A stretch of 63,257 nt of DNA, counting the filler, from an uncultured bacterium (GTDB lineage: Bacteria; CAYJRR01), in assembly GCA_964372275.1 (NCBI GenBank). It is 6 parts of 6 records of this genome, joined end to end, with 100 filler letters (N's around TTAATTAATTAA, not from the genome) between each part and the next. Parts side by side here need not be neighbours in the genome. Positions count along the whole stretch, not along the records: positions 11,169 to 22,154 come from CAYJRR010000146.1; 5 more parts are not named here. One strand, given 5' to 3'. Numbering within the stretch: position 1 is the first letter of the stretch; every line of letters begins with the position of its first letter. This document shows positions 1 to 63,257 of the stretch, one piece after another. The notes beneath the pieces are model-generated. The model was not told the DNA's origin, searched no databases, and saw only the letters and a program-made list of their open reading frames with translations. Both the position numbers and the translations under genes were made by a program.

Positions 1-696
1 CTTGCGCGGCGGGCGCATCACCTCGTAGAGCACGCCGTCGATGCGGTAGCGGACCCGCATCACCTTCTCGTAGCACTCGATGTGGATGTCGGAGACCCCC
101 TTCTTGATCGCCTCGACCAGAAGGAGGTTGACCAGCTTGATGACCGGCGCATCGCCGGCCGACTTCTCGAGATCGACGATGTTGACGTCGTCGACCGACT
201 CGATCAGGTCGACCTCTTCGTTGAACTCCTGGATCAGGTCCTCGGCGGACGGTCCCTGGTTGTAGTAGCGCTCGATCGCGGCGGCGATCGCCTGCTCGCT
301 GGCGACGACCGTCTCGATGTTGTAGCTGGTGAGGAACTTCAGGTCGTCGATGGCGAAGATGTTCGACGGATCGGCCATCGCCACGATCAGGGTGGAGCCG
401 GCGCGATTCACCGGAACGACCTGGTGCTTCTCCGCGACCTCCTTGGGGATCAGCTTCAGGACCTCGGGGTCGACGTCGAACTCGGCCAGGTTGATCGAGG
501 GGACGTTGTACTGCTTGGAAAGGAAGTTGGTCAGGTCGCGATCGCTGATCGCCCCCTGCTTGACGAGCTGCGCCCCGAGGCGCCCGCCGCTCTGGCGCTG
601 GGCCTCTTGCGCCTTCAGGAGCTGCTGCGACGAGATCAGCTTCTCGCGAACGAGAAGCTCGCCCAGCCGGCCCGGAGGACCTCCGCCTGCCGCCAT
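1..696 (-). CDS. pilB: Type IV pilus assembly ATPase PilB, N-terminal part (runs off window start)
   Basis: Manual translation from ATG 696: MAAGGGPPGRLGELLVREKLISSQQLLKAQ...RLGAQLVKQGAIS (MshEN-type tandem motif)...AMADPSNIFAIDDLKF...DAPVIKLVNLLLVEAIKKGVSDIHIE..RVRYRIDGVL. Absent from the ORF track because it is open-ended. Confidence 0.93.
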   Translation of the reverse strand, partial: MAAGGGPPGRLGELLVREKLISSQQLLKAQEAQRQSGGRLGAQLVKQGAISDRDLTNFLSKQYNVPSINLAEFDVDPEVLKLIPKEVAEKHQVVPVNRAGSTLIVAMADPSNIFAIDDLKFLTSYNIETVVASEQAIAAAIERYYNQGPSAEDLIQEFNEEVDLIESVDDVNIVDLEKSAGDAPVIKLVNLLLVEAIKKGVSDIHIECYEKVMRVRYRIDGVLYEVMRPPRK

Positions 697-927
697 CGCC
701 TCCCCAACGAGCGCCGAAGACCCTGATAATCCAACGGGATCCAGTACTCCGGCGACCTGGGCCCGATTGTCCCACCCCGGCACGATTCTTGGCAAGGTGG
801 GCCGATCACGGCGGACGAATTCAACGCGAAGTGGCTGGGTTCCCGGCCGAATCTCGCGGTGTGCGACCGGGCGCGAATCGTCTTCTTCGTTTCCGGATCG
901 CCTCCTCGTTCCGGGCCCGCAGCCTCG

Positions 928-1782
928 CTAGGAATGGCCGCGCCCGCCCGCCCCATCGATCGCCAGCCGCGCCGCCCCCATCGGAAACGGAACCCCGAGC
1001 CATCGCTCGAAGCTCAAGGCCCCCTGATGCAACAGCATCGACGACCCACCCATCGCGCGCACCCCGCGCCCCGAAGCCCAGCGTTGGGCGGGGGTGCCGG
1101 CCGGCGCGTAGGCGAGGTCGACCAGCCACGCGTCGGCGCGCAGGGAGGCGGGGGCGATCTCGTGCCAAGCCTCGGGCGGTACCGCGCTTACCAGCAGGTC
1201 GGCGGTCGCCGCCTCGACGCGCGCTGCCGCGAGCGTGGTCGTGGCGAGCACGCGGTAGTTGGCGCCGACGGCGGTCGGGAGAACGCGCGGGCGCAGGTCG
1301 TCGACCAGCGACTTCGCGCGATCGGCGCGACGCGCGGCGACCCGCACCTCCGCGGCGCCGTCGGCCGCGAGCGCGAAGGCCGCGGCGCGCGCCGCCCCTC
1401 CCGCTCCGAAGAGGACGACCCGCCGCTCCCGGACGCCGATCCCCGCGTCCGCCAACGCGCGCCGGAACCCCTCGACGTCGGTGTTGTCGCCGACGAGCCG
1501 CCCCTCGGCGTCGCGCCCGAGCCAGTTCACCGCGCCGGTCGCCGCCGCCGGCTCGGTGAGCCGGTCGACGAGCGCCGCCGCCGCCGTCTTGTGCGGGATC
1601 GTGACGTTGGCGCCGGCCAGCTCGCCGCGGCGGACGCGGTCGAGGGCGGCGGGGAGCTGGGCGGCGGGCACGCGAAGGGCGACGTATTCCGCGTCGACTC
1701 CCGCCGCGCGGAGCGCCGCGTTCTGGAAAAGCGGCGACAAGGAGTGCGAGACCGGATCGCCGAAGAGCGCGAAGGTCTTCAT
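928..1782 (-). CDS. aroE: Shikimate dehydrogenase
   Basis: GDPVSHSLSP, GANVTIPHK, GAVN, GDNTDVEG, GAGGAARA, MLLHQG motifs. Confidence 0.95.
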   Translation of the reverse strand: MKTFALFGDPVSHSLSPLFQNAALRAAGVDAEYVALRVPAAQLPAALDRVRRGELAGANVTIPHKTAAAALVDRLTEPAAATGAVNWLGRDAEGRLVGDNTDVEGFRRALADAGIGVRERRVVLFGAGGAARAAAFALAADGAAEVRVAARRADRAKSLVDDLRPRVLPTAVGANYRVLATTTLAAARVEAATADLLVSAVPPEAWHEIAPASLRADAWLVDLAYAPAGTPAQRWASGRGVRAMGGSSMLLHQGALSFERWLGVPFPMGAARLAIDGAGGRGHS

Positions 1783-1807
1783 CGGAACGCCTCGAACCGG
1801 CTCGCCG

Positions 1808-2737
1808 TCACGGCGCTTTCGCCAGGATTTCCCGCGCCCGCTCCACGTCCGCCGCGATCTGGGTCTTCAGCGCTTCGACGTCGGGAAAACGCCGCTCTTC
1901 GCGCAGCTTCGCCAGGAACCGGAGCTCGATCACATGGCCGTAGAGCTCGCCGTGGAAGTCGAGGAGGAACGCCTCGATCGTCAGCGCCTCGCCGCCGAAG
2001 GTCGGTTTGACCCCGACGTTGGTGACGGCCGGCTCGGGGCAGCGGTCGACGATCGCCTGGCAAGCGTAGACGCCGCGCGCCGGCTGCAGGTCCTTGTCGG
2101 GGGCGAGGTTCGCGGTCGGGAAGCCGAGGCCCTGGCCCCGCGCGGCGCCGTGCACCACCGAGCCGCGCAGCGCGAACGGCCGGCCGAGCAGCGCCGCCGC
2201 GAGCTCCATCTCCCCGTCCTGCACCGCCTGCCGCACCCGGGTCGACGACGCCGGCGCGTCCCCGACCACCACCGGCGGGACGACCGTCGTCTCGAAGCCG
2301 GACGCCAGACCCAACCGGCGCAGGTCGGCCGCCTTGCCGGCCCGCCCCCGGCCGAACCCGAAGTTGTTCCCGACGAAGGCGTGGCCGACCCCCAGCCGCT
2401 CCACGAGGACGTTGCGCACGAACGCCTCCGGCGTCTGCGCGGCGAAGTCGATCGTGAACGGCTCGACCACCATGTAGTCGATCCCCAGCGAATCGACGAT
2501 CTCGATCTTCTCCTCGAGCGTCGTGATGCGCGGCGGCGGCGTCCCGTGACGCAGCACCACTGCCGGGTGCGGTTCGTGGGTGTAGAGCACCGACGGCGCG
2601 CCCCGGCGCGCGGCGTCCTCCTTCATCCGCGCCAGCAACGCGCGGTGTCCGACGTGGACGCCGTCGAAGTTCCCCAGCGCCACCGAGGGGCGCCGTTCGC
2701 GCGCATCGAATCCACCCGATCCGTGGAGCAGCTTCAT
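1808..2737 (-). CDS. ribF: Bifunctional riboflavin kinase/FAD synthetase
   Basis: GNFDGVHVGH, SSTRVR, GFPTAN, NVGVKPTF, LREERRF motifs. Confidence 0.96.
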   Translation of the reverse strand: MKLLHGSGGFDARERRPSVALGNFDGVHVGHRALLARMKEDAARRGAPSVLYTHEPHPAVVLRHGTPPPRITTLEEKIEIVDSLGIDYMVVEPFTIDFAAQTPEAFVRNVLVERLGVGHAFVGNNFGFGRGRAGKAADLRRLGLASGFETTVVPPVVVGDAPASSTRVRQAVQDGEMELAAALLGRPFALRGSVVHGAARGQGLGFPTANLAPDKDLQPARGVYACQAIVDRCPEPAVTNVGVKPTFGGEALTIEAFLLDFHGELYGHVIELRFLAKLREERRFPDVEALKTQIAADVERAREILAKAP

Positions 2738-3333
2738 CGAGGGGGCCCGTCCTCCCGCCGGCCCTTCACGCAGCGGAAGACGTACGCGGGCGGGATGTTC
2801 ATCAGCACCGGGATCTGCTCCACCGTCCCGAACAGCTCCTTCAGCCGCCGGCGAAAGGCGTAGGTCGTGGGGACGGCGTAGGAGTGGTAGTAGGTGAACG
2901 AGAGGAACTGCCCGCCGTCGCGCAGCGCCGCCAGCGCGCTGCCCAGGATCCGGTCGCGCAGGTCGGCGGGGAAGTTGGCGAACGGCAACCCGGAGACGAC
3001 GGCGTCGACCGACGCGATCCCGCGCGCCTCGAGGTGCGCGCGGAGGTTCTCGGCGCTGTCGCGCACCAGGTCGACCTGCGGGAGCGTCCGCTCGACGACG
3101 TCCGCCATCGCGGGGTTGATCTCGACCGCGATCACCCGCCCACCGCGCGGCATCCGCTTCGCCAGCTCGCCGGTGAAGACGCCGGTGCCCGGTCCGAACT
3201 CGACCACCACCTTGGCCGAGGCGAAGTCGATCGGCGCGGTGATGGCGCGGCTCAATGCCTCTCCGCTGGGGAGGATCGCGCCGACCTGGCCGGGGTTCCG
3301 GAGGAACGTCCGGAAGAAGTGGAGCTTCGCCAA
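2734..3333 (-). CDS. SAM-dependent phospholipid N-methyltransferase (PmtA-like)
   Basis: F.RNP.QVGAILPS, VVEFGPGTG, VVSGLPF, NIPPAYV pattern; TTG start. Confidence 0.8.
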   Translation of the reverse strand: MAKLHFFRTFLRNPGQVGAILPSGEALSRAITAPIDFASAKVVVEFGPGTGVFTGELAKRMPRGGRVIAVEINPAMADVVERTLPQVDLVRDSAENLRAHLEARGIASVDAVVSGLPFANFPADLRDRILGSALAALRDGGQFLSFTYYHSYAVPTTYAFRRRLKELFGTVEQIPVLMNIPPAYVFRCVKGRREDGPPR

Positions 3334-3391
3334 AGGCGGTCGATTCTGGAGCCCCGATCGGCCCCTGGCAAGCTACACTACGCGCACGTCC

Positions 3392-3847
3392 ATGCCCTCC
3401 CTGCTCGCGCTACTCGTCGCCCCCGTGATGCTCCTCTCGGCCGGCAGCTCCGAGGAGGCGGTCGACGTCCCGGCGACTCCCGAGATCTGGAAGGTCTCGC
3501 TCACCGACAGCACCCTGACCGGCACCGAGCTCAACGAGTTCTCCTGGGAAGGGTTCAACCACATCCAGGGGACGCTCGGGGCCGGCAAGGTGTCGATCCG
3601 CTTCTCCGACATCAAGCAGATCGACCTCGAATCGGTGGAGCGGAACAAGGCGGTCGCGCTGGTCCACCTGCGGGACGGCTCGGTGAAGAAGATCGGCGTC
3701 GACGGCCGCGTGATGCTCTACGGCAAGACCGGTTTCGGCAACTACCAGATCCCGGTGAAGGACGTGCGAAGCATCGTCTTCGGCAGCGGCCCCGTGCTCC
3801 GTCCCGCATCCGCCCCCGGCGGCGCCCCGCCCGCGGGCAAGCCATGA
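3392..3847 (+). CDS. Hypothetical exported protein (151 aa, beta-rich)
   Basis: ATG 3392 in the 2894 ORF frame; hydrophobic signal-like N-terminus; GC3-rich codons; stop overlaps the next ATG (ATGA). Confidence 0.75.
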   Translation: MPSLLALLVAPVMLLSAGSSEEAVDVPATPEIWKVSLTDSTLTGTELNEFSWEGFNHIQGTLGAGKVSIRFSDIKQIDLESVERNKAVALVHLRDGSVKKIGVDGRVMLYGKTGFGNYQIPVKDVRSIVFGSGPVLRPASAPGGAPPAGKP

Positions 3848-4935
3848 TCGCCCGCCCGGACCGGACCGGGACGCGCCGGTTCGCGCCCGGGGCGGTACTG
3901 TTCGCGGCCTCGCTCGCCGGCTGCGGCGAGCCGATCCAGGTCGACGCCGCGACCGTCGCCCGCGGCACGATCGAGGAGCGCGTCTCCTCCGCCGTCTCCG
4001 GCGACGTCGAGCCTCGCGCCCGCGCGGTGCTCCGCGCCGAGTCGGTCGGGCGCGTGACCAAGGTATCGGTCGAGGCGGGCCAGGTGGTCGACGCCGGGCA
4101 GGAGTTGCTGCGCCTCGACGACCGCGCGCTTGCCGCCGCGGCCGCCGCCGCCCGCGTGCAGCGGGACAACGCCGAGCGGGAGCTCCAGACCGCGGAGGCG
4201 CTGGCGAAGAAGGGGGCGATCACCGACCAGGCGCTGCGACAGGCGTCGGCGGCGCGCGACGTGGCGAGGGCCAACCTCGACGTCGCCACCGCCAACCTCG
4301 AGCGTACCCGGGTGCGGGCGCCGTTCGGAGGGCTCGTCTCCCGGCTCCCGGTGCAGGAGGGGGACTCGGTCGTCATCGGCCAGTCGATCGGCGAGCTCGT
4401 CGATCACGGTCTGTTCTTCGTCCGCGCCGCGTTCGACGAGGTCGACGCGGTACGGATCGAGCCCGGGCACGAAGCGGTGGTCCGGCTCGACGCCTATCCG
4501 GACCTCGCCGTGCCCGGTCGCGTCGACCGCGTCGACCCGGTGGTCGGGGGCGACACGTTGGCGGCGGAGGCGCCGGCACTGGCGCTCGCCGCGCGGAGGG
4601 ACCGCACCGTCGGCGTCCGCGTCGCGCTCGCCGCGAAGGCCCCCGGCGAGGCGAAGATCCTGGTCGGCATGAGCGCCGACGTCGAAGTGGTCCTCCGGCG
4701 GCACGAGGGCGTGCTCCGGGTGCCGAGCGCCGCCGTCTTCCACGAGAAGGGGAAGCAGTTCGCCTACCTCCTGAAGGGCGGGCGCCTCAAGCGGCGAGAG
4801 GTGACGACCGGCGTCTCCAACTGGGAGTTCTTCGAGGTGCTCGAGGGTTTGAAGGAGGGCGATCGGGTCCTCGCCAGCCTCGAGACCGACGGGATCGGCG
4901 CGGGCGTGCGCGCCGTGCCACGTCCCACACGCTGA
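3844..4935 (+). CDS. Efflux periplasmic adaptor subunit (MacA/HlyD family), probable lipoprotein
   Basis: Lipobox LAGC; G.V.KV.VEAGQVV.AGQ.L lipoyl half; coiled coil; RAPFGG.V; GMSADVEV; VLRVPSAAV. Confidence 0.9.
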   Translation: MIARPDRTGTRRFAPGAVLFAASLAGCGEPIQVDAATVARGTIEERVSSAVSGDVEPRARAVLRAESVGRVTKVSVEAGQVVDAGQELLRLDDRALAAAAAAARVQRDNAERELQTAEALAKKGAITDQALRQASAARDVARANLDVATANLERTRVRAPFGGLVSRLPVQEGDSVVIGQSIGELVDHGLFFVRAAFDEVDAVRIEPGHEAVVRLDAYPDLAVPGRVDRVDPVVGGDTLAAEAPALALAARRDRTVGVRVALAAKAPGEAKILVGMSADVEVVLRRHEGVLRVPSAAVFHEKGKQFAYLLKGGRLKRREVTTGVSNWEFFEVLEGLKEGDRVLASLETDGIGAGVRAVPRPTR

Positions 4936-4947
4936 TCGGGAGCCTTC

Positions 4948-6990
4948 GTGTTCGACCGGATCGACACCGCGTTCCAACATCCGTCCGGGCCGATCTACTT
5001 CCTCCGCGGTGACCGCTGTCTCAAGTTCGAGCCGGGTCACGGCGTCGTCCCGCGCGCCGGAGGGGTCGAGCGCGCGCTCCGCGACGAATGGCCCGGGCTC
5101 CCCGCGCCGTTCGACCGCGGGGTCGACGCCGCCCTGCACTACCCGAAGACGAAGTCGATCTATCTGTTCCGCGGCGGACGCTACGTCCGGGGGACGCTCT
5201 CACTCCTCGCGCCGGCGGCGCCTCCGACCTGGAGCGACGTGCGGCGGATCGGCGTCGACGGGTGGAAGACGCTGCCGGTCGCGTTCCGGGCCGACCTCGA
5301 CGCGGCCTTCTTCCACCGCGACAACGGACACGCCTACTTCTTCAAGGGGGGCGACTACGTGAAGTACCACCCCGACGACGGGGTGGTGGCCCCGGGGATC
5401 CGCCGACTCGGCGTCGACGGCTGGGTCGGGCTCCCCGAGCGCTTCCGCGCCGGGCTCGACGGCGTCTTCGACGAGGCCGGGAACGAGCGGACCTACTTCT
5501 TCGCCGGACGGGAGTACCTCCGCTGGAAGTCGGGACAGGGGGTCGAGCCGCGCTACCCGCGCCGCCTGGGCCTGGTGCACGGCCTGAAGATCGTCGACGA
5601 GGGGCTGCCGGGGCTGATCGCCTACCACGGCCGGCCGTCGGACCGCGGCGGATGGCCGGGACTGTCGCGCGTGATCGCCGGACCCCTCGTCGGCGCCGTC
5701 TCCGACCGCGAGGCATCGATCTGGTTGTGGCTCGCCGACGAGGCCTCGTTCGCCTCGTTGCAGGTCGTCTCCCGGCCGGCCGCGACCGTCTCGATCCTCC
5801 CGGCGTCGTTCCCGCCCGACCTCCGCAACGCGCTCGACGAGATCCATCCCCGGAGCGCCCCGCGGACGATCCGGCTGACCGGCCTGTCTCCGGCCACGGC
5901 CTACCAGGCGACGATCTCCCTCGGCGGGGTCGAGCTCGACGCCGTCCGCTACCGCACGCTCCAGGCCCCGTCGTCGACGGGGCGGACGACGTTCGTCTTC
6001 GGCTCCTGCGCGAACATCTCCGAGTTCGCCGACGTCCCGGTGCTCGCGCGGATGAGCCCGCTGGAGGACGCCACCGTCCCCGACTTCGCGCTGATGGCCG
6101 GCGACAACTGTTACTACATGAACGCCGAGGGCTCGACCTCCCGGACCGGAAGGCGGCCACGCGACTGGGAGTCGCTCCCGCGGATGCTCGCGCGCCAGGT
6201 GCAGGCGCGGAACCATCCGCAGTTCGCGGCGCTCTCGCGCTCGATCCCGCACTTCTCGACCTGGGACGACCACGACTTCGCCTACAACAACGCCGAGGGG
6301 GGGGACGCCTCCGACGGGTGGGTGGGACGGGAGGCCGCCGCGCGCGTCTTCCGCGCCCTGTGGCCCAATCCCTATCGCCTGACCGGCGACGGCCAGGCGC
6401 TCCACTACTCGTTCCGGACCGGTCCGGTCGATCTTTTCGTCACCGACGGCCGTTTCGAGCGCAACGTGGTGCGCGGCCGGATCTGGGGGGAGGCGCAGGC
6501 GCGCTGGTTGAGCGAATCGCTGCGCGCGAGCGACGCGCCGGTGAAGATCGTCCTCTCCGCGACCCAGGTCCTGCGCGGACTCGGAAGGCCCGACACCTTC
6601 GCCGACCAGGCGGAGCTGATCGCCCTGCTCGACTCCGGCGCCGTCTCCGGCCGGGTGCTGTTCCTCTCCGGCGATGTCCACTTCGCCGAGCTCCGACGCG
6701 TCCCGGCGGGGGCCGGCCCGGCGACGCGCGTGGAGCTGACCAGCTCGCCGATCGAGCAGGCGAACGAGGGCCTTCCGCCGACCGACGGGAACGGCGCGCA
6801 GGTCTGGGCCGCCAAGCGCGACACGTTCGGCGTCGTCCGGGTGGAGGTCACCGGCTCGTCGGGCGGCCTCCCGCGCGGCGAGATCGCGCTCGAAGCCCGC
6901 GACAGCAAGGGACGGATCCTCACCAGCGCCGTCGGCGGTGCCCGCCCCTGCCGCAGCGTATGGAACCTCGAGACCGGAGCCCTGACCTGA
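4948..6990 (+). CDS. Hemopexin-repeat / PhoD-like alkaline phosphatase fusion
   Basis: Four hemopexin blades (IDTAF..IYFLRG, VDAAL..IYLFRG, LDAAF..AYFFKG, LDGVF..TYFFAG) then PhoD motifs GP.VGAV, FVFGSC, GDNCYY, WDDHDF, LSGDVH. Confidence 0.85.
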   Translation: MFDRIDTAFQHPSGPIYFLRGDRCLKFEPGHGVVPRAGGVERALRDEWPGLPAPFDRGVDAALHYPKTKSIYLFRGGRYVRGTLSLLAPAAPPTWSDVRRIGVDGWKTLPVAFRADLDAAFFHRDNGHAYFFKGGDYVKYHPDDGVVAPGIRRLGVDGWVGLPERFRAGLDGVFDEAGNERTYFFAGREYLRWKSGQGVEPRYPRRLGLVHGLKIVDEGLPGLIAYHGRPSDRGGWPGLSRVIAGPLVGAVSDREASIWLWLADEASFASLQVVSRPAATVSILPASFPPDLRNALDEIHPRSAPRTIRLTGLSPATAYQATISLGGVELDAVRYRTLQAPSSTGRTTFVFGSCANISEFADVPVLARMSPLEDATVPDFALMAGDNCYYMNAEGSTSRTGRRPRDWESLPRMLARQVQARNHPQFAALSRSIPHFSTWDDHDFAYNNAEGGDASDGWVGREAAARVFRALWPNPYRLTGDGQALHYSFRTGPVDLFVTDGRFERNVVRGRIWGEAQARWLSESLRASDAPVKIVLSATQVLRGLGRPDTFADQAELIALLDSGAVSGRVLFLSGDVHFAELRRVPAGAGPATRVELTSSPIEQANEGLPPTDGNGAQVWAAKRDTFGVVRVEVTGSSGGLPRGEIALEARDSKGRILTSAVGGARPCRSVWNLETGALT

Positions 6991-6998
6991 CCGCGCCG

Positions 6999-7679
6999 TT
7001 GATCGACCTGCGCGGCGTGGGTCGGCGTTTCGTCGTCGGCCCGACGACGGTCGATGCGCTGAAAGGGGTGACGCTCGCCATCGGTCGCGGGGAGTCGGTG
7101 GCGATCACCGGTCCGTCGGGTTCGGGGAAGTCGACGATGATGAACCTGCTCGGTCTGCTCGACCGCCCCTCCACCGGGCGGTACATCCTCGAAGGGGAGG
7201 AGGTCGGCTCCTTGACCGAAGTGGAGCTGGCGGCGATCCGCAACCGGCGCATCGGCTTCGTCTTCCAGACCTTCAACCTGCTCCCGCGGATGAACGCGCG
7301 CGCCAACGTCGAGCTGCCGCTGGTCTACGCCGGTGTCCGTCCGGCGGAGCGCCGGGAGCGGGCCGAGAAGGCGCTGGCGGTGGTGGAGCTCGCCGACCGG
7401 ATGTTGCACGCGCCCAACGAGCTGTCCGGGGGACAGCGGCAGCGGGTGGCGATCGCGCGGGCGCTGGTGCAGGAGCCGGCGATCCTCCTGGCCGACGAGC
7501 CGACCGGCAACCTCGACACCAAGGTGGGGATGGAGATCTGCCGTCTCTTCCGCCACCTGAACGAGGAGCGCGGCGTCACCGTCGTCACCGTGACCCACGA
7601 CCCCGAGGTCGCCGGCCAGAGCCGGCGCGTGCTGCGGATGGTCGACGGCGAAATCGTTTCCGACGAGGCGTTGCGATGA
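6999..7679 (+). CDS. ABC transporter ATP-binding protein (MacB/LolD type)
   Basis: GPSGSGKST, IGFVFQTFNLL, LSGGQRQRVAIARAL, LADEPTGNLD, VTHD; start TTG 6999 (or CTG 6987). Confidence 0.93.
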   Translation: MIDLRGVGRRFVVGPTTVDALKGVTLAIGRGESVAITGPSGSGKSTMMNLLGLLDRPSTGRYILEGEEVGSLTEVELAAIRNRRIGFVFQTFNLLPRMNARANVELPLVYAGVRPAERRERAEKALAVVELADRMLHAPNELSGGQRQRVAIARALVQEPAILLADEPTGNLDTKVGMEICRLFRHLNEERGVTVVTVTHDPEVAGQSRRVLRMVDGEIVSDEALR

Positions 7680-8887
7680 TCGTCTCCACCGCCGACACGC
7701 TGCGGATCGCCGTCGACGCGTTGCGCGCCAACCGGGTGCGCGCGGCGCTGACGATGCTCGGGGTGGTGATCGGCGTTGCCTCGGTGATCCTGCTCACCTC
7801 GATCGGCGAAGGGGGCCGCGAGTACGTCAAGGAGCAGTTCGCCGGGATGGGAACCAACCTGGTGATCGTCACCCCGGGGAAGAGCGAGACGTTCGGCGGC
7901 CGCCCGCAGATCGGGCTGTCGACCGTCCACCGCCTCACCTTCGAGGACACGCAGGCGCTCAAGGTCCAGTCGCGATCGACCAAGGGGGTGACCGGAGTCG
8001 TGATCGGGACCGGGACGGTCAAACACTACAACCGCACGCGCGGCACGATGGTGCTCGGCGTCTCGGAGAACTTCCAGGAGGTGCGGGGACTGCGGGTCAA
8101 CGTCGGCTCCTTCTTCACCGCCGACGACGTCGCCGCGCGGCGGCGGGTGGCGGTCGTTGGCCGAACCGTGCTGCGCGAGATCTTCGACAACAAGAACCCC
8201 CTCGGGAGACGGATCGACATCGACGGGACCAAGTTCCGGGTGATCGGGATCATGGAGCCGAAGGGGCGGTCCCTGGGCTTCGACATCGACGACCTGGTCT
8301 TCGTCCCGCTGAAGAGCGGCATGGAACTGTTCAATCAGGAGGGCCTCACCGAGATCATCGTGCAGGCCCGATCGGCCGAGGAGGTGCGCTCCGCGATCGA
8401 CCAGACGCGCGAGATCCTCACGCGCCGGCACGGCGGCGAGGACTTCACCATCGTCTCCCAGGGACAGATCCTCGAGACGCTCAACGCCGTCGCCACCGCG
8501 ATGACCACCATGATGGCCTGCATCGCCTCGATCTCGCTGCTCGTCGGGGGGATCGGGATCATGAACATCATGCTCGTCTCGGTGCGCGAGCGGACGCGCG
8601 AGATCGGGGTGCGGATGGCGGTCGGCGCCACCCGCCGGGCGATCCGCGATCAGTTCCTGGTGGAGGCCGCCACGCTCTCCGGTTTGGGGGGCCTGGTGGG
8701 GCTGTCCCTCGGCCTCGGAGTGGCCTTCGCGATCCACGGCCTCCTCCCGGCGCTGCCGGTCCAGGTGCCGGCCTGGATTCCGTTCGTGGCGCTCGGCTTC
8801 TCGCTCGCCGTCGGCGTGTTCTTCGGCGTCTGGCCGGCGATCAAGGCCAGCCGCCTCGATCCGATCGAAGCGCTCCGCTACGAGTAG
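7676..8887 (+). CDS. ABC transporter permease (MacB/FtsX family)
   Basis: LTMLGVVIGVASVI, ISLLVGGIGIMNIMLVSVRERTREIGVRMAVGA, ASRLDPIEALRYE. Confidence 0.95.
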   Translation: MIVSTADTLRIAVDALRANRVRAALTMLGVVIGVASVILLTSIGEGGREYVKEQFAGMGTNLVIVTPGKSETFGGRPQIGLSTVHRLTFEDTQALKVQSRSTKGVTGVVIGTGTVKHYNRTRGTMVLGVSENFQEVRGLRVNVGSFFTADDVAARRRVAVVGRTVLREIFDNKNPLGRRIDIDGTKFRVIGIMEPKGRSLGFDIDDLVFVPLKSGMELFNQEGLTEIIVQARSAEEVRSAIDQTREILTRRHGGEDFTIVSQGQILETLNAVATAMTTMMACIASISLLVGGIGIMNIMLVSVRERTREIGVRMAVGATRRAIRDQFLVEAATLSGLGGLVGLSLGLGVAFAIHGLLPALPVQVPAWIPFVALGFSLAVGVFFGVWPAIKASRLDPIEALRYE

Positions 8888-8906
8888 CTGCTATGGTGCC
8901 GGCCTC

Positions 8907-10334
8907 ATGCGCCAGCGTCCCGCCAGCCGACCGGTCGCCGTCGGGCAGGAGCTCTCGGTCGACGTCGAGTCGCTCGCCGACGGTCCGGACGCGCTCTGCC
9001 GGATCGACAACTACGTCTTGTTCGTCGCCGGGGCGCTGCCCGGCGAGCGCGTGCGGGTGCGCGTTCTCACGGCGGGGAAGAAGTACGGACGCGCCGAGCT
9101 TCTGGCCGTGGAGCGGCCGTCTCCCGACCGCGTCGCGGCGCGGTGCCCGCACTTCGGGGAGTGCGGCGGCTGCCACCTGCAGCACCTCGACTATCGAGAG
9201 CAGCTCCGGGTGAAGGCGGAGCGGTTGGCGAAGACGATCTCCCATCCGCTGCGCGCCGCGCCGCCGCGCCTGCCGGTGCTGGGAATGGCCGCCCCCACCG
9301 ATCCCTGGGGGCAGCGGAACAAGATCGCGCTCCACCTCGCGCGCCGGCGCACCGGCGTCGAGGCGGGACTCTTCAAGCTCCGCAGCCGCGAGATCGAGCC
9401 GATCCGGGAGTGCCAGGTCGCGGACGAGAGGGGCACGCGCCTCGCCTTCGCCGCCGTGGAGGCGATCCGCGCGGCGAAGATCGAGCCGTGGAGTCCGCGC
9501 GACGACGAGGGGGTCCTCCGCTCGGTGGTGGTCCGGACGGCGAACGCCACCGACGACGCCCACGTCACACTCGTCTCCCGGACGCGGACCGTGCCGAACG
9601 CCGACCGGGTGGCGCGGGCGCTGGTCGACGCCGGCGCCACCGGCGTCTCGATCAACCACAACGAGACGCTCGGTCCCGCGCTCCTGGGCCGCGAGACCGA
9701 GACGATCCGGGGGCCCGCACGCATCGCCGAGGAGATCGGCGGGATCCGCTACCTCTCCTCCCCGGGGGCCTTCTTCCAGACCTCCGCCTGGGGGGCGGCC
9801 TACGTCGTCGAAGCGGTGCGGCGATACGTCGACCCGCCGCCGGACGCCACGATCGTCGACCTCTACTCCGGGGGCGGCCTCTTCTCGCTCGCCCTGGCCC
9901 GTGAGGCGAGGGAGGTGATCGGGATCGAGGCCAACCGCCGCGCCGTGGAGGACGCGAGGGCCTCCGCCGAGGCGAACGGGATCGGCAACGCGCGCTTCCT
10001 CGTCGGCCCGGTCGAGAAGCGGGCCGGCGAGCTGGTCGCGCGGCGGCTCCGTCCGTTTGCGGTGATCCTCGATCCACCGAGGGAGGGATGCGATCCGGCC
10101 GCGATCGACGCCGTCGCGCGGCTTTCGCCCCGCCGGGTCGTCTACGTCTCCTGCGAGCCGGCGTCGCTCGGGCGCGACCTCGCCGCCTTCGCCGGGCACG
10201 GATTCGGACTGGTGGAGGTTGAACCGCTCGACATGTTTCCGCAGGCCTTCCACGTCGAGGCGGTGGCGCTCCTCGAGCCGACCACGGGAAGGCGGTGGGG
10301 GCATATCCGAGGAGCGAGACGCGCGGAACGCTAG
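8907..10334 (+). CDS. rlmD: 23S rRNA (uracil-1939-C5)-methyltransferase
   Basis: TRAM domain, CPHFGECGGC Fe-S motif, FFQ, DLYSGGG, LDPPREG, YVSCEP, DMFPQ..HVE. Confidence 0.9.
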   Translation: MRQRPASRPVAVGQELSVDVESLADGPDALCRIDNYVLFVAGALPGERVRVRVLTAGKKYGRAELLAVERPSPDRVAARCPHFGECGGCHLQHLDYREQLRVKAERLAKTISHPLRAAPPRLPVLGMAAPTDPWGQRNKIALHLARRRTGVEAGLFKLRSREIEPIRECQVADERGTRLAFAAVEAIRAAKIEPWSPRDDEGVLRSVVVRTANATDDAHVTLVSRTRTVPNADRVARALVDAGATGVSINHNETLGPALLGRETETIRGPARIAEEIGGIRYLSSPGAFFQTSAWGAAYVVEAVRRYVDPPPDATIVDLYSGGGLFSLALAREAREVIGIEANRRAVEDARASAEANGIGNARFLVGPVEKRAGELVARRLRPFAVILDPPREGCDPAAIDAVARLSPRRVVYVSCEPASLGRDLAAFAGHGFGLVEVEPLDMFPQAFHVEAVALLEPTTGRRWGHIRGARRAER

Positions 10335-11008
10335 TTCGGCGCGGGGGTCGGCGCCGGGCCCGGTGGCGTTTCGACCGGAAGGGGCGGAACTTCGACCGGA
10401 AGGGGCGGCGCTTCGGGGGGCGGGGGCGCCGTCGGCGCGGTGGCGGGCGCGGCCGGTTTCGCCTTCGCGCCGGCGAGCGGCGCCGGGCGCGTCTTGCGCG
10501 GCTGCGGCGATCCGTCGAAGAAGTAGCTCGCGCGCAGACCGATCCACCCCGCGATCCGCAACGATTCGGCCTCCGCGTCCGGCCCGCTCGGATAGTAGTT
10601 GAGCAGCGTCGCGCTCGGCCGGTAGGCAAGCTCGAGGAGCAGGCCGCTCGGCCGGCGGCCCAACGAGGTGGCGAGCCCGCCGGAGAGGGTGAGCGGAAGG
10701 TCGACGCCGTATCCGCCGTGGATCCCGAACGCCAGCGCCGCTTCGATCCCGAGCGTCGCCCGGCAGGAGAGCGACCGACCGACCCGGAAGGTCGGCGCCC
10801 GCGGGAAGTAGCGCGCGCCGAACGGCACCTCGAGGATCATCACCTGCCGCAGGATCTCGATCCCGAGACCGGACGAGTCGAGGCGACGAATCCCAAGCCC
10901 GGCGAGGTATTGGTAGTTCCGCTCCCCCGCCGTCATCAGCCAGAGCCCGTACCCCGCCTGCGATCCGAACGTCTCCTCCCCCGCCGACTGCACGAACGCC
11001 TCCCCCAA
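10331..11008 (-). CDS. Hypothetical protein (beta-strand rich, Pro-rich C-tail), 5' end lost at contig edge
   Basis: The frame continues upstream to the gap except for one TAG at 11012-11014; alternating hydrophobic strands, then a P/A-rich tail. Confidence 0.6.
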   Translation of the reverse strand: MGEAFVQSAGEETFGSQAGYGLWLMTAGERNYQYLAGLGIRRLDSSGLGIEILRQVMILEVPFGARYFPRAPTFRVGRSLSCRATLGIEAALAFGIHGGYGVDLPLTLSGGLATSLGRRPSGLLLELAYRPSATLLNYYPSGPDAEAESLRIAGWIGLRASYFFDGSPQPRKTRPAPLAGAKAKPAAPATAPTAPPPPEAPPLPVEVPPLPVETPPGPAPTPAPN

Positions 11009-11068
11009 CGCCTACCCGTACACCAGCGCGAAGACCGCCCCCGGATCCCGATACCCCACGCCATGCCA

Positions 11069-11168
11069 NNNNNNNNNNNNNNNNNNNNNNNNNNNNNNNN
11101 NNNNNNNNNNNNTTAATTAATTAANNNNNNNNNNNNNNNNNNNNNNNNNNNNNNNNNNNNNNNNNNNN
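11069..11168. other. Artificial contig spacer (N44-TTAATTAATTAA-N44)
   Basis: N run with an all-frame stop linker. Confidence 0.99.
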
Positions 11169-12657
11169 CCTTCGCCCCCTCCGCCATCCCCCTCGCCAGG
11201 TTCCGCAACGCCTCCGCCGCCCCGTCTCGATTCCCCTTCTCCAACGACCTCGCCGCCGCCTGCATCGGCCTCGCCATCCGCTGCCCCGGCGTCCCCTCCC
11301 CTTGCTTCGCCCCCGCCTCCCCCGCCCTCTTCAGCGTCTCCGTCAGCTTCCGCTCCGCTTCTGCCCCCGTTTCCTCTCCCTCTCCCTTTCCCTCTCCCTG
11401 TCCCAACGCTCCCTGCTCCACCCTCTCCGCCAGTGCCTCCAACTCCCTCGCCGTGCCTGCCAACGATCCGCGATCGATCGCCTCCCCCGCCTGCCGGGTA
11501 TCGGCGTTCTCGCGAAGCTCCTTTGCCATCTGGTGGACCGGATCGGCCTCTCGCGCCGCCTGCATCGCCCCCGCCAGGTCGGCCCGCTCGAGATGCTCCG
11601 CGGCCGCCTTGCGGTCCCCCTTCCGGAGCGCCTGCGCCGCTTCGCGCAGCGCGCGCGCCGTCTCGAGATCGCCCCCCTCCTCCAGCGACGCCGCCAGCTC
11701 GTCGAGCTCGTCGGCCAGCGACGCCGTCTCGCGGCGCTCGAACGCCCCCTCGTCGAGGCGCTGGGCCAACTCCGCCTGCTCGCGGCGGATCGCCTCGGCC
11801 TCCCCCGCGGACAACGCCCTCCCCAGCTCCGCGGCACCGCCCTGCTTCTCCATCTCGGACGCGGCACGGCTCAATCGCCGTCCCGCCTCGTCGCGCGCAA
11901 GGAGCGCGCGCTCCTTCGCCAACTGCTTGTCGATCTCCGCCAGCTCGCGCATCGCCTGGCGCTTCGTGACCCGTCCGTCCTTCATCCGCTCCGCGAGCCT
12001 CTTCATCCGTTCCGCCGGCGCCTCCGCCTTCGGCGCCGACGGAGCGCCGCCGGGGGTCGCCGTCGGCGAGGCCTCCGCCAGCGCCGCCGCCTCCTTCTCC
12101 AGCGCCTTCCCGGCGTCGCGCACCGCGACCTCGTCGGCCGCGGCACGGGCGACGAACGGCGGGATCCAGGTCGGCACGACGAGCGCCAGAATCGACGGAA
12201 GCAGCCCCAGTACCACGGCGGCCGCCATCCCCTTCGGGCGCCGGAGCGGCACCGCGGAGACCGCGTCGACCCGGCCGGCGGCCTCGACGGCGGCCGCGAC
12301 CGCCCGCGCCTCGACCTCGTCCCGCGCTCCGCGTGCGGCGATTTCACGACCGGCGGTGATCCGCTCCGAGAGTCCGAACCGCAGGTCGAGGATCTCCGCC
12401 GCCTCCTCGGGACCCACCGGGCGACTCCAGGAAAGGGCGAACGCCGCCGCGAATCCTGCGAGCGGAAGGATCGCCGCGATCCCGGCGAGCCACGCCGGAG
12501 CGAGCGAGCTTTTCACCAGTGCCAGAATCGCGATCGCGAACGCCCCGGCGAGGATCGCGCCGCCCGCCGACGCCAGGAGCCCGCGTCGAAGGCGCACCCG
12601 GCCGGCGACGCGAGCGAGCGTCCGTTGCAGCACGTCGGCGGGGGCGTCGGCCGGCAC
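11169..12657 (-). CDS. Membrane-anchored coiled-coil protein (DUF4175-like), 3' truncated
   Basis: Three N-terminal TM segments with 'LDLRFGLSERITA', then long E/A/K/R-rich helices; runs into the gap. Confidence 0.7.
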
Positions 12658-12740
12658 GGGAAGCGTCCGACCCGGATCTTATCGTTCCGGGCGCGCGATC
12701 CCGCCAATCCGGTCTTTGTTCCCCGAAAAAATCGGGATGG

Positions 12741-13133
12741 TCAGCCGCCGCCGCCGGTGGCCAGGAAGGCCACCAGGGCCACGATCCCGAACAGGGCCAC
12801 GACCATCAGCGGCCAGGAGACGCGCGCCCCCGACGCCTCGTCCACGCGGGTCGAACGCTCGGGCGATTCGTGACCGTCGAGCACCCGGATCGCGCGCATC
12901 GCGATCCCCTGCCCGTCACCGCCCAGGTAGTCGCCGTAGGATCGCAGGAATCCGCGCGCGAAGACCCGTCCCGGCAGCTCCTCGTAGCGATCGTCTTCGA
13001 TCGCGATCAGGAACTCCTTCCGGATCTTCGTGGCGCGCGAGACCTCGTCGAGCGAGAGGTTCCTCTCCTCCCGCATCCGCTTCAGCGCCTTCCCGACACT
13101 TTCGCTCATGGGCGCGGAGTCGGAGGTAGACAT
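12741..13133 (-). CDS. RodZ-like HTH_25 membrane protein (short form)
   Basis: VGKALKRMREERNLSLDEVSRATKIR..LIAIEDD..LPG..FARGFLRSY plus a C-terminal TM helix. Confidence 0.85.
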   Translation of the reverse strand: MSTSDSAPMSESVGKALKRMREERNLSLDEVSRATKIRKEFLIAIEDDRYEELPGRVFARGFLRSYGDYLGGDGQGIAMRAIRVLDGHESPERSTRVDEASGARVSWPLMVVALFGIVALVAFLATGGGG

Positions 13134-13175
13134 TCCTCCGGGACCTTCAACCCCTGATTATGCCGCTTCCCAGGC

Positions 13176-13955
13176 CTATCTGCCGAGTGATCTCAGGTAC
13201 CGGTCGGCATCCTTTCCGATCGGACCGTCGGGATCGCGGGCCTTGGCCTTGAGCCAGAAGTCCCTCGCATCGCTCGGCTTCTTCGTCTCCCAGTAGACCA
13301 GCCCCGCCACCAGATAGGGCTCCGGCCACTCCGGGCACTCCCGTATCGCCCGGAGCATGCTTTGCAGGGCGTCTTCGTAGCGCTTGACCTCCCGCTCGGC
13401 CGTTCCCTTGTTGACAAGCGCCATGCAGAAGCGCGGCTGCACCCGCAGCGCCCGCTCCGCGTAGGCGATCGCCTCGGTGAACTTCCGCTGTTCGAGCGCG
13501 GATTTGGAAAGGTTGTTGAGCGGCCGTTCGGGGGTCCGGTAGCCGGGATCGTGAAGCGCCTTCTCCAGCTCGACGACGGCCTCGGGAAATCGCTTCAGCT
13601 CGACGTAGAGCGCCCCCAGGTTGTTGTGCCAATCGCCGGGGACGTCGTCCCCTTTGAGCCTGAACGAATCGAGGATCCATCTCTCCGCCTGGAGCTTCAA
13701 ACCCTCGTCCTTGAGAAGTCTTCCCTTGGCCCAATAGGCCATTCCGAGGAGGTGGGTGATCTCCGGATCGTCCGGACGGTTCCGGCGCGCGATCGTCAAG
13801 TCGGCGACCGCCCCTTCGGCATCCCCCTCCTGCAGCTTCGCGCTTCCGAGCTGGGTGTGCTGTTGGGACGCGATCTGCCGCTTCTGCCCCCCGCAGCCGG
13901 CAACCAGGAGCATCGCCCCTCCGAACACGATCGCCGCACGCATCCTTCGTTCCAT
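13176..13955 (-). CDS. tgl: Type IV pilus secretin-assembly TPR lipoprotein (Tgl/PilF/PilW family)
   Basis: Lipobox VAGC, TPR repeats, HNNLGALY, 'ALHDPGYRTPE..NNL', 'PRFC' and 'ECP' cysteines; lies between rlmN and rodZ. Confidence 0.8.
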   Translation of the reverse strand: MERRMRAAIVFGGAMLLVAGCGGQKRQIASQQHTQLGSAKLQEGDAEGAVADLTIARRNRPDDPEITHLLGMAYWAKGRLLKDEGLKLQAERWILDSFRLKGDDVPGDWHNNLGALYVELKRFPEAVVELEKALHDPGYRTPERPLNNLSKSALEQRKFTEAIAYAERALRVQPRFCMALVNKGTAEREVKRYEDALQSMLRAIRECPEWPEPYLVAGLVYWETKKPSDARDFWLKAKARDPDGPIGKDADRYLRSLGR

Positions 13956-13978
13956 CGCCGTCCCCCTACTCGCCTACC

Positions 13979-15247
13979 CTAGAGCATCGACAGCAGTCTC
14001 AACAGCGTTTCGGTCGACTCGTCGACCGGGCTCCGCCCCGGCGCGGTTCGCGGCCGGACGAGTCCGACCGCCTCGGCCGCGCCGCGGGTGCCGGCGCGCG
14101 GCGGGCGAACCGCTTCGCGTGCGGGAGGCGCATCGAGCGCCACCGAGCGCGATTCGTCGGTGTTGTCGTCGAGGAACTGCGAAACCTCCTCGGTCAGCGC
14201 TCCGGTGCTGGACGGCGAAGGCGCGAAGTCGAGATCGGCCAAGACCGCGTCGACCGAAAGTTCGTCCGCCGAGCTCGCGCGGGCCGCGGAGCGATCCTCG
14301 CCGTCGTCGGACAGCACCTCGCGCAACGCGTCGGTCGGCTCGAGATCGTCGCCCTCGGAGCCCGGCGGATCGCGCAGGACCTCGTCGATCGTCCGTTCGG
14401 CGGTCGGGGAGGCGGGAACGGAGGAGGCGGCGCTCGTCGGGACGGCCCCGACCGGCGCCATCCGCGCACCGGCCGTGAAGATCCCCTGGTCGTACACCTC
14501 CATCGTCGGCTCGACGGGGGTCAGCTCGGCCTCGCCGACCGATTCGATCTCGGTCAGCGCGTCGTCGAACGCCAGCGGCGTCTCCTCTCCGCGCTTCGCC
14601 CCTTCGTCCGCCGCGGGCCCGTCGAACGAGAGCGCCTCGAGCGCCTCGATCTGCGAGACCTCGAACTCCGGTCCCTCGTCCGGCGAAACGACTGGACCCT
14701 CGTCGGAGAGGGACGGGAGGTCGTCCTCCAGGAAGTCGGCGGTGGTCGCCTGCCCCGCCTCGGCGCGCGCCGCCTTGGCGCGCTGGAACTCCTCCAAGGG
14801 ATCGAGGGGCGCGGCGGGAACGCCCGTTCCCGAGCCTTCGACCGCCGCCTCCTCGAGTCCGCTGACGTCGGCGAGGAATGGCGGCAGCGTCCCCACCAAC
14901 GTCGCCCGCCGGCCCGGATCGAGCCCTTCCAACTCCAGGTCGGCGAGCAGGAAGCCCATCGACTCGCAGAAGGCGGACGCGTCCCCCCACGCCTCGTCGA
15001 TCGCGTCGATCGCGACCGGCCCTTCGGCCCGGGCGTAGAGGAGCGAGCGTTTCGAATCGAGGAGGTGGAAATGGACCAGCACCTCCCCCTCGCCGGTCGA
15101 CAGGCGCCTCGCGACGACGTAGGCCTGCACCCGTTCCGCCGGCTTGTCGTCGGCGGCGACCAACGGCGTGTTGAGTGACCGGGCGAGGGAGATCGGCTCG
15201 CCGCCGGCCGGATCGACCCACGTTCGCTCGGCGTCGAGGAGGAACAT
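13979..15247 (-). CDS. Myxobacterial tgl-associated protein with acidic disordered C-terminus
   Basis: ATG 15247; 'SLNTP.VA...QAYVV...AFCESMGF' resembles the protein encoded upstream of tgl in myxobacteria (recalled, not searched). Confidence 0.7.
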   Translation of the reverse strand: MFLLDAERTWVDPAGGEPISLARSLNTPLVAADDKPAERVQAYVVARRLSTGEGEVLVHFHLLDSKRSLLYARAEGPVAIDAIDEAWGDASAFCESMGFLLADLELEGLDPGRRATLVGTLPPFLADVSGLEEAAVEGSGTGVPAAPLDPLEEFQRAKAARAEAGQATTADFLEDDLPSLSDEGPVVSPDEGPEFEVSQIEALEALSFDGPAADEGAKRGEETPLAFDDALTEIESVGEAELTPVEPTMEVYDQGIFTAGARMAPVGAVPTSAASSVPASPTAERTIDEVLRDPPGSEGDDLEPTDALREVLSDDGEDRSAARASSADELSVDAVLADLDFAPSPSSTGALTEEVSQFLDDNTDESRSVALDAPPAREAVRPPRAGTRGAAEAVGLVRPRTAPGRSPVDESTETLLRLLSML

Positions 15248-15273
15248 CGGGGCTCCAGGCGAGTGTACCTTGG

Positions 15274-16140
15274 CTACAGGTACTTGCCCACCAGGAGCTC
15301 GAGCCGTTCGCGCGTCTTCGGCGGGATCGACTTGGGATCGGTCATCACCGCGAACTTCATCGCGGATCCACATCCGCATCGCGGCGCCGCGCCCTGCCGG
15401 TCGGCGCGCGGACCGGCCAGCGCCACCGTCTTCCGTGCGCTTTCGATGTTCTTGGCCATGACGGCCATCACCGCCTCCACCGTGACCGGCGCCTCCCCTT
15501 CGTGCCAGCAGTCGTAGTCGGTGGACAGGGCCAGGGTCGCGTAGCAGAGCTCCGCCTCCCGCGCGAGCTTGGCCTCGGGGAGGTTGGTCATGCCGATCAC
15601 CGCGACCCCCGACGCGCGATAGGAGTGGCTCTCGGCGCGGGTGGAGAACTGCGGGCCGTTGATGCAGACGTAGGTGCCGCCGCGGTGCACGGTCGCCCCC
15701 GCGTCGCGCGCCGCGGCATGGAGCGTCGCCGCGAGATCGGGACAGACCGGATCGCCGAACGAGACGTGACCGACGATTCCATCGCCGAAGAAGGTCGAGA
15801 TCCGTCCGTGGGTCCGGTCGAGGAACTGGTCCGGGACGACGAGGTGTCCGGGGTGGATCTCCTCCTTCATCGATCCGACCGCCGAGACGCTGATCACGCG
15901 CGTGACCCCCAGCTTCTTGAGGGCCCACACGTTCGCGCGGAAGTTGATCTCGTGCGGCAGGACGCGGTGCCCGCGGCCGTGCCGCGGCAGGAAGACCAGC
16001 TCCGTGCCGTCGAGGCGCCCGGTGAGGAGCTGGTCCGACGGCGATCCGAACGGCGTCGCCACCTCGATCCACTGCGCGCCGGTGAACCCTTTTAGCTCGT
16101 ACAGCCCGCTTCCGCCGATGATCCCGATCTTCTCCGCCAT
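15274..16140 (-). CDS. mtnP: S-methyl-5'-thioadenosine phosphorylase
   Basis: IGIIGGSGLY, TPFGSPSD, PRHGRGH, GPQFSTRAES, GMTNLPEAKLAREAE, TDYDCW. Confidence 0.95.
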   Translation of the reverse strand: MAEKIGIIGGSGLYELKGFTGAQWIEVATPFGSPSDQLLTGRLDGTELVFLPRHGRGHRVLPHEINFRANVWALKKLGVTRVISVSAVGSMKEEIHPGHLVVPDQFLDRTHGRISTFFGDGIVGHVSFGDPVCPDLAATLHAAARDAGATVHRGGTYVCINGPQFSTRAESHSYRASGVAVIGMTNLPEAKLAREAELCYATLALSTDYDCWHEGEAPVTVEAVMAVMAKNIESARKTVALAGPRADRQGAAPRCGCGSAMKFAVMTDPKSIPPKTRERLELLVGKYL

Positions 16141-16577
16141 CAAGCCTCCGACCGTGCGCGACGCGCCACCGACGCCGCCCACGCGGCGGCGACGCCCCCG
16201 AGGAGTAGCCCGGTGGCGACGCGCAGTGTATTCGTGCTCTCGCGGAATCCGAAGAGCTGGGTGAGCCCGTCGGCCGCCATCGGAGCGGTGGCGGGGAGGA
16301 GCATCCACAGACGGGGTCGAAGCGGGGCGAACGCCCCGAGGACGAGCCCCGCCGCGATCCCGGCGCAACGGGCGCAGACCGCCATCGGTTCGCCGGCGAG
16401 GTGGAGCGTGCGCTCGGGAAGCTGATGGCAGAACAGGCGGAACGCCGCTTCCAGCAGGCCGGCGAGCCCTGGCTGATCGCGAGCCGCGAGGAGCGGCGAG
16501 GCGACGGCGAGCGCGAGGTAGACCGCGGGCGGGACGGCGATCAGGACGTCCGGCGCCCGGGCGAGCGCCATCGCCAT
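16140..16577 (-). CDS. DUF2085 membrane protein
   Basis: CHQLPERT, MAVCARCAGI, DGLTQLFG.RESTNTLR.ATG; start could be GTG 16655. Confidence 0.85.
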   Translation of the reverse strand: MAMALARAPDVLIAVPPAVYLALAVASPLLAARDQPGLAGLLEAAFRLFCHQLPERTLHLAGEPMAVCARCAGIAAGLVLGAFAPLRPRLWMLLPATAPMAADGLTQLFGFRESTNTLRVATGLLLGGVAAAWAASVARRARSEA

Positions 16578-16660
16578 CCGACCCGCCGCCGAGGAGAGCC
16601 GGTCTGCGGCGGACCGGAGAGCGGCGTCGCGGACCGGGGACCGGTCGTCGTGCACCCGCG

Positions 16661-17350
16661 TCAGGCCACGTTCGGTGCGAGGGACCCGCCCTTCGCCCGG
16701 GCCAACCGCAGCACCTGCCCGTACGCGTGCCCCTGGATCATCATCGCCCACGCCGCCGTGAACAGCGCGCCGATGCAGAAGAGGACGATGCCGAACTGCG
16801 CGATGAACTGGCCGACCACCCCGACCAGGATCGACAGCACGACGTTCATGCCGTTCTCCTTGACGAAGTTGAAGACCTCCATCGGACGGAACGCCGCCGC
16901 CATCTCGCCGGTGTCGATCATGCGGAGGATCCCGATCGGCGCCAGCAGCCCGCCGAGCACCATCAGCGGCATCCCGAGACAGTAGGCCGCCAGCATGAAG
17001 GGCACCCCGGCCGCTTCGGCCCCGCCGGTTCCGCTGGAGCGCGCGATCTCCTGCGTGATCCCCATCATCAGACCGCCGCCGAAGAAGAAGATCAGTCCGG
17101 GCAGCGTGTAGCAGAGGGAGACCACGAACATCTTGAAGCCGTAGGCCAGGTCGTCGCCGAACTGGTCGAGCTCGGGGCAAGGGGTGTCGTTCCCCTCCGC
17201 GACCTGGAGGATGATCCGGCGCTGGTAGCCCATCAGCACCATGACCCCGAGGATCGGCAGCAACATGTAGACGCCGGCGAGCAACACCTTCTTGAGCCAG
17301 TCCCTGTCTTCGAACACGAACTGGAACGGCCGCGCGAAATCGAAGTTCAT
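16661..17350 (-). CDS. DUF4013 membrane protein
   Basis: F.FVFEDRDWLKKVLL..LLPILG...GY, several TM helices, HAYGQ. Confidence 0.82.
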   Translation of the reverse strand: MNFDFARPFQFVFEDRDWLKKVLLAGVYMLLPILGVMVLMGYQRRIILQVAEGNDTPCPELDQFGDDLAYGFKMFVVSLCYTLPGLIFFFGGGLMMGITQEIARSSGTGGAEAAGVPFMLAAYCLGMPLMVLGGLLAPIGILRMIDTGEMAAAFRPMEVFNFVKENGMNVVLSILVGVVGQFIAQFGIVLFCIGALFTAAWAMMIQGHAYGQVLRLARAKGGSLAPNVA

Positions 17351-17429
17351 CGAGTGCCCTCCGGCCGGATCGTGTCCGATCGGCGCGGCGGAAGTAAAGC
17401 GCCGTCGGTCGGCCCTCCCGGTTGCCGCG

Positions 17430-18584
17430 TCAAGTCGCCGGCAACGTCGGAAGGCGGCGGCGGGCCTTGCCGCCGGTGTCGGTCGCGAGTTGACCGCAGG
17501 CGGCGAGGATCCGGCGTCCGCGGGTCTGGCGCACGAAGGCGAAGAACCCCTTGGCGATAAGGGCATCGCGGAAGCGCGTGAGCTCCGCCGGCTCGGGACG
17601 GCGGAACTCCGAACCGGGCCACTCGTTGAACGGGATGAGGTTGATCTTGCAGGGAAGACCCTTCAGGAGCGTCGCCAGGCTGTCGACGTCCTGGGGTCGG
17701 TCGTTCACGCCGCCGAGGACGACGTATTCGAACATCACCACCTTCTTCCGCGGCATCGGATATCGCCGGACCGCGTCGACGAGGGCCTCGACCGGGTACT
17801 TGCGGTTGATGGGGACGATCCGATCGCGAAGCTCGTCGGTCGCCGCGTGCAGCGAGACGGCGAGGTTCACCGGCAGCTCCTTCGACAGCCGCTCCATCTC
17901 CGGCAGCAGCCCCACCGTGGAGACCGTCACCCGACGGTGGGAGAAGTTCATCCCCCGGTCGTCGAGGAGGATCTTGAGCGACCGGACGACGTTGTCGACG
18001 TTGTGCAGCGGCTCCCCCATCCCCATGTAGACGAGGTTGGTGATGCGCCGCTCCGGGTGGAGCCGCTGCACGGCGAGCACCTGCTCCACGATCTCCCCGG
18101 CGCGCAGGTTGCGGGCGAGCTTCATCGTCCCGGTGTGGCAGAAGGCGCACGCCATCGCGCACCCCGCCTGGGTCGAGACGCACAAGGTGACCCGATAGCC
18201 GTCCGCCGCGCCGTCCGGTTCGAGCTCCCCTTCGTCGATCCCGGGGATCCAGACCGCCTCGACCTTGGCGCCATCCTCGAGCGAGAAGAGATACTTGGTG
18301 GTTCCGTCGTCCGCACGCTCGGTCCGCACCGGCTCGAGGCGACTGACGTAGGCGGTGCCTTTCAGCTCCTCGCGGGTCGCCTTCGCCAGGTTGGTCATGG
18401 CGTCGAAGTCGGTGACGTCCCGTTGATGGATCCAGCGGAAGATCTGCTCCGCGCGGTAGCCGGCCTTGCCCTGGTCGACGAGCCGGAGCGTCAGCTCGTC
18501 TCTGGGGAGGTCCTTCAGGTCGACCTTTTCGGCGCCACGCCGGGGTCCGGACGATTCCCCGGTGGAGCGCGCATGCGCGGACAT
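17430..18584 (-). CDS. rlmN: 23S rRNA (adenine-2503-C2)-methyltransferase
   Basis: CVSTQAGCAMACAFC, MGMGEPLHN, SLHA, NLIPFN, AACGQL; start probably ATG 18584. Confidence 0.96.
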   Translation of the reverse strand: MSAHARSTGESSGPRRGAEKVDLKDLPRDELTLRLVDQGKAGYRAEQIFRWIHQRDVTDFDAMTNLAKATREELKGTAYVSRLEPVRTERADDGTTKYLFSLEDGAKVEAVWIPGIDEGELEPDGAADGYRVTLCVSTQAGCAMACAFCHTGTMKLARNLRAGEIVEQVLAVQRLHPERRITNLVYMGMGEPLHNVDNVVRSLKILLDDRGMNFSHRRVTVSTVGLLPEMERLSKELPVNLAVSLHAATDELRDRIVPINRKYPVEALVDAVRRYPMPRKKVVMFEYVVLGGVNDRPQDVDSLATLLKGLPCKINLIPFNEWPGSEFRRPEPAELTRFRDALIAKGFFAFVRQTRGRRILAACGQLATDTGGKARRRLPTLPAT

Positions 18585-18624
18585 TGGAACCGCCGACGCT
18601 AACAACGGAATTCGGACATGGCAA

Positions 18625-18653
18625 TTGGACTCCCCTGTGGCTTCGTGTACGAT
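18625..18653 (+). promoter_or_regulatory. Putative sigma70 promoter of tatA
   Basis: TTGGAC-17 nt-TACGAT with a TG just upstream of the -10; GGAGG RBS before ATG 18677. Confidence 0.35.
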
Positions 18654-18676
18654 GATCGTCAAGGCGGAGGTCGTTC

Positions 18677-18937
18677 ATGCCTCACATCGGCGGCTTCGAA
18701 CTGGTCATCATCTTGCTGGCGGCCGTCGTCTTCTTCGGCGCCGCGAAGATCCCCCAGCTCGGAAACTCCCTCGGCCTCGGGATCAAGAACTTCAAGAAAG
18801 CCTTGAGCGGCGAGGAGATCGACGTCAGCCCCAAGGTGAAGAAGAAGAAGGATTCACCGGCCCTGGAGTCGAAGACCCAGGCCGAGGAAGAGGACGAAGA
18901 AGAGGAGGAGGAGCCGGCGGCGGCACGGAAGCCGTAG
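18677..18937 (+). CDS. tatA: Twin-arginine translocase TatA/E subunit
   Basis: IGGFELVIILLAAVVFFGAAKIPQLGNSLG.GIKNFKK; acidic tail. Confidence 0.92.
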   Translation: MPHIGGFELVIILLAAVVFFGAAKIPQLGNSLGLGIKNFKKALSGEEIDVSPKVKKKKDSPALESKTQAEEEDEEEEEEPAAARKP

Positions 18938-18943
18938 GCTCTT

Positions 18944-19690
18944 CTAGGAGTTCGCCGTCCCGCCGCGTCGCCGCGTCAGCATCTCCCGCGCCGCCTCCCG
19001 CACCTTCTCCGACAGTTCCAACGATCCGGCAACCTCGCGCAGGTCGCGCGACTGGAGATACGGCAAAAGCGAGATCGCCGTGTGCGTCGGCAGGTAGGGG
19101 TTGAAGACGAGCGCCTTCTTCACCCGATAGCGCGGGCTCCATCGGGGCGAGCGAAGGACTTCGTCCAATACGGCCGGGGTGGTCGGCCGCATCGCCGCGA
19201 GCTTCACCGCGTCCCGCTCGGTCAGCCGCGCGTTCTCGAGCACCACCCGGATCACCTCCGGGTTGCGATCGAACATCATCCGGTCGAGCAGATCTCGGTC
19301 ACGGGTGCGCGCCAACGATTTCCGTTCTCCGAGCGTCTTCTCGCCGGCCAGGTGCTCGTTCTCGACCTTGTCCTTCGCCGCCGCCCGGCGACTCACCTCG
19401 GAAGTCGCCACCAGCCGCTTCACGTCTTCGTAGCCGAGCTCGTCCGCCACGCAGTAGAGGTCGGCAAGCCGTTCGTATCCGACCTGTTTCTGGTACCGGT
19501 TCAGTCCGACGCACGCGAGCATCGCCACGCGCGCGTCGTCGTCGGACGCCTCCGCCAGCCGCACCAGGTCGTGCAGAAGCTCGACCGCCGCGCGCACCGG
19601 CAGCTCCTGCAGCCGCTCCGCCACCTTCCGCTCCCGTTGCGGAAGCTCGGGGAGGAGCGCCAGCTCGCGAGCGAACGGCTTGGCGTCCAC
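18944..19690 (-). CDS. Conserved helical-repeat hypothetical protein
   Basis: GTG 19690; 'TLGERKSLAR..DRDLLDRMMFDRNPEVIRVVLEN.RLTE' and 'RYRVKKALVFNPY' HEAT/LRV-like repeats. Confidence 0.75.
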   Translation of the reverse strand: MDAKPFARELALLPELPQRERKVAERLQELPVRAAVELLHDLVRLAEASDDDARVAMLACVGLNRYQKQVGYERLADLYCVADELGYEDVKRLVATSEVSRRAAAKDKVENEHLAGEKTLGERKSLARTRDRDLLDRMMFDRNPEVIRVVLENARLTERDAVKLAAMRPTTPAVLDEVLRSPRWSPRYRVKKALVFNPYLPTHTAISLLPYLQSRDLREVAGSLELSEKVREAAREMLTRRRGGTANS

Positions 19691-19696
19691 CCCGCG

Positions 19697-19734
19697 ATTG
19701 TACGGCGGTCTCCGGATCGGCCATCCGCTACAAT
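19697..19734. promoter_or_regulatory. Back-to-back TACAAT -10 boxes (divergent, probably leaderless promoters)
   Basis: TACAAT on + (19729-19734) lies 7 nt before ATG 19742; TACAAT on - (19702-19697) lies 6 nt before GTG 19690; no SD sequence on either side. Confidence 0.5.
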
Positions 19735-19741
19735 CCGCACG

Positions 19742-19951
19742 ATGGCGCTCAAGGCGACCGTCGACGCGAGCCTGACGGAGAGGCTCCTCGACCAGGGCTT
19801 CCTGCTGGCCGACGACGACGAGGTGAAGATTCGTCTGGCGATCGAGGACGGGCGGGTGGTGCTGGTGCTCTTCGCCCACGACGCGCGCCGGGTGCAGAGG
19901 CTCCTCGCCGGCGTCGATCCGGCGCAGGTGCGCGTGGAGCTGTGCGGGTGA
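19742..19951 (+). CDS. Small protein ending in LCG, FtsH-ternary-system-associated peptide-like
   Basis: 69 aa: ...VKIRLAIEDGRVVLV...LLAGVDPAQVRVELCG; stop overlaps the next GTG. Confidence 0.6.
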   Translation: MALKATVDASLTERLLDQGFLLADDDEVKIRLAIEDGRVVLVLFAHDARRVQRLLAGVDPAQVRVELCG

Positions 19952-21060
19952 ACGAGGCGACGCCGCCCGGCGCCGCCGTCGCCCCCGCCGGCCAGCGGAC
20001 GCCGTTCGGTCGGCCCGAAGAACGATCGTTCGTCGGCTTCGTGCGCGGACTCTACGGATTCGACGGCGTGGCCGCGGCGACGCCGCGCCGGGCGGTCGAC
20101 CTGGCGACCGGGCTCGAGGTCCGCGACGGGGTGCGACCGCTGCTCGCGGCGGTGGCCCCCGTCCTGGTCCACGGCACTTGGCGCTACCTGGCAACGATCG
20201 GCGGATACCGTCACGCGCGCGTCGTCGTCGGAGGCCGGGAACGCGTCGGGCGAATCTGGGACGAGGCGATGTGGGGCCGGGAGCCTCTGCGGATCACCGG
20301 CCGCTCCGTGCTCTGGCTCGCCGCGGCGCACGACGCCCTGGCCGGCGACGACGAGGCGGCGGCCCGGGCGCTCGATCTCGCGGTCGGCCCACCGATCGAG
20401 GCCGGCGATCGTCTCGCCCTGTCGGCGGCGGTGCCGGCGCTCCGGGCACGGTGGGACTCGCGGCTGCCGGAGCCGGTGCGGTCGCTGGCCGCGCGGCTGC
20501 CGTTGCCGGCGCTCCTGGACCCGATGGCCAACGGGGACGAGCCGATCGACCTGCCTGCCCACGAGGACGCCGAGTCGTTGGCCCTGCAGTACGCCGCGGA
20601 CTCGATCGCCAACGCTTGGGCCGAGGCCCTCGCGGTGAAGCTCCGCCTCGGGGCCGATCGGTCGTTGCACCGTCTCCACGGCCGGCTCGCCGAGCTGTTC
20701 GACGCGCTGTTCCGGACGGCGATCGACGGGACCTTCGACCACCGGCTGGTCCCGGTGGCCCGCGTGCTCTCCCAACTCTGGCGCCGGCTCGGTGGCGCCG
20801 AACAGGTGGAGGCGTTCGTCACCCGCGCGTCGGCGAAGCTGCCGACCCATCTCGAACGGGAGGCGTTCGAGCGCGGCGTCGGCGCCGTGCTCCAGGCCGG
20901 GGAGCGGCTCGACGATCGGGTCCGCGCGATCCTCTCGATCCCCTGGCCCGATCGCACCGACGCCCAGAAACGGCTGGCCGCGGAACACGAGACCCGGTAC
21001 CGTCCGATACACGCGTCGGTGCGCATCCTTTCGCGCCGGTTGCGGCGGGAGATCGGTTGA
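19948..21060 (+). CDS. FtsH ternary system X6-like protein
   Basis: 'LATIGGYRHARVVVGGRERVGRIWD...LRITGRSVLWL' resembles the GGWR..R..R.G....GRLW motif of fvmX6 (recalled); otherwise helical. Confidence 0.6.
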   Translation: MNEATPPGAAVAPAGQRTPFGRPEERSFVGFVRGLYGFDGVAAATPRRAVDLATGLEVRDGVRPLLAAVAPVLVHGTWRYLATIGGYRHARVVVGGRERVGRIWDEAMWGREPLRITGRSVLWLAAAHDALAGDDEAAARALDLAVGPPIEAGDRLALSAAVPALRARWDSRLPEPVRSLAARLPLPALLDPMANGDEPIDLPAHEDAESLALQYAADSIANAWAEALAVKLRLGADRSLHRLHGRLAELFDALFRTAIDGTFDHRLVPVARVLSQLWRRLGGAEQVEAFVTRASAKLPTHLEREAFERGVGAVLQAGERLDDRVRAILSIPWPDRTDAQKRLAAEHETRYRPIHASVRILSRRLRREIG

Positions 21061-21064
21061 TCCC

Positions 21065-21664
21065 ATGAGCTACCCGTACCGCGTGGTCGTCTCGCGCAGC
21101 GTCGAGGAGACCGTCTCCTCCAAGGACGAAAGCCGCAACCGGATCTCGCTCACGCCGATCCTCCCGCCGGCGCGCATGGGCGAGCTGTTCCGCAAGGCGC
21201 TCGGCCGTAGCGGCTTCGCCGAGCGCGAGGACGGGCGGTGGATCCGCTCGCGCGACGGCGTCACCGAGGTCTTCGACCCGGCGAGGTTGGTGTTCGCCGC
21301 CACCGCCGAGGCGGCGGGGGAGATCCGAAAGGAGCGAACCGTCGAGGTCCGGGGCGACGCCCTCCGGCCCGACGAGGTCGAGCCGGGCAAGCGCCACGCC
21401 GAGGCCGAGGTCGGCGCGAAGCTGGAGAAGGAGCTGAAGGTGACCGACGCCGAGCGGGCGCGGAAGGCCGAGGAGCTCCTCGCGTCGGCCCGGCAGTCCC
21501 TCGAACGGACCGAGGCCGCGCGCGTCCGAAGCTTGAACGAAGCGACGCTCGAAGCCTACGCCGAGGCGATCAAGGAGAAGGCCCGCTCCCTCGGCGAAGT
21601 GAAGGAGATCCGCGAGCAGCGCCGCGAAGCCGCGGCTCCGGTCCACTTCAATGGAACCGGATAA
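21065..21664 (+). CDS. FtsH ternary system X5-like protein (last ~10 codons chimeric)
   Basis: MSYPYRVVVSRS...ILPPARMGELF..ALGRSGF...EAYAEAIKEKARSLGEVKEIRE resembles fvmX5 (MSRAYRI.V.ES...ALK.KA..LG.I.E). Confidence 0.65.
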   Translation: MSYPYRVVVSRSVEETVSSKDESRNRISLTPILPPARMGELFRKALGRSGFAEREDGRWIRSRDGVTEVFDPARLVFAATAEAAGEIRKERTVEVRGDALRPDEVEPGKRHAEAEVGAKLEKELKVTDAERARKAEELLASARQSLERTEAARVRSLNEATLEAYAEAIKEKARSLGEVKEIREQRREAAAPVHFNGTG

Positions 21665-21826
21665 GGGTTTTAAGAGGCCCAAAATGCCTTTAAGGAAAGT
21701 TGTTTTTCCGCTTCCATTGGGTCACACCAAGCCCACGCTGTCTCCCGAGTCAACCGTACAGATAACATTTTCCAGGACGGTTTTTCCCGGATAGCCTAGA
21801 TTCGTGTTTTCAAATCGAATAATCAT
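21625..21826 (-). pseudogene. Fragment of a metal ABC transporter ATP-binding protein (ZnuC-like), foreign DNA, in-frame TGA
   Basis: MIIRFENTNLGYPGKTVLENVICTVDSGDSVGLV*PNGSGKTTFLKGILGLLKPLSGSIEV; TGA at 21724-21722 replaces the Walker A Gly; breaks off at the junction. Confidence 0.75.
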
Positions 21827-21928
21827 TTGGAGGGACGCGCTCCGCCGCGTCCGTTTGTCCATGCCCATGGGCAGGCCACGACGGAGCGCGGCCCTTCAAG
21901 GGAAAATGACGAATCGGAACAGGCGCAG

Positions 21929-22154
21929 TCATTCAAGCGCTTTGGAAATTGTCAGGATGTTGTAATCCATCATGCTGAAGTAATCCACCGCTTCCTTAAC
22001 GGCTCCGGGCGTGATGGCCATGAGCGCCACCTTGGCGCCGGTGGCTTTGGCTATTTTTTCCGGATTGCGTTTCTCAAACCAAGGGTCCGTCAGGATCAGA
22101 GAAACGCCTTTGGCTTTCATTTGGGCGATCAGCTGGGCGGTGTGGGTTGCCGTG
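21929..22154 (-). CDS. C-terminus of a metal ABC transporter substrate-binding protein (ZnuA/TroA family), foreign lower-GC DNA
   Basis: TATHTAQLIAQMKAKGVSLILTDPWFEKRNPEKIAKATGAKV..ITPGA....DYFSMMDYNI..ISKALE. Confidence 0.8.
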
Positions 22155-22254
22155 NNNNNNNNNNNNNNNNNNNNNNNNNNNNNNNNNNNNNNNNNNNNTT
22201 AATTAATTAANNNNNNNNNNNNNNNNNNNNNNNNNNNNNNNNNNNNNNNNNNNN
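22155..22254. other. Artificial contig spacer
   Basis: N run with TTAATTAATTAA. Confidence 0.99.
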
Positions 22255-22285
22255 TGGCAAGGTTGGTATTTACGGTGACGGCCAT
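22255..22285 (-). CDS. fliC: Flagellin N-terminus (third copy), truncated by contig end
   Basis: AAGGAG RBS, then ATG 22285: MAVTVNTNLA, the typical flagellin start, matching the other two copies. Confidence 0.75.
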
Positions 22286-22355
22286 GGTGGGGCTCCTTTA
22301 GGCGTGGGTTGGAAATTTAGCGGCAGGGGTCGAAGAGAAGGATCCGAATCGAGCC

Positions 22356-22382
22356 GTGACGACGCCGGTAAGCGACACTTAA
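22356..22382 (-). promoter_or_regulatory. Possible sigma28-like promoter of the third flagellin
   Basis: TTAA-N15-GTCGTCAC; same spacing and GTCGC/CGTC elements as the site at 26646-26672. Confidence 0.3.
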
Positions 22383-23186
22383 ACTAATTCTTTCGTCGTG
22401 TGGATCATGGAGGTGCCTGGTCTGCGTCGGCGGCGGCATTACTTCTGGAAGGGGGGGGCTAGAGGGACATCGGTCGGCGTCGGTCGTCTGTCGCGGAACT
22501 TCCGATCAAGGTCGGTGCATCGCGTGCTCGGGCGCGCTCGGCCGCGATCGTGGAGGGCTTTCGCACTCCCGTAGGACTGGATCGTACAGAGGCGGCGCCT
22601 TCGGTCGACATTGCGTCGGCCGCGTCGCCGTCACGCGGGACCCGGCTCGAGATCGCGACCGGCAGAAGGAAATACGGCCGGTCTGAGGTGCTGAAGGACC
22701 GGGCACGAGGGGACCCGAGCGAACGTCGATCGCTGGCGAGACCCGCGTGCCGTGTATTCGTCTTGGCGGCGCGTGTGCCGGACCAATCGTCCCGGGAGGC
22801 AGAACCGGACCTGCGTACGGATGGCGTCCTCCATCGCTCGAAGCGCCGGTCGAAGGCCGCACGGGATTTCGCCGCACCTGCTGCGCCGGTGGACCGTCCA
22901 TGCAACGAGGGCCTGAGTCGACTCGATCGCCGTCGGGTGCCCGTAATTCGACGCCGGGAGGGAGCCGCCCAGGTGGACGGGGCATCGCCGCTGCAGTCGG
23001 TGGATGTGCCAGCGGAAGCCCTGCGACGGCGGGCGAACCCGCGCGAGCCGACGTTCCGATGGTCGCCGGAGGCGGTCCCACTGTCCCTGCCCTGGGTGCC
23101 GTCGTGCCGCCCGGATCCGGCGGCCGACTTGCGATCGCGGAGGAGTGGACGAATTCGCGTGTGACGGGATCACGCATGGGGGCGTA

Positions 23187-23348
23187 CCGAGTCGCGTGGA
23201 GTGGGGCGGTCTCGTGGAACGGAACGGACGTGTCGAACGGGCCTGTCGAATGAAGCGGCCGCGACGAACCGAAAGGTCGCCTCGAGCGGGTCGGTGGCAT
23301 GGGGTGAAAGGGTGGCATCGAGCAGAACGGTCGTATCGGGTGGAACGG
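23187..23348. repeat. Degenerate 18-bp tandem array, 9 units
   Basis: Minus-strand units CCGTTCCACCCGATACGA, CCGTTCTGCTCGATGCCA, CCCTTTCACCCCATGCCA ... CCGTTCGACACGTCCGTT, CCGTTCCACGAGACCGCC, CCACTCCACGCGACTCGG. Confidence 0.7.
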
Positions 23349-23391
23349 CGTTTCGCGTCGAACGGACGTGTCGAGGTTCGCGGAGGAGTCC

Positions 23392-23778
23392 CTATTTCTT
23401 CTGAGCGGCGGCGCGTTCGTTCGCCTGGATCGCGGACCAGCCGCTTCGCAAGACGGTGAGAATCTTCGCGGCCTCGTCCAGCGCGGCGGAGCTTCCGGCG
23501 ACGTTCGCCTCGACGAGCAGCGAAGAGATCCGGGCATAGAGCGCCTGGAGCGTCCTGGCGAGCTCCGGCGCGGGACGCGGGTCGATGGCGCTCGAGAGCT
23601 CGTGGACGATGGCGAGCGCACGGGAAACGTAGGAGCCGCGTTCGGCGCGGTTGTCATTTGCAATCGCGACCTTGGCTCGACCGATCGCCTTCAGGGCGCC
23701 GTCGTAGAGCGCAATCACGAGCGCGAGAGGGGAGCGCGTGCTGACGTCGTTTTCGAAGTACTGGTGGTAGCCGTTCAT
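23392..23778 (-). CDS. fliS: Flagellin export chaperone FliS (copy 4 in transcription order)
   Basis: Y.ENDVSTRSPLALVIALYDGAL, ALAIVHELSSAID, LY, L.EAN, LRSGW. Confidence 0.9.
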   Translation of the reverse strand: MNGYHQYFENDVSTRSPLALVIALYDGALKAIGRAKVAIANDNRAERGSYVSRALAIVHELSSAIDPRPAPELARTLQALYARISSLLVEANVAGSSAALDEAAKILTVLRSGWSAIQANERAAAQKK

Positions 23779-23845
23779 CGAAGGCTCCTCGTGCTTCTCC
23801 GGTCAGGTGTCGGTGTTGCCACGGACGCGGCCGGAGGGCTCGGTA

Positions 23846-24679
23846 TCAGAAGCGGAGCAGTTGGAGAACCGCCTGCGAGAGCGTGTTCGCCTGCGCGAGC
23901 ACCGACACGCCGGCGCTCTGGAGGACTTGGCCACGGGTGAACGCGGCGGTCTCGACCGCCATGTCGGCGTCCCGGATCCGGCTCTCGGCGGCAATCGTGT
24001 TCTGCACGAGGCTGCCGATGGTCGTGATCGTGGTGTGCATGCGGTTGGCGGCGGCTCCGAAGTCGCCACGAGCCGCGTTGACGGTCGCAAGCGCGCTGTC
24101 GAGGCGCGCAACGGCGGTTTCGATCGCTCCGGTCGACCCGTTGATGAACGTCGTGTCGAGCGAGAGCGTCGTGATCGTGGTGTCGACCGCGGAGATCGTG
24201 ATCGTGTCGTTCGCGGTCGTGAAGCTTCCGACCTGGAAGACGAAGCCACCCGTGGCGGTGCCGTTGAGGAGCGGGACGCCGTTGAAGGCCGTGACTTCGG
24301 AGATTCGTCCGATCTCGTCCTTCATCGCCTGGTATTCCTTGTCGAGGGCGTCGCGCTCGGTGGTTCCGTTAGTGCCGTTGAGCGACTGGATCGCCAGCTC
24401 CCGCATGCGGATCAACATGCTGCTGATCTCGTTGAGCGCGCCGTCACCGATCGTCGCGACCGAGATGCCGTCGTTCGCGTTCCGTTGCGCCTGTTGGAGC
24501 GAACGGATCTGGGCTCGCATCTTCTCCGAGATCACGAGGCCGGCCGCGTCGTCGCTGGCGGTCGCAATCCGAAGTCCGCTCGAGAGCCGGCCGATCGACG
24601 TCTCGATCTGCCGAGACGTCGACGAGAGGTTGCGCTGAACGGCGAGGCTGGCGGTGTTGGTATTGATTGCGAGGGCCAT
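23846..24679 (-). CDS. fliC: Flagellin (277 aa)
   Basis: MALAINTN, RLSSGLRI.TASDDAAGL, RNANDGIS, RIRDADMAVE, LAQAN....VLQLL. Confidence 0.96.
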   Translation of the reverse strand: MALAINTNTASLAVQRNLSSTSRQIETSIGRLSSGLRIATASDDAAGLVISEKMRAQIRSLQQAQRNANDGISVATIGDGALNEISSMLIRMRELAIQSLNGTNGTTERDALDKEYQAMKDEIGRISEVTAFNGVPLLNGTATGGFVFQVGSFTTANDTITISAVDTTITTLSLDTTFINGSTGAIETAVARLDSALATVNAARGDFGAAANRMHTTITTIGSLVQNTIAAESRIRDADMAVETAAFTRGQVLQSAGVSVLAQANTLSQAVLQLLRF

Positions 24680-24730
24680 GGTCGACTCCTTCGGTGTTGG
24701 AAGAGAATTCGAAGCGTCCGTTCGGGTCCG

Positions 24731-25084
24731 CTAGTTTCGAAGCTCCGAGGCGCTTCGTTTTTCGATCTCGACCCACGCGCTACGCAGGGTCGAAAGTGTC
24801 TGGGCGGCCTGGGTCAGGGGCTCCGTCGAACGCTGCTGGTTCGCCCGTACCAGCAGGGACGCCACGTCGGTGTACTGCCGGAGCAGGCTGCGTGCGAGGG
24901 CCGGAGAGAATCGAAAGTCGAGGGACTCGGCAAGCTGGTGGACGATCGCGACCGCCAGCGTCACGTGCCGGCTCAACGCGCCCGGATCGCCTTGTCGGAC
25001 CGCTCCCAGGGCCCGATGGATGGCCGCGATCGCGTTGTCGTAGAAGCTGATCAAGAGCTCGATGGGGGTCGCTGCGTTGGACAT
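24731..25084 (-). CDS. fliS: FliS paralogue (copy 3)
   Basis: ATPIELLISFYDNAI, AVAIVHQLAESLD, LLVRAN, LRSAW. Confidence 0.82.
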   Translation of the reverse strand: MSNAATPIELLISFYDNAIAAIHRALGAVRQGDPGALSRHVTLAVAIVHQLAESLDFRFSPALARSLLRQYTDVASLLVRANQQRSTEPLTQAAQTLSTLRSAWVEIEKRSASELRN

Positions 25085-25109
25085 GTGCCTCTCCTCGAAA
25101 TACGCGCTG

Positions 25110-25379
25110 TCAGAGCTCTCGCGACAGTTCCCGGCGGAACAGGTACTTCAGCGCCTTGTCGATCGACGCGATCTCCTCCGAATGGATCGCGAGCTGAACC
25201 GAGAGTGCCAGCGTCCGATCGCCATCCGCCCCGCCTTCCGCGCCATCGAGGAGCTCCATCGCCTTCCGGAACGCCTCGATCGCCTCGGGGTCCTCGCTCG
25301 CCAGGAAGGCCTTCACGGCGGTGCGGCCCTGCGCCGCGACTTCCTCGATCGTCTCGTCCGTCGTCGGTCGATGATCCAT
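25110..25379 (-). CDS. Small helical protein, FliT-like (paralogue of 27026-27319)
   Basis: GAGGA RBS; aligns by eye with 27026-27319 (EE.A..GR...A.L / LSVQLA....IASIDKA); position after fliS. Confidence 0.6.
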   Translation of the reverse strand: MDHRPTTDETIEEVAAQGRTAVKAFLASEDPEAIEAFRKAMELLDGAEGGADGDRTLALSVQLAIHSEEIASIDKALKYLFRRELSREL

Positions 25380-25432
25380 GGCGTTCCTCGTCGGCTCGAA
25401 AAGGGTTGGATGGTCCGTCGGGTCGGTGCGTT

Positions 25433-25750
25433 TCAGGCCCAGGCTCGCCGGAGAACGGCGAGGATCTTCTCGGCGGCGTCGAGACTCGCGACATCGCTGG
25501 ACCGATTCGCGTCGAAGAGCAGCTCGGCGACCTGTACCAGAAGCGCATGAACCGTCTCGTGGTGACGTGAACGGCCATGGTCAAATCGCGCGGAGAGCTC
25601 GTGCACCTGCGACAACGCATCGGCGACGAACTCGGCCTGCTCCTGCGAGCTGCGGATCTCGATCGCGATCCGGGCGTTTCCGATCGACCGCAGCGCTTCG
25701 ACGAATGCCGCATCGATCTCGGTGTCGACTGCGATGGTTCGTGCATTCAT
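25433..25750 (-). CDS. Divergent FliS-like protein (copy 2)
   Basis: ALRSIGNARIAI, ALSQVHELS, LLFDAN, LDAAEKILAVLRRAW; lacks the N-terminal Y/SP.LV.LYDG motif; AAGGAG RBS. Confidence 0.7.
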   Translation of the reverse strand: MNARTIAVDTEIDAAFVEALRSIGNARIAIEIRSSQEQAEFVADALSQVHELSARFDHGRSRHHETVHALLVQVAELLFDANRSSDVASLDAAEKILAVLRRAWA

Positions 25751-25765
25751 GGCCTGCTCCTTGGG

Positions 25766-26593
25766 TCAAAAGCGAAGTAGTTCCAGCGCCGCCTTGTTGA
25801 GGCCGTTCGTCTGAACGAGGATCGCGACACCGGCGTTCTGGAGGACCTGGATCCGGGTGAACTCGGCCGTCTCGGCCGCCATGTCGACATCGCGGATGCG
25901 GCTCTCGGTGACGACGGCCGCGTGGATCGCACCGGCGATGGCCGTGGTCGTCCGCTCGAGGCGGTTGACGATCGCGCCGAATCGGGCCCGGATCGTGCTG
26001 ACCTTGTTGATCGCGGCGTCGATCGCCGGAACGGCGCTTCGCGCTGCCGACGTGGTGCCTACGGAGACGGTGGCGATCCCCAGTGCGGTGAGCGTCGTGC
26101 TCGCCGCCGTCACCTGAATCACGTCGGTCGTGGTGGCGAAGGCCCCGACCTGAAAGTCGAGCGAGGAGACGGTTCCGGCCAGAAGGGGAACGCCGAGGAA
26201 CGACGTGCTCTTGGCGATCCGCTGGACTTCCGCGGTGAGGGCCTGGAGCTCGTTGTCGATTACCGTCCGCTCAGTCGTCGCGTTGGTTGCATTCAGCGCC
26301 TGAATGGCGAGCTCGCGCATCCGGGACAGCATCGACGTGATCTCGGCGAGCGCGCCGTCGGAGGTGTTCGCCATCGAGATTGCGTCGTTCGCGTTCCGCT
26401 GGTTCTGGTTCAGGGCGCGGATGAACGAACGAAACCTCTCGGAGAGCGCCAGACCGGCCGCGTCGTCACTTGCCGACGCGATCCGATGTCCACTGGAGAG
26501 GCGTCGCGCCGACGCTTCGAGCTTCCGCGTCGAGAGCGCGAGGTTTCGCTGCGCGCTCAAGCTCGAGATGTTCGAATTTACGGAGACGCCCAT
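25766..26593 (-). CDS. fliC: Flagellin (275 aa)
   Basis: ATG 26593 MGVSVNSN, RLSSGHRIASASDDAAGL, RNANDAIS, SRIRDVDMAAE. Confidence 0.95.
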   Translation of the reverse strand: MGVSVNSNISSLSAQRNLALSTRKLEASARRLSSGHRIASASDDAAGLALSERFRSFIRALNQNQRNANDAISMANTSDGALAEITSMLSRMRELAIQALNATNATTERTVIDNELQALTAEVQRIAKSTSFLGVPLLAGTVSSLDFQVGAFATTTDVIQVTAASTTLTALGIATVSVGTTSAARSAVPAIDAAINKVSTIRARFGAIVNRLERTTTAIAGAIHAAVVTESRIRDVDMAAETAEFTRIQVLQNAGVAILVQTNGLNKAALELLRF

Positions 26594-26645
26594 TTTCGGT
26601 TTCCTCGTCGTCCGTCGCTTCGCTGCTCGCGACGTTCTGATCCTC

Positions 26646-26672
26646 AAGACGGAATCCGTGGGCGACTGTTTA
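26646..26672 (-). promoter_or_regulatory. Possible sigma28 promoter of the first flagellin
   Basis: TAAA-N15-TCCGTCTT upstream of fliC 26593 (consensus TAAA-N15-GCCGATAA). Confidence 0.4.
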
Positions 26673-27025
26673 GCGACTTTTCGAAAAACTCTTCGTCCCG
26701 GCTACGACGCCGTGCCGGTGCGAGATGGAGAGGGCGCGGTGTGGAGGCGCGATCCCGCGAAGATCGCGCGAGGCGAGACGGGCGGAACGACGTGCGCGGC
26801 TGGCCGTACGGCGCGTCGGTGCACTCGGCGCGAACGACCGTCCAGTGGCGGCGAGTACGCCCGCGCGCCTCCTGTCATCGTTCCATAAGGGGGGCGATAC
26901 GACGATGACCTGCCGCGTGTGCGGCCGTTCGTCGGCTGCGCCTCGGGTGGACGCGTGCGAACGACGACCACTCGACCGACCGTCAATTCGCTGACGATGT
27001 CTCGATCGCCCGCGAGAACCGGTTC

Positions 27026-27319
27026 TTAGAGGGAGTAGGGCCCGACGGCTCCGGCCAGGAGCGCGTTTCGTGCCCGGTCGATGGCGTCAAGATCGTGACG
27101 CACTTGTGCGAGCTGGCATGCGAGGGTCGAGATTCCGTCGTCCCGGTACGATTCCGGTCGCCGGGCGCGGGTGGCCTGAATCCGTCGAGCGAGCTCGTCC
27201 CTCTTTCGGAGCCCCTCCTCGACGCGATCGAATCGTCCGTCCAGGGCGGCGCGGGCGATGCGACGGCCCTCCTCGGCGAACTCGGTCCACGGATCGCCGG
27301 CGGTCGGTCCGGGTCTCAC
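27026..27319 (-). CDS. Small helical protein, FliT-like
   Basis: GTG overlaps the fliS stop; WTEFAEEGRRIARAALDG.FD.VEEGLRKRDELARRI; canonical fliD-fliS-fliT position. Confidence 0.6.
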   Translation of the reverse strand: MRPGPTAGDPWTEFAEEGRRIARAALDGRFDRVEEGLRKRDELARRIQATRARRPESYRDDGISTLACQLAQVRHDLDAIDRARNALLAGAVGPYSL

Positions 27320-27699
27320 GCCGACTCCGAGGATCGGCGGCCGTCGAGGAGTTGCCGCCACGTCGACCGGAGGGCGACGAGAAGGCGTTCCGCCTCGTCC
27401 AACCGATCGGCGTCGCCGGAAAGGTTCGTCTCGACCAGACGTCGGGCGATGCGGGAATAGAGGACACGGAGTCTCTCGGCCAACTCGGGAGCGGGCGCCG
27501 GATCGAGGCTGGTCGACAGGTGGTGCACGATGGCCAGCGATCGAGCGATGTTCTCCGCGGCGTCGGCGCGCCGACGAGTCGCGAGGGCCGTCCGCGCGCG
27601 CGCGAGCGATCGGATGGCCCCGTCGAACAGGGCGACGACGATTCCGAGCGGCGACGCGGTCGCCAGGTCGTGCTCGCGATAGCTCTGGCTCCGCTCCAC
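27316..27699 (-). CDS. fliS: Flagellin export chaperone FliS (copy 1)
   Basis: SYREHDLATASPLGIVVALFDGAI, SLAIVHHLSTSLD, LY, LVETN, LRSTW. Confidence 0.9.
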   Translation of the reverse strand: MERSQSYREHDLATASPLGIVVALFDGAIRSLARARTALATRRRADAAENIARSLAIVHHLSTSLDPAPAPELAERLRVLYSRIARRLVETNLSGDADRLDEAERLLVALRSTWRQLLDGRRSSESA

Positions 27700-27708
27700 C
27701 TCGAGCTC

Positions 27709-29019
27709 CTAGTAGCGATTGAGCGCGATCAGCGAATCGCTCTGCTGGCGCATCTTCGCCATCGTCGTTTCGAGTCTTCCGAACTTGTCCTGGAGCTCCT
27801 GGCGGCGCTTCTCCAGGCGCTTCTCCCATTGGTCGATCTCCCGTCCGAGGGAGGTCGACTGTCGCCGCAGAGCCGCCGCTCGCAGGGCCAGTTCGCCGCT
27901 GGACGGGTCGATCAGCGACTTGACGGAATCCTTCAGCGTCTTGACCAGACCCTGGGTGTCGGAGACGAAGGTGATCACTTCGTCTTCCCGGTCCTCGAGG
28001 GCCTTCTTGAACTTGGCGGCATCGAGCTTGAGCGAGCCGTCGCGTTCGGACTTCATTCCGATCTCGCTGATCGTCTCGATCCCGCCGGCCTGACCGGACG
28101 TCGCGAGGGCGTTCCGGAGTGCGGAGAGGACCGAGCGCGCCTTCGTCTCGCCGGCCAAGCCGCCGCCGGAGGCGACCTCTTTCGCGGCGAGGGAGCGGGC
28201 GTCGTTGTAAGCGTCGACGATCGCCTTCATCCGGTTGTAGGCGGTATCGACGTCCGGCTGCACGGAGAAGTTGTAGACCTTGGGAGTCGTGGTCTCCGTC
28301 AGGTGGATCGTCACGCCGGAAAGGAAGTTGGTGATGTCGTTGCTCGGGCTGTAGACCTCGACCCCGTCGATCTCGACGCGCGAGTCGGCGGCGGCGACCT
28401 TCTGGGTGAAGGTGATCCCGGAGCCTCCGGAGAGACCGGAGTCGTCGATCACCACGGTGTTGGCGGCGCCGGAGTTGTCTGCGTACACCAGCAGACGGTA
28501 CGGGTCCCCCGCGCCGTCGTTGATCACGGTGGCGGTGACGCCGATGTCCGCCCCGTTGATCGCGTTCCGGATCCCGACCAGACTGTCCTGGCCGGGTCCG
28601 ATGGTGATCGTGTACGGCGTGCCGGCGACGGTGATGTCGATCGATCCGGTGCCGATCCCCGTCGCCGTGTCGGAGGCGAAGTCCTCCGACAGCTCGGTAT
28701 CGCGGGCCGCGAGGCTGATCACCTTGAGGGTGTGCGTGCCGGTCGCCGCGCCGTCCTTGACCTCGATCGTCGCTCCCGCCGTCGGGTTCGTCGCCTTGCG
28801 CGTCGCGAGACCGGTCGTGTTGTTGAGTGGATCGAGGCTCGTCGAGAAGGCGCGAACCTTGGCCGCGAGGCTGTCGAAGGTCTTCGCCCGATTGTCGACG
28901 TCCGCCTGCTTCGCCCGCAGGCGGTCCTGGGGAATCTTCTCGGAATTGAGGATGGCGTCGATGATCGCCTTGGTGTCCAGGCCGCTGATGACGCCGCCGA
29001 AATTTACCGCCGAGCTCAA
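27709..29019 (-). CDS. fliD: Flagellar filament cap protein
   Basis: TTG 29019; FGGVISGLDTKAIIDAIL, IRNAIN, SNDITNFLSGVTIHL, DGSLKLD..KFKKAL, KFGRLE. Confidence 0.93.
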   Translation of the reverse strand: MSSAVNFGGVISGLDTKAIIDAILNSEKIPQDRLRAKQADVDNRAKTFDSLAAKVRAFSTSLDPLNNTTGLATRKATNPTAGATIEVKDGAATGTHTLKVISLAARDTELSEDFASDTATGIGTGSIDITVAGTPYTITIGPGQDSLVGIRNAINGADIGVTATVINDGAGDPYRLLVYADNSGAANTVVIDDSGLSGGSGITFTQKVAAADSRVEIDGVEVYSPSNDITNFLSGVTIHLTETTTPKVYNFSVQPDVDTAYNRMKAIVDAYNDARSLAAKEVASGGGLAGETKARSVLSALRNALATSGQAGGIETISEIGMKSERDGSLKLDAAKFKKALEDREDEVITFVSDTQGLVKTLKDSVKSLIDPSSGELALRAAALRRQSTSLGREIDQWEKRLEKRRQELQDKFGRLETTMAKMRQQSDSLIALNRY

Positions 29020-31055
29020 GCGCCCTCCGACGCAGCGGCCGCTCCGACCGCGATTCCGGCGGGCGCCATCGCCGACTCTTCGGTCCCCGCTTCCCGCAGG
29101 ACCCCGAGAGTCTTGACGAGATCGGGTCGGATCCTCGCGGCGATCGAGGTGACGACGGTATAGAGCCGTTCGGACGCATCGAGATTCTCGCGAATCGAAC
29201 GAGCCTCCTCGTTCGCTTCCAGCGCCTCGCGGATGTCCTTCTGCTCGATCATCGACGCGAAGACCATCGGCTTGAGCGCGGTGACCAGCTCCTTTTCCAA
29301 CGAGGAGAGCTTCGGCAGCAGATCGGGTCGGCGGCGCGCCTTCTGGGCCGCGCGCGAGCATCGGGAGGCGAGGGAGGCGCTCCGGTCGACGGAGGTCAAG
29401 AGGGTCTCCGCTTGTGCCAGCATGCGCGAATACCGGTCGGCCCGGTCGACGCCGCGAACGACGCCATCGAGGACCGATTCCACGTCCACCGTCTCCGATG
29501 CGTTCTCGGCGATCACCCGGGCCAGCGGAAGGTGTTCGAAGCCTTTGATGAAGGCCCCCCCCTCGGTGCAATTGAGGAGGCGCACGTGCGGGTGCTGGGT
29601 CGCCATCGCCTGGAACCACCGCAAGAAGAGGTAGTAGGCGAACATCGTCTGCACCGTTCCACCGTTCGCCCCGGGAACCTCCATGTGGCGCAGGTTCGGC
29701 GTTCCCCGCTTCAGGTAGCGCGTCGTCTCCATGAGCTCGGTCTGCTGGCCCGTGAAGTGGCCGACGTTCCTGCCGTCGGAGACGAATCGCTGCCCGCCGT
29801 CGACGCAGGAGTCGACGTAGACCTTGCCCTCCTCGAACGCGAGATCCTGGCCGACGAGGATGATCGGGTTGCAGGCCATCTGCAGGGCGAGCGCGAAGGC
29901 GGAACAGGAAACCGAACCGCCGCTGCCGACGACGGGATTGTCGTCCAGGCAGCCGTAGGCCCATGCGTCGGCCGAGTTCGCCGCCATCGTGACGAAGCGC
30001 CGCGCCGGCAGCTCGTAGAGCCCGGGAAAACAGGTCGCCCCGAGCACGACCGCTCCCACCTGGTCGACGTTCGAATCCTTGAAGAAATAGCGGACGTCCT
30101 GTGGATCCACGTTCATCACCAGGTCGGGAACGACCCCCGCCTTGGTGAGGGCGGAGATCGCGTGGCTCACCGAGATGATGACCGCCTTCCCCTTCAGCTG
30201 GCGCAACTGCTCGACGTTCTTCCGGAGGGACGGTCCGGGCGAGACGATCACGCAAGGGCGGTTCTCGAACGCTCCACGAAGGACGGTCGTGGTGGGCCAT
30301 TTCGCCACGTGCGGGAGGTTCACGACGCCCTGGATCGCCCACAGCTCGCCGAGGAACTCGACGGTCGATCGGCCCGCCTGCGCGGCCATCGCCCCGTCCT
30401 TGGCCGCTTCAGCGGATTCGCGAAGAATCTCCTCGTCGGGTTCGCCGAGGCAGAACGACTTCACCCGCTTGATCCACGGAAAGGGCACGTGCGCGACGGC
30501 ATTCCGAAGCTCGATGTAGTTTCCCGCGACCAGGACGTCGCTCGGGACGCTTTGCGTGAGCTCGCGAAGCTGTTCCGGGGAGCCGTCGGGGACCAGGATC
30601 GCGACCCGTTCGTGGCCGCGGGCGATCACTTCGCGCGCGAGTGGACCCGCGCCGGCCCCGATGAGGACGACCAGGTCGCAGTCGCTCTCGAAGTCGACGG
30701 GCACCACCACGTCGGCGATCAGCGCCGTTCCCGCCTCGGTTGCGAGCAGCTCGGCGGCCGGCGGAAGCGGGCGTTTGGCCCACTCGGCGAAGTGCCGGAG
30801 ACCTTCGTTGATCGCCTTGGTGACCTCGTTGATCGAAAGGATCAGGTCGATCCCATCGACGGTCAGCGGGATCTTGGCGTCCTTCGCGGCCGCCTTCGCC
30901 TTCTTGAGCAGCCGCTGGTTTTTCCGCAGGTCGACGATCGACCGTCGGATCGACTCCAGGTCGTTCGCGTCGATCCCCCCGCGAATCGATTCGAGCGCAC
31001 GCAGCACGTCGACCAGGCGCTCGCAAACGGCTTCCTGCGACTTGAGGCTTGCCAT
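29016..31055 (-). CDS. Motility-associated factor (Maf/DUF115) flagellin glycosyltransferase-like protein
   Basis: VIVSPGPSL.KN, GVVPDLV..VDP, GGSVSC.A..LA, PIILVGQDLAF, NCTEGGA.I.G; located in a flagellin cluster. Confidence 0.85.
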   Translation of the reverse strand: MASLKSQEAVCERLVDVLRALESIRGGIDANDLESIRRSIVDLRKNQRLLKKAKAAAKDAKIPLTVDGIDLILSINEVTKAINEGLRHFAEWAKRPLPPAAELLATEAGTALIADVVVPVDFESDCDLVVLIGAGAGPLAREVIARGHERVAILVPDGSPEQLRELTQSVPSDVLVAGNYIELRNAVAHVPFPWIKRVKSFCLGEPDEEILRESAEAAKDGAMAAQAGRSTVEFLGELWAIQGVVNLPHVAKWPTTTVLRGAFENRPCVIVSPGPSLRKNVEQLRQLKGKAVIISVSHAISALTKAGVVPDLVMNVDPQDVRYFFKDSNVDQVGAVVLGATCFPGLYELPARRFVTMAANSADAWAYGCLDDNPVVGSGGSVSCSAFALALQMACNPIILVGQDLAFEEGKVYVDSCVDGGQRFVSDGRNVGHFTGQQTELMETTRYLKRGTPNLRHMEVPGANGGTVQTMFAYYLFLRWFQAMATQHPHVRLLNCTEGGAFIKGFEHLPLARVIAENASETVDVESVLDGVVRGVDRADRYSRMLAQAETLLTSVDRSASLASRCSRAAQKARRRPDLLPKLSSLEKELVTALKPMVFASMIEQKDIREALEANEEARSIRENLDASERLYTVVTSIAARIRPDLVKTLGVLREAGTEESAMAPAGIAVGAAAASEGA

Positions 31056-31170
31056 GGAGCCCAGGTCTGCAGGGAATGTGCCCGATAAATCGAGCGAATA
31101 TCGCTGATTCGACGGAGATCGAAAGAGGGGGGCGTCACGCCTTTGACGGTGACGCGTCAATCACTCCGGA

Positions 31171-32055
31171 TCAGCGGAGGAAATCGAGCAGAGACAGGTC
31201 GGTCGTCCGTCCGATCGAGGCATACACCGCGCGAAGGGCGGCCTCCTGGCTGGCGATCGCCGATGCCGTCTCCGCCATGTCGGCGCCCACCGCCGAATCG
31301 CGCCGCTCGAGGTTCGCGGTCACCTGGCTCTCCAGCACGTCGCGCAGCCGGACGATGCGTGCGGCCGTGGTGTTCGCGACACCTTGGCCCGACAACGCCG
31401 CACCGAATGCGGTATCCAGCGCGCCGATGGTCGCCCGCACGTTGTCGTTCTGGTTCGATTGCAGAGCCGTGACCAGCGCCATCAGCGCACCGACCACGTT
31501 GCCTTCGCCGGCGCCGTTGCCGAAGACGGGGCTTCCGGCGACGGCGACGTCGACCCGCAGGCCGTCTCCCATCTCGAGTTCGAACGGGCTCGCATCTCCG
31601 GCGTAGACGCCGGCGCCGTTGACGGGAGCGGTGGCGGAGGCTCCGCCGAAAATGTATCGGCCGTCGATCTGGGTGTTCGCCAGGCGGATCGCTTCGTCCA
31701 CCAGCGCCTGGACCTCGATCGCGCCCACGTTGAAGTCCGAGGGATCGCTGAGCGTGGAGTTGGAGAACTGGATCGCAAGCTCCTTCGCTCGGACAACGAG
31801 CTGGGAGACGTCGTGCAGGACTTCGCTCGACTGCTCCGCGAACCGGAGTCCCGCCGAGACGTTTCGGAGGTAGTTCTCCTGGCGGAATCGCGCGGCATCG
31901 ATGCGAGCCACGTCGTCGGCGACGGAGGGATCGTCCGAGACCTTTCGGATCCGCTCGCCGGTGCTGACCCGCTCGGTGAGTACGCTCAGTCCCTTGCGCA
32001 GGTCGCGCGCCCGAAGCACCAGGCTGGCAGCGATGTTCGAGGTCGTCACGCGCAT
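31171..32055 (-). CDS. flgL: Flagellar hook-filament junction protein FlgL
   Basis: MRVT, VSTGERIRKVSDDPS, ANTQIDGRYIFGG, ADMAE, LSLLDFLR. Confidence 0.93.
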   Translation of the reverse strand: MRVTTSNIAASLVLRARDLRKGLSVLTERVSTGERIRKVSDDPSVADDVARIDAARFRQENYLRNVSAGLRFAEQSSEVLHDVSQLVVRAKELAIQFSNSTLSDPSDFNVGAIEVQALVDEAIRLANTQIDGRYIFGGASATAPVNGAGVYAGDASPFELEMGDGLRVDVAVAGSPVFGNGAGEGNVVGALMALVTALQSNQNDNVRATIGALDTAFGAALSGQGVANTTAARIVRLRDVLESQVTANLERRDSAVGADMAETASAIASQEAALRAVYASIGRTTDLSLLDFLR

Positions 32056-32059
32056 GACG

Positions 32060-33039
32060 TCAGGCTCCGATGCTCAGCAGTGTGTCGAACATCTGGTCCG
32101 CGATCTGGATGACCCGGGCGGCCGCCTCGAACGAGCGCTGTGCGGAGATGAGCTCGACCGACTCGGCGTCGGGATCGATCCCCGCCGCCTCCCGGAGCCG
32201 ATCGTCCAGCGCCCGCGCGAGCGTCGCTGTCGTATCCGCCTCGGCCGCGGACGCCGCCGCGGCGATGCCGACCGCCGATCCGACGGCGTAGGCCAGCTCG
32301 GCGGGGGTCGACCCCGACGCGAGCGGGGTCGTCTCCAGGGCGAGAATCTGGTTCATCACCGAGTTGTCGTTCGGAAGAGCGGCCGCGGAGGACGCGGCGA
32401 TCTTCTTCGGATCGCCGAGGACCGTCGGATCGACCGCGAAGGTGAGGGCGGCGCCGGCTTCGACGGCCGCGGGCACGAACAGGTTCAGTCCCGTCGTGCC
32501 GTCGAGACCGAATCCGACGGAGTGAGCGCCGTTCGCGGCGTTGGCGAACTCGAAGGCGAACTTGTCCAGCGCGGCCATCGCGGTCGTCAGGTCGGTATCG
32601 CGATACTTCACCAATCCCGCGATCTCGCCGTTCACCGTCGTTTCCGCCTGGGCCAGCGTCAGCGTCCTCGCCGTGCTCCCGTTGACCAGCTCGGCGTTGC
32701 CCGCGGTCATCACCAGGATCCGGTCGTTCGGCTGTTCCAGCACGTGGATGTCGATCTTCTGCGCCAGATCCGCCAGCGCCTCGCGCCGGGAGGCGAGCAG
32801 GCCGCTGGTGTCGGTGCCGGTGGCGGTCGCGCTCGCCAGCTGCTTCTCGATGTCGGCGAGACGCTGGGCCAGATCGTTCACCCGGTCGACGTCGGCCTTG
32901 ATCTGCTCGTTGATGGTGAAGATCTCCGCGTTGATCCCGGTCGCGTAGTCGCGGACGCGCGACGCGAGCAGGTCGGCCTGGGCAATCGCGTTGGTGCGAA
33001 GCGCAAGGTCGGTCGGGCTGCCGGAAACCGAATGGAAGG
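32060..33039 (-). CDS. flgK: Flagellar hook-associated protein FlgK, C-terminal part
   Basis: Frame open to the gap; GEIAGLV, N.AH..GFGLDG, GIDPDAESVELISAQRSFEAAARVIQIADQMFDTLL. Confidence 0.9.
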
Positions 33040-33139
33040 NNNNNNNNNNNNNNNNNNNNNNNNNNNNNNNNNNNNNNNNNNNNTTAATTAATTAANNNNN
33101 NNNNNNNNNNNNNNNNNNNNNNNNNNNNNNNNNNNNNNN
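33040..33139. other. Artificial contig spacer
   Basis: N run with TTAATTAATTAA. Confidence 0.99.
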
Positions 33140-33204
33140 CGGCGCCCACCGAGATCTACCCGCCATATAACACACTCTTTCCCCCCACGACGCTCTTCCG
33201 ATCT
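33140..33204 (+). other. Illumina TruSeq P5/i5 adapter remnant (assembly artefact)
   Basis: CGGCGcCCACCGAGATCTACcC-[GCCATATAAC]-ACACTCTTTCCCccCACGACGCTCTTCCGATCT matches the P5 adapter with a few miscalls. Confidence 0.97.
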
Positions 33205-33443
33205 ACCGGATCGATCTTCTCGTCGGTCCAGCGGACGAAGATCTCGGGCGCCGGCGCGTCGAGAGCGGGAGACGCTTCGAGCAGCGCCCTCTCGCAGGAA
33301 GCCGGATCGACGCGTCTCGATTCGCCGGAGACGGCCGCGCCGGCCACCTCCCGGATCAGCGCCTCGACGACCGGCTCGGGCGGTCCGCCCCCGCACGGCT
33401 GGGCGCGTCCGGTTCCCGGTCCGGCGGCGATCGCCGCCGCCAT
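33205..33443 (-). CDS. Hypothetical exported protein, N-terminal fragment ending at the adapter
   Basis: MAAAIAAGPGTGRAQPCGGGPPEPVVEALIREV...FVRWTDEKIDPV then adapter-derived sequence; start uncertain. Confidence 0.4.
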
Positions 33444-33663
33444 CGCGAGGACGCGGGGCGCCGGCGGCCACGAGAACGTGCCGGCCGAACGTCGATTCAG
33501 GGATTGCTCACGCGCGTCCACCGCCGCGCGCAAAGCAAGGCGAGTGCCGGATCGACGACGCGGTAAGCCGAGCGGCCGCGAGGCCTCGACGGAGGCGCAC
33601 CGGAACGCCGGGACATCCAGGAACCACCCGAGCGGATCGCTTGGACGCCGGCGGTCCGGATCC

Positions 33664-34539
33664 TCACCCCGCCCGCATCGCGGAGTCCGCCGTCGCAACA
33701 AGTCGTTCGCTCACCTCCCACAGCCGGCGCGCGTTCGAATCGTCCCTCGACGCGCGGGAGGGCTTGGTCTCCGCGTTCTTGTCGTAGTAGCCGCCGGACT
33801 TCCCTTCGACCGCCGGATCGGCGGCGAGGAAGACGATCCGCTCGCCCCCTTGCGCCGGCGTCAGCATGAACCATTTCGCCACCTCCAGGATCGGGCGGGC
33901 GTACCACGGCGCGCCGGTCCAGATGCCCGTAGCGACGGCGCCGGGATGGAGGCAGTTGGCGGTGACGCCGGTCCCCGCGAGGCGCCGGGCCAGCTCCCGG
34001 GTGAAGAGCACGTTCGCCAGCTTCGAGCGGTTGTAGGCCCGCATGATGAAGTACCCGCCCCGCTCGTACTGCAGATTCTCGAAGTCGAGGTCCCCCTGGT
34101 AGTGGCCGATGCTGGCGACGGTGACGATCCGTGACGGAGCGCTCTTCCGCAGGAGGTCGACCAGGAGATTCGTCAGCAGGAAGGGGGCGAGGTGGTTGAC
34201 GGCGAAGGTCTGCTCCAGGCCGTCGACCGTGAGGCGCCGCGTGGTGCTGACCCCGCCGGCGTTGTTCACCAACACGTCGAGTCGACCGTGCTTGGCGCGG
34301 AACTCCTCCGCGAGGAGCCTCACCGCCGCGAGCGATGACAGGTCGTGCAACAGCAGCGATGACGACGACGACCCCGAGCGCCGCCGGACCTCCTCGAGCG
34401 CGCGTGCCCCCTTCGCCGCGTCACGCGCCACCATCACCACCTCGGCCCCGCGCGCCGCGAGCGTCACGCACGTTTCCAGCCCGATCCCCGAGCTGGCGCC
34501 GGTCACCAGGATCGTCTTGCCCCCGAGGTCGGTGCCCAT
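33664..34539 (-). CDS. SDR family oxidoreductase (retinol dehydrogenase-like)
   Basis: TGASSGIG, NNAG, FAVNHLAPFLLT, YNRSK, LHPGAVAT. Confidence 0.93.
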   Translation of the reverse strand: MGTDLGGKTILVTGASSGIGLETCVTLAARGAEVVMVARDAAKGARALEEVRRRSGSSSSSLLLHDLSSLAAVRLLAEEFRAKHGRLDVLVNNAGGVSTTRRLTVDGLEQTFAVNHLAPFLLTNLLVDLLRKSAPSRIVTVASIGHYQGDLDFENLQYERGGYFIMRAYNRSKLANVLFTRELARRLAGTGVTANCLHPGAVATGIWTGAPWYARPILEVAKWFMLTPAQGGERIVFLAADPAVEGKSGGYYDKNAETKPSRASRDDSNARRLWEVSERLVATADSAMRAG

Positions 34540-34557
34540 GGCCGCCGATGATATCGT

Positions 34558-35781
34558 GTGCCGGTGCGATTCCTGCTGATCTCCGCCGGCGTCGGCGGCG
34601 GCCACGTGCGCGCGGCTCAGGCCCTGGAGAAGGCGTTCGCGCGTCACCGCCCGCAGGACGAGGTGCGGCACGTCGACGCCTTGGACTTCGTCACCGACGC
34701 CATGCGCGCCGCCTACGTCGTTCCCTACCTGAACCTGGTGAACTTCGTCCCCGAGCTGTGGGGCTACCTCTACAAGCGCAGCAGCGAAAAGGGGATCGAC
34801 TCCAAGACCAGCCGCATCCGGTCGATCGCCACCAAGGTGAACAGCGGGAAGCTCAAGAAGCTGATCGGCGAGTACCGGCCCGATCACATCCTGGCGACGC
34901 ACTTCCTCCCGCTCGACGCCCTCACCACCAAGGGGGGCGCGCGGAAGTGGCCCTCGATTCCGGTCACGACCGTCATCACCGACTACGCCGTCCACTCCTT
35001 CTGGCTGCGGGCCTGGGTCGACCGCTACTTCGTCGCCACCGACGAGTGCGCGGCGGCGCTGACGCGCCGGGGGTTCGACCGCTCGCGCGTCCAGGTGACC
35101 GGGCTGCCGACCGATCCCGCTTTCTCGGAGGCCGCGGCGCGGCTCGACGCGGTCGACCGCCTGTCGTCGGACGAAGGCTCGGCGCGACCCGCCGGCCGGC
35201 CGCTCGGATTCGCCAGCGAGGGGGGGCGGCAGCTTCGGGTGCTGCTGATGGGCGGCGGTTTCGGGGTCGGCCACATGGTGGAGGCGGCGCGGGCGATCCT
35301 CGGGATCCGCACCGAGCGAGGGCCCGGTCGCGCGGTGCACCTGACCGCCGTCGCCGGCCGGAACGAGGAGACGCGCGTGGCGCTCGAGGCGCTCGCCGTC
35401 CCGCCGATCGCGCGCCTCAAGGTGCTGGGCTTCATCGACGACGTGCAGGAGGAGATGGCCCGCGCCGACGTGCTGGTGAGCAAGGCGGGCGGGCTGACCG
35501 TCACCGAGGCGCTGGTGATGGGGCTGCCGATGCTGCTCCTCGATCCGATCCCCGGCCAGGAGGAGCACAACGCCGACCTTCTCCTCGAAGAGGGGGCGGC
35601 GAAGAAGGTCGGCAGCCTCGACAGCCTGGAGTTCAAGCTCGACCGGGCGCTGCGCGATCCCGGATGGCTCGCGCGCATGCGCGAACGGGCGCGGGCAATC
35701 CGCCGGCCGCACGCCGCGCGCGACATCCTCGAGGCCGCGGCGACGATCCGTCCGCGGACCCACCTGGAGATCGGCGAGTGA
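34558..35781 (+). CDS. MGDG-synthase/UgtP family glycosyltransferase (GT28)
   Basis: GGGHVRAAQAL, THF, VITDY..HSFW, TGLP, MGGG.GVG, KAGGLT.TEA, PIPGQEE.NA. Confidence 0.9.
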   Translation: MPVRFLLISAGVGGGHVRAAQALEKAFARHRPQDEVRHVDALDFVTDAMRAAYVVPYLNLVNFVPELWGYLYKRSSEKGIDSKTSRIRSIATKVNSGKLKKLIGEYRPDHILATHFLPLDALTTKGGARKWPSIPVTTVITDYAVHSFWLRAWVDRYFVATDECAAALTRRGFDRSRVQVTGLPTDPAFSEAAARLDAVDRLSSDEGSARPAGRPLGFASEGGRQLRVLLMGGGFGVGHMVEAARAILGIRTERGPGRAVHLTAVAGRNEETRVALEALAVPPIARLKVLGFIDDVQEEMARADVLVSKAGGLTVTEALVMGLPMLLLDPIPGQEEHNADLLLEEGAAKKVGSLDSLEFKLDRALRDPGWLARMRERARAIRRPHAARDILEAAATIRPRTHLEIGE

Positions 35782-37217
35782 CGCTGCCCGACCGGCTGCG
35801 GCGGCTGTTCCGCGAGGCGGTGGCGCTGTGCGATCCGGAGCGGCTGACGGGGGCGGCGCTGGTGCGCGACGGCGACCTGCTGGAGGTCGTTCGGCACCGT
35901 TACACGACCGCGCAGGCGGCCGACGGCGGCCCGACGCCGCGGTTGGCGAGGGTCGACGAAGGCGGGTCGACGCTCGGCCTGTCGCTCCAGGGGGGACGTG
36001 TCGCGGTCCTCTGCGCCGGGAAAGCGGCGGTCGGACAGGCGACCGCGATCCACGCCGCGCTCCGCGATCGGATCGACCGGGGACTCGTCGTCGTGCCGGC
36101 CGACGCCGCGATCGATGCCGGAGCCCCGGCGCCGCTCTCCGTCCTGCGCGCGTCGCATCCGCTGCCCGACGCCGCATCGGTGCAGGCGGCGCGGGCCGCG
36201 TTGGAGCTCGCCGGTTCGCTCGGGATCGACGATGTGCTCGTGTGCGGGATCTCCGGCGGCACCTCCGCGCTTCTCGCGCTGCCGGCGGAGGGGCTCTCGC
36301 TCGCCGACAAGGAGGCGACGACGCGGCTCCTGCTCACCAGCGGCGCCGACATCGGCGAGATCAACGCGGTTCGGAAACACCTCTCCCGGATCAAGGGGGG
36401 ACGGCTCGCGACGGCGACCCGTGCCTCCATCCTCGGCCTCCTCCTCTCCGACGTGGCCGGCGATCCGCCGGACGTCGTCGGCAGCGGACCGGTCTCCCCC
36501 GACCCGACCACCTTCGCCGACGCGCTGGCCGTCCTGGACCGTCGCGGGATCGCGGAGGCCGTTCCGTCCTCGGTGCGCGCGCACCTCGAAGCCGGCCGGC
36601 GCGGGGAGATCGACGAGACGCCCAAGGGGGACGACGCCGTCTTCGCCCGGTGCAAGACGTTGGTGATCGCCGGGCCGGAGCACCTTCGTTCGGCCGCCGT
36701 CGCGCTCGCCGCCCGGTCCGGCTTCGCGGGGGCCGGAACCGAGCCCGCGTCGGCGGGAATGCCCGCCGAGGAGCTCGCGAAACGGATCGGCGCGTGCGCT
36801 CGCGGGGCTCGGGAGCGCCCTCGGAGGCCGGGCGCGGAGAACGCGCCGGGAGGTGCGACGGCGACGTCGAAGCCTTCGATCTTCGTCTGGGTACGCGAGC
36901 CGTCGGTCGCCGTTGCCGGTTCGGGACGCGGCGGCCGCAACGGGCATCTGGCGCTGGCGGTCGCCAAGGAGATCGCCGGGCTCCCGGGGGTCGCCTTCCT
37001 CTCCGCCGGGTCGGACGGCATAGACGGCGACACGCGCGCCGCCGGCGCGGTGGTCGACGGCGAGACCTGGTCCCGCGCGCTCTCCGCCGGCCTCGAGCCG
37101 GCGCGCGCGCTCGCGACGTTCGATTCGGGGCCGTTCCACGAAGCGGCGGGAACCGCGATCGTCACCGGCCGCACCGGCACCAACTTCATGGACCTGCAGC
37201 TTCTCGCCGTCGAATGA
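35778..37217 (+). CDS. Glycerate kinase type 2 (DUF4147/MOFRL)
   Basis: GKAA, ASHPLPD, ISGGTSAL, GADIGEINAVRKHLSRIKGG, SDV.GD, GSGP, GRGGRN, SDGIDG, TGTN.MD. Confidence 0.92.
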   Translation: MTLPDRLRRLFREAVALCDPERLTGAALVRDGDLLEVVRHRYTTAQAADGGPTPRLARVDEGGSTLGLSLQGGRVAVLCAGKAAVGQATAIHAALRDRIDRGLVVVPADAAIDAGAPAPLSVLRASHPLPDAASVQAARAALELAGSLGIDDVLVCGISGGTSALLALPAEGLSLADKEATTRLLLTSGADIGEINAVRKHLSRIKGGRLATATRASILGLLLSDVAGDPPDVVGSGPVSPDPTTFADALAVLDRRGIAEAVPSSVRAHLEAGRRGEIDETPKGDDAVFARCKTLVIAGPEHLRSAAVALAARSGFAGAGTEPASAGMPAEELAKRIGACARGARERPRRPGAENAPGGATATSKPSIFVWVREPSVAVAGSGRGGRNGHLALAVAKEIAGLPGVAFLSAGSDGIDGDTRAAGAVVDGETWSRALSAGLEPARALATFDSGPFHEAAGTAIVTGRTGTNFMDLQLLAVE

Positions 37218-37248
37218 TCGCGAACCTCCCCGCAGCGACGAGGCGCTC

Positions 37249-38181
37249 ATGCGCTGGCCGACGGCGCTCCTAATCGTCACCGCCGCCGTCTCGGTCGCCG
37301 TCGGCGCCACGCGCTGGCGGACCCGACGCCTCGTCGAGGCGGCCTACCGGCACGCCGAGTCGGCGGAAGGATGGACGCTCCATCTCCCCAGCGGCGAATC
37401 GCTGGCAACCTGGACGAGCGCGCAGGGCGAGGTCGAACGGCTGCGCGCCTTCGATGGCGGCATGCCGCTCGCCGGCTACGACCTCCGTGAGGATCGGGAA
37501 CGGCTGGCGACGATCGAGTCGGACGGCGGTCCGACCGAACTCCGCGTCTACGATCGGGGTGGACGACGGATCGCGGAATGGACGCGCGACGCGACCTGTC
37601 CGCGGTTCGAGCCCGGGGGGGCGCTCCTGTTCTCGGAGACGGAAGCCTCGACTGGCGAGACGCGGCTGTGGCGGATCGGCGATCCGGACGACCGCAACCG
37701 CACGCCGGTCGTGGTCCCGCTGCCGGAGCCGGTGGGTGCACAGCACCTGTCCGGCTGTTTCCAGGTGGCGGAGGACTACCTCGCCTGGATCGGTACCGAC
37801 CTCGCGGTTCACGTCGCGCGGGCCGAGGGCGGAGGCTACACCGCCGATCACCGCGTGTTCATGCTCCCCGGCAGCCGCTTCCAGCTCGCGCGCGGAGGAC
37901 CGTCTTTGATCCTGCTCGACCCGACCGGGGTCGTACGGTTCGATCTCGCGAACGCAGCCATGGTGCGCCTTCACGTCGCCCCGCGGCCGAGCGACCTCCT
38001 CGCCACGAGCCCCGACGGCCGCTGGCTCCTGGTGTCCGTCGGCGCGGCCCACTGGATCGTGCGCCTGTCCGACGGCGCGAGCTTTCCGGTCGCCTACGGT
38101 CGCTTGCGTTCCTTCTATCTGACGCCGCAGGCGCCGCCGCGATGGATCGCGGTGTCGCCGGACGAACGGCGGGCCCCCTAG
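37249..38181 (+). CDS. Hypothetical membrane-anchored beta-propeller-like protein
   Basis: N-terminal TM helix; SPDGRWL and VSPDER blade-like motifs. Confidence 0.65.
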   Translation: MRWPTALLIVTAAVSVAVGATRWRTRRLVEAAYRHAESAEGWTLHLPSGESLATWTSAQGEVERLRAFDGGMPLAGYDLREDRERLATIESDGGPTELRVYDRGGRRIAEWTRDATCPRFEPGGALLFSETEASTGETRLWRIGDPDDRNRTPVVVPLPEPVGAQHLSGCFQVAEDYLAWIGTDLAVHVARAEGGGYTADHRVFMLPGSRFQLARGGPSLILLDPTGVVRFDLANAAMVRLHVAPRPSDLLATSPDGRWLLVSVGAAHWIVRLSDGASFPVAYGRLRSFYLTPQAPPRWIAVSPDERRAP

Positions 38182-38756
38182 AGTCCCGCGGATCCGGACC
38201 CGCCGCGCGGGCCGGGTTTGCGCGTCAGCGCCATCCCGACCGCCCGCATGTCGGGTCGCAGCCCATTGCGCGAGGCGTTCATGAGCTGGACCTCGAGCCG
38301 CAGCGCCTCCCCCAAGAAGACCGAACGCCCCCGGCGCGCGGTGAACTTCTGATCGAAGTAGGTGTCGTCGTACGTGAACGACATCTTCTTCTCGGGCTCC
38401 CCCCACACCCACACCGACGCCTCCCCTTCCGGCAGCCAGAAGGCCGGCTTCTTCGGGTCCTCCTGTCGGTTGCGCCAGTTCAGCTCCAACACGACCGTGC
38501 GCGCCGGGTCCTCGTAACGGATCCGGCGGGTGCGGGCACCGGTGCGGGTCGAGCGAACGACGAGCGACGTCGGCATCGGATCGGCGAGCGAATCGCGGCC
38601 GCTCCCCACGGAGCGCCGCCAGTCCCGGGAGACGTCGACGATCGCCTGGATCTCCGGCGGCTGCTCCCCCGCGTCGCACTCCGCGTTCGAGCGGGCGGCC
38701 GCCTCCGTCCAGATCGTTGCCACCAGCACCACCACTCCCGCGACGCGTCCGTGCAT
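38178..38756 (-). CDS. Hypothetical exported protein
   Basis: AAGGAG RBS before ATG 38756; signal-like N-terminus; beta-rich body. Confidence 0.65.
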   Translation of the reverse strand: MHGRVAGVVVLVATIWTEAAARSNAECDAGEQPPEIQAIVDVSRDWRRSVGSGRDSLADPMPTSLVVRSTRTGARTRRIRYEDPARTVVLELNWRNRQEDPKKPAFWLPEGEASVWVWGEPEKKMSFTYDDTYFDQKFTARRGRSVFLGEALRLEVQLMNASRNGLRPDMRAVGMALTRKPGPRGGSGSAGL

Positions 38757-38924
38757 GATCGGCTCCTTCCGTGTGCGCGGGCGGCACAAGCAGTGGACGT
38801 GCCATCGACTCGCCGACCGGATCACGCGCACCTAGGGGTGATTGACGATTCACCGACCGCGATTCGTTCACGGATGCTGGTGAGTGGATGTCGCAACCGG
38901 CGCGCGTCGCCGCGAGGGCGGGCG

Positions 38925-41591
38925 TCACGCGGCTCGGCGTCGCCGGGCCAGCACGCGGAGGAGCGCGAAACCGACCATCGCCGCCGCGCCGCCCGCCGGC
39001 GAGACGGCCGCCGAGGGATCGACCGCCACGGTGGAACAGTGGCAACCGCCGTCGAGGCGGCCTCCGTCGATAGCGCCGGCGCCGAATCCTTCGTTCGTGC
39101 CACCGTCGAGGGCGCGCACCGCCACCTCGTCCAGCGTCCAGCCTCCGGCCTCCACCGCCGCGTCGCTCGATAGCTCAAAGCGGACGGCCACCGACGGCTG
39201 GCCGTCGGCGATCGCCGCGATGTCGAGGTCGACGAACGTCCACTCCAGGTCGGCGCGCGGCTCCGCCTCGTTGGTCCAGACGACCTGGCCGTTCACCAGG
39301 ACCCGCGCCTGGTCGGAGGCCGATCCGTCGACGGAGAGCCACCGCCGGAACTGGAGCCGCGCCCCCCGGCAGTCGGAGCAGTCGATCACCGGGGACTGTA
39401 GCCAGCGCGCCCCCCCCGGCTCGTAGAGGCCGTTCCCGTCGCGGAGGCCGAGGTCGTTCCCGATCGCCGCCGAGCCGTCGAACGCCGCCTCCGGGTCGAG
39501 GCCGAAACCGCGCGGAGCGCCCCGCTCCCAGTCGTCGTCGCGCGCCGCGGTGCCGCCGTGGGTCCAGCCGGCCTCCTCCTCGAAGCCGTCGCGGAAGACG
39601 GTTTCGAGCGGCCCGACGTAGTAGCGGAAGAGGTTGGCCGGCGCGCCGAGCGGCCGCGTGAACGACGCCCCGAACGCCGACTCGCGGGCGCGGATCCAGT
39701 ACTCGACGACCGTCCCGGCCGGCTGGCCGGGGATCTCGCCCGCGTAGGCGCCCCCTTCCCCCGCGAGCGCCACCACCTGCTCGACGCCGCCGATCCGGGT
39801 CACCAGCTCCACCGACGACGGATCGAGCGCGCCGCACGACGGCGATCGGCTCTCGACGACGACCGAGACCGGCACCGGGCGCCCTTCGCCGACGCCGTTC
39901 TCCGCGCGGGGCGGATCGTGCGAAAGCGACAGGAATCCCCGTCCGGGCTGCGGCGTGGAGACCAGTCCGCGCGCCTGGAACTCGGCGGTGATCTCGCACG
40001 AGTTGGGCGTTCCGTTCGCGAGATCGCCGTCCTCGTCGTCGGCGGCGAGCGCTTCAAGATAGGCGTCGGTGTAGCCCGGGTTTCCCCGCAGCGTCGTCGA
40101 ATGCAGCCGGTCGGCGATGCGCACGCCGGCGTTCGACCCGTGCTTGGTGATGAACGCGTTCCGCAGGTTCCACCAGGCGTGCGCCCAGATCCGCCCGCTC
40201 TGGTGGACCTCGGCGTACGGCCCCTGCACCCCTTCCGGATAGTTGCGCACCTCGGTGGCGTTGCGGATCCCGTTCGCGTTTCCGGCGAAGAACTGCGGAC
40301 CGAGCGCCGGATCGCCGGTGATCGTGTGCGCGAAGTAGTCGGCCACCCCTTCCTGGATCTGCGCGTCGAACGGGCCGCTGCCGCTCAATCGGTCGTGCAG
40401 CGCGTGTCCGTACTCGTGATAGACGACGTCGGCCAGGCGGGCGGTGTTGTTGCAGCCGCCGCCGGCCGAGAGGAAGTTGATCGAGCCGCCGTCGTAGTAG
40501 GCGTTGCAGCTCCCGCCGAGATTGACGTTGATCGGGAACGGCGACGCGAGGAAGGCCAGATCGGGCGTCACCCGGAGCTGCCGCTCGCGGACGGTGTGCG
40601 CGTGGTAGAAGGCGTCGATCTCGGCCAGCGCCTCGTCGGCCACCGACCACAGGAACTGCTCGCCGCCGGTCCCGGCGACGGTGAACGACTCGCTTGCCTC
40701 GCCGCCGCCGGCGTCGTTCACCGAAAAGAACGGTCCCGCGCTCCGGACGGTCCGCTCGCCGGGAGCCGCCTCGAAGATCCCGTCGGCGTCGGTCGACGTC
40801 CCCTCGTCGATCGTGTGCCCGCGGGCCGGCGCCGCGATGCGCGGCTGGCCGGCGAAGCGCGGCTCGACCTCGACCCGGAGCTGCGCGGCGGCGTGCGCGA
40901 CGAGGTCGCGCCGCTCGAGCAGGTCGCCGCTCCCGTCGGCGGCGATCACCGTGGCGTACCGTGCCACCGGTCGCCGCACCGCGACCGTCGCCCGCCAGCC
41001 GAGGCGAAAGCGGATCGTGTCTTCGCCATCGGGGGCGGCGTTCCCGCCTCCGGCGGCGAGCGCCTCCGGGAAGATCACCAGCTCCGCCGGCCCTTCGAGC
41101 GACGCGCCGCGGCCGGCGTGGAGCCGGAGCATCGCTCCCTCCGCCGCCGCGCGCTCGACGGCCGGAACGACGTCGACCGCGACCCCGCCGTACGCCGTCG
41201 ACTTCGCCAGTACCGGCCGCCCCTCGAAGAACCGCAGCGACACGCCACCGCCGGCCACTTCCACGCCGCGATGGAACTGCGTGTAGTCGACGTGGGTCCG
41301 GCCGTCGGCGAAGGAGCGGATCTCCGCGCGGCCCAGCGAAGCGGCGGCGACACCGAAAAACGGCCGGTCGCCGTCGACGATTGCGCGGGAGGCGGCGTCG
41401 ATCTCGCCGGGCGGCGCGAGTCGATCGAACCGGGGCGCCCCACGCCCGGGACGCTGGCGGACTCGCCGGGACGCGGCTGCGCTCGTCGCCTCCTCGCCCG
41501 ACGACACGCCGGATGCGACCGGCATCACCGCGCCGGCGTTCGTGGCGAGAAGCGAAAGGGCCACGGCGACGAGGCCCGGACGCGATCGCAT
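38925..41591 (-). CDS. Secreted M4/M36-like zinc metallopeptidase with MYXO-CTERM sorting signal
   Basis: Signal peptide, FTP/PepSY propeptide, CNAYYDG, DVVYHEYGH, EGVADY, EVH, beta-sandwich domains, C-terminal GGCHC...TM-RRRR. Confidence 0.87.
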   Translation of the reverse strand: MRSRPGLVAVALSLLATNAGAVMPVASGVSSGEEATSAAASRRVRQRPGRGAPRFDRLAPPGEIDAASRAIVDGDRPFFGVAAASLGRAEIRSFADGRTHVDYTQFHRGVEVAGGGVSLRFFEGRPVLAKSTAYGGVAVDVVPAVERAAAEGAMLRLHAGRGASLEGPAELVIFPEALAAGGGNAAPDGEDTIRFRLGWRATVAVRRPVARYATVIAADGSGDLLERRDLVAHAAAQLRVEVEPRFAGQPRIAAPARGHTIDEGTSTDADGIFEAAPGERTVRSAGPFFSVNDAGGGEASESFTVAGTGGEQFLWSVADEALAEIDAFYHAHTVRERQLRVTPDLAFLASPFPINVNLGGSCNAYYDGGSINFLSAGGGCNNTARLADVVYHEYGHALHDRLSGSGPFDAQIQEGVADYFAHTITGDPALGPQFFAGNANGIRNATEVRNYPEGVQGPYAEVHQSGRIWAHAWWNLRNAFITKHGSNAGVRIADRLHSTTLRGNPGYTDAYLEALAADDEDGDLANGTPNSCEITAEFQARGLVSTPQPGRGFLSLSHDPPRAENGVGEGRPVPVSVVVESRSPSCGALDPSSVELVTRIGGVEQVVALAGEGGAYAGEIPGQPAGTVVEYWIRARESAFGASFTRPLGAPANLFRYYVGPLETVFRDGFEEEAGWTHGGTAARDDDWERGAPRGFGLDPEAAFDGSAAIGNDLGLRDGNGLYEPGGARWLQSPVIDCSDCRGARLQFRRWLSVDGSASDQARVLVNGQVVWTNEAEPRADLEWTFVDLDIAAIADGQPSVAVRFELSSDAAVEAGGWTLDEVAVRALDGGTNEGFGAGAIDGGRLDGGCHCSTVAVDPSAAVSPAGGAAAMVGFALLRVLARRRRAA

Positions 41592-41755
41592 CCCCTTCTC
41601 CGGTGCAACCCGCATGCCCCGGATGCGGGTCCGATCCGGTGACGGAAACGGCGACCGAACGGGGACCTGGCGGGGTCGGCGCTGCGTCCTTTTCGGCGCA
41701 CGTCTAGGGACGGTCGACCCCGGCGAACCGGCCCGTACAGGCGGGCCCTTTCGCC

Positions 41756-41784
41756 TTGACTCCCCCCACCCCATCATCTAGGTT
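41756..41784 (+). promoter_or_regulatory. Putative sigma70 promoter of metK-ahcY
   Basis: TTGACT-17 nt-TAGGTT; AGGAG RBS before ATG 41834. Confidence 0.5.
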
Positions 41785-41833
41785 GTCGCGGTTTTTCGCT
41801 GGCTTATCGATTTTCTTCCAGGAGCGTTCCCCG

Positions 41834-42985
<1,152 letters not shown>

Positions 42986-43056
42986 TCGATCTCGCCCGGC
43001 GTTCGCGCGCGTCTTCGAGACCTTTCGATCCGATGTCCGCCAAGAGGAGAGCTTCG

Positions 43057-43853
43057 ATGAGTTCGACCGCCAAGAAGGTGAAGCTGCACGCCGTCAATCT
43101 CCTCTCCCGGGAGAGCCTCTTCGCGACCCCCCCGTACCGGGTGAAGGAGCTGTCGCCCGAGCTGGTCCGGTTCGGACGCAAGGAGATCGAGCTCGCCGAG
43201 CACGAGATGCCGGGCCTGATGGCGATCCGCGCCGAGTACCGCGGAAAGCAGCCGTTGAAGGGCGCGCGGATCATGGGATCGCTGCACATGACGATCCAGA
43301 CCGCCGTCCTGATCGAGACGCTCGCCGAGCTGGGCGCCGACGTGCGGTGGTGCTCGTGCAACATCTTCTCCACCCAGGATCACGCGGCGGCGGCGGTGGT
43401 CGCCGGTCCCAAGGGGACGGCCGCCAATCCGAAGGGGGTGCCGGTCTACGCCTGGAAGGGGGAGACGCTCGAAGAGTACTGGTGGTGCACCTTCCAGGCG
43501 CTGCGCTTCCCCGGCGGGAAGACGCCGACCCTGATCGTCGACGACGGCGGCGACGCGACGCTGCTCGTCCACAAGGGGTTCGAGGGGAACAAGGCGAAGA
43601 GGGCGCCGAACCCGGACGCGGCCGAGTCGGCGGAGGAGCGGATCGTCTTTCAGCTGCTCTCCGAGGTGCAGGCGGCCGACCCGAAGTTCTGGGAGCCGTT
43701 CGCCAAGTCGATCCGCGGCGTCTCCGAGGAGACGACGACCGGCGTGCACCGCCTCTACGAGCGGGCGAAGGCGAAGACCCTTCTCTTCCCGGCAATCAAC
43801 GTCAACGACTCGGTCACCAAGTCGAAGTTCGACAACCTCTACGGCTGCCGGCA
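43057..43853 (+). CDS. ahcY: Adenosylhomocysteinase, 3' truncated
   Basis: [67 protein letters not shown]. Confidence 0.97.
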
Positions 43854-43953
43854 NNNNNNNNNNNNNNNNNNNNNNNNNNNNNNNNNNNNNNNNNNNNTTA
43901 ATTAATTAANNNNNNNNNNNNNNNNNNNNNNNNNNNNNNNNNNNNNNNNNNNN
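43854..43953. other. Artificial contig spacer
   Basis: N run with TTAATTAATTAA. Confidence 0.99.
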
Positions 43954-44120
43954 GCTTCCACGAGATCGTGCACACCCGCGGCCACGACATGGCGAGCCTG
44001 ATCGACGCCCTCGCCGAGCTGCGGCAGGTCTTCGCGCTCCAGCGCGTCCTGCTGGCGATCGGGCTCGTCTTCGCCGCCGCCTACGCCGTCATCGTCGTCA
44101 TCGCCCCTGGCGCGCAGTGA
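43954..44120 (+). CDS. C-terminus of a small membrane protein
   Basis: FHEIVHTRGHDMASLIDALAELRQVFALQRVLLAIGLVFAAAYAVIVVIAPGAQ*. Confidence 0.6.
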
Positions 44121-44172
44121 CCGGGGAGCGGCGTTGGCGTTCCGAATCGGAGTTCGCTAGCGTACGCGGCAG

Positions 44173-44248
44173 GCGCCCATAGCTCAGGGGATAGAGCATC
44201 CGCCTTCTAAGCGGAGGGCCGCAGGTTCGATTCCTGCTGGGCGCGCCA
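44173..44248 (+). tRNA. tRNA-Arg (anticodon TCT)
   Basis: GCGCCCA/TGGGCGC acceptor stem, D-arm AGCTCAGGGGATAGAGC, anticodon arm TCCGC-CTTCTAA-GCGGA, T-loop GGTTCGATTCC, encoded CCA. Confidence 0.96.
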
Positions 44249-44279
44249 GGGGACGCTTCGGTTCATTCCGCCCGGCGGT

Positions 44280-44519
44280 TCAGGGCTCCTCGCACGTCGC
44301 CGCCCGGATCATCTGGAGGAGCTTGTCGTTCTCCGCCGCCGACAGCACGGCTTCGTTCGCACATCGATGCAGCGCGCTGCACGGTGGCGATTCCCGCTTC
44401 GGCCAGGCGGCGATCGCCCCCTTGCAGTGGCGGTGCGCGTCCTTTCGATTCCAGTCGACCGTCGACGCACAACCGCCGGCGACGAGGACGACGAGCGCGA
44501 GGACGGGACGGAGGGCCAT
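44280..44519 (-). CDS. Small Cys-rich lipoprotein
   Basis: Signal MALRPVLALVVLVAGGC; four more Cys in about 60 mature residues. Confidence 0.7.
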   Translation of the reverse strand: MALRPVLALVVLVAGGCASTVDWNRKDAHRHCKGAIAAWPKRESPPCSALHRCANEAVLSAAENDKLLQMIRAATCEEP

Positions 44520-44531
44520 GTCCGGGTTCGA

Positions 44532-45290
44532 TCATAAGATGCCCGGAGGGAGGTCGGGAACGTCGTCGGGAGTCACGCCCTCGAGCGCGTACAGCTCGAT
44601 CACCTTCCGTTTGATCGCGCGGAGCTTCGAGGGACCGGGCATCGGGCCCACGGCGAGCTCGCCGGCGAGGTAGGCGCGGTACTCTTCGACCAGGATCGCG
44701 CGGGAGCCGCGATAATGCTCCTCGGAGGCGTTGAGGACGTGGTTCACCTCGTGGGCGAGCGCGCGCGCGAGGTCGTCGGTCGGAAGGGTCCGGGCGGCGT
44801 AGACCCGGTCGTCCCAGGACCACCCGTCGTACGCGGACTCGATCCGTCGGACGGTTCGGTTCCCGGCGCGGCGGAGGTGTTCCCAGCGGCCGCGCAGGCG
44901 GACGCCGTCTCCGGCCAGTCCGGAGACGACCCGCCGGAAGTCGGCGCGGGTGAGGTCGGTGAAGCCGTCGACGCGCACCCGGCCGGAGCGGATTGCGTCG
45001 ACCGTCGTACGCGCGACGGGGGTGCCGCTTCGCTCGAGGCGGGCGAGCGCCGCCTCGACGGCGCGGCGCAGCCCCGCGTCGGTACGGTCGGGCCGAACCT
45101 CCACGAGCGCCGCCGCCGCCCCGACGTCGATCGCAAGCGGGCTGCCGGACGCCGGGCCTTCCGGGCATCCGGCCGCAGCGACGATCGTGGCGAGCAACGC
45201 GGCGAGCACGGCGCCCTTCCCAGCAAGTAGCGGGCCATGCGCTTGGGGGTTGACGGCCGGGCCGCTACGTCGTAGCGTTCCCGGTTCCAT
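44532..45290 (-). CDS. Putative lipoprotein with HEXXH zincin-like motif
   Basis: VAAAGC lipobox; LAHEVNHVLN followed by EEYRAY; start uncertain (45290 or GTG 45209). Confidence 0.65.
   Translation of the reverse strand: MEPGTLRRSGPAVNPQAHGPLLAGKGAVLAALLATIVAAAGCPEGPASGSPLAIDVGAAAALVEVRPDRTDAGLRRAVEAALARLERSGTPVARTTVDAIRSGRVRVDGFTDLTRADFRRVVSGLAGDGVRLRGRWEHLRRAGNRTVRRIESAYDGWSWDDRVYAARTLPTDDLARALAHEVNHVLNASEEHYRGSRAILVEEYRAYLAGELAVGPMPGPSKLRAIKRKVIELYALEGVTPDDVPDLPPGIL
45250..45278 (+). promoter_or_regulatory. Putative sigma70 promoter of the small YIDPG protein
   Basis: TTGACG-17 nt-TAGCGT. Confidence 0.35.
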
Positions 45291-45306
45291 GCCCCTCGAT
45301 CGCACG

Positions 45307-45477
45307 ATGGTCCTGGCCTACATCGATCCCGGTTTCGGCGCGCTGATCTGGCAGGCGCTCTTCGCCGCGCTGGTCGGGTCGATCTTCTTCCTGCGTTCGA
45401 CCTTCACCGCCGCCTTCCAGTGGGTCCGCGGCCGGTTCGTCCGCGGCGAGAAGTCGATCTCTACCGATCCTCGCTGA
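45307..45477 (+). CDS. Small membrane protein of the 'AYIDPG.G' type
   Basis: MVLAYIDPGFGALIWQALFAALVGSIFFLR...basic tail; alternative start 45289. Confidence 0.7.
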   Translation: MVLAYIDPGFGALIWQALFAALVGSIFFLRSTFTAAFQWVRGRFVRGEKSISTDPR

Positions 45478-47056
45478 CCGCGAGCGGTTGGTCGACGTGC
45501 GACCGCATCCAGTCGCGCACCTCTTCGTTCGAATGCAGCTCGCCGTCGAAGAGCGCCCGCACCAGCTCCCGCAGAACGACCGACGAGAACCGTGTCTCGC
45601 CATCGACGATCCCGGGTCCGCTCACGCCCGGTAGGCGGACGAAGAACGGGACCGGACGCGGCTCGCCGGGGGCGAGGCGCGGCGACGGAAGCGGGGCGAG
45701 CTTCCGGCTGCGTTTGGGGTGGTCGGACATCACCACCAGCGCGGTCCGGTCCCAGACCCCGCTCTCTCTCATCCCGTCGATCAGCGTGCGGAGGGCCCGG
45801 TCGGTGAGCACCAGATTGCCGGCGTAGTTCCCCTTTCGCCCGGCCCAGTTTCCGGTCGCGTCGGCGAGCCCCGGCGGGTGCGGCAGGGCGAAGTGCAGGA
45901 AGGCGAGGTCGATCTCGGGATCGGCGGCGAGCCGCCGCGATCGCTCGAAGACGAGGCGGTGCGTCTCCGCGTGCCACTCTCGGCCGATGCTCACCACGCG
46001 GCGGTCGACGTTCAGGCGCTTCAGGACCTTCTGTCCCTGGGGAGCGAGATCGGCGAGGACCCCGAGGTGGCGCACGAACGACCGGCCCACGCCCATCCCC
46101 ACGAACTCCTGCCGGTGCGCGCGCGCCAGGCAGTCGACGACGTCGTCCCCCAGGATGCGACAGTAGGGGTGGTACCAGCCGGTGATCGCGGCGTTCCGTC
46201 CCGCGTTGCGAGCGTCCGAAAGCACGGTCTCGAGGTCGGAAAAACGCACGCGCGTGCCGTCCTCGAAGTAGAGGAACCGGTCGTTCGGCCCGTCGGACCG
46301 CTGGCGGACGACGCGGCGTCCCGCGAGGATGGAGGGAAGGGCGAGGCTCGTGACGTTCGAGGGGGTGGCGACGCGCGTCGCGTGGTACCCCTCGGCGGAG
46401 AGGGCGTCGAAGGTGGGGAGCGAGACATTCGCGCGCCGGTCCTCGAATCCGAGGAACTGGTCCATCTCGTCGAGAACCACCACCACCACCCGCGCGCCGC
46501 GCGCCGAGGGAACCTTGGCCGCCGGTGGACGCTCCACCATCGCGCGCGCAAACGTCCCGTCCACGGCGTGCAACGCGCCGAGCGCCCCCTGGGCGAAGGT
46601 CAGCAGGACGAACGGGGAGAAGGCGCGCAGCACCGCCGCCGCGCCGCGCACCATCCGTCCTCGCCACGGCGGTACCAGGAACGGCGCCAGGACGAGGACC
46701 GCGACGACCTTCAGCACGCGATCGACGGAGTCCTGGTTTTCGCGGCCGAGCAGGTCCGACACCTGGTGTCTCGCCATCCACGGCAGCGTCGCGAGCGCGA
46801 TCGCGAACAGGAGCTCGACGCCGAGCCGACCTGCGCGGGAGGCCCGGCGCCCGGCGAAGGCGATCGACCACCCGACGGCGCCGATCGCGAGCACGACGAG
46901 CACCGTCGCGACGTAGGCGGGCCACTCGCGGGGGCGGTCGAGGAAATAGGCCGTCTTCGGGTCGAGGATCCCGGCCCACAGCCGCATGCAGAGCAGGTTG
47001 GCGAGCGAAAGGGCGACCAGCGCATCGCGGACCGCCGTCTTCGAACCGGGGCTCAT
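45461..47056 (-). CDS. Membrane-anchored sulfatase/alkaline-phosphatase-superfamily hydrolase/transferase
   Basis: About five N-terminal TM helices, VVVVLDE, T.LALPS, FLHFALPHPP, Y.GNL.LTD, VVMSDH, VPFFVR. Confidence 0.82.
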   Translation of the reverse strand: MSPGSKTAVRDALVALSLANLLCMRLWAGILDPKTAYFLDRPREWPAYVATVLVVLAIGAVGWSIAFAGRRASRAGRLGVELLFAIALATLPWMARHQVSDLLGRENQDSVDRVLKVVAVLVLAPFLVPPWRGRMVRGAAAVLRAFSPFVLLTFAQGALGALHAVDGTFARAMVERPPAAKVPSARGARVVVVVLDEMDQFLGFEDRRANVSLPTFDALSAEGYHATRVATPSNVTSLALPSILAGRRVVRQRSDGPNDRFLYFEDGTRVRFSDLETVLSDARNAGRNAAITGWYHPYCRILGDDVVDCLARAHRQEFVGMGVGRSFVRHLGVLADLAPQGQKVLKRLNVDRRVVSIGREWHAETHRLVFERSRRLAADPEIDLAFLHFALPHPPGLADATGNWAGRKGNYAGNLVLTDRALRTLIDGMRESGVWDRTALVVMSDHPKRSRKLAPLPSPRLAPGEPRPVPFFVRLPGVSGPGIVDGETRFSSVVLRELVRALFDGELHSNEEVRDWMRSHVDQPLAVSEDR

Positions 47057-47092
47057 CGGGCGCGGTAGTCTACGCGACCGCCGCGCGGGCGA

Positions 47093-48007
47093 CTACGACT
47101 CTGCGTGGCGCGGCCGGCGGACGTTCCAGGCGAGACGGAGCCGCTCCAGCAGACAGACGACGTACCAGCCGACGTCGAGCTGGTACCAGCGCCAGCCCAG
47201 GCGCGCCGACGAGGGGTTCGCGTGGTGATTGCCGTGCCAGTTCTCCCCCTGGAAGGTGTGGAGGATCCCCAACCAGGCAAGGTTCTGGCTCGAGTCCTCT
47301 CCCGGCTTCACGCCGCGCCTCATGTGGGCGACCGAGTTGACGAAGCACTGCGCGTTGAGCGCCCAGATCAATCGCACCGGTCCGATCCAGAAGAAGGCGG
47401 CCCAGCCGAACCACGGTACGAACGGTAGGCCGACCAGGAACGACGTCCCCAGGATCCGCAGCTGCCAATCGCTCCACCGGTGGTAGCGGGGGGCGTCGAA
47501 CTCCGGCGCCCACCGGGCGGTGGAGGCGTTCCCCGCCTGGTAGAGCCAGCGGAAGTGCGACCACCAGAAGCCACCGATGCGCGGGCTGGAGATGTCGTCG
47601 GGCGTCTCCACCTTGGCGTGGTGTAGCCGATGGTTCGCCGTCCAGGTGGCCGGCGCGCCGCTCCCGTTGAAGATCGCGGCGGCGATCAACAGGAACTCGA
47701 CCACCGGATGGAGTGTGAGCGCCTTGTGGGCCATCGCGCGGTGATACGCCACCGTCGTCCCCAGGCCGCCGATCCACATGAAGGCCAGGGCCACGAGAAA
47801 GACCGGCCAGGGCGGGATCGGGAAGAGGAGGAGCCCCGCGATCCCCCAGGCGTGCACCCACACGATCCAGAACAGCGTCCAGCCGTCTCCGACGTGCCAG
47901 TGCGTCCAGCTCCACTCCCAGGGGCGCCGCCCGACGCTCCGGGAGACGTTCCCGAAAAGCGAGCGGACGTGTTCGACGATCGGCAGGTCGGGGGACGCGG
48001 TCGACAT
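47093..48007 (-). CDS. Acyl-CoA (delta-9-like) fatty acid desaturase
   Basis: His boxes YHRAMAH, HRLHH, GENWHGNHH; FWWSH; VNSVAH. Confidence 0.92.
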   Translation of the reverse strand: MSTASPDLPIVEHVRSLFGNVSRSVGRRPWEWSWTHWHVGDGWTLFWIVWVHAWGIAGLLLFPIPPWPVFLVALAFMWIGGLGTTVAYHRAMAHKALTLHPVVEFLLIAAAIFNGSGAPATWTANHRLHHAKVETPDDISSPRIGGFWWSHFRWLYQAGNASTARWAPEFDAPRYHRWSDWQLRILGTSFLVGLPFVPWFGWAAFFWIGPVRLIWALNAQCFVNSVAHMRRGVKPGEDSSQNLAWLGILHTFQGENWHGNHHANPSSARLGWRWYQLDVGWYVVCLLERLRLAWNVRRPRHAES

Positions 48008-48042
48008 GGGCCAACGCTACCGGCCCGTACGTCACCGTCCGG

Positions 48043-48927
48043 TCATGGCGTCGCTCCGGGCCGGCGGGTCAGGTAGGCCAGGAGATCGAGGTAGGAGACG
48101 ATCCCGACCGGACGGTCCCCCTCGTCGACGACGGCGATCGCCCCGATCCGCTCGTCGGAAAGGACGTCGACCAACGTCTCGATCGTGGCGTCGAGCGTCA
48201 CCCGTACCGGCTCTTCGCTCATCACCTCGGCGACCGTGATCCCGTCCTCTTCGTCGGTCCGCTCGCGCAGTGCGAGGATCGGATCGCCGATCGCCGATCG
48301 GACGTCCCGATCGGAGAGCATCCCGACCAGCCGCCCGTCGGAGTCGACCACCGGCAGGTGGCGGATCGTGCCCTCGACCATCCGGGAGGCCGCTTCGAGC
48401 AACGAATTCTCCGGGGCGACGGCGTCGGGGTCGGGGGTCATCACGTCGCGCGCGGTCCCCCTCCGCGGCGCGATCACGGCCGACGGCTCGCTGCGATCGA
48501 GGAGGAGGTCGGAGGTGGTGACGATTCCGACGAGATCGCCGTCCTCCAACACCGGCAGGCCTTCGACCCGGTGCGCCAGCATCCGCCGGGCCGCCTCTTC
48601 GACCGGCCGATCGGGATCGATGGTCGGGACGTCGGATCGCATCGCCTCCTCGACGTGAACCGAGCCGGCCGACCACCGATCGCGCGCGGCGATGGCAGCG
48701 AGCAGGTCCCGGTCCGACAGCATCCCGACCAGTCGGCCGTGATGGAGCACGGGGAGGTGCCGCACGCCGCGCCACAACATCACCTGTCGCGCCAGGGCGA
48801 GGTCGTCGTGGGGCCGGACCGTCGTCGGCCGGCGGGTCATCACCTCGCGGACCTGTCGCCTGCGCGGCGCCTCGGCGCGCGGGGGGCGCCCGGTCGACTC
48901 CGTCGGTTCCGGCGATCGGTCGTCCAT
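48043..48927 (-). CDS. Tandem CBS-domain protein (four CBS)
   Basis: Repeated VMT..P..V, RHLPV, LVG.LSDRD, VGIVS motifs. Confidence 0.9.
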   Translation of the reverse strand: MDDRSPEPTESTGRPPRAEAPRRRQVREVMTRRPTTVRPHDDLALARQVMLWRGVRHLPVLHHGRLVGMLSDRDLLAAIAARDRWSAGSVHVEEAMRSDVPTIDPDRPVEEAARRMLAHRVEGLPVLEDGDLVGIVTTSDLLLDRSEPSAVIAPRRGTARDVMTPDPDAVAPENSLLEAASRMVEGTIRHLPVVDSDGRLVGMLSDRDVRSAIGDPILALRERTDEEDGITVAEVMSEEPVRVTLDATIETLVDVLSDERIGAIAVVDEGDRPVGIVSYLDLLAYLTRRPGATP

Positions 48928-49169
48928 CCCTTCCACAACTGCGGCGTCGCGCCCGGTGCGGCAACCGGGCGACCGGACCGGCTCCTTGCCTGGTTACTCC
49001 GTACCCCGGCCGCCCCAGGGCTGGTCGGTGGAGTTTCCGAACGACGGTTCGTCACTGCACCCAACGCTCCGATCCGGCAAGGGAATCCGCATCCGGACCG
49101 AGGTACGGGCGCTGCAGAACGTGCCGGCGTCCGACGTGACGCACCCGAGAAGGGATGGGGAGACGAGAG

Positions 49170-49811
49170 ATGTCGTACGCATGGAACCTGTTTGCCGAAC
49201 GGACGGCGATGATGTTCGACGCGGAACAGAGCTGGACGCCGATCGGCGTCGCCGTTCCGCGTTCGCGCGAACTGCAGTCCAACCTCCTGTTGTATGGCGC
49301 CGACGATCTGCCGATGCTCGAGATCGCGGGAAACCTCCGCGACCGACTCGCGGCGCGTTCGGGTCCGCTGATGTTCGGTCAGCCCGGCGTCTACTTCCAC
49401 GACCTCCGCTGCCCCGAGATCCGGTTCGGTGACAACGGACTGTGGTTGCAGATCACGGCGGTGAACGGCGCGAGGGCGGAAGAGGTCGCGCGGTTGATCG
49501 CGAACAGCCATTCGATTTCGTTCATCGCCGAGACCCGGGCTTCGGCGCGAAAGGGCACCGCGGAGTCGTTGATCCTGCTGAAGTCGCGGCTGCCGGCGAA
49601 CCGGCGGTCCCGGGTCCACCTGGTCCTGCTCGCCGGCGATGCGGCCGGACGGGAGGCGACGGAGTCGGTCCGGGTCGAGATGGGTCAGCTGTTCGGGGGG
49701 CCGTTCGCGTCGACGACCCTCCTCCGTGGCGCGGACGATCCGCGGCTGCCGGAGCTGGTCAGCGGCGTCACGGCCCACCTCGTGCGGGAGGCGAACCCCG
49801 CTCGCGCGTAG
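49170..49811 (+). CDS. Hypothetical protein
   Basis: 213-aa ORF with coding-like codon usage and a purine-rich RBS region; no recognised motif. Confidence 0.6.
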   Translation: MSYAWNLFAERTAMMFDAEQSWTPIGVAVPRSRELQSNLLLYGADDLPMLEIAGNLRDRLAARSGPLMFGQPGVYFHDLRCPEIRFGDNGLWLQITAVNGARAEEVARLIANSHSISFIAETRASARKGTAESLILLKSRLPANRRSRVHLVLLAGDAAGREATESVRVEMGQLFGGPFASTTLLRGADDPRLPELVSGVTAHLVREANPARA

Positions 49812-49833
49812 GTTGCCTGTATTCTTCGGGCGA

Positions 49834-50940
49834 ATGTCGGTCGCCTCGTTCGTGCAGCTTCTCCGCTGGCTCGGCCCCTGGACCGACCCGCGATCGAGCC
49901 CGCCCGGCGTGGAGCGGAGCGCGGTCGCCATCGCTCCGTCGACGGAAGGCGACCGCCCGCTCGACGCGTGGTTCTACCGCCCGACGGCGCGACGCGAGCG
50001 CGGCGCCTACCTGGTCGCGCCGGGGCTCCACTTCAACGGACCGGCCGATCCGCGGCTCGACCGGTTCGCGCGGGTGCTGGCGTCGGCCGGCTTCGCCACG
50101 ATGGTCCCGTTCCTTCCCGACTTCCAGCGGCTGCGCGTGGAACCGGCGGTCGTGGACGACTTCGCGCGGACCTTCGACGCGCTGGTCACGAGGATCCCGG
50201 ACGGCCGGCGTCCCGCGATCTTCGGCATCTCCTTCGGTTCCCTCCCGGCGCTGGGTCTGGCCGCGCGCCCCGGCTATGCCGAACGGATCGCGCGGGTGAT
50301 CGTCTTCGGCGGATACGCCGACTTCCGCGCGACGATCCGTCACGCGATCGGCGGCGAGGGGCGGCCGCCGGATCCGTTGAGTCTCCCCGCGGTCTTCATG
50401 AACCTGGTCGAAGGGATTCCGGGCGCGCCCGACGACACGGCGCGCCTCCGCGAAGCGTGGCTGTCGTTCGCGCGCCAGACCTGGGGACGCCCCGAGATGA
50501 AACGGGACGGGCGGCACGTCGAGGTCGCGAAGCGCCTCGCCGCCGACCTTCCGGAGCCCGAGCGGGATCTGTTCCTCCTCGGAACGCGGTCGATCGGGCC
50601 TGCCGCCGGCCATGGCGGTTCGGCCGCGCGGGCGCGGGCCGCGTGCGAGGCGGCGCTCGATCGCCTCGCCACGCGCGCCGCCTCGCTCGACCTGTCGGGC
50701 CGGCTCGGCGGCGTTCGCGCCCCCGTCCACCTGTTCCACGGGATCGACGACGACGTCATCCCGGCGACGCAGGCCGAGGCGATCCGCGCCTTGCTTCCTT
50801 CGGAGGCGGCGGTGGAGGTGCGCTACACGGGGCTGTTCGGCCACGCCGATCGCGCCGACGGTGCGCTCCTCGGGCGCGGCATCGCCTTGGCGAAGGAGCT
50901 GGTGACGATGCTGCGGATGCTGAAGGCCCTCTCCGGCTAG
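49834..50940 (+). CDS. Alpha/beta-fold hydrolase
   Basis: GISFG nucleophile elbow, LFHGIDDDVIP acid, LFGH His. Confidence 0.8.
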   Translation: MSVASFVQLLRWLGPWTDPRSSPPGVERSAVAIAPSTEGDRPLDAWFYRPTARRERGAYLVAPGLHFNGPADPRLDRFARVLASAGFATMVPFLPDFQRLRVEPAVVDDFARTFDALVTRIPDGRRPAIFGISFGSLPALGLAARPGYAERIARVIVFGGYADFRATIRHAIGGEGRPPDPLSLPAVFMNLVEGIPGAPDDTARLREAWLSFARQTWGRPEMKRDGRHVEVAKRLAADLPEPERDLFLLGTRSIGPAAGHGGSAARARAACEAALDRLATRAASLDLSGRLGGVRAPVHLFHGIDDDVIPATQAEAIRALLPSEAAVEVRYTGLFGHADRADGALLGRGIALAKELVTMLRMLKALSG

Positions 50941-50950
50941 GGTGGGCGGT

Positions 50951-51034
50951 CGCCCCTTCGGGGCGCTGGGAGCCTCTGACCGGGGCGAAAGAGTCCCTCG
51001 CCACGGCTCCCTGGGGGCCTCCCCCATACCCCCT
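50951..51034. terminator. Multi-hairpin element between convergent genes (terminator/REP-like)
   Basis: CGCCCC-TTCG-GGGCG hairpin; GGGAGCC...GGCTCCC stem enclosing GGCGA..TCGCC; GGGGG-CCT-CCCCC. Confidence 0.35.
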
Positions 51035-52421
51035 ATAGCCAGAGGTGGAGCATCAGGATCGCGTCCTCGGCGCTCGGGCGTTCGGCGAGGTAACTCCGCC
51101 GGTACTGGAGCACGAGCTGGGTGTGGGTCACCGGGTTCCATTCCACGCCGGCGGTGTAGCGGTGGCGGTGGTCGTCCTTGAGATCGATGTCGTTGTCGAG
51201 CCAGTCGTACTTGAGCTGCAGCTGGAGCGCGAACGGCAGCGAGAACTGCAGCTCGTGCAAGGCGTACATCGCGGCGGAGGTCCGCTCCGCGCTCGGATCG
51301 TCGACGCGCGAGCGGTAGTCGACCTGCGCCAGCCAGATCAGCGGATAGGCGTTCAAGGCCCACAGCGGACCGACGCTGACCTCCTGGCCGCCGTCGGTGA
51401 GATCGAGCCACTGGGCGCTCATTCCGGCGTGCAGGGCGAGGTTGCGGTAGCCGCCGGTGAAGGCGGCGCCGTACCCTTCGGTCGTGTCGTCACCGGGCCA
51501 GTCGTCGACCCCCTGGTAGAAGAGGGCCAGGTTCCCGTAGGGGTAGTTGGCGTTGAAACCGGTCTCCACGCCGAACGCCTGCGAGTTCTGGTCGAACCCC
51601 TCCTCCCGCCGGATGAAGCTGGTGTGGTCGGGGATGCGCCAGCCGTAGGGCTTGTGGAAGCGGCCGAATCGCATGTAGCCGCCGTACGGGAGCTCCCCCG
51701 CTTCGACGAACAGCTCGCGCATCGCGAGCAGCTCCTCGATCGAGGAGCTCGCCTCCTTCGGATCGCGGACCGTCCGGCGGGACCTCCCTTGCAGTCCGAC
51801 GGTGGCGTAGAGCTTCAGGTGGTCGGTCGGCTTCACCATCCCGTACAGGTCGGCCTGCATCGGGAAGACGGCCGACGGCCCGGCCCCCTTTCCGAGTGGG
51901 AAGTACCCCATCATACGGAAGTCGGCGCCGACCCCGACACGCGGGACCGGCGCGATGTCGCCGAAGCGATCGCGGATCGCCTCCAGCGGGTGGGTCCCCT
52001 CCTTCCAGCCCGAGAAGCCCTTCCACAGGCGGAACTCGGTCGGACCGGTGGTGTCGTCGGCGGAACGGTAGGCCTCGGGATCTCCTTTCTTCGACGGCCG
52101 GTCCCCCTTCATCGGCAACGTTTCGTGCCCGTAGTAGGAGCCGGCCGGCTTCCGCAAACCGCCGCCGGTCGCGCTTTCGTGGCACCCGGAGCAGTCGAGC
52201 GTGCAGCGGCGGAACTTGAACTCCGGGTTCTTCCACCCGATCGGCTCGATGTGGCAGGTGCGGCAGGTCGCCGCGGAGCGGACGGCGTGGAACGGAGTCG
52301 CCTCGGCAACGCCAGGAAAAATCAGAATGAATAGAAGGAACGGAAAGTGAGAACGGAAAATGGAAAATGGATAATGGATAATGAAAAATGAAAAATGAAA
52401 AACCGGAGGCGTCGGCCTCAT
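51033..52421 (-). CDS. Diheme c-type cytochrome fused to a predicted outer-membrane beta-barrel
   Basis: Signal ending AEA; CRTCH and CSGCH followed by GGGLR..G.YYG; RFGRF..PYG; amphipathic strands; C-terminal MLHLWL. Start ATG 52421 inferred. Confidence 0.75.
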   Translation of the reverse strand: MRPTPPVFHFSFFIIHYPFSIFRSHFPFLLFILIFPGVAEATPFHAVRSAATCRTCHIEPIGWKNPEFKFRRCTLDCSGCHESATGGGLRKPAGSYYGHETLPMKGDRPSKKGDPEAYRSADDTTGPTEFRLWKGFSGWKEGTHPLEAIRDRFGDIAPVPRVGVGADFRMMGYFPLGKGAGPSAVFPMQADLYGMVKPTDHLKLYATVGLQGRSRRTVRDPKEASSSIEELLAMRELFVEAGELPYGGYMRFGRFHKPYGWRIPDHTSFIRREEGFDQNSQAFGVETGFNANYPYGNLALFYQGVDDWPGDDTTEGYGAAFTGGYRNLALHAGMSAQWLDLTDGGQEVSVGPLWALNAYPLIWLAQVDYRSRVDDPSAERTSAAMYALHELQFSLPFALQLQLKYDWLDNDIDLKDDHRHRYTAGVEWNPVTHTQLVLQYRRSYLAERPSAEDAILMLHLWL

Positions 52422-52460
52422 TGGCCGGTTTTCCATTTTCCATTTTTCATTTTCCATTTC
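52354..52460. repeat. Inverted heptamer-array hairpin (AAAATGG/AAAATGA units facing CCATTTT units)
   Basis: About 6-7 heptamers, then AAAACCGG-loop-CCGGTTTT, then about 4 complementary heptamers; AT-rich island in GC-rich DNA. Confidence 0.9.
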
Positions 52461-52482
52461 AGGTCCACTGCGGCGCATCAAC

Positions 52483-54051
52483 TCACCGCGGCGGGACGAA
52501 TCCCGGAACGACGCGCCCATCCGCATCGAGCATCACCACCTCCCCCGCCCCCAGCTCCCCTTCGGCCAACAGCTCCTTCACCTTCGGAAGGACCGTCTTC
52601 GCATCGCCGACCACCAGGACGCGCACCTCGTCCGGCTTGAGGTGCGACTTGGCGGCGGCGACGACGTGATCCTTGGTGATCGCCTGGATCGCCGGGACGA
52701 AGCCGTCGTACCAGTTCAAGGGCAGCCCGTAGTAGTGCAGCGATCGGAACGTCCCCAACACCTCGCCGCCCGTCTCCCAGTCCCCGGGCAGCGAGAGGAT
52801 CGTTCCTTCCCGCGCGCGGATGAGCTCCTCGTCGGCGACCGGACCCTCCTTCATCTTCCGGATCTCGACGAGCAGCTCGTGGATCGACTCCTTGGTGACG
52901 TCGGCCCGTACGGAGCTCCGCGCGGAGAAGAGGCTCCCGATGCGGTTGTAGCCGAAGGTTCCGTAGGCGCCGTAGGCGTAGCCCTTCGCCTCCCGCAGAT
53001 TCATGTTGATCCGGCTGGAGAAGTCACCGCCGAGGATCAGCGACATCAGGTAGGTGGCGTGGTAGTCGGCGGCGTTCCGCGCCGGACCGTGGTGCATCAC
53101 CCGCACCACCGACTGCGGCGCCCCGGCGACGTCGACGAAGAACAGCTTTCCCGCGCGCGGCGAGGGCGGCGGGATCGGGGCCGACCGTTTCGGGGCGCCC
53201 TTCCACGAGGCGAGCCGCTTCCCGATCCTGTCGACCACCTCCTGCCGGGTCAGGTCGCCGACCACCCACAGCTGCGCCCCTTTCGGCTGGACGTACGTCT
53301 TCACGTGCGTCTTGCAGTCGTCGAGCGCGATCGCCTTCGTCGAGGCCTCGGTGTGAATCCGTCCGTACGGGTGCCGCTCGCCGAAGGCGATCCCCCCGGC
53401 CACCCGGCCGGCGACCCCCTCCGCGGAGGCGCGGACTTGGTTCAACGACTCGAGCCGGAGCTTCACGTTCCGGTCGAAGTCGGCCTTGCGCATCCCCGGC
53501 GTGAGCAGCGTGTCGACCCACAGATCGAGCGTCGGCTCGAAATTGCGGGTCAACGAGCTCATCGAGACGTGCTGCTGGTCGACCCCCGCCGAGCTCGAGA
53601 TCCGCGAGGCGAGATCGGCCTGCGCCTCCTCGAACGGGACCTTCTCCAAGCGCCGGGTCCCTTCGCTCATCAGCCCCATGCAGAGCGTCGCGAGGCCGTC
53701 CTTGCCCGCCGGATCGTCGATCGAGCCTCCGGGGAAGGTCAGGTCGATCGAGACGGTCGGAAGCTCGTGCCGTTCGACGAGGAAGACGTCGATGCCGTTG
53801 GGGAGCGCGAATGTCTGGATCGCCGGCGCCTTGAAGTCGCGGATCGCGCCGGGCTCCGGCTGTCGGGCGCGGAACGCCTCTCCGGCGGGGAACGCCGCCG
53901 TCGCGACCGTCTTCGTCGCCGGAGGACCGCCCTTGGGGCCGCAGCCGAACGCCGGCAGGACCAGGAGCGCGAGCGCGAGGCCGCCTCGACGGGCCGGACG
54001 GCCGATCGCGCGCGGAGCGGTCGTTCGAACGGACGCGAGCGGGGCCATCAC
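52483..54051 (-). CDS. M16 (pitrilysin) family peptidase subunit, lipoprotein, lacking HXXEH
   Basis: LPNGI.V.LVE.HELP.V, GLA.L...LM.EGT, HPYG, ILGG.FSSRINMNLREAKGYAYG. Confidence 0.9.
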   Translation of the reverse strand: MMAPLASVRTTAPRAIGRPARRGGLALALLVLPAFGCGPKGGPPATKTVATAAFPAGEAFRARQPEPGAIRDFKAPAIQTFALPNGIDVFLVERHELPTVSIDLTFPGGSIDDPAGKDGLATLCMGLMSEGTRRLEKVPFEEAQADLASRISSSAGVDQQHVSMSSLTRNFEPTLDLWVDTLLTPGMRKADFDRNVKLRLESLNQVRASAEGVAGRVAGGIAFGERHPYGRIHTEASTKAIALDDCKTHVKTYVQPKGAQLWVVGDLTRQEVVDRIGKRLASWKGAPKRSAPIPPPSPRAGKLFFVDVAGAPQSVVRVMHHGPARNAADYHATYLMSLILGGDFSSRINMNLREAKGYAYGAYGTFGYNRIGSLFSARSSVRADVTKESIHELLVEIRKMKEGPVADEELIRAREGTILSLPGDWETGGEVLGTFRSLHYYGLPLNWYDGFVPAIQAITKDHVVAAAKSHLKPDEVRVLVVGDAKTVLPKVKELLAEGELGAGEVVMLDADGRVVPGFVPPR

Positions 54052-54477
54052 TTGGTCTCCTTCTTCGCCGGAAGGGTGAGCACTTCGGCCCGCTTCCCCT
54101 TTTCCAGGGTCTGGGCCGCCACCGACCGCACCCTCTCCGGATCGCTCTTCCGGTACCGGTCGAGGTCGGCGGTGATGCTGTCCGGACTTCCCAGGTAGTG
54201 GTTGTAGGCCTGCAGCGCTTCGGCGCGCGCGAGCACGCTCTCCAGCCCCCAGACGAACGACGACTCGGCGCCGACGACCGCGCGGTCGAACTCGCGGCGG
54301 GTGATCGGCTCGGCGCGCAGCCGCTCGATCTCCTCTTCGAGGATCCGTTCCACCTTCTCGAGCGGCGTCTCGCTCTTGAGGTCGACCACCACGTTGAAGG
54401 TGCTCGAGAAGCCGGTGCTCTGCTGGTAGACGCTCACCCCTTGGGCGAGCTGGGTCTCCAGGACCAGGATCTTGTAG
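54048..54477 (-). CDS. M16 family peptidase, C-terminal fragment
   Basis: LYKILV.ETQLAQ.VS, EEIERL..EPI..REF.RA, RA..L..Y, DL.RY; translationally coupled to the next M16 gene. Confidence 0.85.
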
Positions 54478-54577
54478 NNNNNNNNNNNNNNNNNNNNNNN
54501 NNNNNNNNNNNNNNNNNNNNNTTAATTAATTAANNNNNNNNNNNNNNNNNNNNNNNNNNNNNNNNNNNNNNNNNNNN
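54478..54577. other. Artificial contig spacer
   Basis: N run with TTAATTAATTAA. Confidence 0.99.
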
Positions 54578-55343
54578 TGAACTCGTCGGTCGTCCCGCCG
54601 GCGTACGACGTCGTCACGGCCTCGTCCCCGGAGCGCGCGGGGACCCCCTCGCCGTGGACCATCGCGTCCCACGCCCGCTTCACCCGGTCCCACCGCTTGT
54701 CGCGGTCCATGGCGAAGTAGCGTCCGCAGACCGTCGCCACACCGGCGCGGAATCCCGCCGGACCGCCGCCGCTCGCCGCCGCGGCGGTCGACCCGCCGGA
54801 CCCGCTCGGCGCCGCAGCCGCCACCGCCGCCAGCCGCTCCTGGAGCGACCGCAGGAAGCCTTGGCCGCTCTTGGGCGGCGTGTCGCGTCCATCGGTGAAG
54901 GCGTGGACCCAGACCTCGGCCACCCCCTCCCGTTTCGCCAGCGCCACCATCGCCAGAAGATGCTCGAAACTGGCATGGACGCCGCCGGTCGAGACCAGCC
55001 CCATCAGGTGAAGGCGGCCGGAACCGGCCTTCGCGCGCGCGCACAGTTCGAGGAGAACGGGATTGGTGAAAAACGATCCGTCCTTCACCGCGAGATCGAT
55101 GCGCGTCAGGTCCTGGTAGACGATCCGGCCGGCGCCGATGTTCTGGTGGCCGACCTCGGAGTTCCCCATCTGTTCGTCGGGAAGGCCGACCGCCAGTCCG
55201 CTCGTCTTCAGCGGCGCACGCGGGTAGTCGCGCAACAGCCGGTCGAGCACCGGCATCCTCGCCATCGCCACCGCGTTGCCGTGCCGCTCCTCGCGCAGCG
55301 CGAAGCCGTCGAGGATCACCAGGACGACGGGACGAACCCCCAC
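54578..55343 (-). CDS. gpmI: 2,3-bisphosphoglycerate-independent phosphoglycerate mutase, 3' truncated
   Basis: LVILDG, QMGNSEVGH.NIGAGR, GGVH, DGRDTPP, GRYFAMDRDKRW, TDEF. Confidence 0.96.
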
Positions 55344-55356
55344 GAACGGCTGTGTA

Positions 55357-55740
55357 TCACGCGAACTGGGCGTAGCCCACGTCGCGCTTGCGGTCGTACC
55401 CCGGGATCTCGAGGTGCGGCGCCTCCGGCCACAGCCCCTCGATGTCGTAGTTGGCCCGGATCGGGTCGTAGAAGACGTGCAGCACCACGTCGCCGAAATC
55501 GAGCAGCACCCACCGGCCGCTCTCCATCCCTTCGATCCCCCGGCACTTCACCCCGACCTGCGCCATCGCCTTTTCGATCCCATGGGCCAGCGCCGTCACC
55601 TGACGGTCCGACGATCCGCTGCAGACGACGACGAAATCCGCGTACGAGGCCAGGTTTCGAACGTCCAGGATCGCCAGGTCGATTGCCTTCTTGTCCAACG
55701 CCGCCGCCGCGATCTGAAGGGCCGTCTGTTTTGCGTCGAT
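55357..55740 (-). CDS. rsfS: Ribosome silencing factor
   Basis: DKKA.D..ILDV, DFVVVCSG.S.RQV, EG....WVLLDFGDVVLHVF....R..YDIE.LW; probable ATC start 9 nt after GGAGG. Confidence 0.92.
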   Translation of the reverse strand: MDAKQTALQIAAAALDKKAIDLAILDVRNLASYADFVVVCSGSSDRQVTALAHGIEKAMAQVGVKCRGIEGMESGRWVLLDFGDVVLHVFYDPIRANYDIEGLWPEAPHLEIPGYDRKRDVGYAQFA

Positions 55741-55906
55741 GGTGGGTGTCCTCCGGGTGGTTTGAAGAGGGCTACGATTCTTCAACAATTCTATTACCCG
55801 TACCGGGGGGCGGCAATCGGCCCGGCGCGCCCGGCCGACGATTCCAAAAGGCCCGACCGGGGGCTCGTTTAGGGGCATCGGAGGCCCCGAAAGACCGCGA
55901 CACCTT

Positions 55907-57175
55907 CTAGAGATCGCCCCGGAGGTGGCCGTCGGCGAGGACGACGAACTTCCGTCCGGTCAGCTCCCGCGCCCCCATCGGTCCGAAGGCGTGCAGCTTG
56001 GTGGTGCTGATCCCGAGCTCGGCCCCGAGCCCCAGCACCCCCCCGTCGTTCAGCCGGGTCGATCCGTTGACGATCACCGCCGAGGCGTCGACCTCGCGCT
56101 GGAAGCGGCGCGCCGCGCCGAGATCGCGGGTGACGATCGCTTCGGTGTGGCGGCTGCCGTGACGGGCGATGTGCTCCAACGCCTCGTCGAAACCGTCGAC
56201 CACCCGCGCCGCCATCACCGGCGCCAGGAACTCGCGCCCGAAGTCGTCGGGCCGGGCCGGAACCACCCGGCGGTCGGCGGCGGCGAACGCGGCGTCGCCG
56301 CGGATCTCCACCCCGCGCGCGGAGAGCGCGTCGATCACCGGCGGGAGGAAGCGATCGCGCACGGAGGCGTGCACCAGCAGCGCCTCGGCCGCGTTGCAGA
56401 CGGCCGGGTTCTGCGCCTTGGCGTCGACCACGATCCGCGCCGCGAGTTCGAGATCGGCCGCCGCGTCGACGTAGACGTGGCAGACCCCGCGCGCATGACG
56501 CAACACCGGCATCCGCGCGTGCCGCGCGACGAAGTCGATCAACGACTCCCCACCCCGCGGAACCACCAGGTCGATCCGGTCGTCCATTTCCAACAGGGCG
56601 AGCACGTCTTCGCGGTCGGGACGCGGCACGACGTGAAGCCAGCCGGCCGGCACGCCGGCCCGTTCGGCGGCTTCGCAGAGCGCCGTTCCGATCGCCACGT
56701 TGCTGCGCAACGCCTCGCGCCCTCCGCGCAGGATCGCCGCGTTCCCGCTCTTGAGGCACAGGCCCGCCGCGTCGGAGGTGGCGTTCGGCCGCGCCTCGTA
56801 GATCATGGCGATCACCCCGAGCGGGACGCGCATCCGGCCCACCTCCAGTCCGTTCGGACGGCGCACCACCTCCTCCACCGCGCCGATCGGGTCGGGCTGC
56901 GCGGCGATCTCCTCCAGCGCCGCCGCCATCCCCTCCACCTTGGCCGCGTCGAGCGACAGCCGCTTCCGCATCGGGGGCGAGATCGCCTCTTCTCCGGTCG
57001 CGCGGTCGGCGTCGGCCAGGTCGCGCGCGTTGGCCTCGAGGATCTCCGGGGCCTTCTCCCGGACCGCCGCCGCCATGGCGAGGAGCGCCGCGTCTTTCAC
57101 CCGGCCGGGCAGCGTCGCGAGACGGCGAGACGCCTCCTTCGCACGGTCCGCCGCCTGTCGCATCGGTGTGCTCAC
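55907..57175 (-). CDS. proA: Gamma-glutamyl phosphate reductase
   Basis: VPLGVIAMIYEARPN, CLKSGNA.ILRGG, VCNAAE, HTEAI, N.STR.NDG, GAELGIST.KLHA.GPMG. Confidence 0.96.
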   Translation of the reverse strand: MSTPMRQAADRAKEASRRLATLPGRVKDAALLAMAAAVREKAPEILEANARDLADADRATGEEAISPPMRKRLSLDAAKVEGMAAALEEIAAQPDPIGAVEEVVRRPNGLEVGRMRVPLGVIAMIYEARPNATSDAAGLCLKSGNAAILRGGREALRSNVAIGTALCEAAERAGVPAGWLHVVPRPDREDVLALLEMDDRIDLVVPRGGESLIDFVARHARMPVLRHARGVCHVYVDAAADLELAARIVVDAKAQNPAVCNAAEALLVHASVRDRFLPPVIDALSARGVEIRGDAAFAAADRRVVPARPDDFGREFLAPVMAARVVDGFDEALEHIARHGSRHTEAIVTRDLGAARRFQREVDASAVIVNGSTRLNDGGVLGLGAELGISTTKLHAFGPMGARELTGRKFVVLADGHLRGDL

Positions 57176-58308
57176 GCCCGCCCCCTCTCCTTCGCCTTGG
57201 ACCCGGCCTCGGTCAGCACGAGCTCGTCCTTGTGCACCAGCGCGTCGCCGAAGGTGAACCCCAGGATCGTCTCGATCTCGGCGGAGCGCTTCCCCGCGAT
57301 CCGTCGCGCGTCGGCGGCGTCGTAGGCGACGAGTCCGCGCGCCAGCTCCCGGCCGTCGGGCCCGACGCAGCGCACCGCCGCGCCGCGGCGGAAACTCCCC
57401 TCGACCCGCGTCACTCCCGACGGGAGCAGGCTCTTCTTTCCGCCGGCGATCGCCGTCGCGGCCCCCCCGTCCAGGACGAGCGTCCCTTCGACCTTCAGCG
57501 TGTAGGCGATCCAGTGCTTCCGCGCCGCCAGGCGCCCGCCCGCCTCGAAGCGCGTCCCGACCGATTCGCCGGCGACGAGGCGAGGAAGTTGTCCCGCCGG
57601 CCGGCCGTCGCAGACGACGACCGGGATCCCCACCCGCGTCGCCTTCCGCGCCGCCTCGACCTTGGTCACCATGCCGCCCGTTCCGGGTCCCGCCGCCGCG
57701 CCGCCGGCGAACGGCGCCGCCTCGCGGTCGATGTCGACGACGTGCGGGATCACCGTCGCCCGCGGATCGACCCGGGGATCGGCGGTGTAGAGACCCTCGA
57801 TGTCGGTCAACAGCACGAGCAGGTCGGCGTCGACGAGCGCCGCCACGTCGGCGGAGAGGTTGTCGTTGTCGCCGTACCGGATCTCGGCGACGGCGACGGT
57901 GTCGTTCTCGTTCACCACCGGGACGGCCCCCAGCTCGAGCAGCGCGACGATCGCGCCGCGGGCGTTCAGGTAGCGCCGGCGGTGGGCGACGTCGGCGTGG
58001 ACGAGCAGCACCTGCGCGGCAGTCAGTCCGTGCCGTCCGAGCGCGTCCTCCCACCCGCGCATCAGCAGGCTCTGCCCGGCGGCGGCCGAGGCCTGCAGCT
58101 CCGGCAGGCTGCGCGGGCGCGCCGGTAGACCCAGCCTCGGCCATCCGCACGCGATCGCCCCCGAGGAGACGACCACCACCTCGACCCCGCTTTCGCGCAC
58201 GCGCGCGACGTCGGCGGCCAGGGCCGCGAGGCGCGCGCCTGAAAGCCCGCCGCCCTCCTCGGACAGCAGCCGGCTGCCGACCTTCACCACCACGCGCCGG
58301 ACGCTCAC
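57172..58308 (-). CDS. proB: Glutamate 5-kinase
   Basis: VVKVGS, VSSGAIA, AAAGQ, NENDTV, GDNDNLSA, GTGGM.TK, PUA domain SLLPSGV. Confidence 0.96.
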   Translation of the reverse strand: MSVRRVVVKVGSRLLSEEGGGLSGARLAALAADVARVRESGVEVVVVSSGAIACGWPRLGLPARPRSLPELQASAAAGQSLLMRGWEDALGRHGLTAAQVLLVHADVAHRRRYLNARGAIVALLELGAVPVVNENDTVAVAEIRYGDNDNLSADVAALVDADLLVLLTDIEGLYTADPRVDPRATVIPHVVDIDREAAPFAGGAAAGPGTGGMVTKVEAARKATRVGIPVVVCDGRPAGQLPRLVAGESVGTRFEAGGRLAARKHWIAYTLKVEGTLVLDGGAATAIAGGKKSLLPSGVTRVEGSFRRGAAVRCVGPDGRELARGLVAYDAADARRIAGKRSAEIETILGFTFGDALVHKDELVLTEAGSKAKERGRA

Positions 58309-59045
58309 CGCGCCACCGTCGGTGGGGGGATCGGCGCGATTCCGCCGAGCACGGTCACGGAACAGGCGATCGACTCCACGTCGTAGGCGACGCGCCCGAC
58401 CGCGGGGGTCGGCGCGTTGGCCGAAAAGGCCCCGCGGAAGCGGAACGACACCGGAAAGCCGGTGCGGGCGTCGACCTCGACCGTCCCCTCGCCGCGTTCC
58501 AGGACGGCCCCTCCGTCCCCTCCGCCGCCGGGATCGCCGATGACGCGATAGACCTCGATCTCGCGCTCCCCGAGCTCCTTCGAACCGGTGCGGGTGAACG
58601 CCAGGCGGGAGCGCACCGGCGCCAGCACCAGCCGCCAGCCGGCGGCGGCGGCGTCCCGCAGGAGATCGGCGCGCGCCCCCGACTCGACCCGCGCGAATCC
58701 GCCCCCTTTCGGCCGCTGCCAGGAGATCGATCCGACCCGCACCGTCTCCCAGCCGTCGCCGCGTCGGACGCGATAGTTCCCGGCGTCGTCGACCTCGACC
58801 GCGGAGGACAGCTCGTCCCGCAATCGCCCCTGCTCGCCGCGCGCCGAGACGGCGATCTCGCACGTCGCGCGATGCCCCCCCGCGTCGGCGATGAACGACT
58901 GGTAGGGGACCTCGAAGATCTGCGCGCGGAGGTCGTCCGCCGGACCGACGGAGGGCCCGCATCCGGCGGCGAGACCAGACAGTAGAAGCACCGCCCGCGC
59001 GCTGGCGCAGGCCCCGACCGGCCGCGCCAAAGCCCGGACTCGCAC
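58305..59045 (-). CDS. Hypothetical lipoprotein
   Basis: LLLSGLAAGC lipobox, beta-rich body; start GTG 59045, or GTG 59120 overlapping the obg stop. Confidence 0.65.
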   Translation of the reverse strand: MRVRALARPVGACASARAVLLLSGLAAGCGPSVGPADDLRAQIFEVPYQSFIADAGGHRATCEIAVSARGEQGRLRDELSSAVEVDDAGNYRVRRGDGWETVRVGSISWQRPKGGGFARVESGARADLLRDAAAAGWRLVLAPVRSRLAFTRTGSKELGEREIEVYRVIGDPGGGGDGGAVLERGEGTVEVDARTGFPVSFRFRGAFSANAPTPAVGRVAYDVESIACSVTVLGGIAPIPPPTVAR

Positions 59046-59060
59046 CTGCGACGGCCGCGT

Positions 59061-59115
<55 letters not shown>

Positions 59116-59116
59116 T

Positions 59117-60154
59117 TCACGGGGCCTCCACCACGCGCCCCGCCCGCCGCTCGCGCACCCTCTCCTCGACCGCGCGCAGCAGCGCCTCGATCCCTTCCCC
59201 CGTGACGCCGGAGATCGGAAGGACCGGAATGCCGCGCCGCGCGAGCTTCTTCGCGAGCAGCTTCGCGCCCGACCGTCCCTGCGCCAGGTCGATCTTGTTC
59301 GCCGCGACGATCACCGGCACCTTCCCGAGCTCCGGATCGTAACGCAGGATCTCCCGCTCGACCGTCTTGAAGCGGCCCGCCGGCCCGCCACCGGACTCGT
59401 CGGCGGCGTCGACGACGTGGAGGAAGACCGACGTCCGTTCGACGTGACGCAGGAACCGGAAACCGAGCCCGGCCCCTTCGCTCGCTCCTTCGATCAAACC
59501 GGGGATGTCGGCGATGACGAAGGTCCGCTCCTCGCCGCGCCGCCCCCGCGTCACCACGCCGAGCTGCGGGGCGAGGGTGGTGAAGGGGTAGTCGGCGATC
59601 TTGGGACGCGCCGCGGAGACGCGCGAGAGGAGCGTGCTCTTCCCGGCGTTGGGGAATCCGACCAGGCCGACGTCGGCGAGGAGCTTCAGCTCCAGGCGGA
59701 ACGTCCGTTCCCGTCCCGGCCGGCCGGACTCGGCCTTTCGCGGCGCCTGCCGGGTCGGGGTCGCGAACCGCGCGTTCCCGCGGCCGCCGCGTCCCCCTTC
59801 GAGCGCGATCCATCGCTCGCCATCGCGCGCGAGGTCGTGGAGCGTCTCCCCGGTCTCGTCGTCGTGGACGACGGTGCCGACCGGAACGCGGATGACCCGG
59901 TCCTCGCCGTCCTTCCCCGACTGTTTCTTACCGCGCCCCGGGCCGCCGGGCTCCGCGACCTGGATCGGGGTGAACTTGAAGTCGAGGAGGGTGGCCAGGT
60001 TCCGGTCGGCGACGAAGACGACGTCCCCGCCCTTCCCGCCGTCGCCACCGTCGGGCCCGCCGTGCGGCCGGTACTTCTCGCGCAGGAACGAGACCGCGCC
60101 GTTCCCGCCGGCGCCGCTTCGCGCGAGGATCTTCGCTTCGTCGACGAACTTCAC
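59117..60154 (-). CDS. obgE: GTPase ObgE/CgtA
   Basis: FVDEAKI, GGPDGGDGG.GG, GFPNAGKSTL, YPFTTL, DIPGLIEGA, NKID. Confidence 0.97.
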   Translation of the reverse strand: MKFVDEAKILARSGAGGNGAVSFLREKYRPHGGPDGGDGGKGGDVVFVADRNLATLLDFKFTPIQVAEPGGPGRGKKQSGKDGEDRVIRVPVGTVVHDDETGETLHDLARDGERWIALEGGRGGRGNARFATPTRQAPRKAESGRPGRERTFRLELKLLADVGLVGFPNAGKSTLLSRVSAARPKIADYPFTTLAPQLGVVTRGRRGEERTFVIADIPGLIEGASEGAGLGFRFLRHVERTSVFLHVVDAADESGGGPAGRFKTVEREILRYDPELGKVPVIVAANKIDLAQGRSGAKLLAKKLARRGIPVLPISGVTGEGIEALLRAVEERVRERRAGRVVEAP

Positions 60155-60915
60155 CGGGAGTCCTTCTCCCCCGTCGGGCGCGTCATCTCGAACAGCTGCC
60201 GGGCCTGCGGGCCGAGGAAGCCGTCGAATCCGGCGCGGCGCTCGGCGATCTCGAAGTAGGCGTAGGGACGCTCGACCGTTCCGCCGTCGCGCAGCGCGAC
60301 CGGCAACGGAACGGCGGCGGTCGCCGACTGCCGGAGCGCCGACCCGGGGGCCCCTTCGATCTCCGCCTTCATCGGAACGCCGGCGGCGCGGAGCCTCGTG
60401 ACCCAGGCCTCGATGTCGTCGACGCGGCCCGTGAAGTGGTTCACCTTCCGTCCGAACGCGAGCAGCCACGCGCCGTACTGCGAGACGGCATCGACCGTCT
60501 CCAGCTCCCGTCGCGTCGGGGGAACCGGCGGCGGCGCAAACCAGGCGACGAGCCCCTCGAGACCCTCCGGCGGCGGCGGATCGGGCGGCATCCGGAGGAG
60601 GATCTCCGCCGCGTCGCGCGGCAGCCGTCCGGGGATCAACTCCGAGAGGAAGATCCGCGGAAGCGCGTTCGGATGGGAGAGGTGGATCGCCCGAAGGTGG
60701 GCGTCGGGGAACTCGTACGCCCCCGCCGCCCGCCAGCCGAGCCGCTCGAACAGAGGCGCCATCGACGCGATCCCGCCGCCCGGCCGGGCGAGCGACCGGA
60801 ACGCGACGTGGTCGTTGCGAAAGGAACCTGCGGCGAGATCCAGGAACCGTCGCGCGTGCGGAACCTCGCGCGCGTAGACCTGCCAAAGCGCGTCGAGGAA
60901 CGATTCCGGATTCAC
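60151..60915 (-). CDS. DUF1338 family (2-oxoadipate dioxygenase/decarboxylase, HglS-like)
   Basis: NDHVAFRS, PRIFLSEL, SQYGAW, NHFT, LRQSAT, Y.EIAER, FDGF...A..LFE.T. Confidence 0.85.
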   Translation of the reverse strand: MNPESFLDALWQVYAREVPHARRFLDLAAGSFRNDHVAFRSLARPGGGIASMAPLFERLGWRAAGAYEFPDAHLRAIHLSHPNALPRIFLSELIPGRLPRDAAEILLRMPPDPPPPEGLEGLVAWFAPPPVPPTRRELETVDAVSQYGAWLLAFGRKVNHFTGRVDDIEAWVTRLRAAGVPMKAEIEGAPGSALRQSATAAVPLPVALRDGGTVERPYAYFEIAERRAGFDGFLGPQARQLFEMTRPTGEKDSR

Positions 60916-60984
60916 GTCGCCACCCGTCCCATCGTGTGCGTCGCGCTCGGGGCGGCGCCGCGCCTGCGCGCGTACACGCGCGCG

Positions 60985-61248
60985 CTACGCCGGCTCGACC
61001 GGGAAGACGCTCACCTTGCGGCGATCCTTGCCCAGGCGCTCGTACTTCACCTTGCCGGTGATCTTGGCGAAGAGCGTGTAGTCCGATCCGACGCCGACGT
61101 TCAGGCCGGGATGGATGACCGTTCCGCACTGTCGGACGAGGATCGACCCGGCCGACGCGAGCTGCCCGTCGTAGAGCTTCACGCCGCGCCGCTGGCCGGC
61201 GGAGTCACGGCCGTTGCGAGAGGAGCCTTGTCCCTTCTTGTGTGCCAT
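60985..61248 (-). CDS. rpmA: 50S ribosomal protein L27
   Basis: [29 protein letters not shown]. Confidence 0.98.
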
Positions 61249-61254
61249 GACGCA

Positions 61255-61569
61255 TTACCCCTGGGTGATCCCGGTGATCTGCACGCCGGTGTACGGCTGG
61301 CGATGCCCCTTCGACTTGGAGGAGGCCTTGCGGCGGCGGAAGGTGACGTCGAGGATCTTCTTCGCCTTGTCCTGGGCCACGATCGTTCCGGTGACGACGG
61401 CGCCGGGGACGAGCGGTCGCCCGATCTGCACCTTGTCGCCGTCGGCGATCAGCAGCACGTCCTGAAGCGTCACCGAATCCCCGACGTGTCCGTCGAGCTT
61501 CTCGATTCGAACCGTCTCGCCGGCGGCGACGCGGTACTGCTTTCCGCCCGAATGGATGATGGCGTACAT
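61255..61569 (-). CDS. rplU: 50S ribosomal protein L21
   Basis: MYAIIHSGGKQYRV, GHRQPYT; ATG 61569. Confidence 0.97.
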   Translation of the reverse strand: MYAIIHSGGKQYRVAAGETVRIEKLDGHVGDSVTLQDVLLIADGDKVQIGRPLVPGAVVTGTIVAQDKAKKILDVTFRRRKASSKSKGHRQPYTGVQITGITQG

Positions 61570-61646
61570 GTCTTCCCAAGCCTTTCGCGGCCCGCGTCGA
61601 TCGTGGGCCGACTCTTCTTTACATTCGCGAAGTCGAAAACCGGGGC

Positions 61647-61674
61647 ATTCTAGAGTCCGAACCCCGGGAGTCAA
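61647..61674 (-). promoter_or_regulatory. Putative sigma70 promoter of the rplU operon
   Basis: TTGACT-16 nt-TAGAAT on the minus strand. Confidence 0.55.
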
Positions 61675-61925
61675 GGGCGTTTCAAGAGCGTTCCTGAGAT
61701 CTTAGGCATCAGGGGGCGCGCCTGTCCCGGCTGGTTTCGGCGCTGCCCCCGATCGTCCGCCCCACGATTTCAGACACTTGCGACCGCCAGATCGCTCCTT
61801 TGACGACGAAATGTCAGCCGCGGATGGCAGTCCCGGCGGACACGCCGCCGGGTGGAATTTGCGCCCTTCTCCGCAAGCCGCCGCGCCCGAACGGTTTCCG
61901 CCGGCACGATTCGAGCGTTGCTCCG

Positions 61926-61941
61926 TGGCACCTCGGTTGCT
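61926..61941 (+). promoter_or_regulatory. Sigma54 -24/-12 promoter of the lytic transglycosylase gene
   Basis: TGGCAC-CTCGG-TTGCT, exact consensus spacing. Confidence 0.65.
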
Positions 61942-61956
61942 ACGTAAGACCGCTTG

Positions 61957-62928
61957 ATGGATCACGGCGCCCACAAGCTGCACGTCGCGACGACGGTGGG
62001 GATCAGTCTCCTCGTTGCCGCGACGGTAATCACCGCCCCGGAGATCCGGGAGGCCGAGGCGTTCGACGAGGCGCCCGTCGATCCGTTCAGCGTCACCGCC
62101 GAATTCGACGAGGGCTCGCGCGCAAAGACCGTCTCGCTGTGCGACGCGACCGACGGCGTGATCGCGTTCGACCGTCCGATCGAGCAGAAGGTCTACGACG
62201 TCCTCACCGCGTACAAGACGGGGATGGACGAGACGCTGGAGCGCCTGACGGCGAAGGTGATCGTCGCCGAGGCCGAGCGCCACGCGCTCGATCCGTGGCT
62301 GGTGATCGGGCTGATCCGCGTCGAGAGCCGCTTCTTCAACTTCGCCGAGTCGAACAAGGGTGCGCGCGGCCTGATGCAGATCCTCCCGTTCGTCGGCGAG
62401 GAGCTGGCCGCGCAGCTCGGGATCGTCTGGAGCGGCCCCGACACCCTCTACAACCCGATGAAGAACGTCCGCATGGGGGTCGCCTACCTGGCCCACCTCC
62501 ATCGCCGGTTCGACGGAAATCTCGAGCGGGTGCTGCAGGCCTACAACATGGGCCCCAACCGGGTCGCCCGGTGGCTCGACGTGGGACGCGAGCTGCCGAC
62601 CGGCTACTCCTCGCTGGTGGTCGAATATCGGGGCCTGCTGCGCAAGGCGGGGGCCGCGCTCCACGGCGGCGCCGATCTTCGTCGACCGATCACCTCCATC
62701 GAACGGAGCATGGCCCAGCGCAAGGCGCAGGTCGTCCTCCCCGCCGTCGCCGACCTGATCCCGGTCGACGCCGGTCAGGCGACGGAGGCGACCCCGGGAC
62801 TCCTGGCCGCCGCGGTCGAACCGGCGATCGAGCCGCTCGACGACGAGTCGCCGATCGTCACCGCCGGCGCCTTCGCCCCCTGGAGCGGCGTCGCGGAGCC
62901 GGCGTTTTCGGCCGCCGCCACCGAGTAG
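61957..62928 (+). CDS. Lytic transglycosylase (SLT domain), exported
   Basis: LIRVES.F, S.KGARGLMQI, NVRMG..YL, AYNMGP; N-terminal hydrophobic segment. Confidence 0.9.
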   Translation: MDHGAHKLHVATTVGISLLVAATVITAPEIREAEAFDEAPVDPFSVTAEFDEGSRAKTVSLCDATDGVIAFDRPIEQKVYDVLTAYKTGMDETLERLTAKVIVAEAERHALDPWLVIGLIRVESRFFNFAESNKGARGLMQILPFVGEELAAQLGIVWSGPDTLYNPMKNVRMGVAYLAHLHRRFDGNLERVLQAYNMGPNRVARWLDVGRELPTGYSSLVVEYRGLLRKAGAALHGGADLRRPITSIERSMAQRKAQVVLPAVADLIPVDAGQATEATPGLLAAAVEPAIEPLDDESPIVTAGAFAPWSGVAEPAFSAAATE

Positions 62929-63001
62929 CCGGCGGGTTCCACTCGCCTCTTCCGGCGACCGGTCGCATCATCCGGATCGCGTCCCGGAACGTACCCAAGG
63001 C

Positions 63002-63257
63002 ATGAACGGTTCGCGTCGATCGGTCGTCGTCGGTTTCGCCGCCATCGGGTGCCAGCTCGCGGCGCGCGCGCTCGCGGCCGATCCGGCGACGCGGGGCGGA
63101 GTTCCGGGTCGCGGAACGGAGAGGGGGACCGTGGAAAAGAGTGCGACGGAGGCGGAGAAGGTCGTCCGGACGGAGGCGGAGTGGCGCGAACGGCTCTCGC
63201 CCGAGCAGTTCCGGGTCCTGCGGCAGAAGGGGACGGAGCGAGCCTTCAGCAGTCCGC
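63002..63257 (+). CDS. msrB: Peptide-methionine (R)-S-oxide reductase, partial
   Basis: KVVRTEAEWRERLSPEQFRVLRQKGTERAF; N-terminal SRRSVV Tat-like leader, with an alternative GTG start at 63131. Confidence 0.88.
   Translation, partial: MNGSRRSVVVGFAAIGCQLAARALAADPATRGGVPGRGTERGTVEKSATEAEKVVRTEAEWRERLSPEQFRVLRQKGTERAFSSP

Follow-up and report, generated by a model that had tools for sequence, protein, structure and literature searches.

A divergent fvmX6-fvmX5 gene pair behind a lineage-specific small gene: a possible detached module of the FtsH ternary system in an uncultured bacterium

Near one end of a contig from an uncultured bacterium, three closely spaced genes resemble parts of the FtsH ternary system, a predicted conflict system known from comparative genomics only. 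Do these genes form the front of a contiguous operon whose remainder was lost at a misassembled contig end, as the first-pass annotation proposed, or do they constitute a unit of their own? We analyzed the locus within the window, a stretch of 63,257 nucleotides (filler included) made of six contigs joined by N44-TTAATTAATTAA-N44 linkers; the contig with the three genes occupies positions 11169-22154. The explanation we favor, at a probability of about 0.5, is that the locus holds a detached X6-X5 sub-module of the FtsH ternary system, with a lineage-specific 69-aa gene in front, arranged as one operon at a fixed chromosomal site. The features on which the argument turns are as follows.

16664..18937, mixed strands: housekeeping synteny block with DUF4013 (- strand), RlmN (- strand) and TatA (+ strand) genes, common to the related locus L004
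18944..19690, - strand: h251, the divergent neighbor, encoding a 248-aa helical-repeat protein (context only, outside the module)
19742..19951, + strand: gene for the 69-aa protein ("pep"), an ORF and the first gene of the operon
19948..21060 (alternative GTG at 19942), + strand: divergent fvmX6 gene, 370 aa, assigned by profile-profile match and with an AF2 model
20200..20259, + strand: GGYR...GR.R.GRIW motif, X6 residues 85-104, GGYRHARVVVGGRERVGRIW, the most conserved stretch of the family
21065..21627, + strand: the part of the fvmX5 gene (PF20003) that is native, covering residues 1 to about 188; a run contig agrees with it up to 21627
21628..21664, + strand: artefactual tail of the X5 frame, AAAPVHFNGTG and then a stop, unaligned to homologues
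21645..22154, - strand: foreign patchwork with an ABC ATPase N-terminus, a hairpin repeat and a ZnuA-like C-terminus

The three positive-strand genes described at first pass were all recovered as ORFs at the coordinates then given, and they are tightly coupled, as had been claimed. The small gene runs from an ATG at 19742 to a TGA at 19951 and encodes 69 aa with the C-terminus VELCG, matching the peptide originally described. Gene 2 starts at a GTG at either 19942 or 19948 and ends at 21060, giving a product of 372 or 370 aa. Gene 3 extends from an ATG at 21065 to a TAA at 21664 (199 aa); its N-terminus is MSYPYRVVVSRS, and the earlier-noted EAIKEKARSLG is found inside. The TGA of the small gene overlaps the GTG at 19948 in a GTGA, a GGAG lies 7 nt upstream of this GTG, and a 4-nt gap separates the stop of gene 2 from the start of gene 3. 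The GC content at third codon positions (GC3) is 0.96, 0.90 and 0.95 for the small gene, gene 2 and gene 3, respectively, as opposed to 0.64 in the final 11 codons of gene 3. Sequence searches revealed homologues of all three genes elsewhere. Third-position GC and these homologues set the genes apart from chance ORFs. A promoter scan detected no sigma-70 site; the sequence GCTAC(A/G)ATCC, common to the window and L004, directly precedes the first ATG in both and at most hints that the two have a promoter in common or start without a leader.

Gene 3 had been assigned to the X5 component, and this assignment held. Its product matched the Pfam family PF20003 with an E value of 3e-21 and 76.6 bits (cutoff, 24.2 bits) over profile positions 1-175 of 187, the missing C-terminal positions being a consequence of the misassembly. 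The 14 close homologues are all 205-206 aa long; the window's X5 lacks about 18 residues at the C-terminus (NGxGGxEYELVIKV...). The score is lower than the 133-182 bits reached on PF20003 by the eleven best-scoring loci of a phylum sample, 401 genomes belonging to the same phylum as G003. The X5 tree places the window with L004 and L005 in one clade of 17 rows with 100/99 support. The first split of the clade separates L004 from L005, which thereby bracket the window, and the clade sits on a long branch.

The identity of gene 2 required more sensitive comparisons. Of the Pfam profiles named at first pass as a check, that of fvmX5 was matched; the product of gene 2 gave no direct match to PF20004 at E ≤ 1, and thus did not reach the gathering score of 27 bits, and the 69-aa protein matched no Pfam family at E ≤ 1. 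The closest relatives of the window's X6 reach 19.5-25.9 bits on PF20004. Alignment of profiles with hhalign against 11 canonical fvmX6 proteins gave a probability of 99.94% and an E value of 9.4e-37 over 337 columns; two of these proteins, from L001 and L003, came independently via X5 and match PF20004 at E values of 1.6e-40 and 4.5e-32. Among 39 X6 profile matches scanned, PF20004 was found in 30, in 21 of them above the cutoff. Furthermore, a GG.R...GR.W motif is common to the window's X6 and recognized fvmX6 proteins. By these profile comparisons, gene 2 is a full-length divergent fvmX6 despite the lack of a direct Pfam match, which bears out its earlier designation as the X6 component. 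It is 41-46% identical to its nearest relatives; its homologues are full length, and a three-sequence alignment contains 121 invariant columns.

The AF2 model of X6 (pLDDT, 90.3; pTM, 0.87) is all-alpha with one hairpin. The motif that had been singled out in gene 2 is indeed present, with a spacing one residue longer than first written. Across 32 sequences, G85 and G86 are invariant and R102 is nearly so, and in the model the motif forms an arginine-rich beta-hairpin at residues 90-101, with strands at 90-94 and 97-101. The best Foldseek hit had an E value of 0.065 with TM scores below 0.26. VIA-align returned a best Z score of 7.7 for generic helical repeats, a value within the stated noise of that tool for helical proteins, and no fold was assigned. 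Searches of PADLOC and PHROGs produced no match for X5, X6 or the 69-aa protein, and NCBIfam yielded only subthreshold noise; the profile of the 69-aa protein found nothing better than an E value of 0.29 among PDB sequences, and the same bound applies to X5 and X6. Thus, the PDB sequence searches, together with the X6 fold searches, identified no known function or solved relative of X5 or X6.

The 69-aa gene had been interpreted as the associated peptide of the system. Two homologues, 83% and 81% identical, are both 69 aa long, and the C-terminal VRVELCG is invariant in all three sequences. Its model, a beta-alpha-beta-beta-alpha-beta arrangement, is of low confidence (AF2 pLDDT, 66; pTM, 0.46), and a fold search with it returned only generic ferredoxin-like folds at E ≥ 0.07, on which no conclusion is based. 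The Atlas contained nothing similar. No significant relatives were found by tblastn in L001-L007, and an HMM search of the 39 related loci, L001-L039, detected none either. The protein was also considered as an X3-analog and rejected (hhalign probability, 0.4%). No radical SAM gene is adjacent except that of the housekeeping enzyme RlmN, and no peptidase gene is adjacent either. With no family match, no relative in the 39 loci and no radical SAM neighbor other than RlmN, the gene lends no support to the peptide interpretation. Upstream of canonical radical SAM genes, the only candidate peptide gene was a 144-aa acidic ORF in L001; none was found in L003 or L007. Judged from the alignments and searches, the 69-aa gene is real, conserved and family-less, with no link to radical-SAM peptides. 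Since L004 lacks it, the gene is not essential to the X6-X5 pair.

The contig end proved to be misassembled, as had been suspected, and the junction predicted near 21630 was located at 21627/21628. The alignment of gene 3 with its homologues ends after ...EIREQRRE. A 225-nt contig of sequencing run X1 corresponds to 21438-21627 and continues with 35 letters unlike the window, and a second X1 contig shares only 21607-21644 with it; a further divergence from a run contig occurs at 21710. GC content is 0.70 over the body of the contig and falls to 0.53 in its tail. Within the foreign patchwork, the ABC ATPase N-terminus has an in-frame TGA in its Walker A motif, an inverted repeat with 26-nt arms forms the hairpin at 21827-21899, and the ZnuA-like C-terminus spans 21929-22153 (E, 7e-7). 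The TGA was considered as a recoded codon and rejected, as it lies inside the patchwork about 12 nt from the divergence at 21710. Read depth in runs X1-X3 was 137-672 at 21832-21913 versus about 1-26 over the genes. No contig of these runs covers 21914-22154, an absence of cover that proves nothing, and an Rfam search of 21500-22154 returned nothing. The last 0.5 kb of the contig is unfit for biological interpretation. The misassembly costs X5 only about 18 C-terminal residues, and on the reading we favor the operon is not otherwise cut.

What surrounds the three genes is a conserved housekeeping neighborhood. L004 has the same gene order, with DUF4013, RlmN (71% identity), TatA (59%), h251 (60%), X6 (43%) and X5 (56%). 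The preservation of this synteny at 71% RlmN identity suggests long vertical residence. The nearest Atlas clusters of h251 are annotated as leucine rich repeat variant or hypothetical and are commonest in Myxococcota, which is no more than a taxonomic lead, one of them having 871 members; h251 matched nothing in Pfam, PADLOC or PHROGs. The best RlmN identity among the 401 genomes of the phylum sample was 53%, so this sample yielded no close relative. A scan of 64 proteins from the 63-kb window found no X7, X3-analog, FtsH, MoxR (bpMoxR, AAA_5) or ivWA, nor were VMAP or iSTAND proteins found in the window. The system was called NTP-dependent at first pass, but the window contains no NTPase belonging to it. 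The FtsH tandem of an inactive and an active AAA+ domain is absent at the locus, among these 64 proteins and after X5 in L004 and L005. A Fer4_12-type radical SAM gene next to X6 is likewise absent: the 69-aa gene and h251 lie upstream, and the only nearby radical SAM is the syntenic RlmN.

Canonical loci are organized differently. Their order in L003 and L002, and partly in L007, is radical SAM, X6, X5, FtsH (AAA + M41), X3-analog, X7, MoxR and ivWA. The radical SAM gene lies directly upstream of X6 in L001, L003 and L007, and in L001 and L002 the stop codon of X5 overlaps the start of FtsH. In the phylum sample, X5 occurred in 29 of the 401 genomes, and 25 of 30 loci had FtsH downstream of X5 at a distance of no more than 1.5 kb. 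ivWA scored above the cutoff in 27 of the 401 genomes, all of them among the 29 X5 carriers. Five genomes (G114, G123, G149, G363 and G403) contain an X5 detached from FtsH, among unrelated genes such as TPR, Vut_1, sigma-70 and YhhN, and in all five the genes for X7 and ivWA lie on other contigs. G363, G123 and G403 carry X6 on a contig other than that of X5, and G114 has it 3.2 kb upstream of X5; it was not found in G149. The main cluster of G123 consists of X6, FtsH, X7, MoxR and ivWA, without X5.

How, then, should the locus be read? That FtsH, vWA and the other genes follow directly behind the misassembly, in a contiguous FtsH ternary operon, agrees with the position of FtsH after X5 in 25 of the 30 phylum-sample loci. 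We nevertheless consider this unlikely. In both clade relatives with visible downstream DNA, which bracket the window in the tree, X5 is followed by other genes: a convergent TonB_C (TonB-like) gene in L004, where 184 nt downstream are visible, and a carboxyl transferase in L005, where 2.5 kb are visible. FtsH adjacency has been lost in this clade, contrary to the expectation that the rest of the system lies just past the junction. Upstream, the canonical radical SAM gene is missing, its place taken by the small gene and by a divergent housekeeping gene that L004 also has. It is more improbable still that the system has been lost and that the genes are its decaying leftovers, without any function today. 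The locus has no enzymatic partners and X6 has diverged to 41-46% identity, as decay would have it, but the frames are intact, the close X5 homologues are uniform in length, the X6 homologues are full length with many invariant columns, the X6 model is of high confidence and translational coupling is retained.

A stronger competitor, if clearly a less probable one than a detached sub-module, is an autonomous module of three proteins, the 69-aa protein, X6 and X5, exapted from the conflict system and performing a vertically inherited cellular role tied to the housekeeping neighborhood, without FtsH, MoxR or vWA. The six-gene synteny with L004, the host-like GC3 of 0.90-0.96, the distinct, well-supported and long-branched clade, the weaker Pfam scores (X6 falling below threshold), the gain of a new and highly conserved partner gene and the lack of PADLOC and PHROGs matches are all consistent with such a role; the long branch and lower scores mean that the function of the pair could have changed. 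As a tentative part of this autonomous reading, the 69-aa protein, in which the C-terminal Cys-Gly is invariant, might be a new kind of regulatory subunit. On the other hand, ivWA accompanies X5 in 27 of the 29 genomes, including all five with a detached X5, and the fold searches with X6, noise-level as they were, point to no independent function.

We therefore return to the detached X6-X5 sub-module. X6 and X5 travel together without the enzymes, the mark of a sub-module that stands on its own and whose two proteins probably pair physically. By analogy with the genomes in which X5 is detached, the other components are probably elsewhere in the genome of the window. X6 would be a scaffold built of helices and carrying the conserved arginine-rich hairpin, and X5 would pair with it as in canonical operons, where both are encoded between the radical SAM gene and that of a soluble FtsH-like protease. 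The 69-aa protein would probably be a small added subunit of X6. The X6-X5 pair would probably be an adaptor or a regulated substrate for the FtsH-like protease and the MoxR-vWA chaperone pair; in this lineage, FtsH, MoxR and vWA would be encoded elsewhere, with the X6-X5 pair acting in trans, and the module may serve in defense. The analogy for action in trans comes from other X5 clades, where X5 moved alone; in the window, X6 and X5 moved together. Because the components of such a system may lie scattered along the chromosome, searches that look for operons will undercount or misjudge it. Free of ATPases, the three-gene unit also offers a small object for learning the binding partners of X5 and X6. 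Literature searches found no experimental paper on the system, in line with its description at first pass as experimentally uncharacterized.

The closest known system is the FtsH ternary system in its "simple" radical-SAM subtype, vWA-MoxR subsystem 3 (Kaur, Burroughs, Iyer, Aravind, eLife 2020, PMC7159879). The window resembles this system in having homologues of two of its signature proteins of unknown function, X6 and X5, tightly coupled and ordered as in canonical loci. It differs in that radical SAM, FtsH, X3-analog, X7, MoxR and ivWA are absent at the locus and from the window, as they are after X5 in the related loci, and in that the pair resides inside conserved housekeeping synteny with the extra 69-aa gene before X6. 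With the VMAP, iSTAND and beta-propeller MoxR-vWA classes of the same paper, the window has only the theme of a multi-component predicted conflict system in common, and X5 and X6 are, by their Pfam names, specific to the FtsH class. The window is also like the dispersed systems of G114, G123, G149, G363 and G403, where X5 lies away from FtsH among unrelated genes, although in those genomes X5 moved alone, belongs to other clades and is accompanied by X7 and ivWA seen in the genome.

The window consists of six contigs of ~11 kb each, linked by N44-TTAATTAATTAA-N44 spacers. Gene order across the five linker points is meaningless. The contig of interest (11169-22154) comprises 10,986 bases with a GC content of 70%.

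Features of the window and of the contig of interest
11069-11168, 22155-22254, 33040-33139, 43854-43953, 54478-54577: linkers (six-frame stop spacers)
19742-19951, + strand: 69-aa gene
19948-21060, + strand: 370-aa gene, divergent fvmX6 (GTG start at 19948, alternative GTG at 19942)
21065-21664, + strand: 199-aa gene, fvmX5
within 21645-22154, - strand: ZnuA-like C-terminus
within 21645-22154, - strand: ABC ATPase N-terminus, TGA inside Walker A
21827-21899: inverted repeat (hairpin), 26-nt arms (81% complementary), 21-nt loop

The three plus-strand genes described in the first-pass annotation were recovered as open reading frames and form one translationally coupled operon. The stop codon of the 69-aa gene overlaps the start of the 370-aa gene (GTGA), with GGAG located 7 nt upstream, and four bases separate the 370-aa gene from the 199-aa gene. 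Their third-position GC (0.96, 0.90, and 0.95 for the 69-, 370-, and 199-aa genes, respectively) resembles that of the remainder of the 70% GC contig. No Shine-Dalgarno sequence was found ahead of the first operon gene. The sequence GCTAC(A/G)ATCC, 7-9 nt before the operon's first ATG, is common to the window (19726-19746) and the related metagenome contig L004 (4201-4221) and may be a -10 element, the transcript then having a short leader or none at all.

The third gene had been likened to fvmX5 (X5), and a match to Pfam PF20003 at an E value of 3e-21 and 76.6 bits (cut-off, 24.2 bits) over profile positions 1-175 of 187 confirmed this. The X5 homologues are 205-206 aa long, and their alignment with the window protein ends after ...EIREQRRE, at residue 188. 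The misassembly costs X5 about 18 residues, a minor loss to the system.

The evidence on the 370-aa protein is indirect but strong. It had no Pfam match even at an E value of ≤1 and only two close relatives among 5.8 billion proteins (41-42% identity). A profile of these three family sequences retrieved 50 proteins from 1.84 billion representatives; 39 were scanned against Pfam, the window's own protein and ten shorter ones (57-309 aa, several of them fragments) being omitted. PF20004 (fvmX6) was matched at an E value of ≤0.01 by 30 of the 39 and above the cut-off by 21. Profile-profile comparison of the 370-aa family with 11 canonical fvmX6 proteins, two of which came independently via X5 adjacency, gave a probability of 99.94% and an E value of 9.4e-37 over 337 columns. 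The earlier comparison to X6 therefore holds, and the gene encodes a full-length, divergent fvmX6. Its GGYR...GRIW motif is the most conserved stretch of the fvmX6 family. The high-confidence AlphaFold model (pLDDT, 90.3; pTM, 0.87) is all-helical except for a single arginine-rich beta-hairpin directly after GGYR, and structure searches gave no meaningful neighbors.

Two homologues of the 69-aa protein, at 83% and 81% identity, are likewise exactly 69 aa long and share the invariant C-terminus VRVELCG. The 69-aa protein matched no family in Pfam, NCBIfam, PADLOC, or PHROGs, and its proposed role as the associated peptide of the system found no support. Kinship with the X3-analog was also considered and rejected, since comparison revealed no relationship. 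No relative occurred in any of the 39 related loci. Its low-confidence model (pLDDT, 66) has the order beta-alpha-beta-beta-alpha-beta.

To the right, the locus ends in a misassembly, as previously suspected near 21630. Logan contigs from four public sequencing runs were aligned to 19700-22154. Among the pieces listed, the longer ones (about 130 nt and more) from runs X1-X3 match most of 19700-21627 with 0-1 differences; the listed pieces do not include 21278-21297. A 225-nt X1 contig follows the window over 21438-21627 and then departs into 35 letters absent from it, a 350-nt X1 contig shares only 21607-21644 with the window, and none of the contigs listed bridges 21627. Contigs of X2 and X3 diverge further from the window at 21710. 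The tail (21645-22154), with a GC content of 53%, is the kind of patchwork that a graph misassembly typically produces when coverage is low. Its hairpin is a high-copy element of a foreign organism: the repeat depth is 137-672 in X1-X3, as opposed to about 1-26 over the genes, and the repeat occurs in many short X1-X3 contigs with variable letters between the arms. This element is probably the cause of the wrong assembly. The in-frame TGA at 21722-21724 (- strand) replaces the first glycine of Walker A (GLV*PNGSGKTT); a chimeric join is more likely here than a recoded codon, because the divergence at 21710 is only 12 nt away.

Elsewhere in the window, a flagellar filament cluster (23395-32881, - strand) carries three flagellin-like genes, four FliS paralogues, FliD, a 679-aa MptE-like protein, and FlgK. 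Its contig has a lower GC content (0.65-0.68), and there are two readings of the cluster: an unusual trait or an error in binning. In a 680-aa protein (4948-6987, + strand), a hemopexin repeat and a PhoD-like phosphatase domain occur together.

Canonical loci were reached via distant X5 relatives. In L003 and L002, the gene order is radical SAM (Fer4_12), X6, X5, FtsH (AAA + Peptidase_M41), X3-analog, X7 (~1100 aa), bpMoxR, and ivWA; L007 shows part of it. This is the order of the 'simple' subtype in section 21 of Kaur et al. 2020 (PMC7159879). Of 401 sampled genomes belonging to the same phylum as genome G003, 29 carry X5; among 30 X5 loci, 25 had an FtsH-like gene no more than 1.5 kb downstream. 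The MAG sequence L001 holds another partly dispersed system: at 12697-16871, the genes after the FtsH-like one encode an ATP-grasp protein, a protein of unknown type, and CorA in place of X3-analog, X7, MoxR, and ivWA.

The remaining components had been expected beyond the junction; two related loci do not support their lying just past it. The X5 proteins of metagenome contigs L004 and L005 are 56% and 53% identical to that of the window. L004 reproduces the window's order of DUF4013, RlmN (71% identity), TatA (59%), the 248-aa helical-repeat protein h251 (60%), X6 (43%), and X5 (56%), with an h251-X6 gap of just 42 nt and no 69-aa gene. There X5 is followed by a convergent TonB_C gene, and in L005 a carboxyl transferase begins 15 nt after X5. 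The X6-X5 pairing was retained after detachment. Maximum-likelihood analysis of 54 X5 proteins grouped the window with L004, L005, and 14 database proteins in a single clade (support, 100/99), whose first split places L004 on one side and L005 and the window on the other. The simplest reading is therefore that the clade lost its link to FtsH at its base.

Detachment also occurred elsewhere. The phylum sample contains five further loci where X5 stands without FtsH and without X6 within the 3.5-kb locus fetched, next to TPR, Vut_1, sigma-70, response regulator, or YhhN genes; in the tree, these X5 proteins fall into at least two additional independent groups. A Vut_1 family transporter gene is a recurring neighbor, arranged head to head with the detached X5 in two genomes from a single X5 clade (L029, 645-2034; L036, 1486-2875). 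X7 and ivWA were located on other contigs in all five genomes with a detached X5, where X6 is likewise scattered; the main cluster of genome G123 holds X6, FtsH, X7, MoxR, and ivWA, with X5 gone. ivWA scored above the cut-off in 27 of the 401 genomes, all among the 29 with X5, and in none of the 372 without it. Thus, X5 is tied to the system at the genome level even when detached. A scan of 64 proteins from the six contigs of the window turned up none of the system's enzymes; by analogy with the genomes above, the organism probably encodes them elsewhere.

X6 and X5 may form a complex that would be either an adaptor for the FtsH-like protease and MoxR-vWA or a substrate regulated by them, a role supported by the X5 stop codon, which overlaps the start of FtsH in both L001 and L002. 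Here the complex would act in trans, from its own promoter, with the 69-aa protein as a putative added subunit.

We found no paper naming fvmX5, fvmX6, PF20003, or PF20004. Among the papers searched, the phrase 'FtsH ternary' occurred in the 2020 paper only (PMC7159879), and none of the later papers listed on MoxR-vWA ternary systems, judged by title and opening of the abstract, deals with the FtsH ternary system. The predicted defense role rests solely on the comparative analysis of 2020. Compared with the canonical 'simple' subtype, the window locus keeps X6-X5, whereas the upstream radical SAM gene is missing. The FtsH ternary system itself is known, if uncharacterized; what is new is a detached X6-X5 module that has a new small partner gene and lies within conserved housekeeping synteny.
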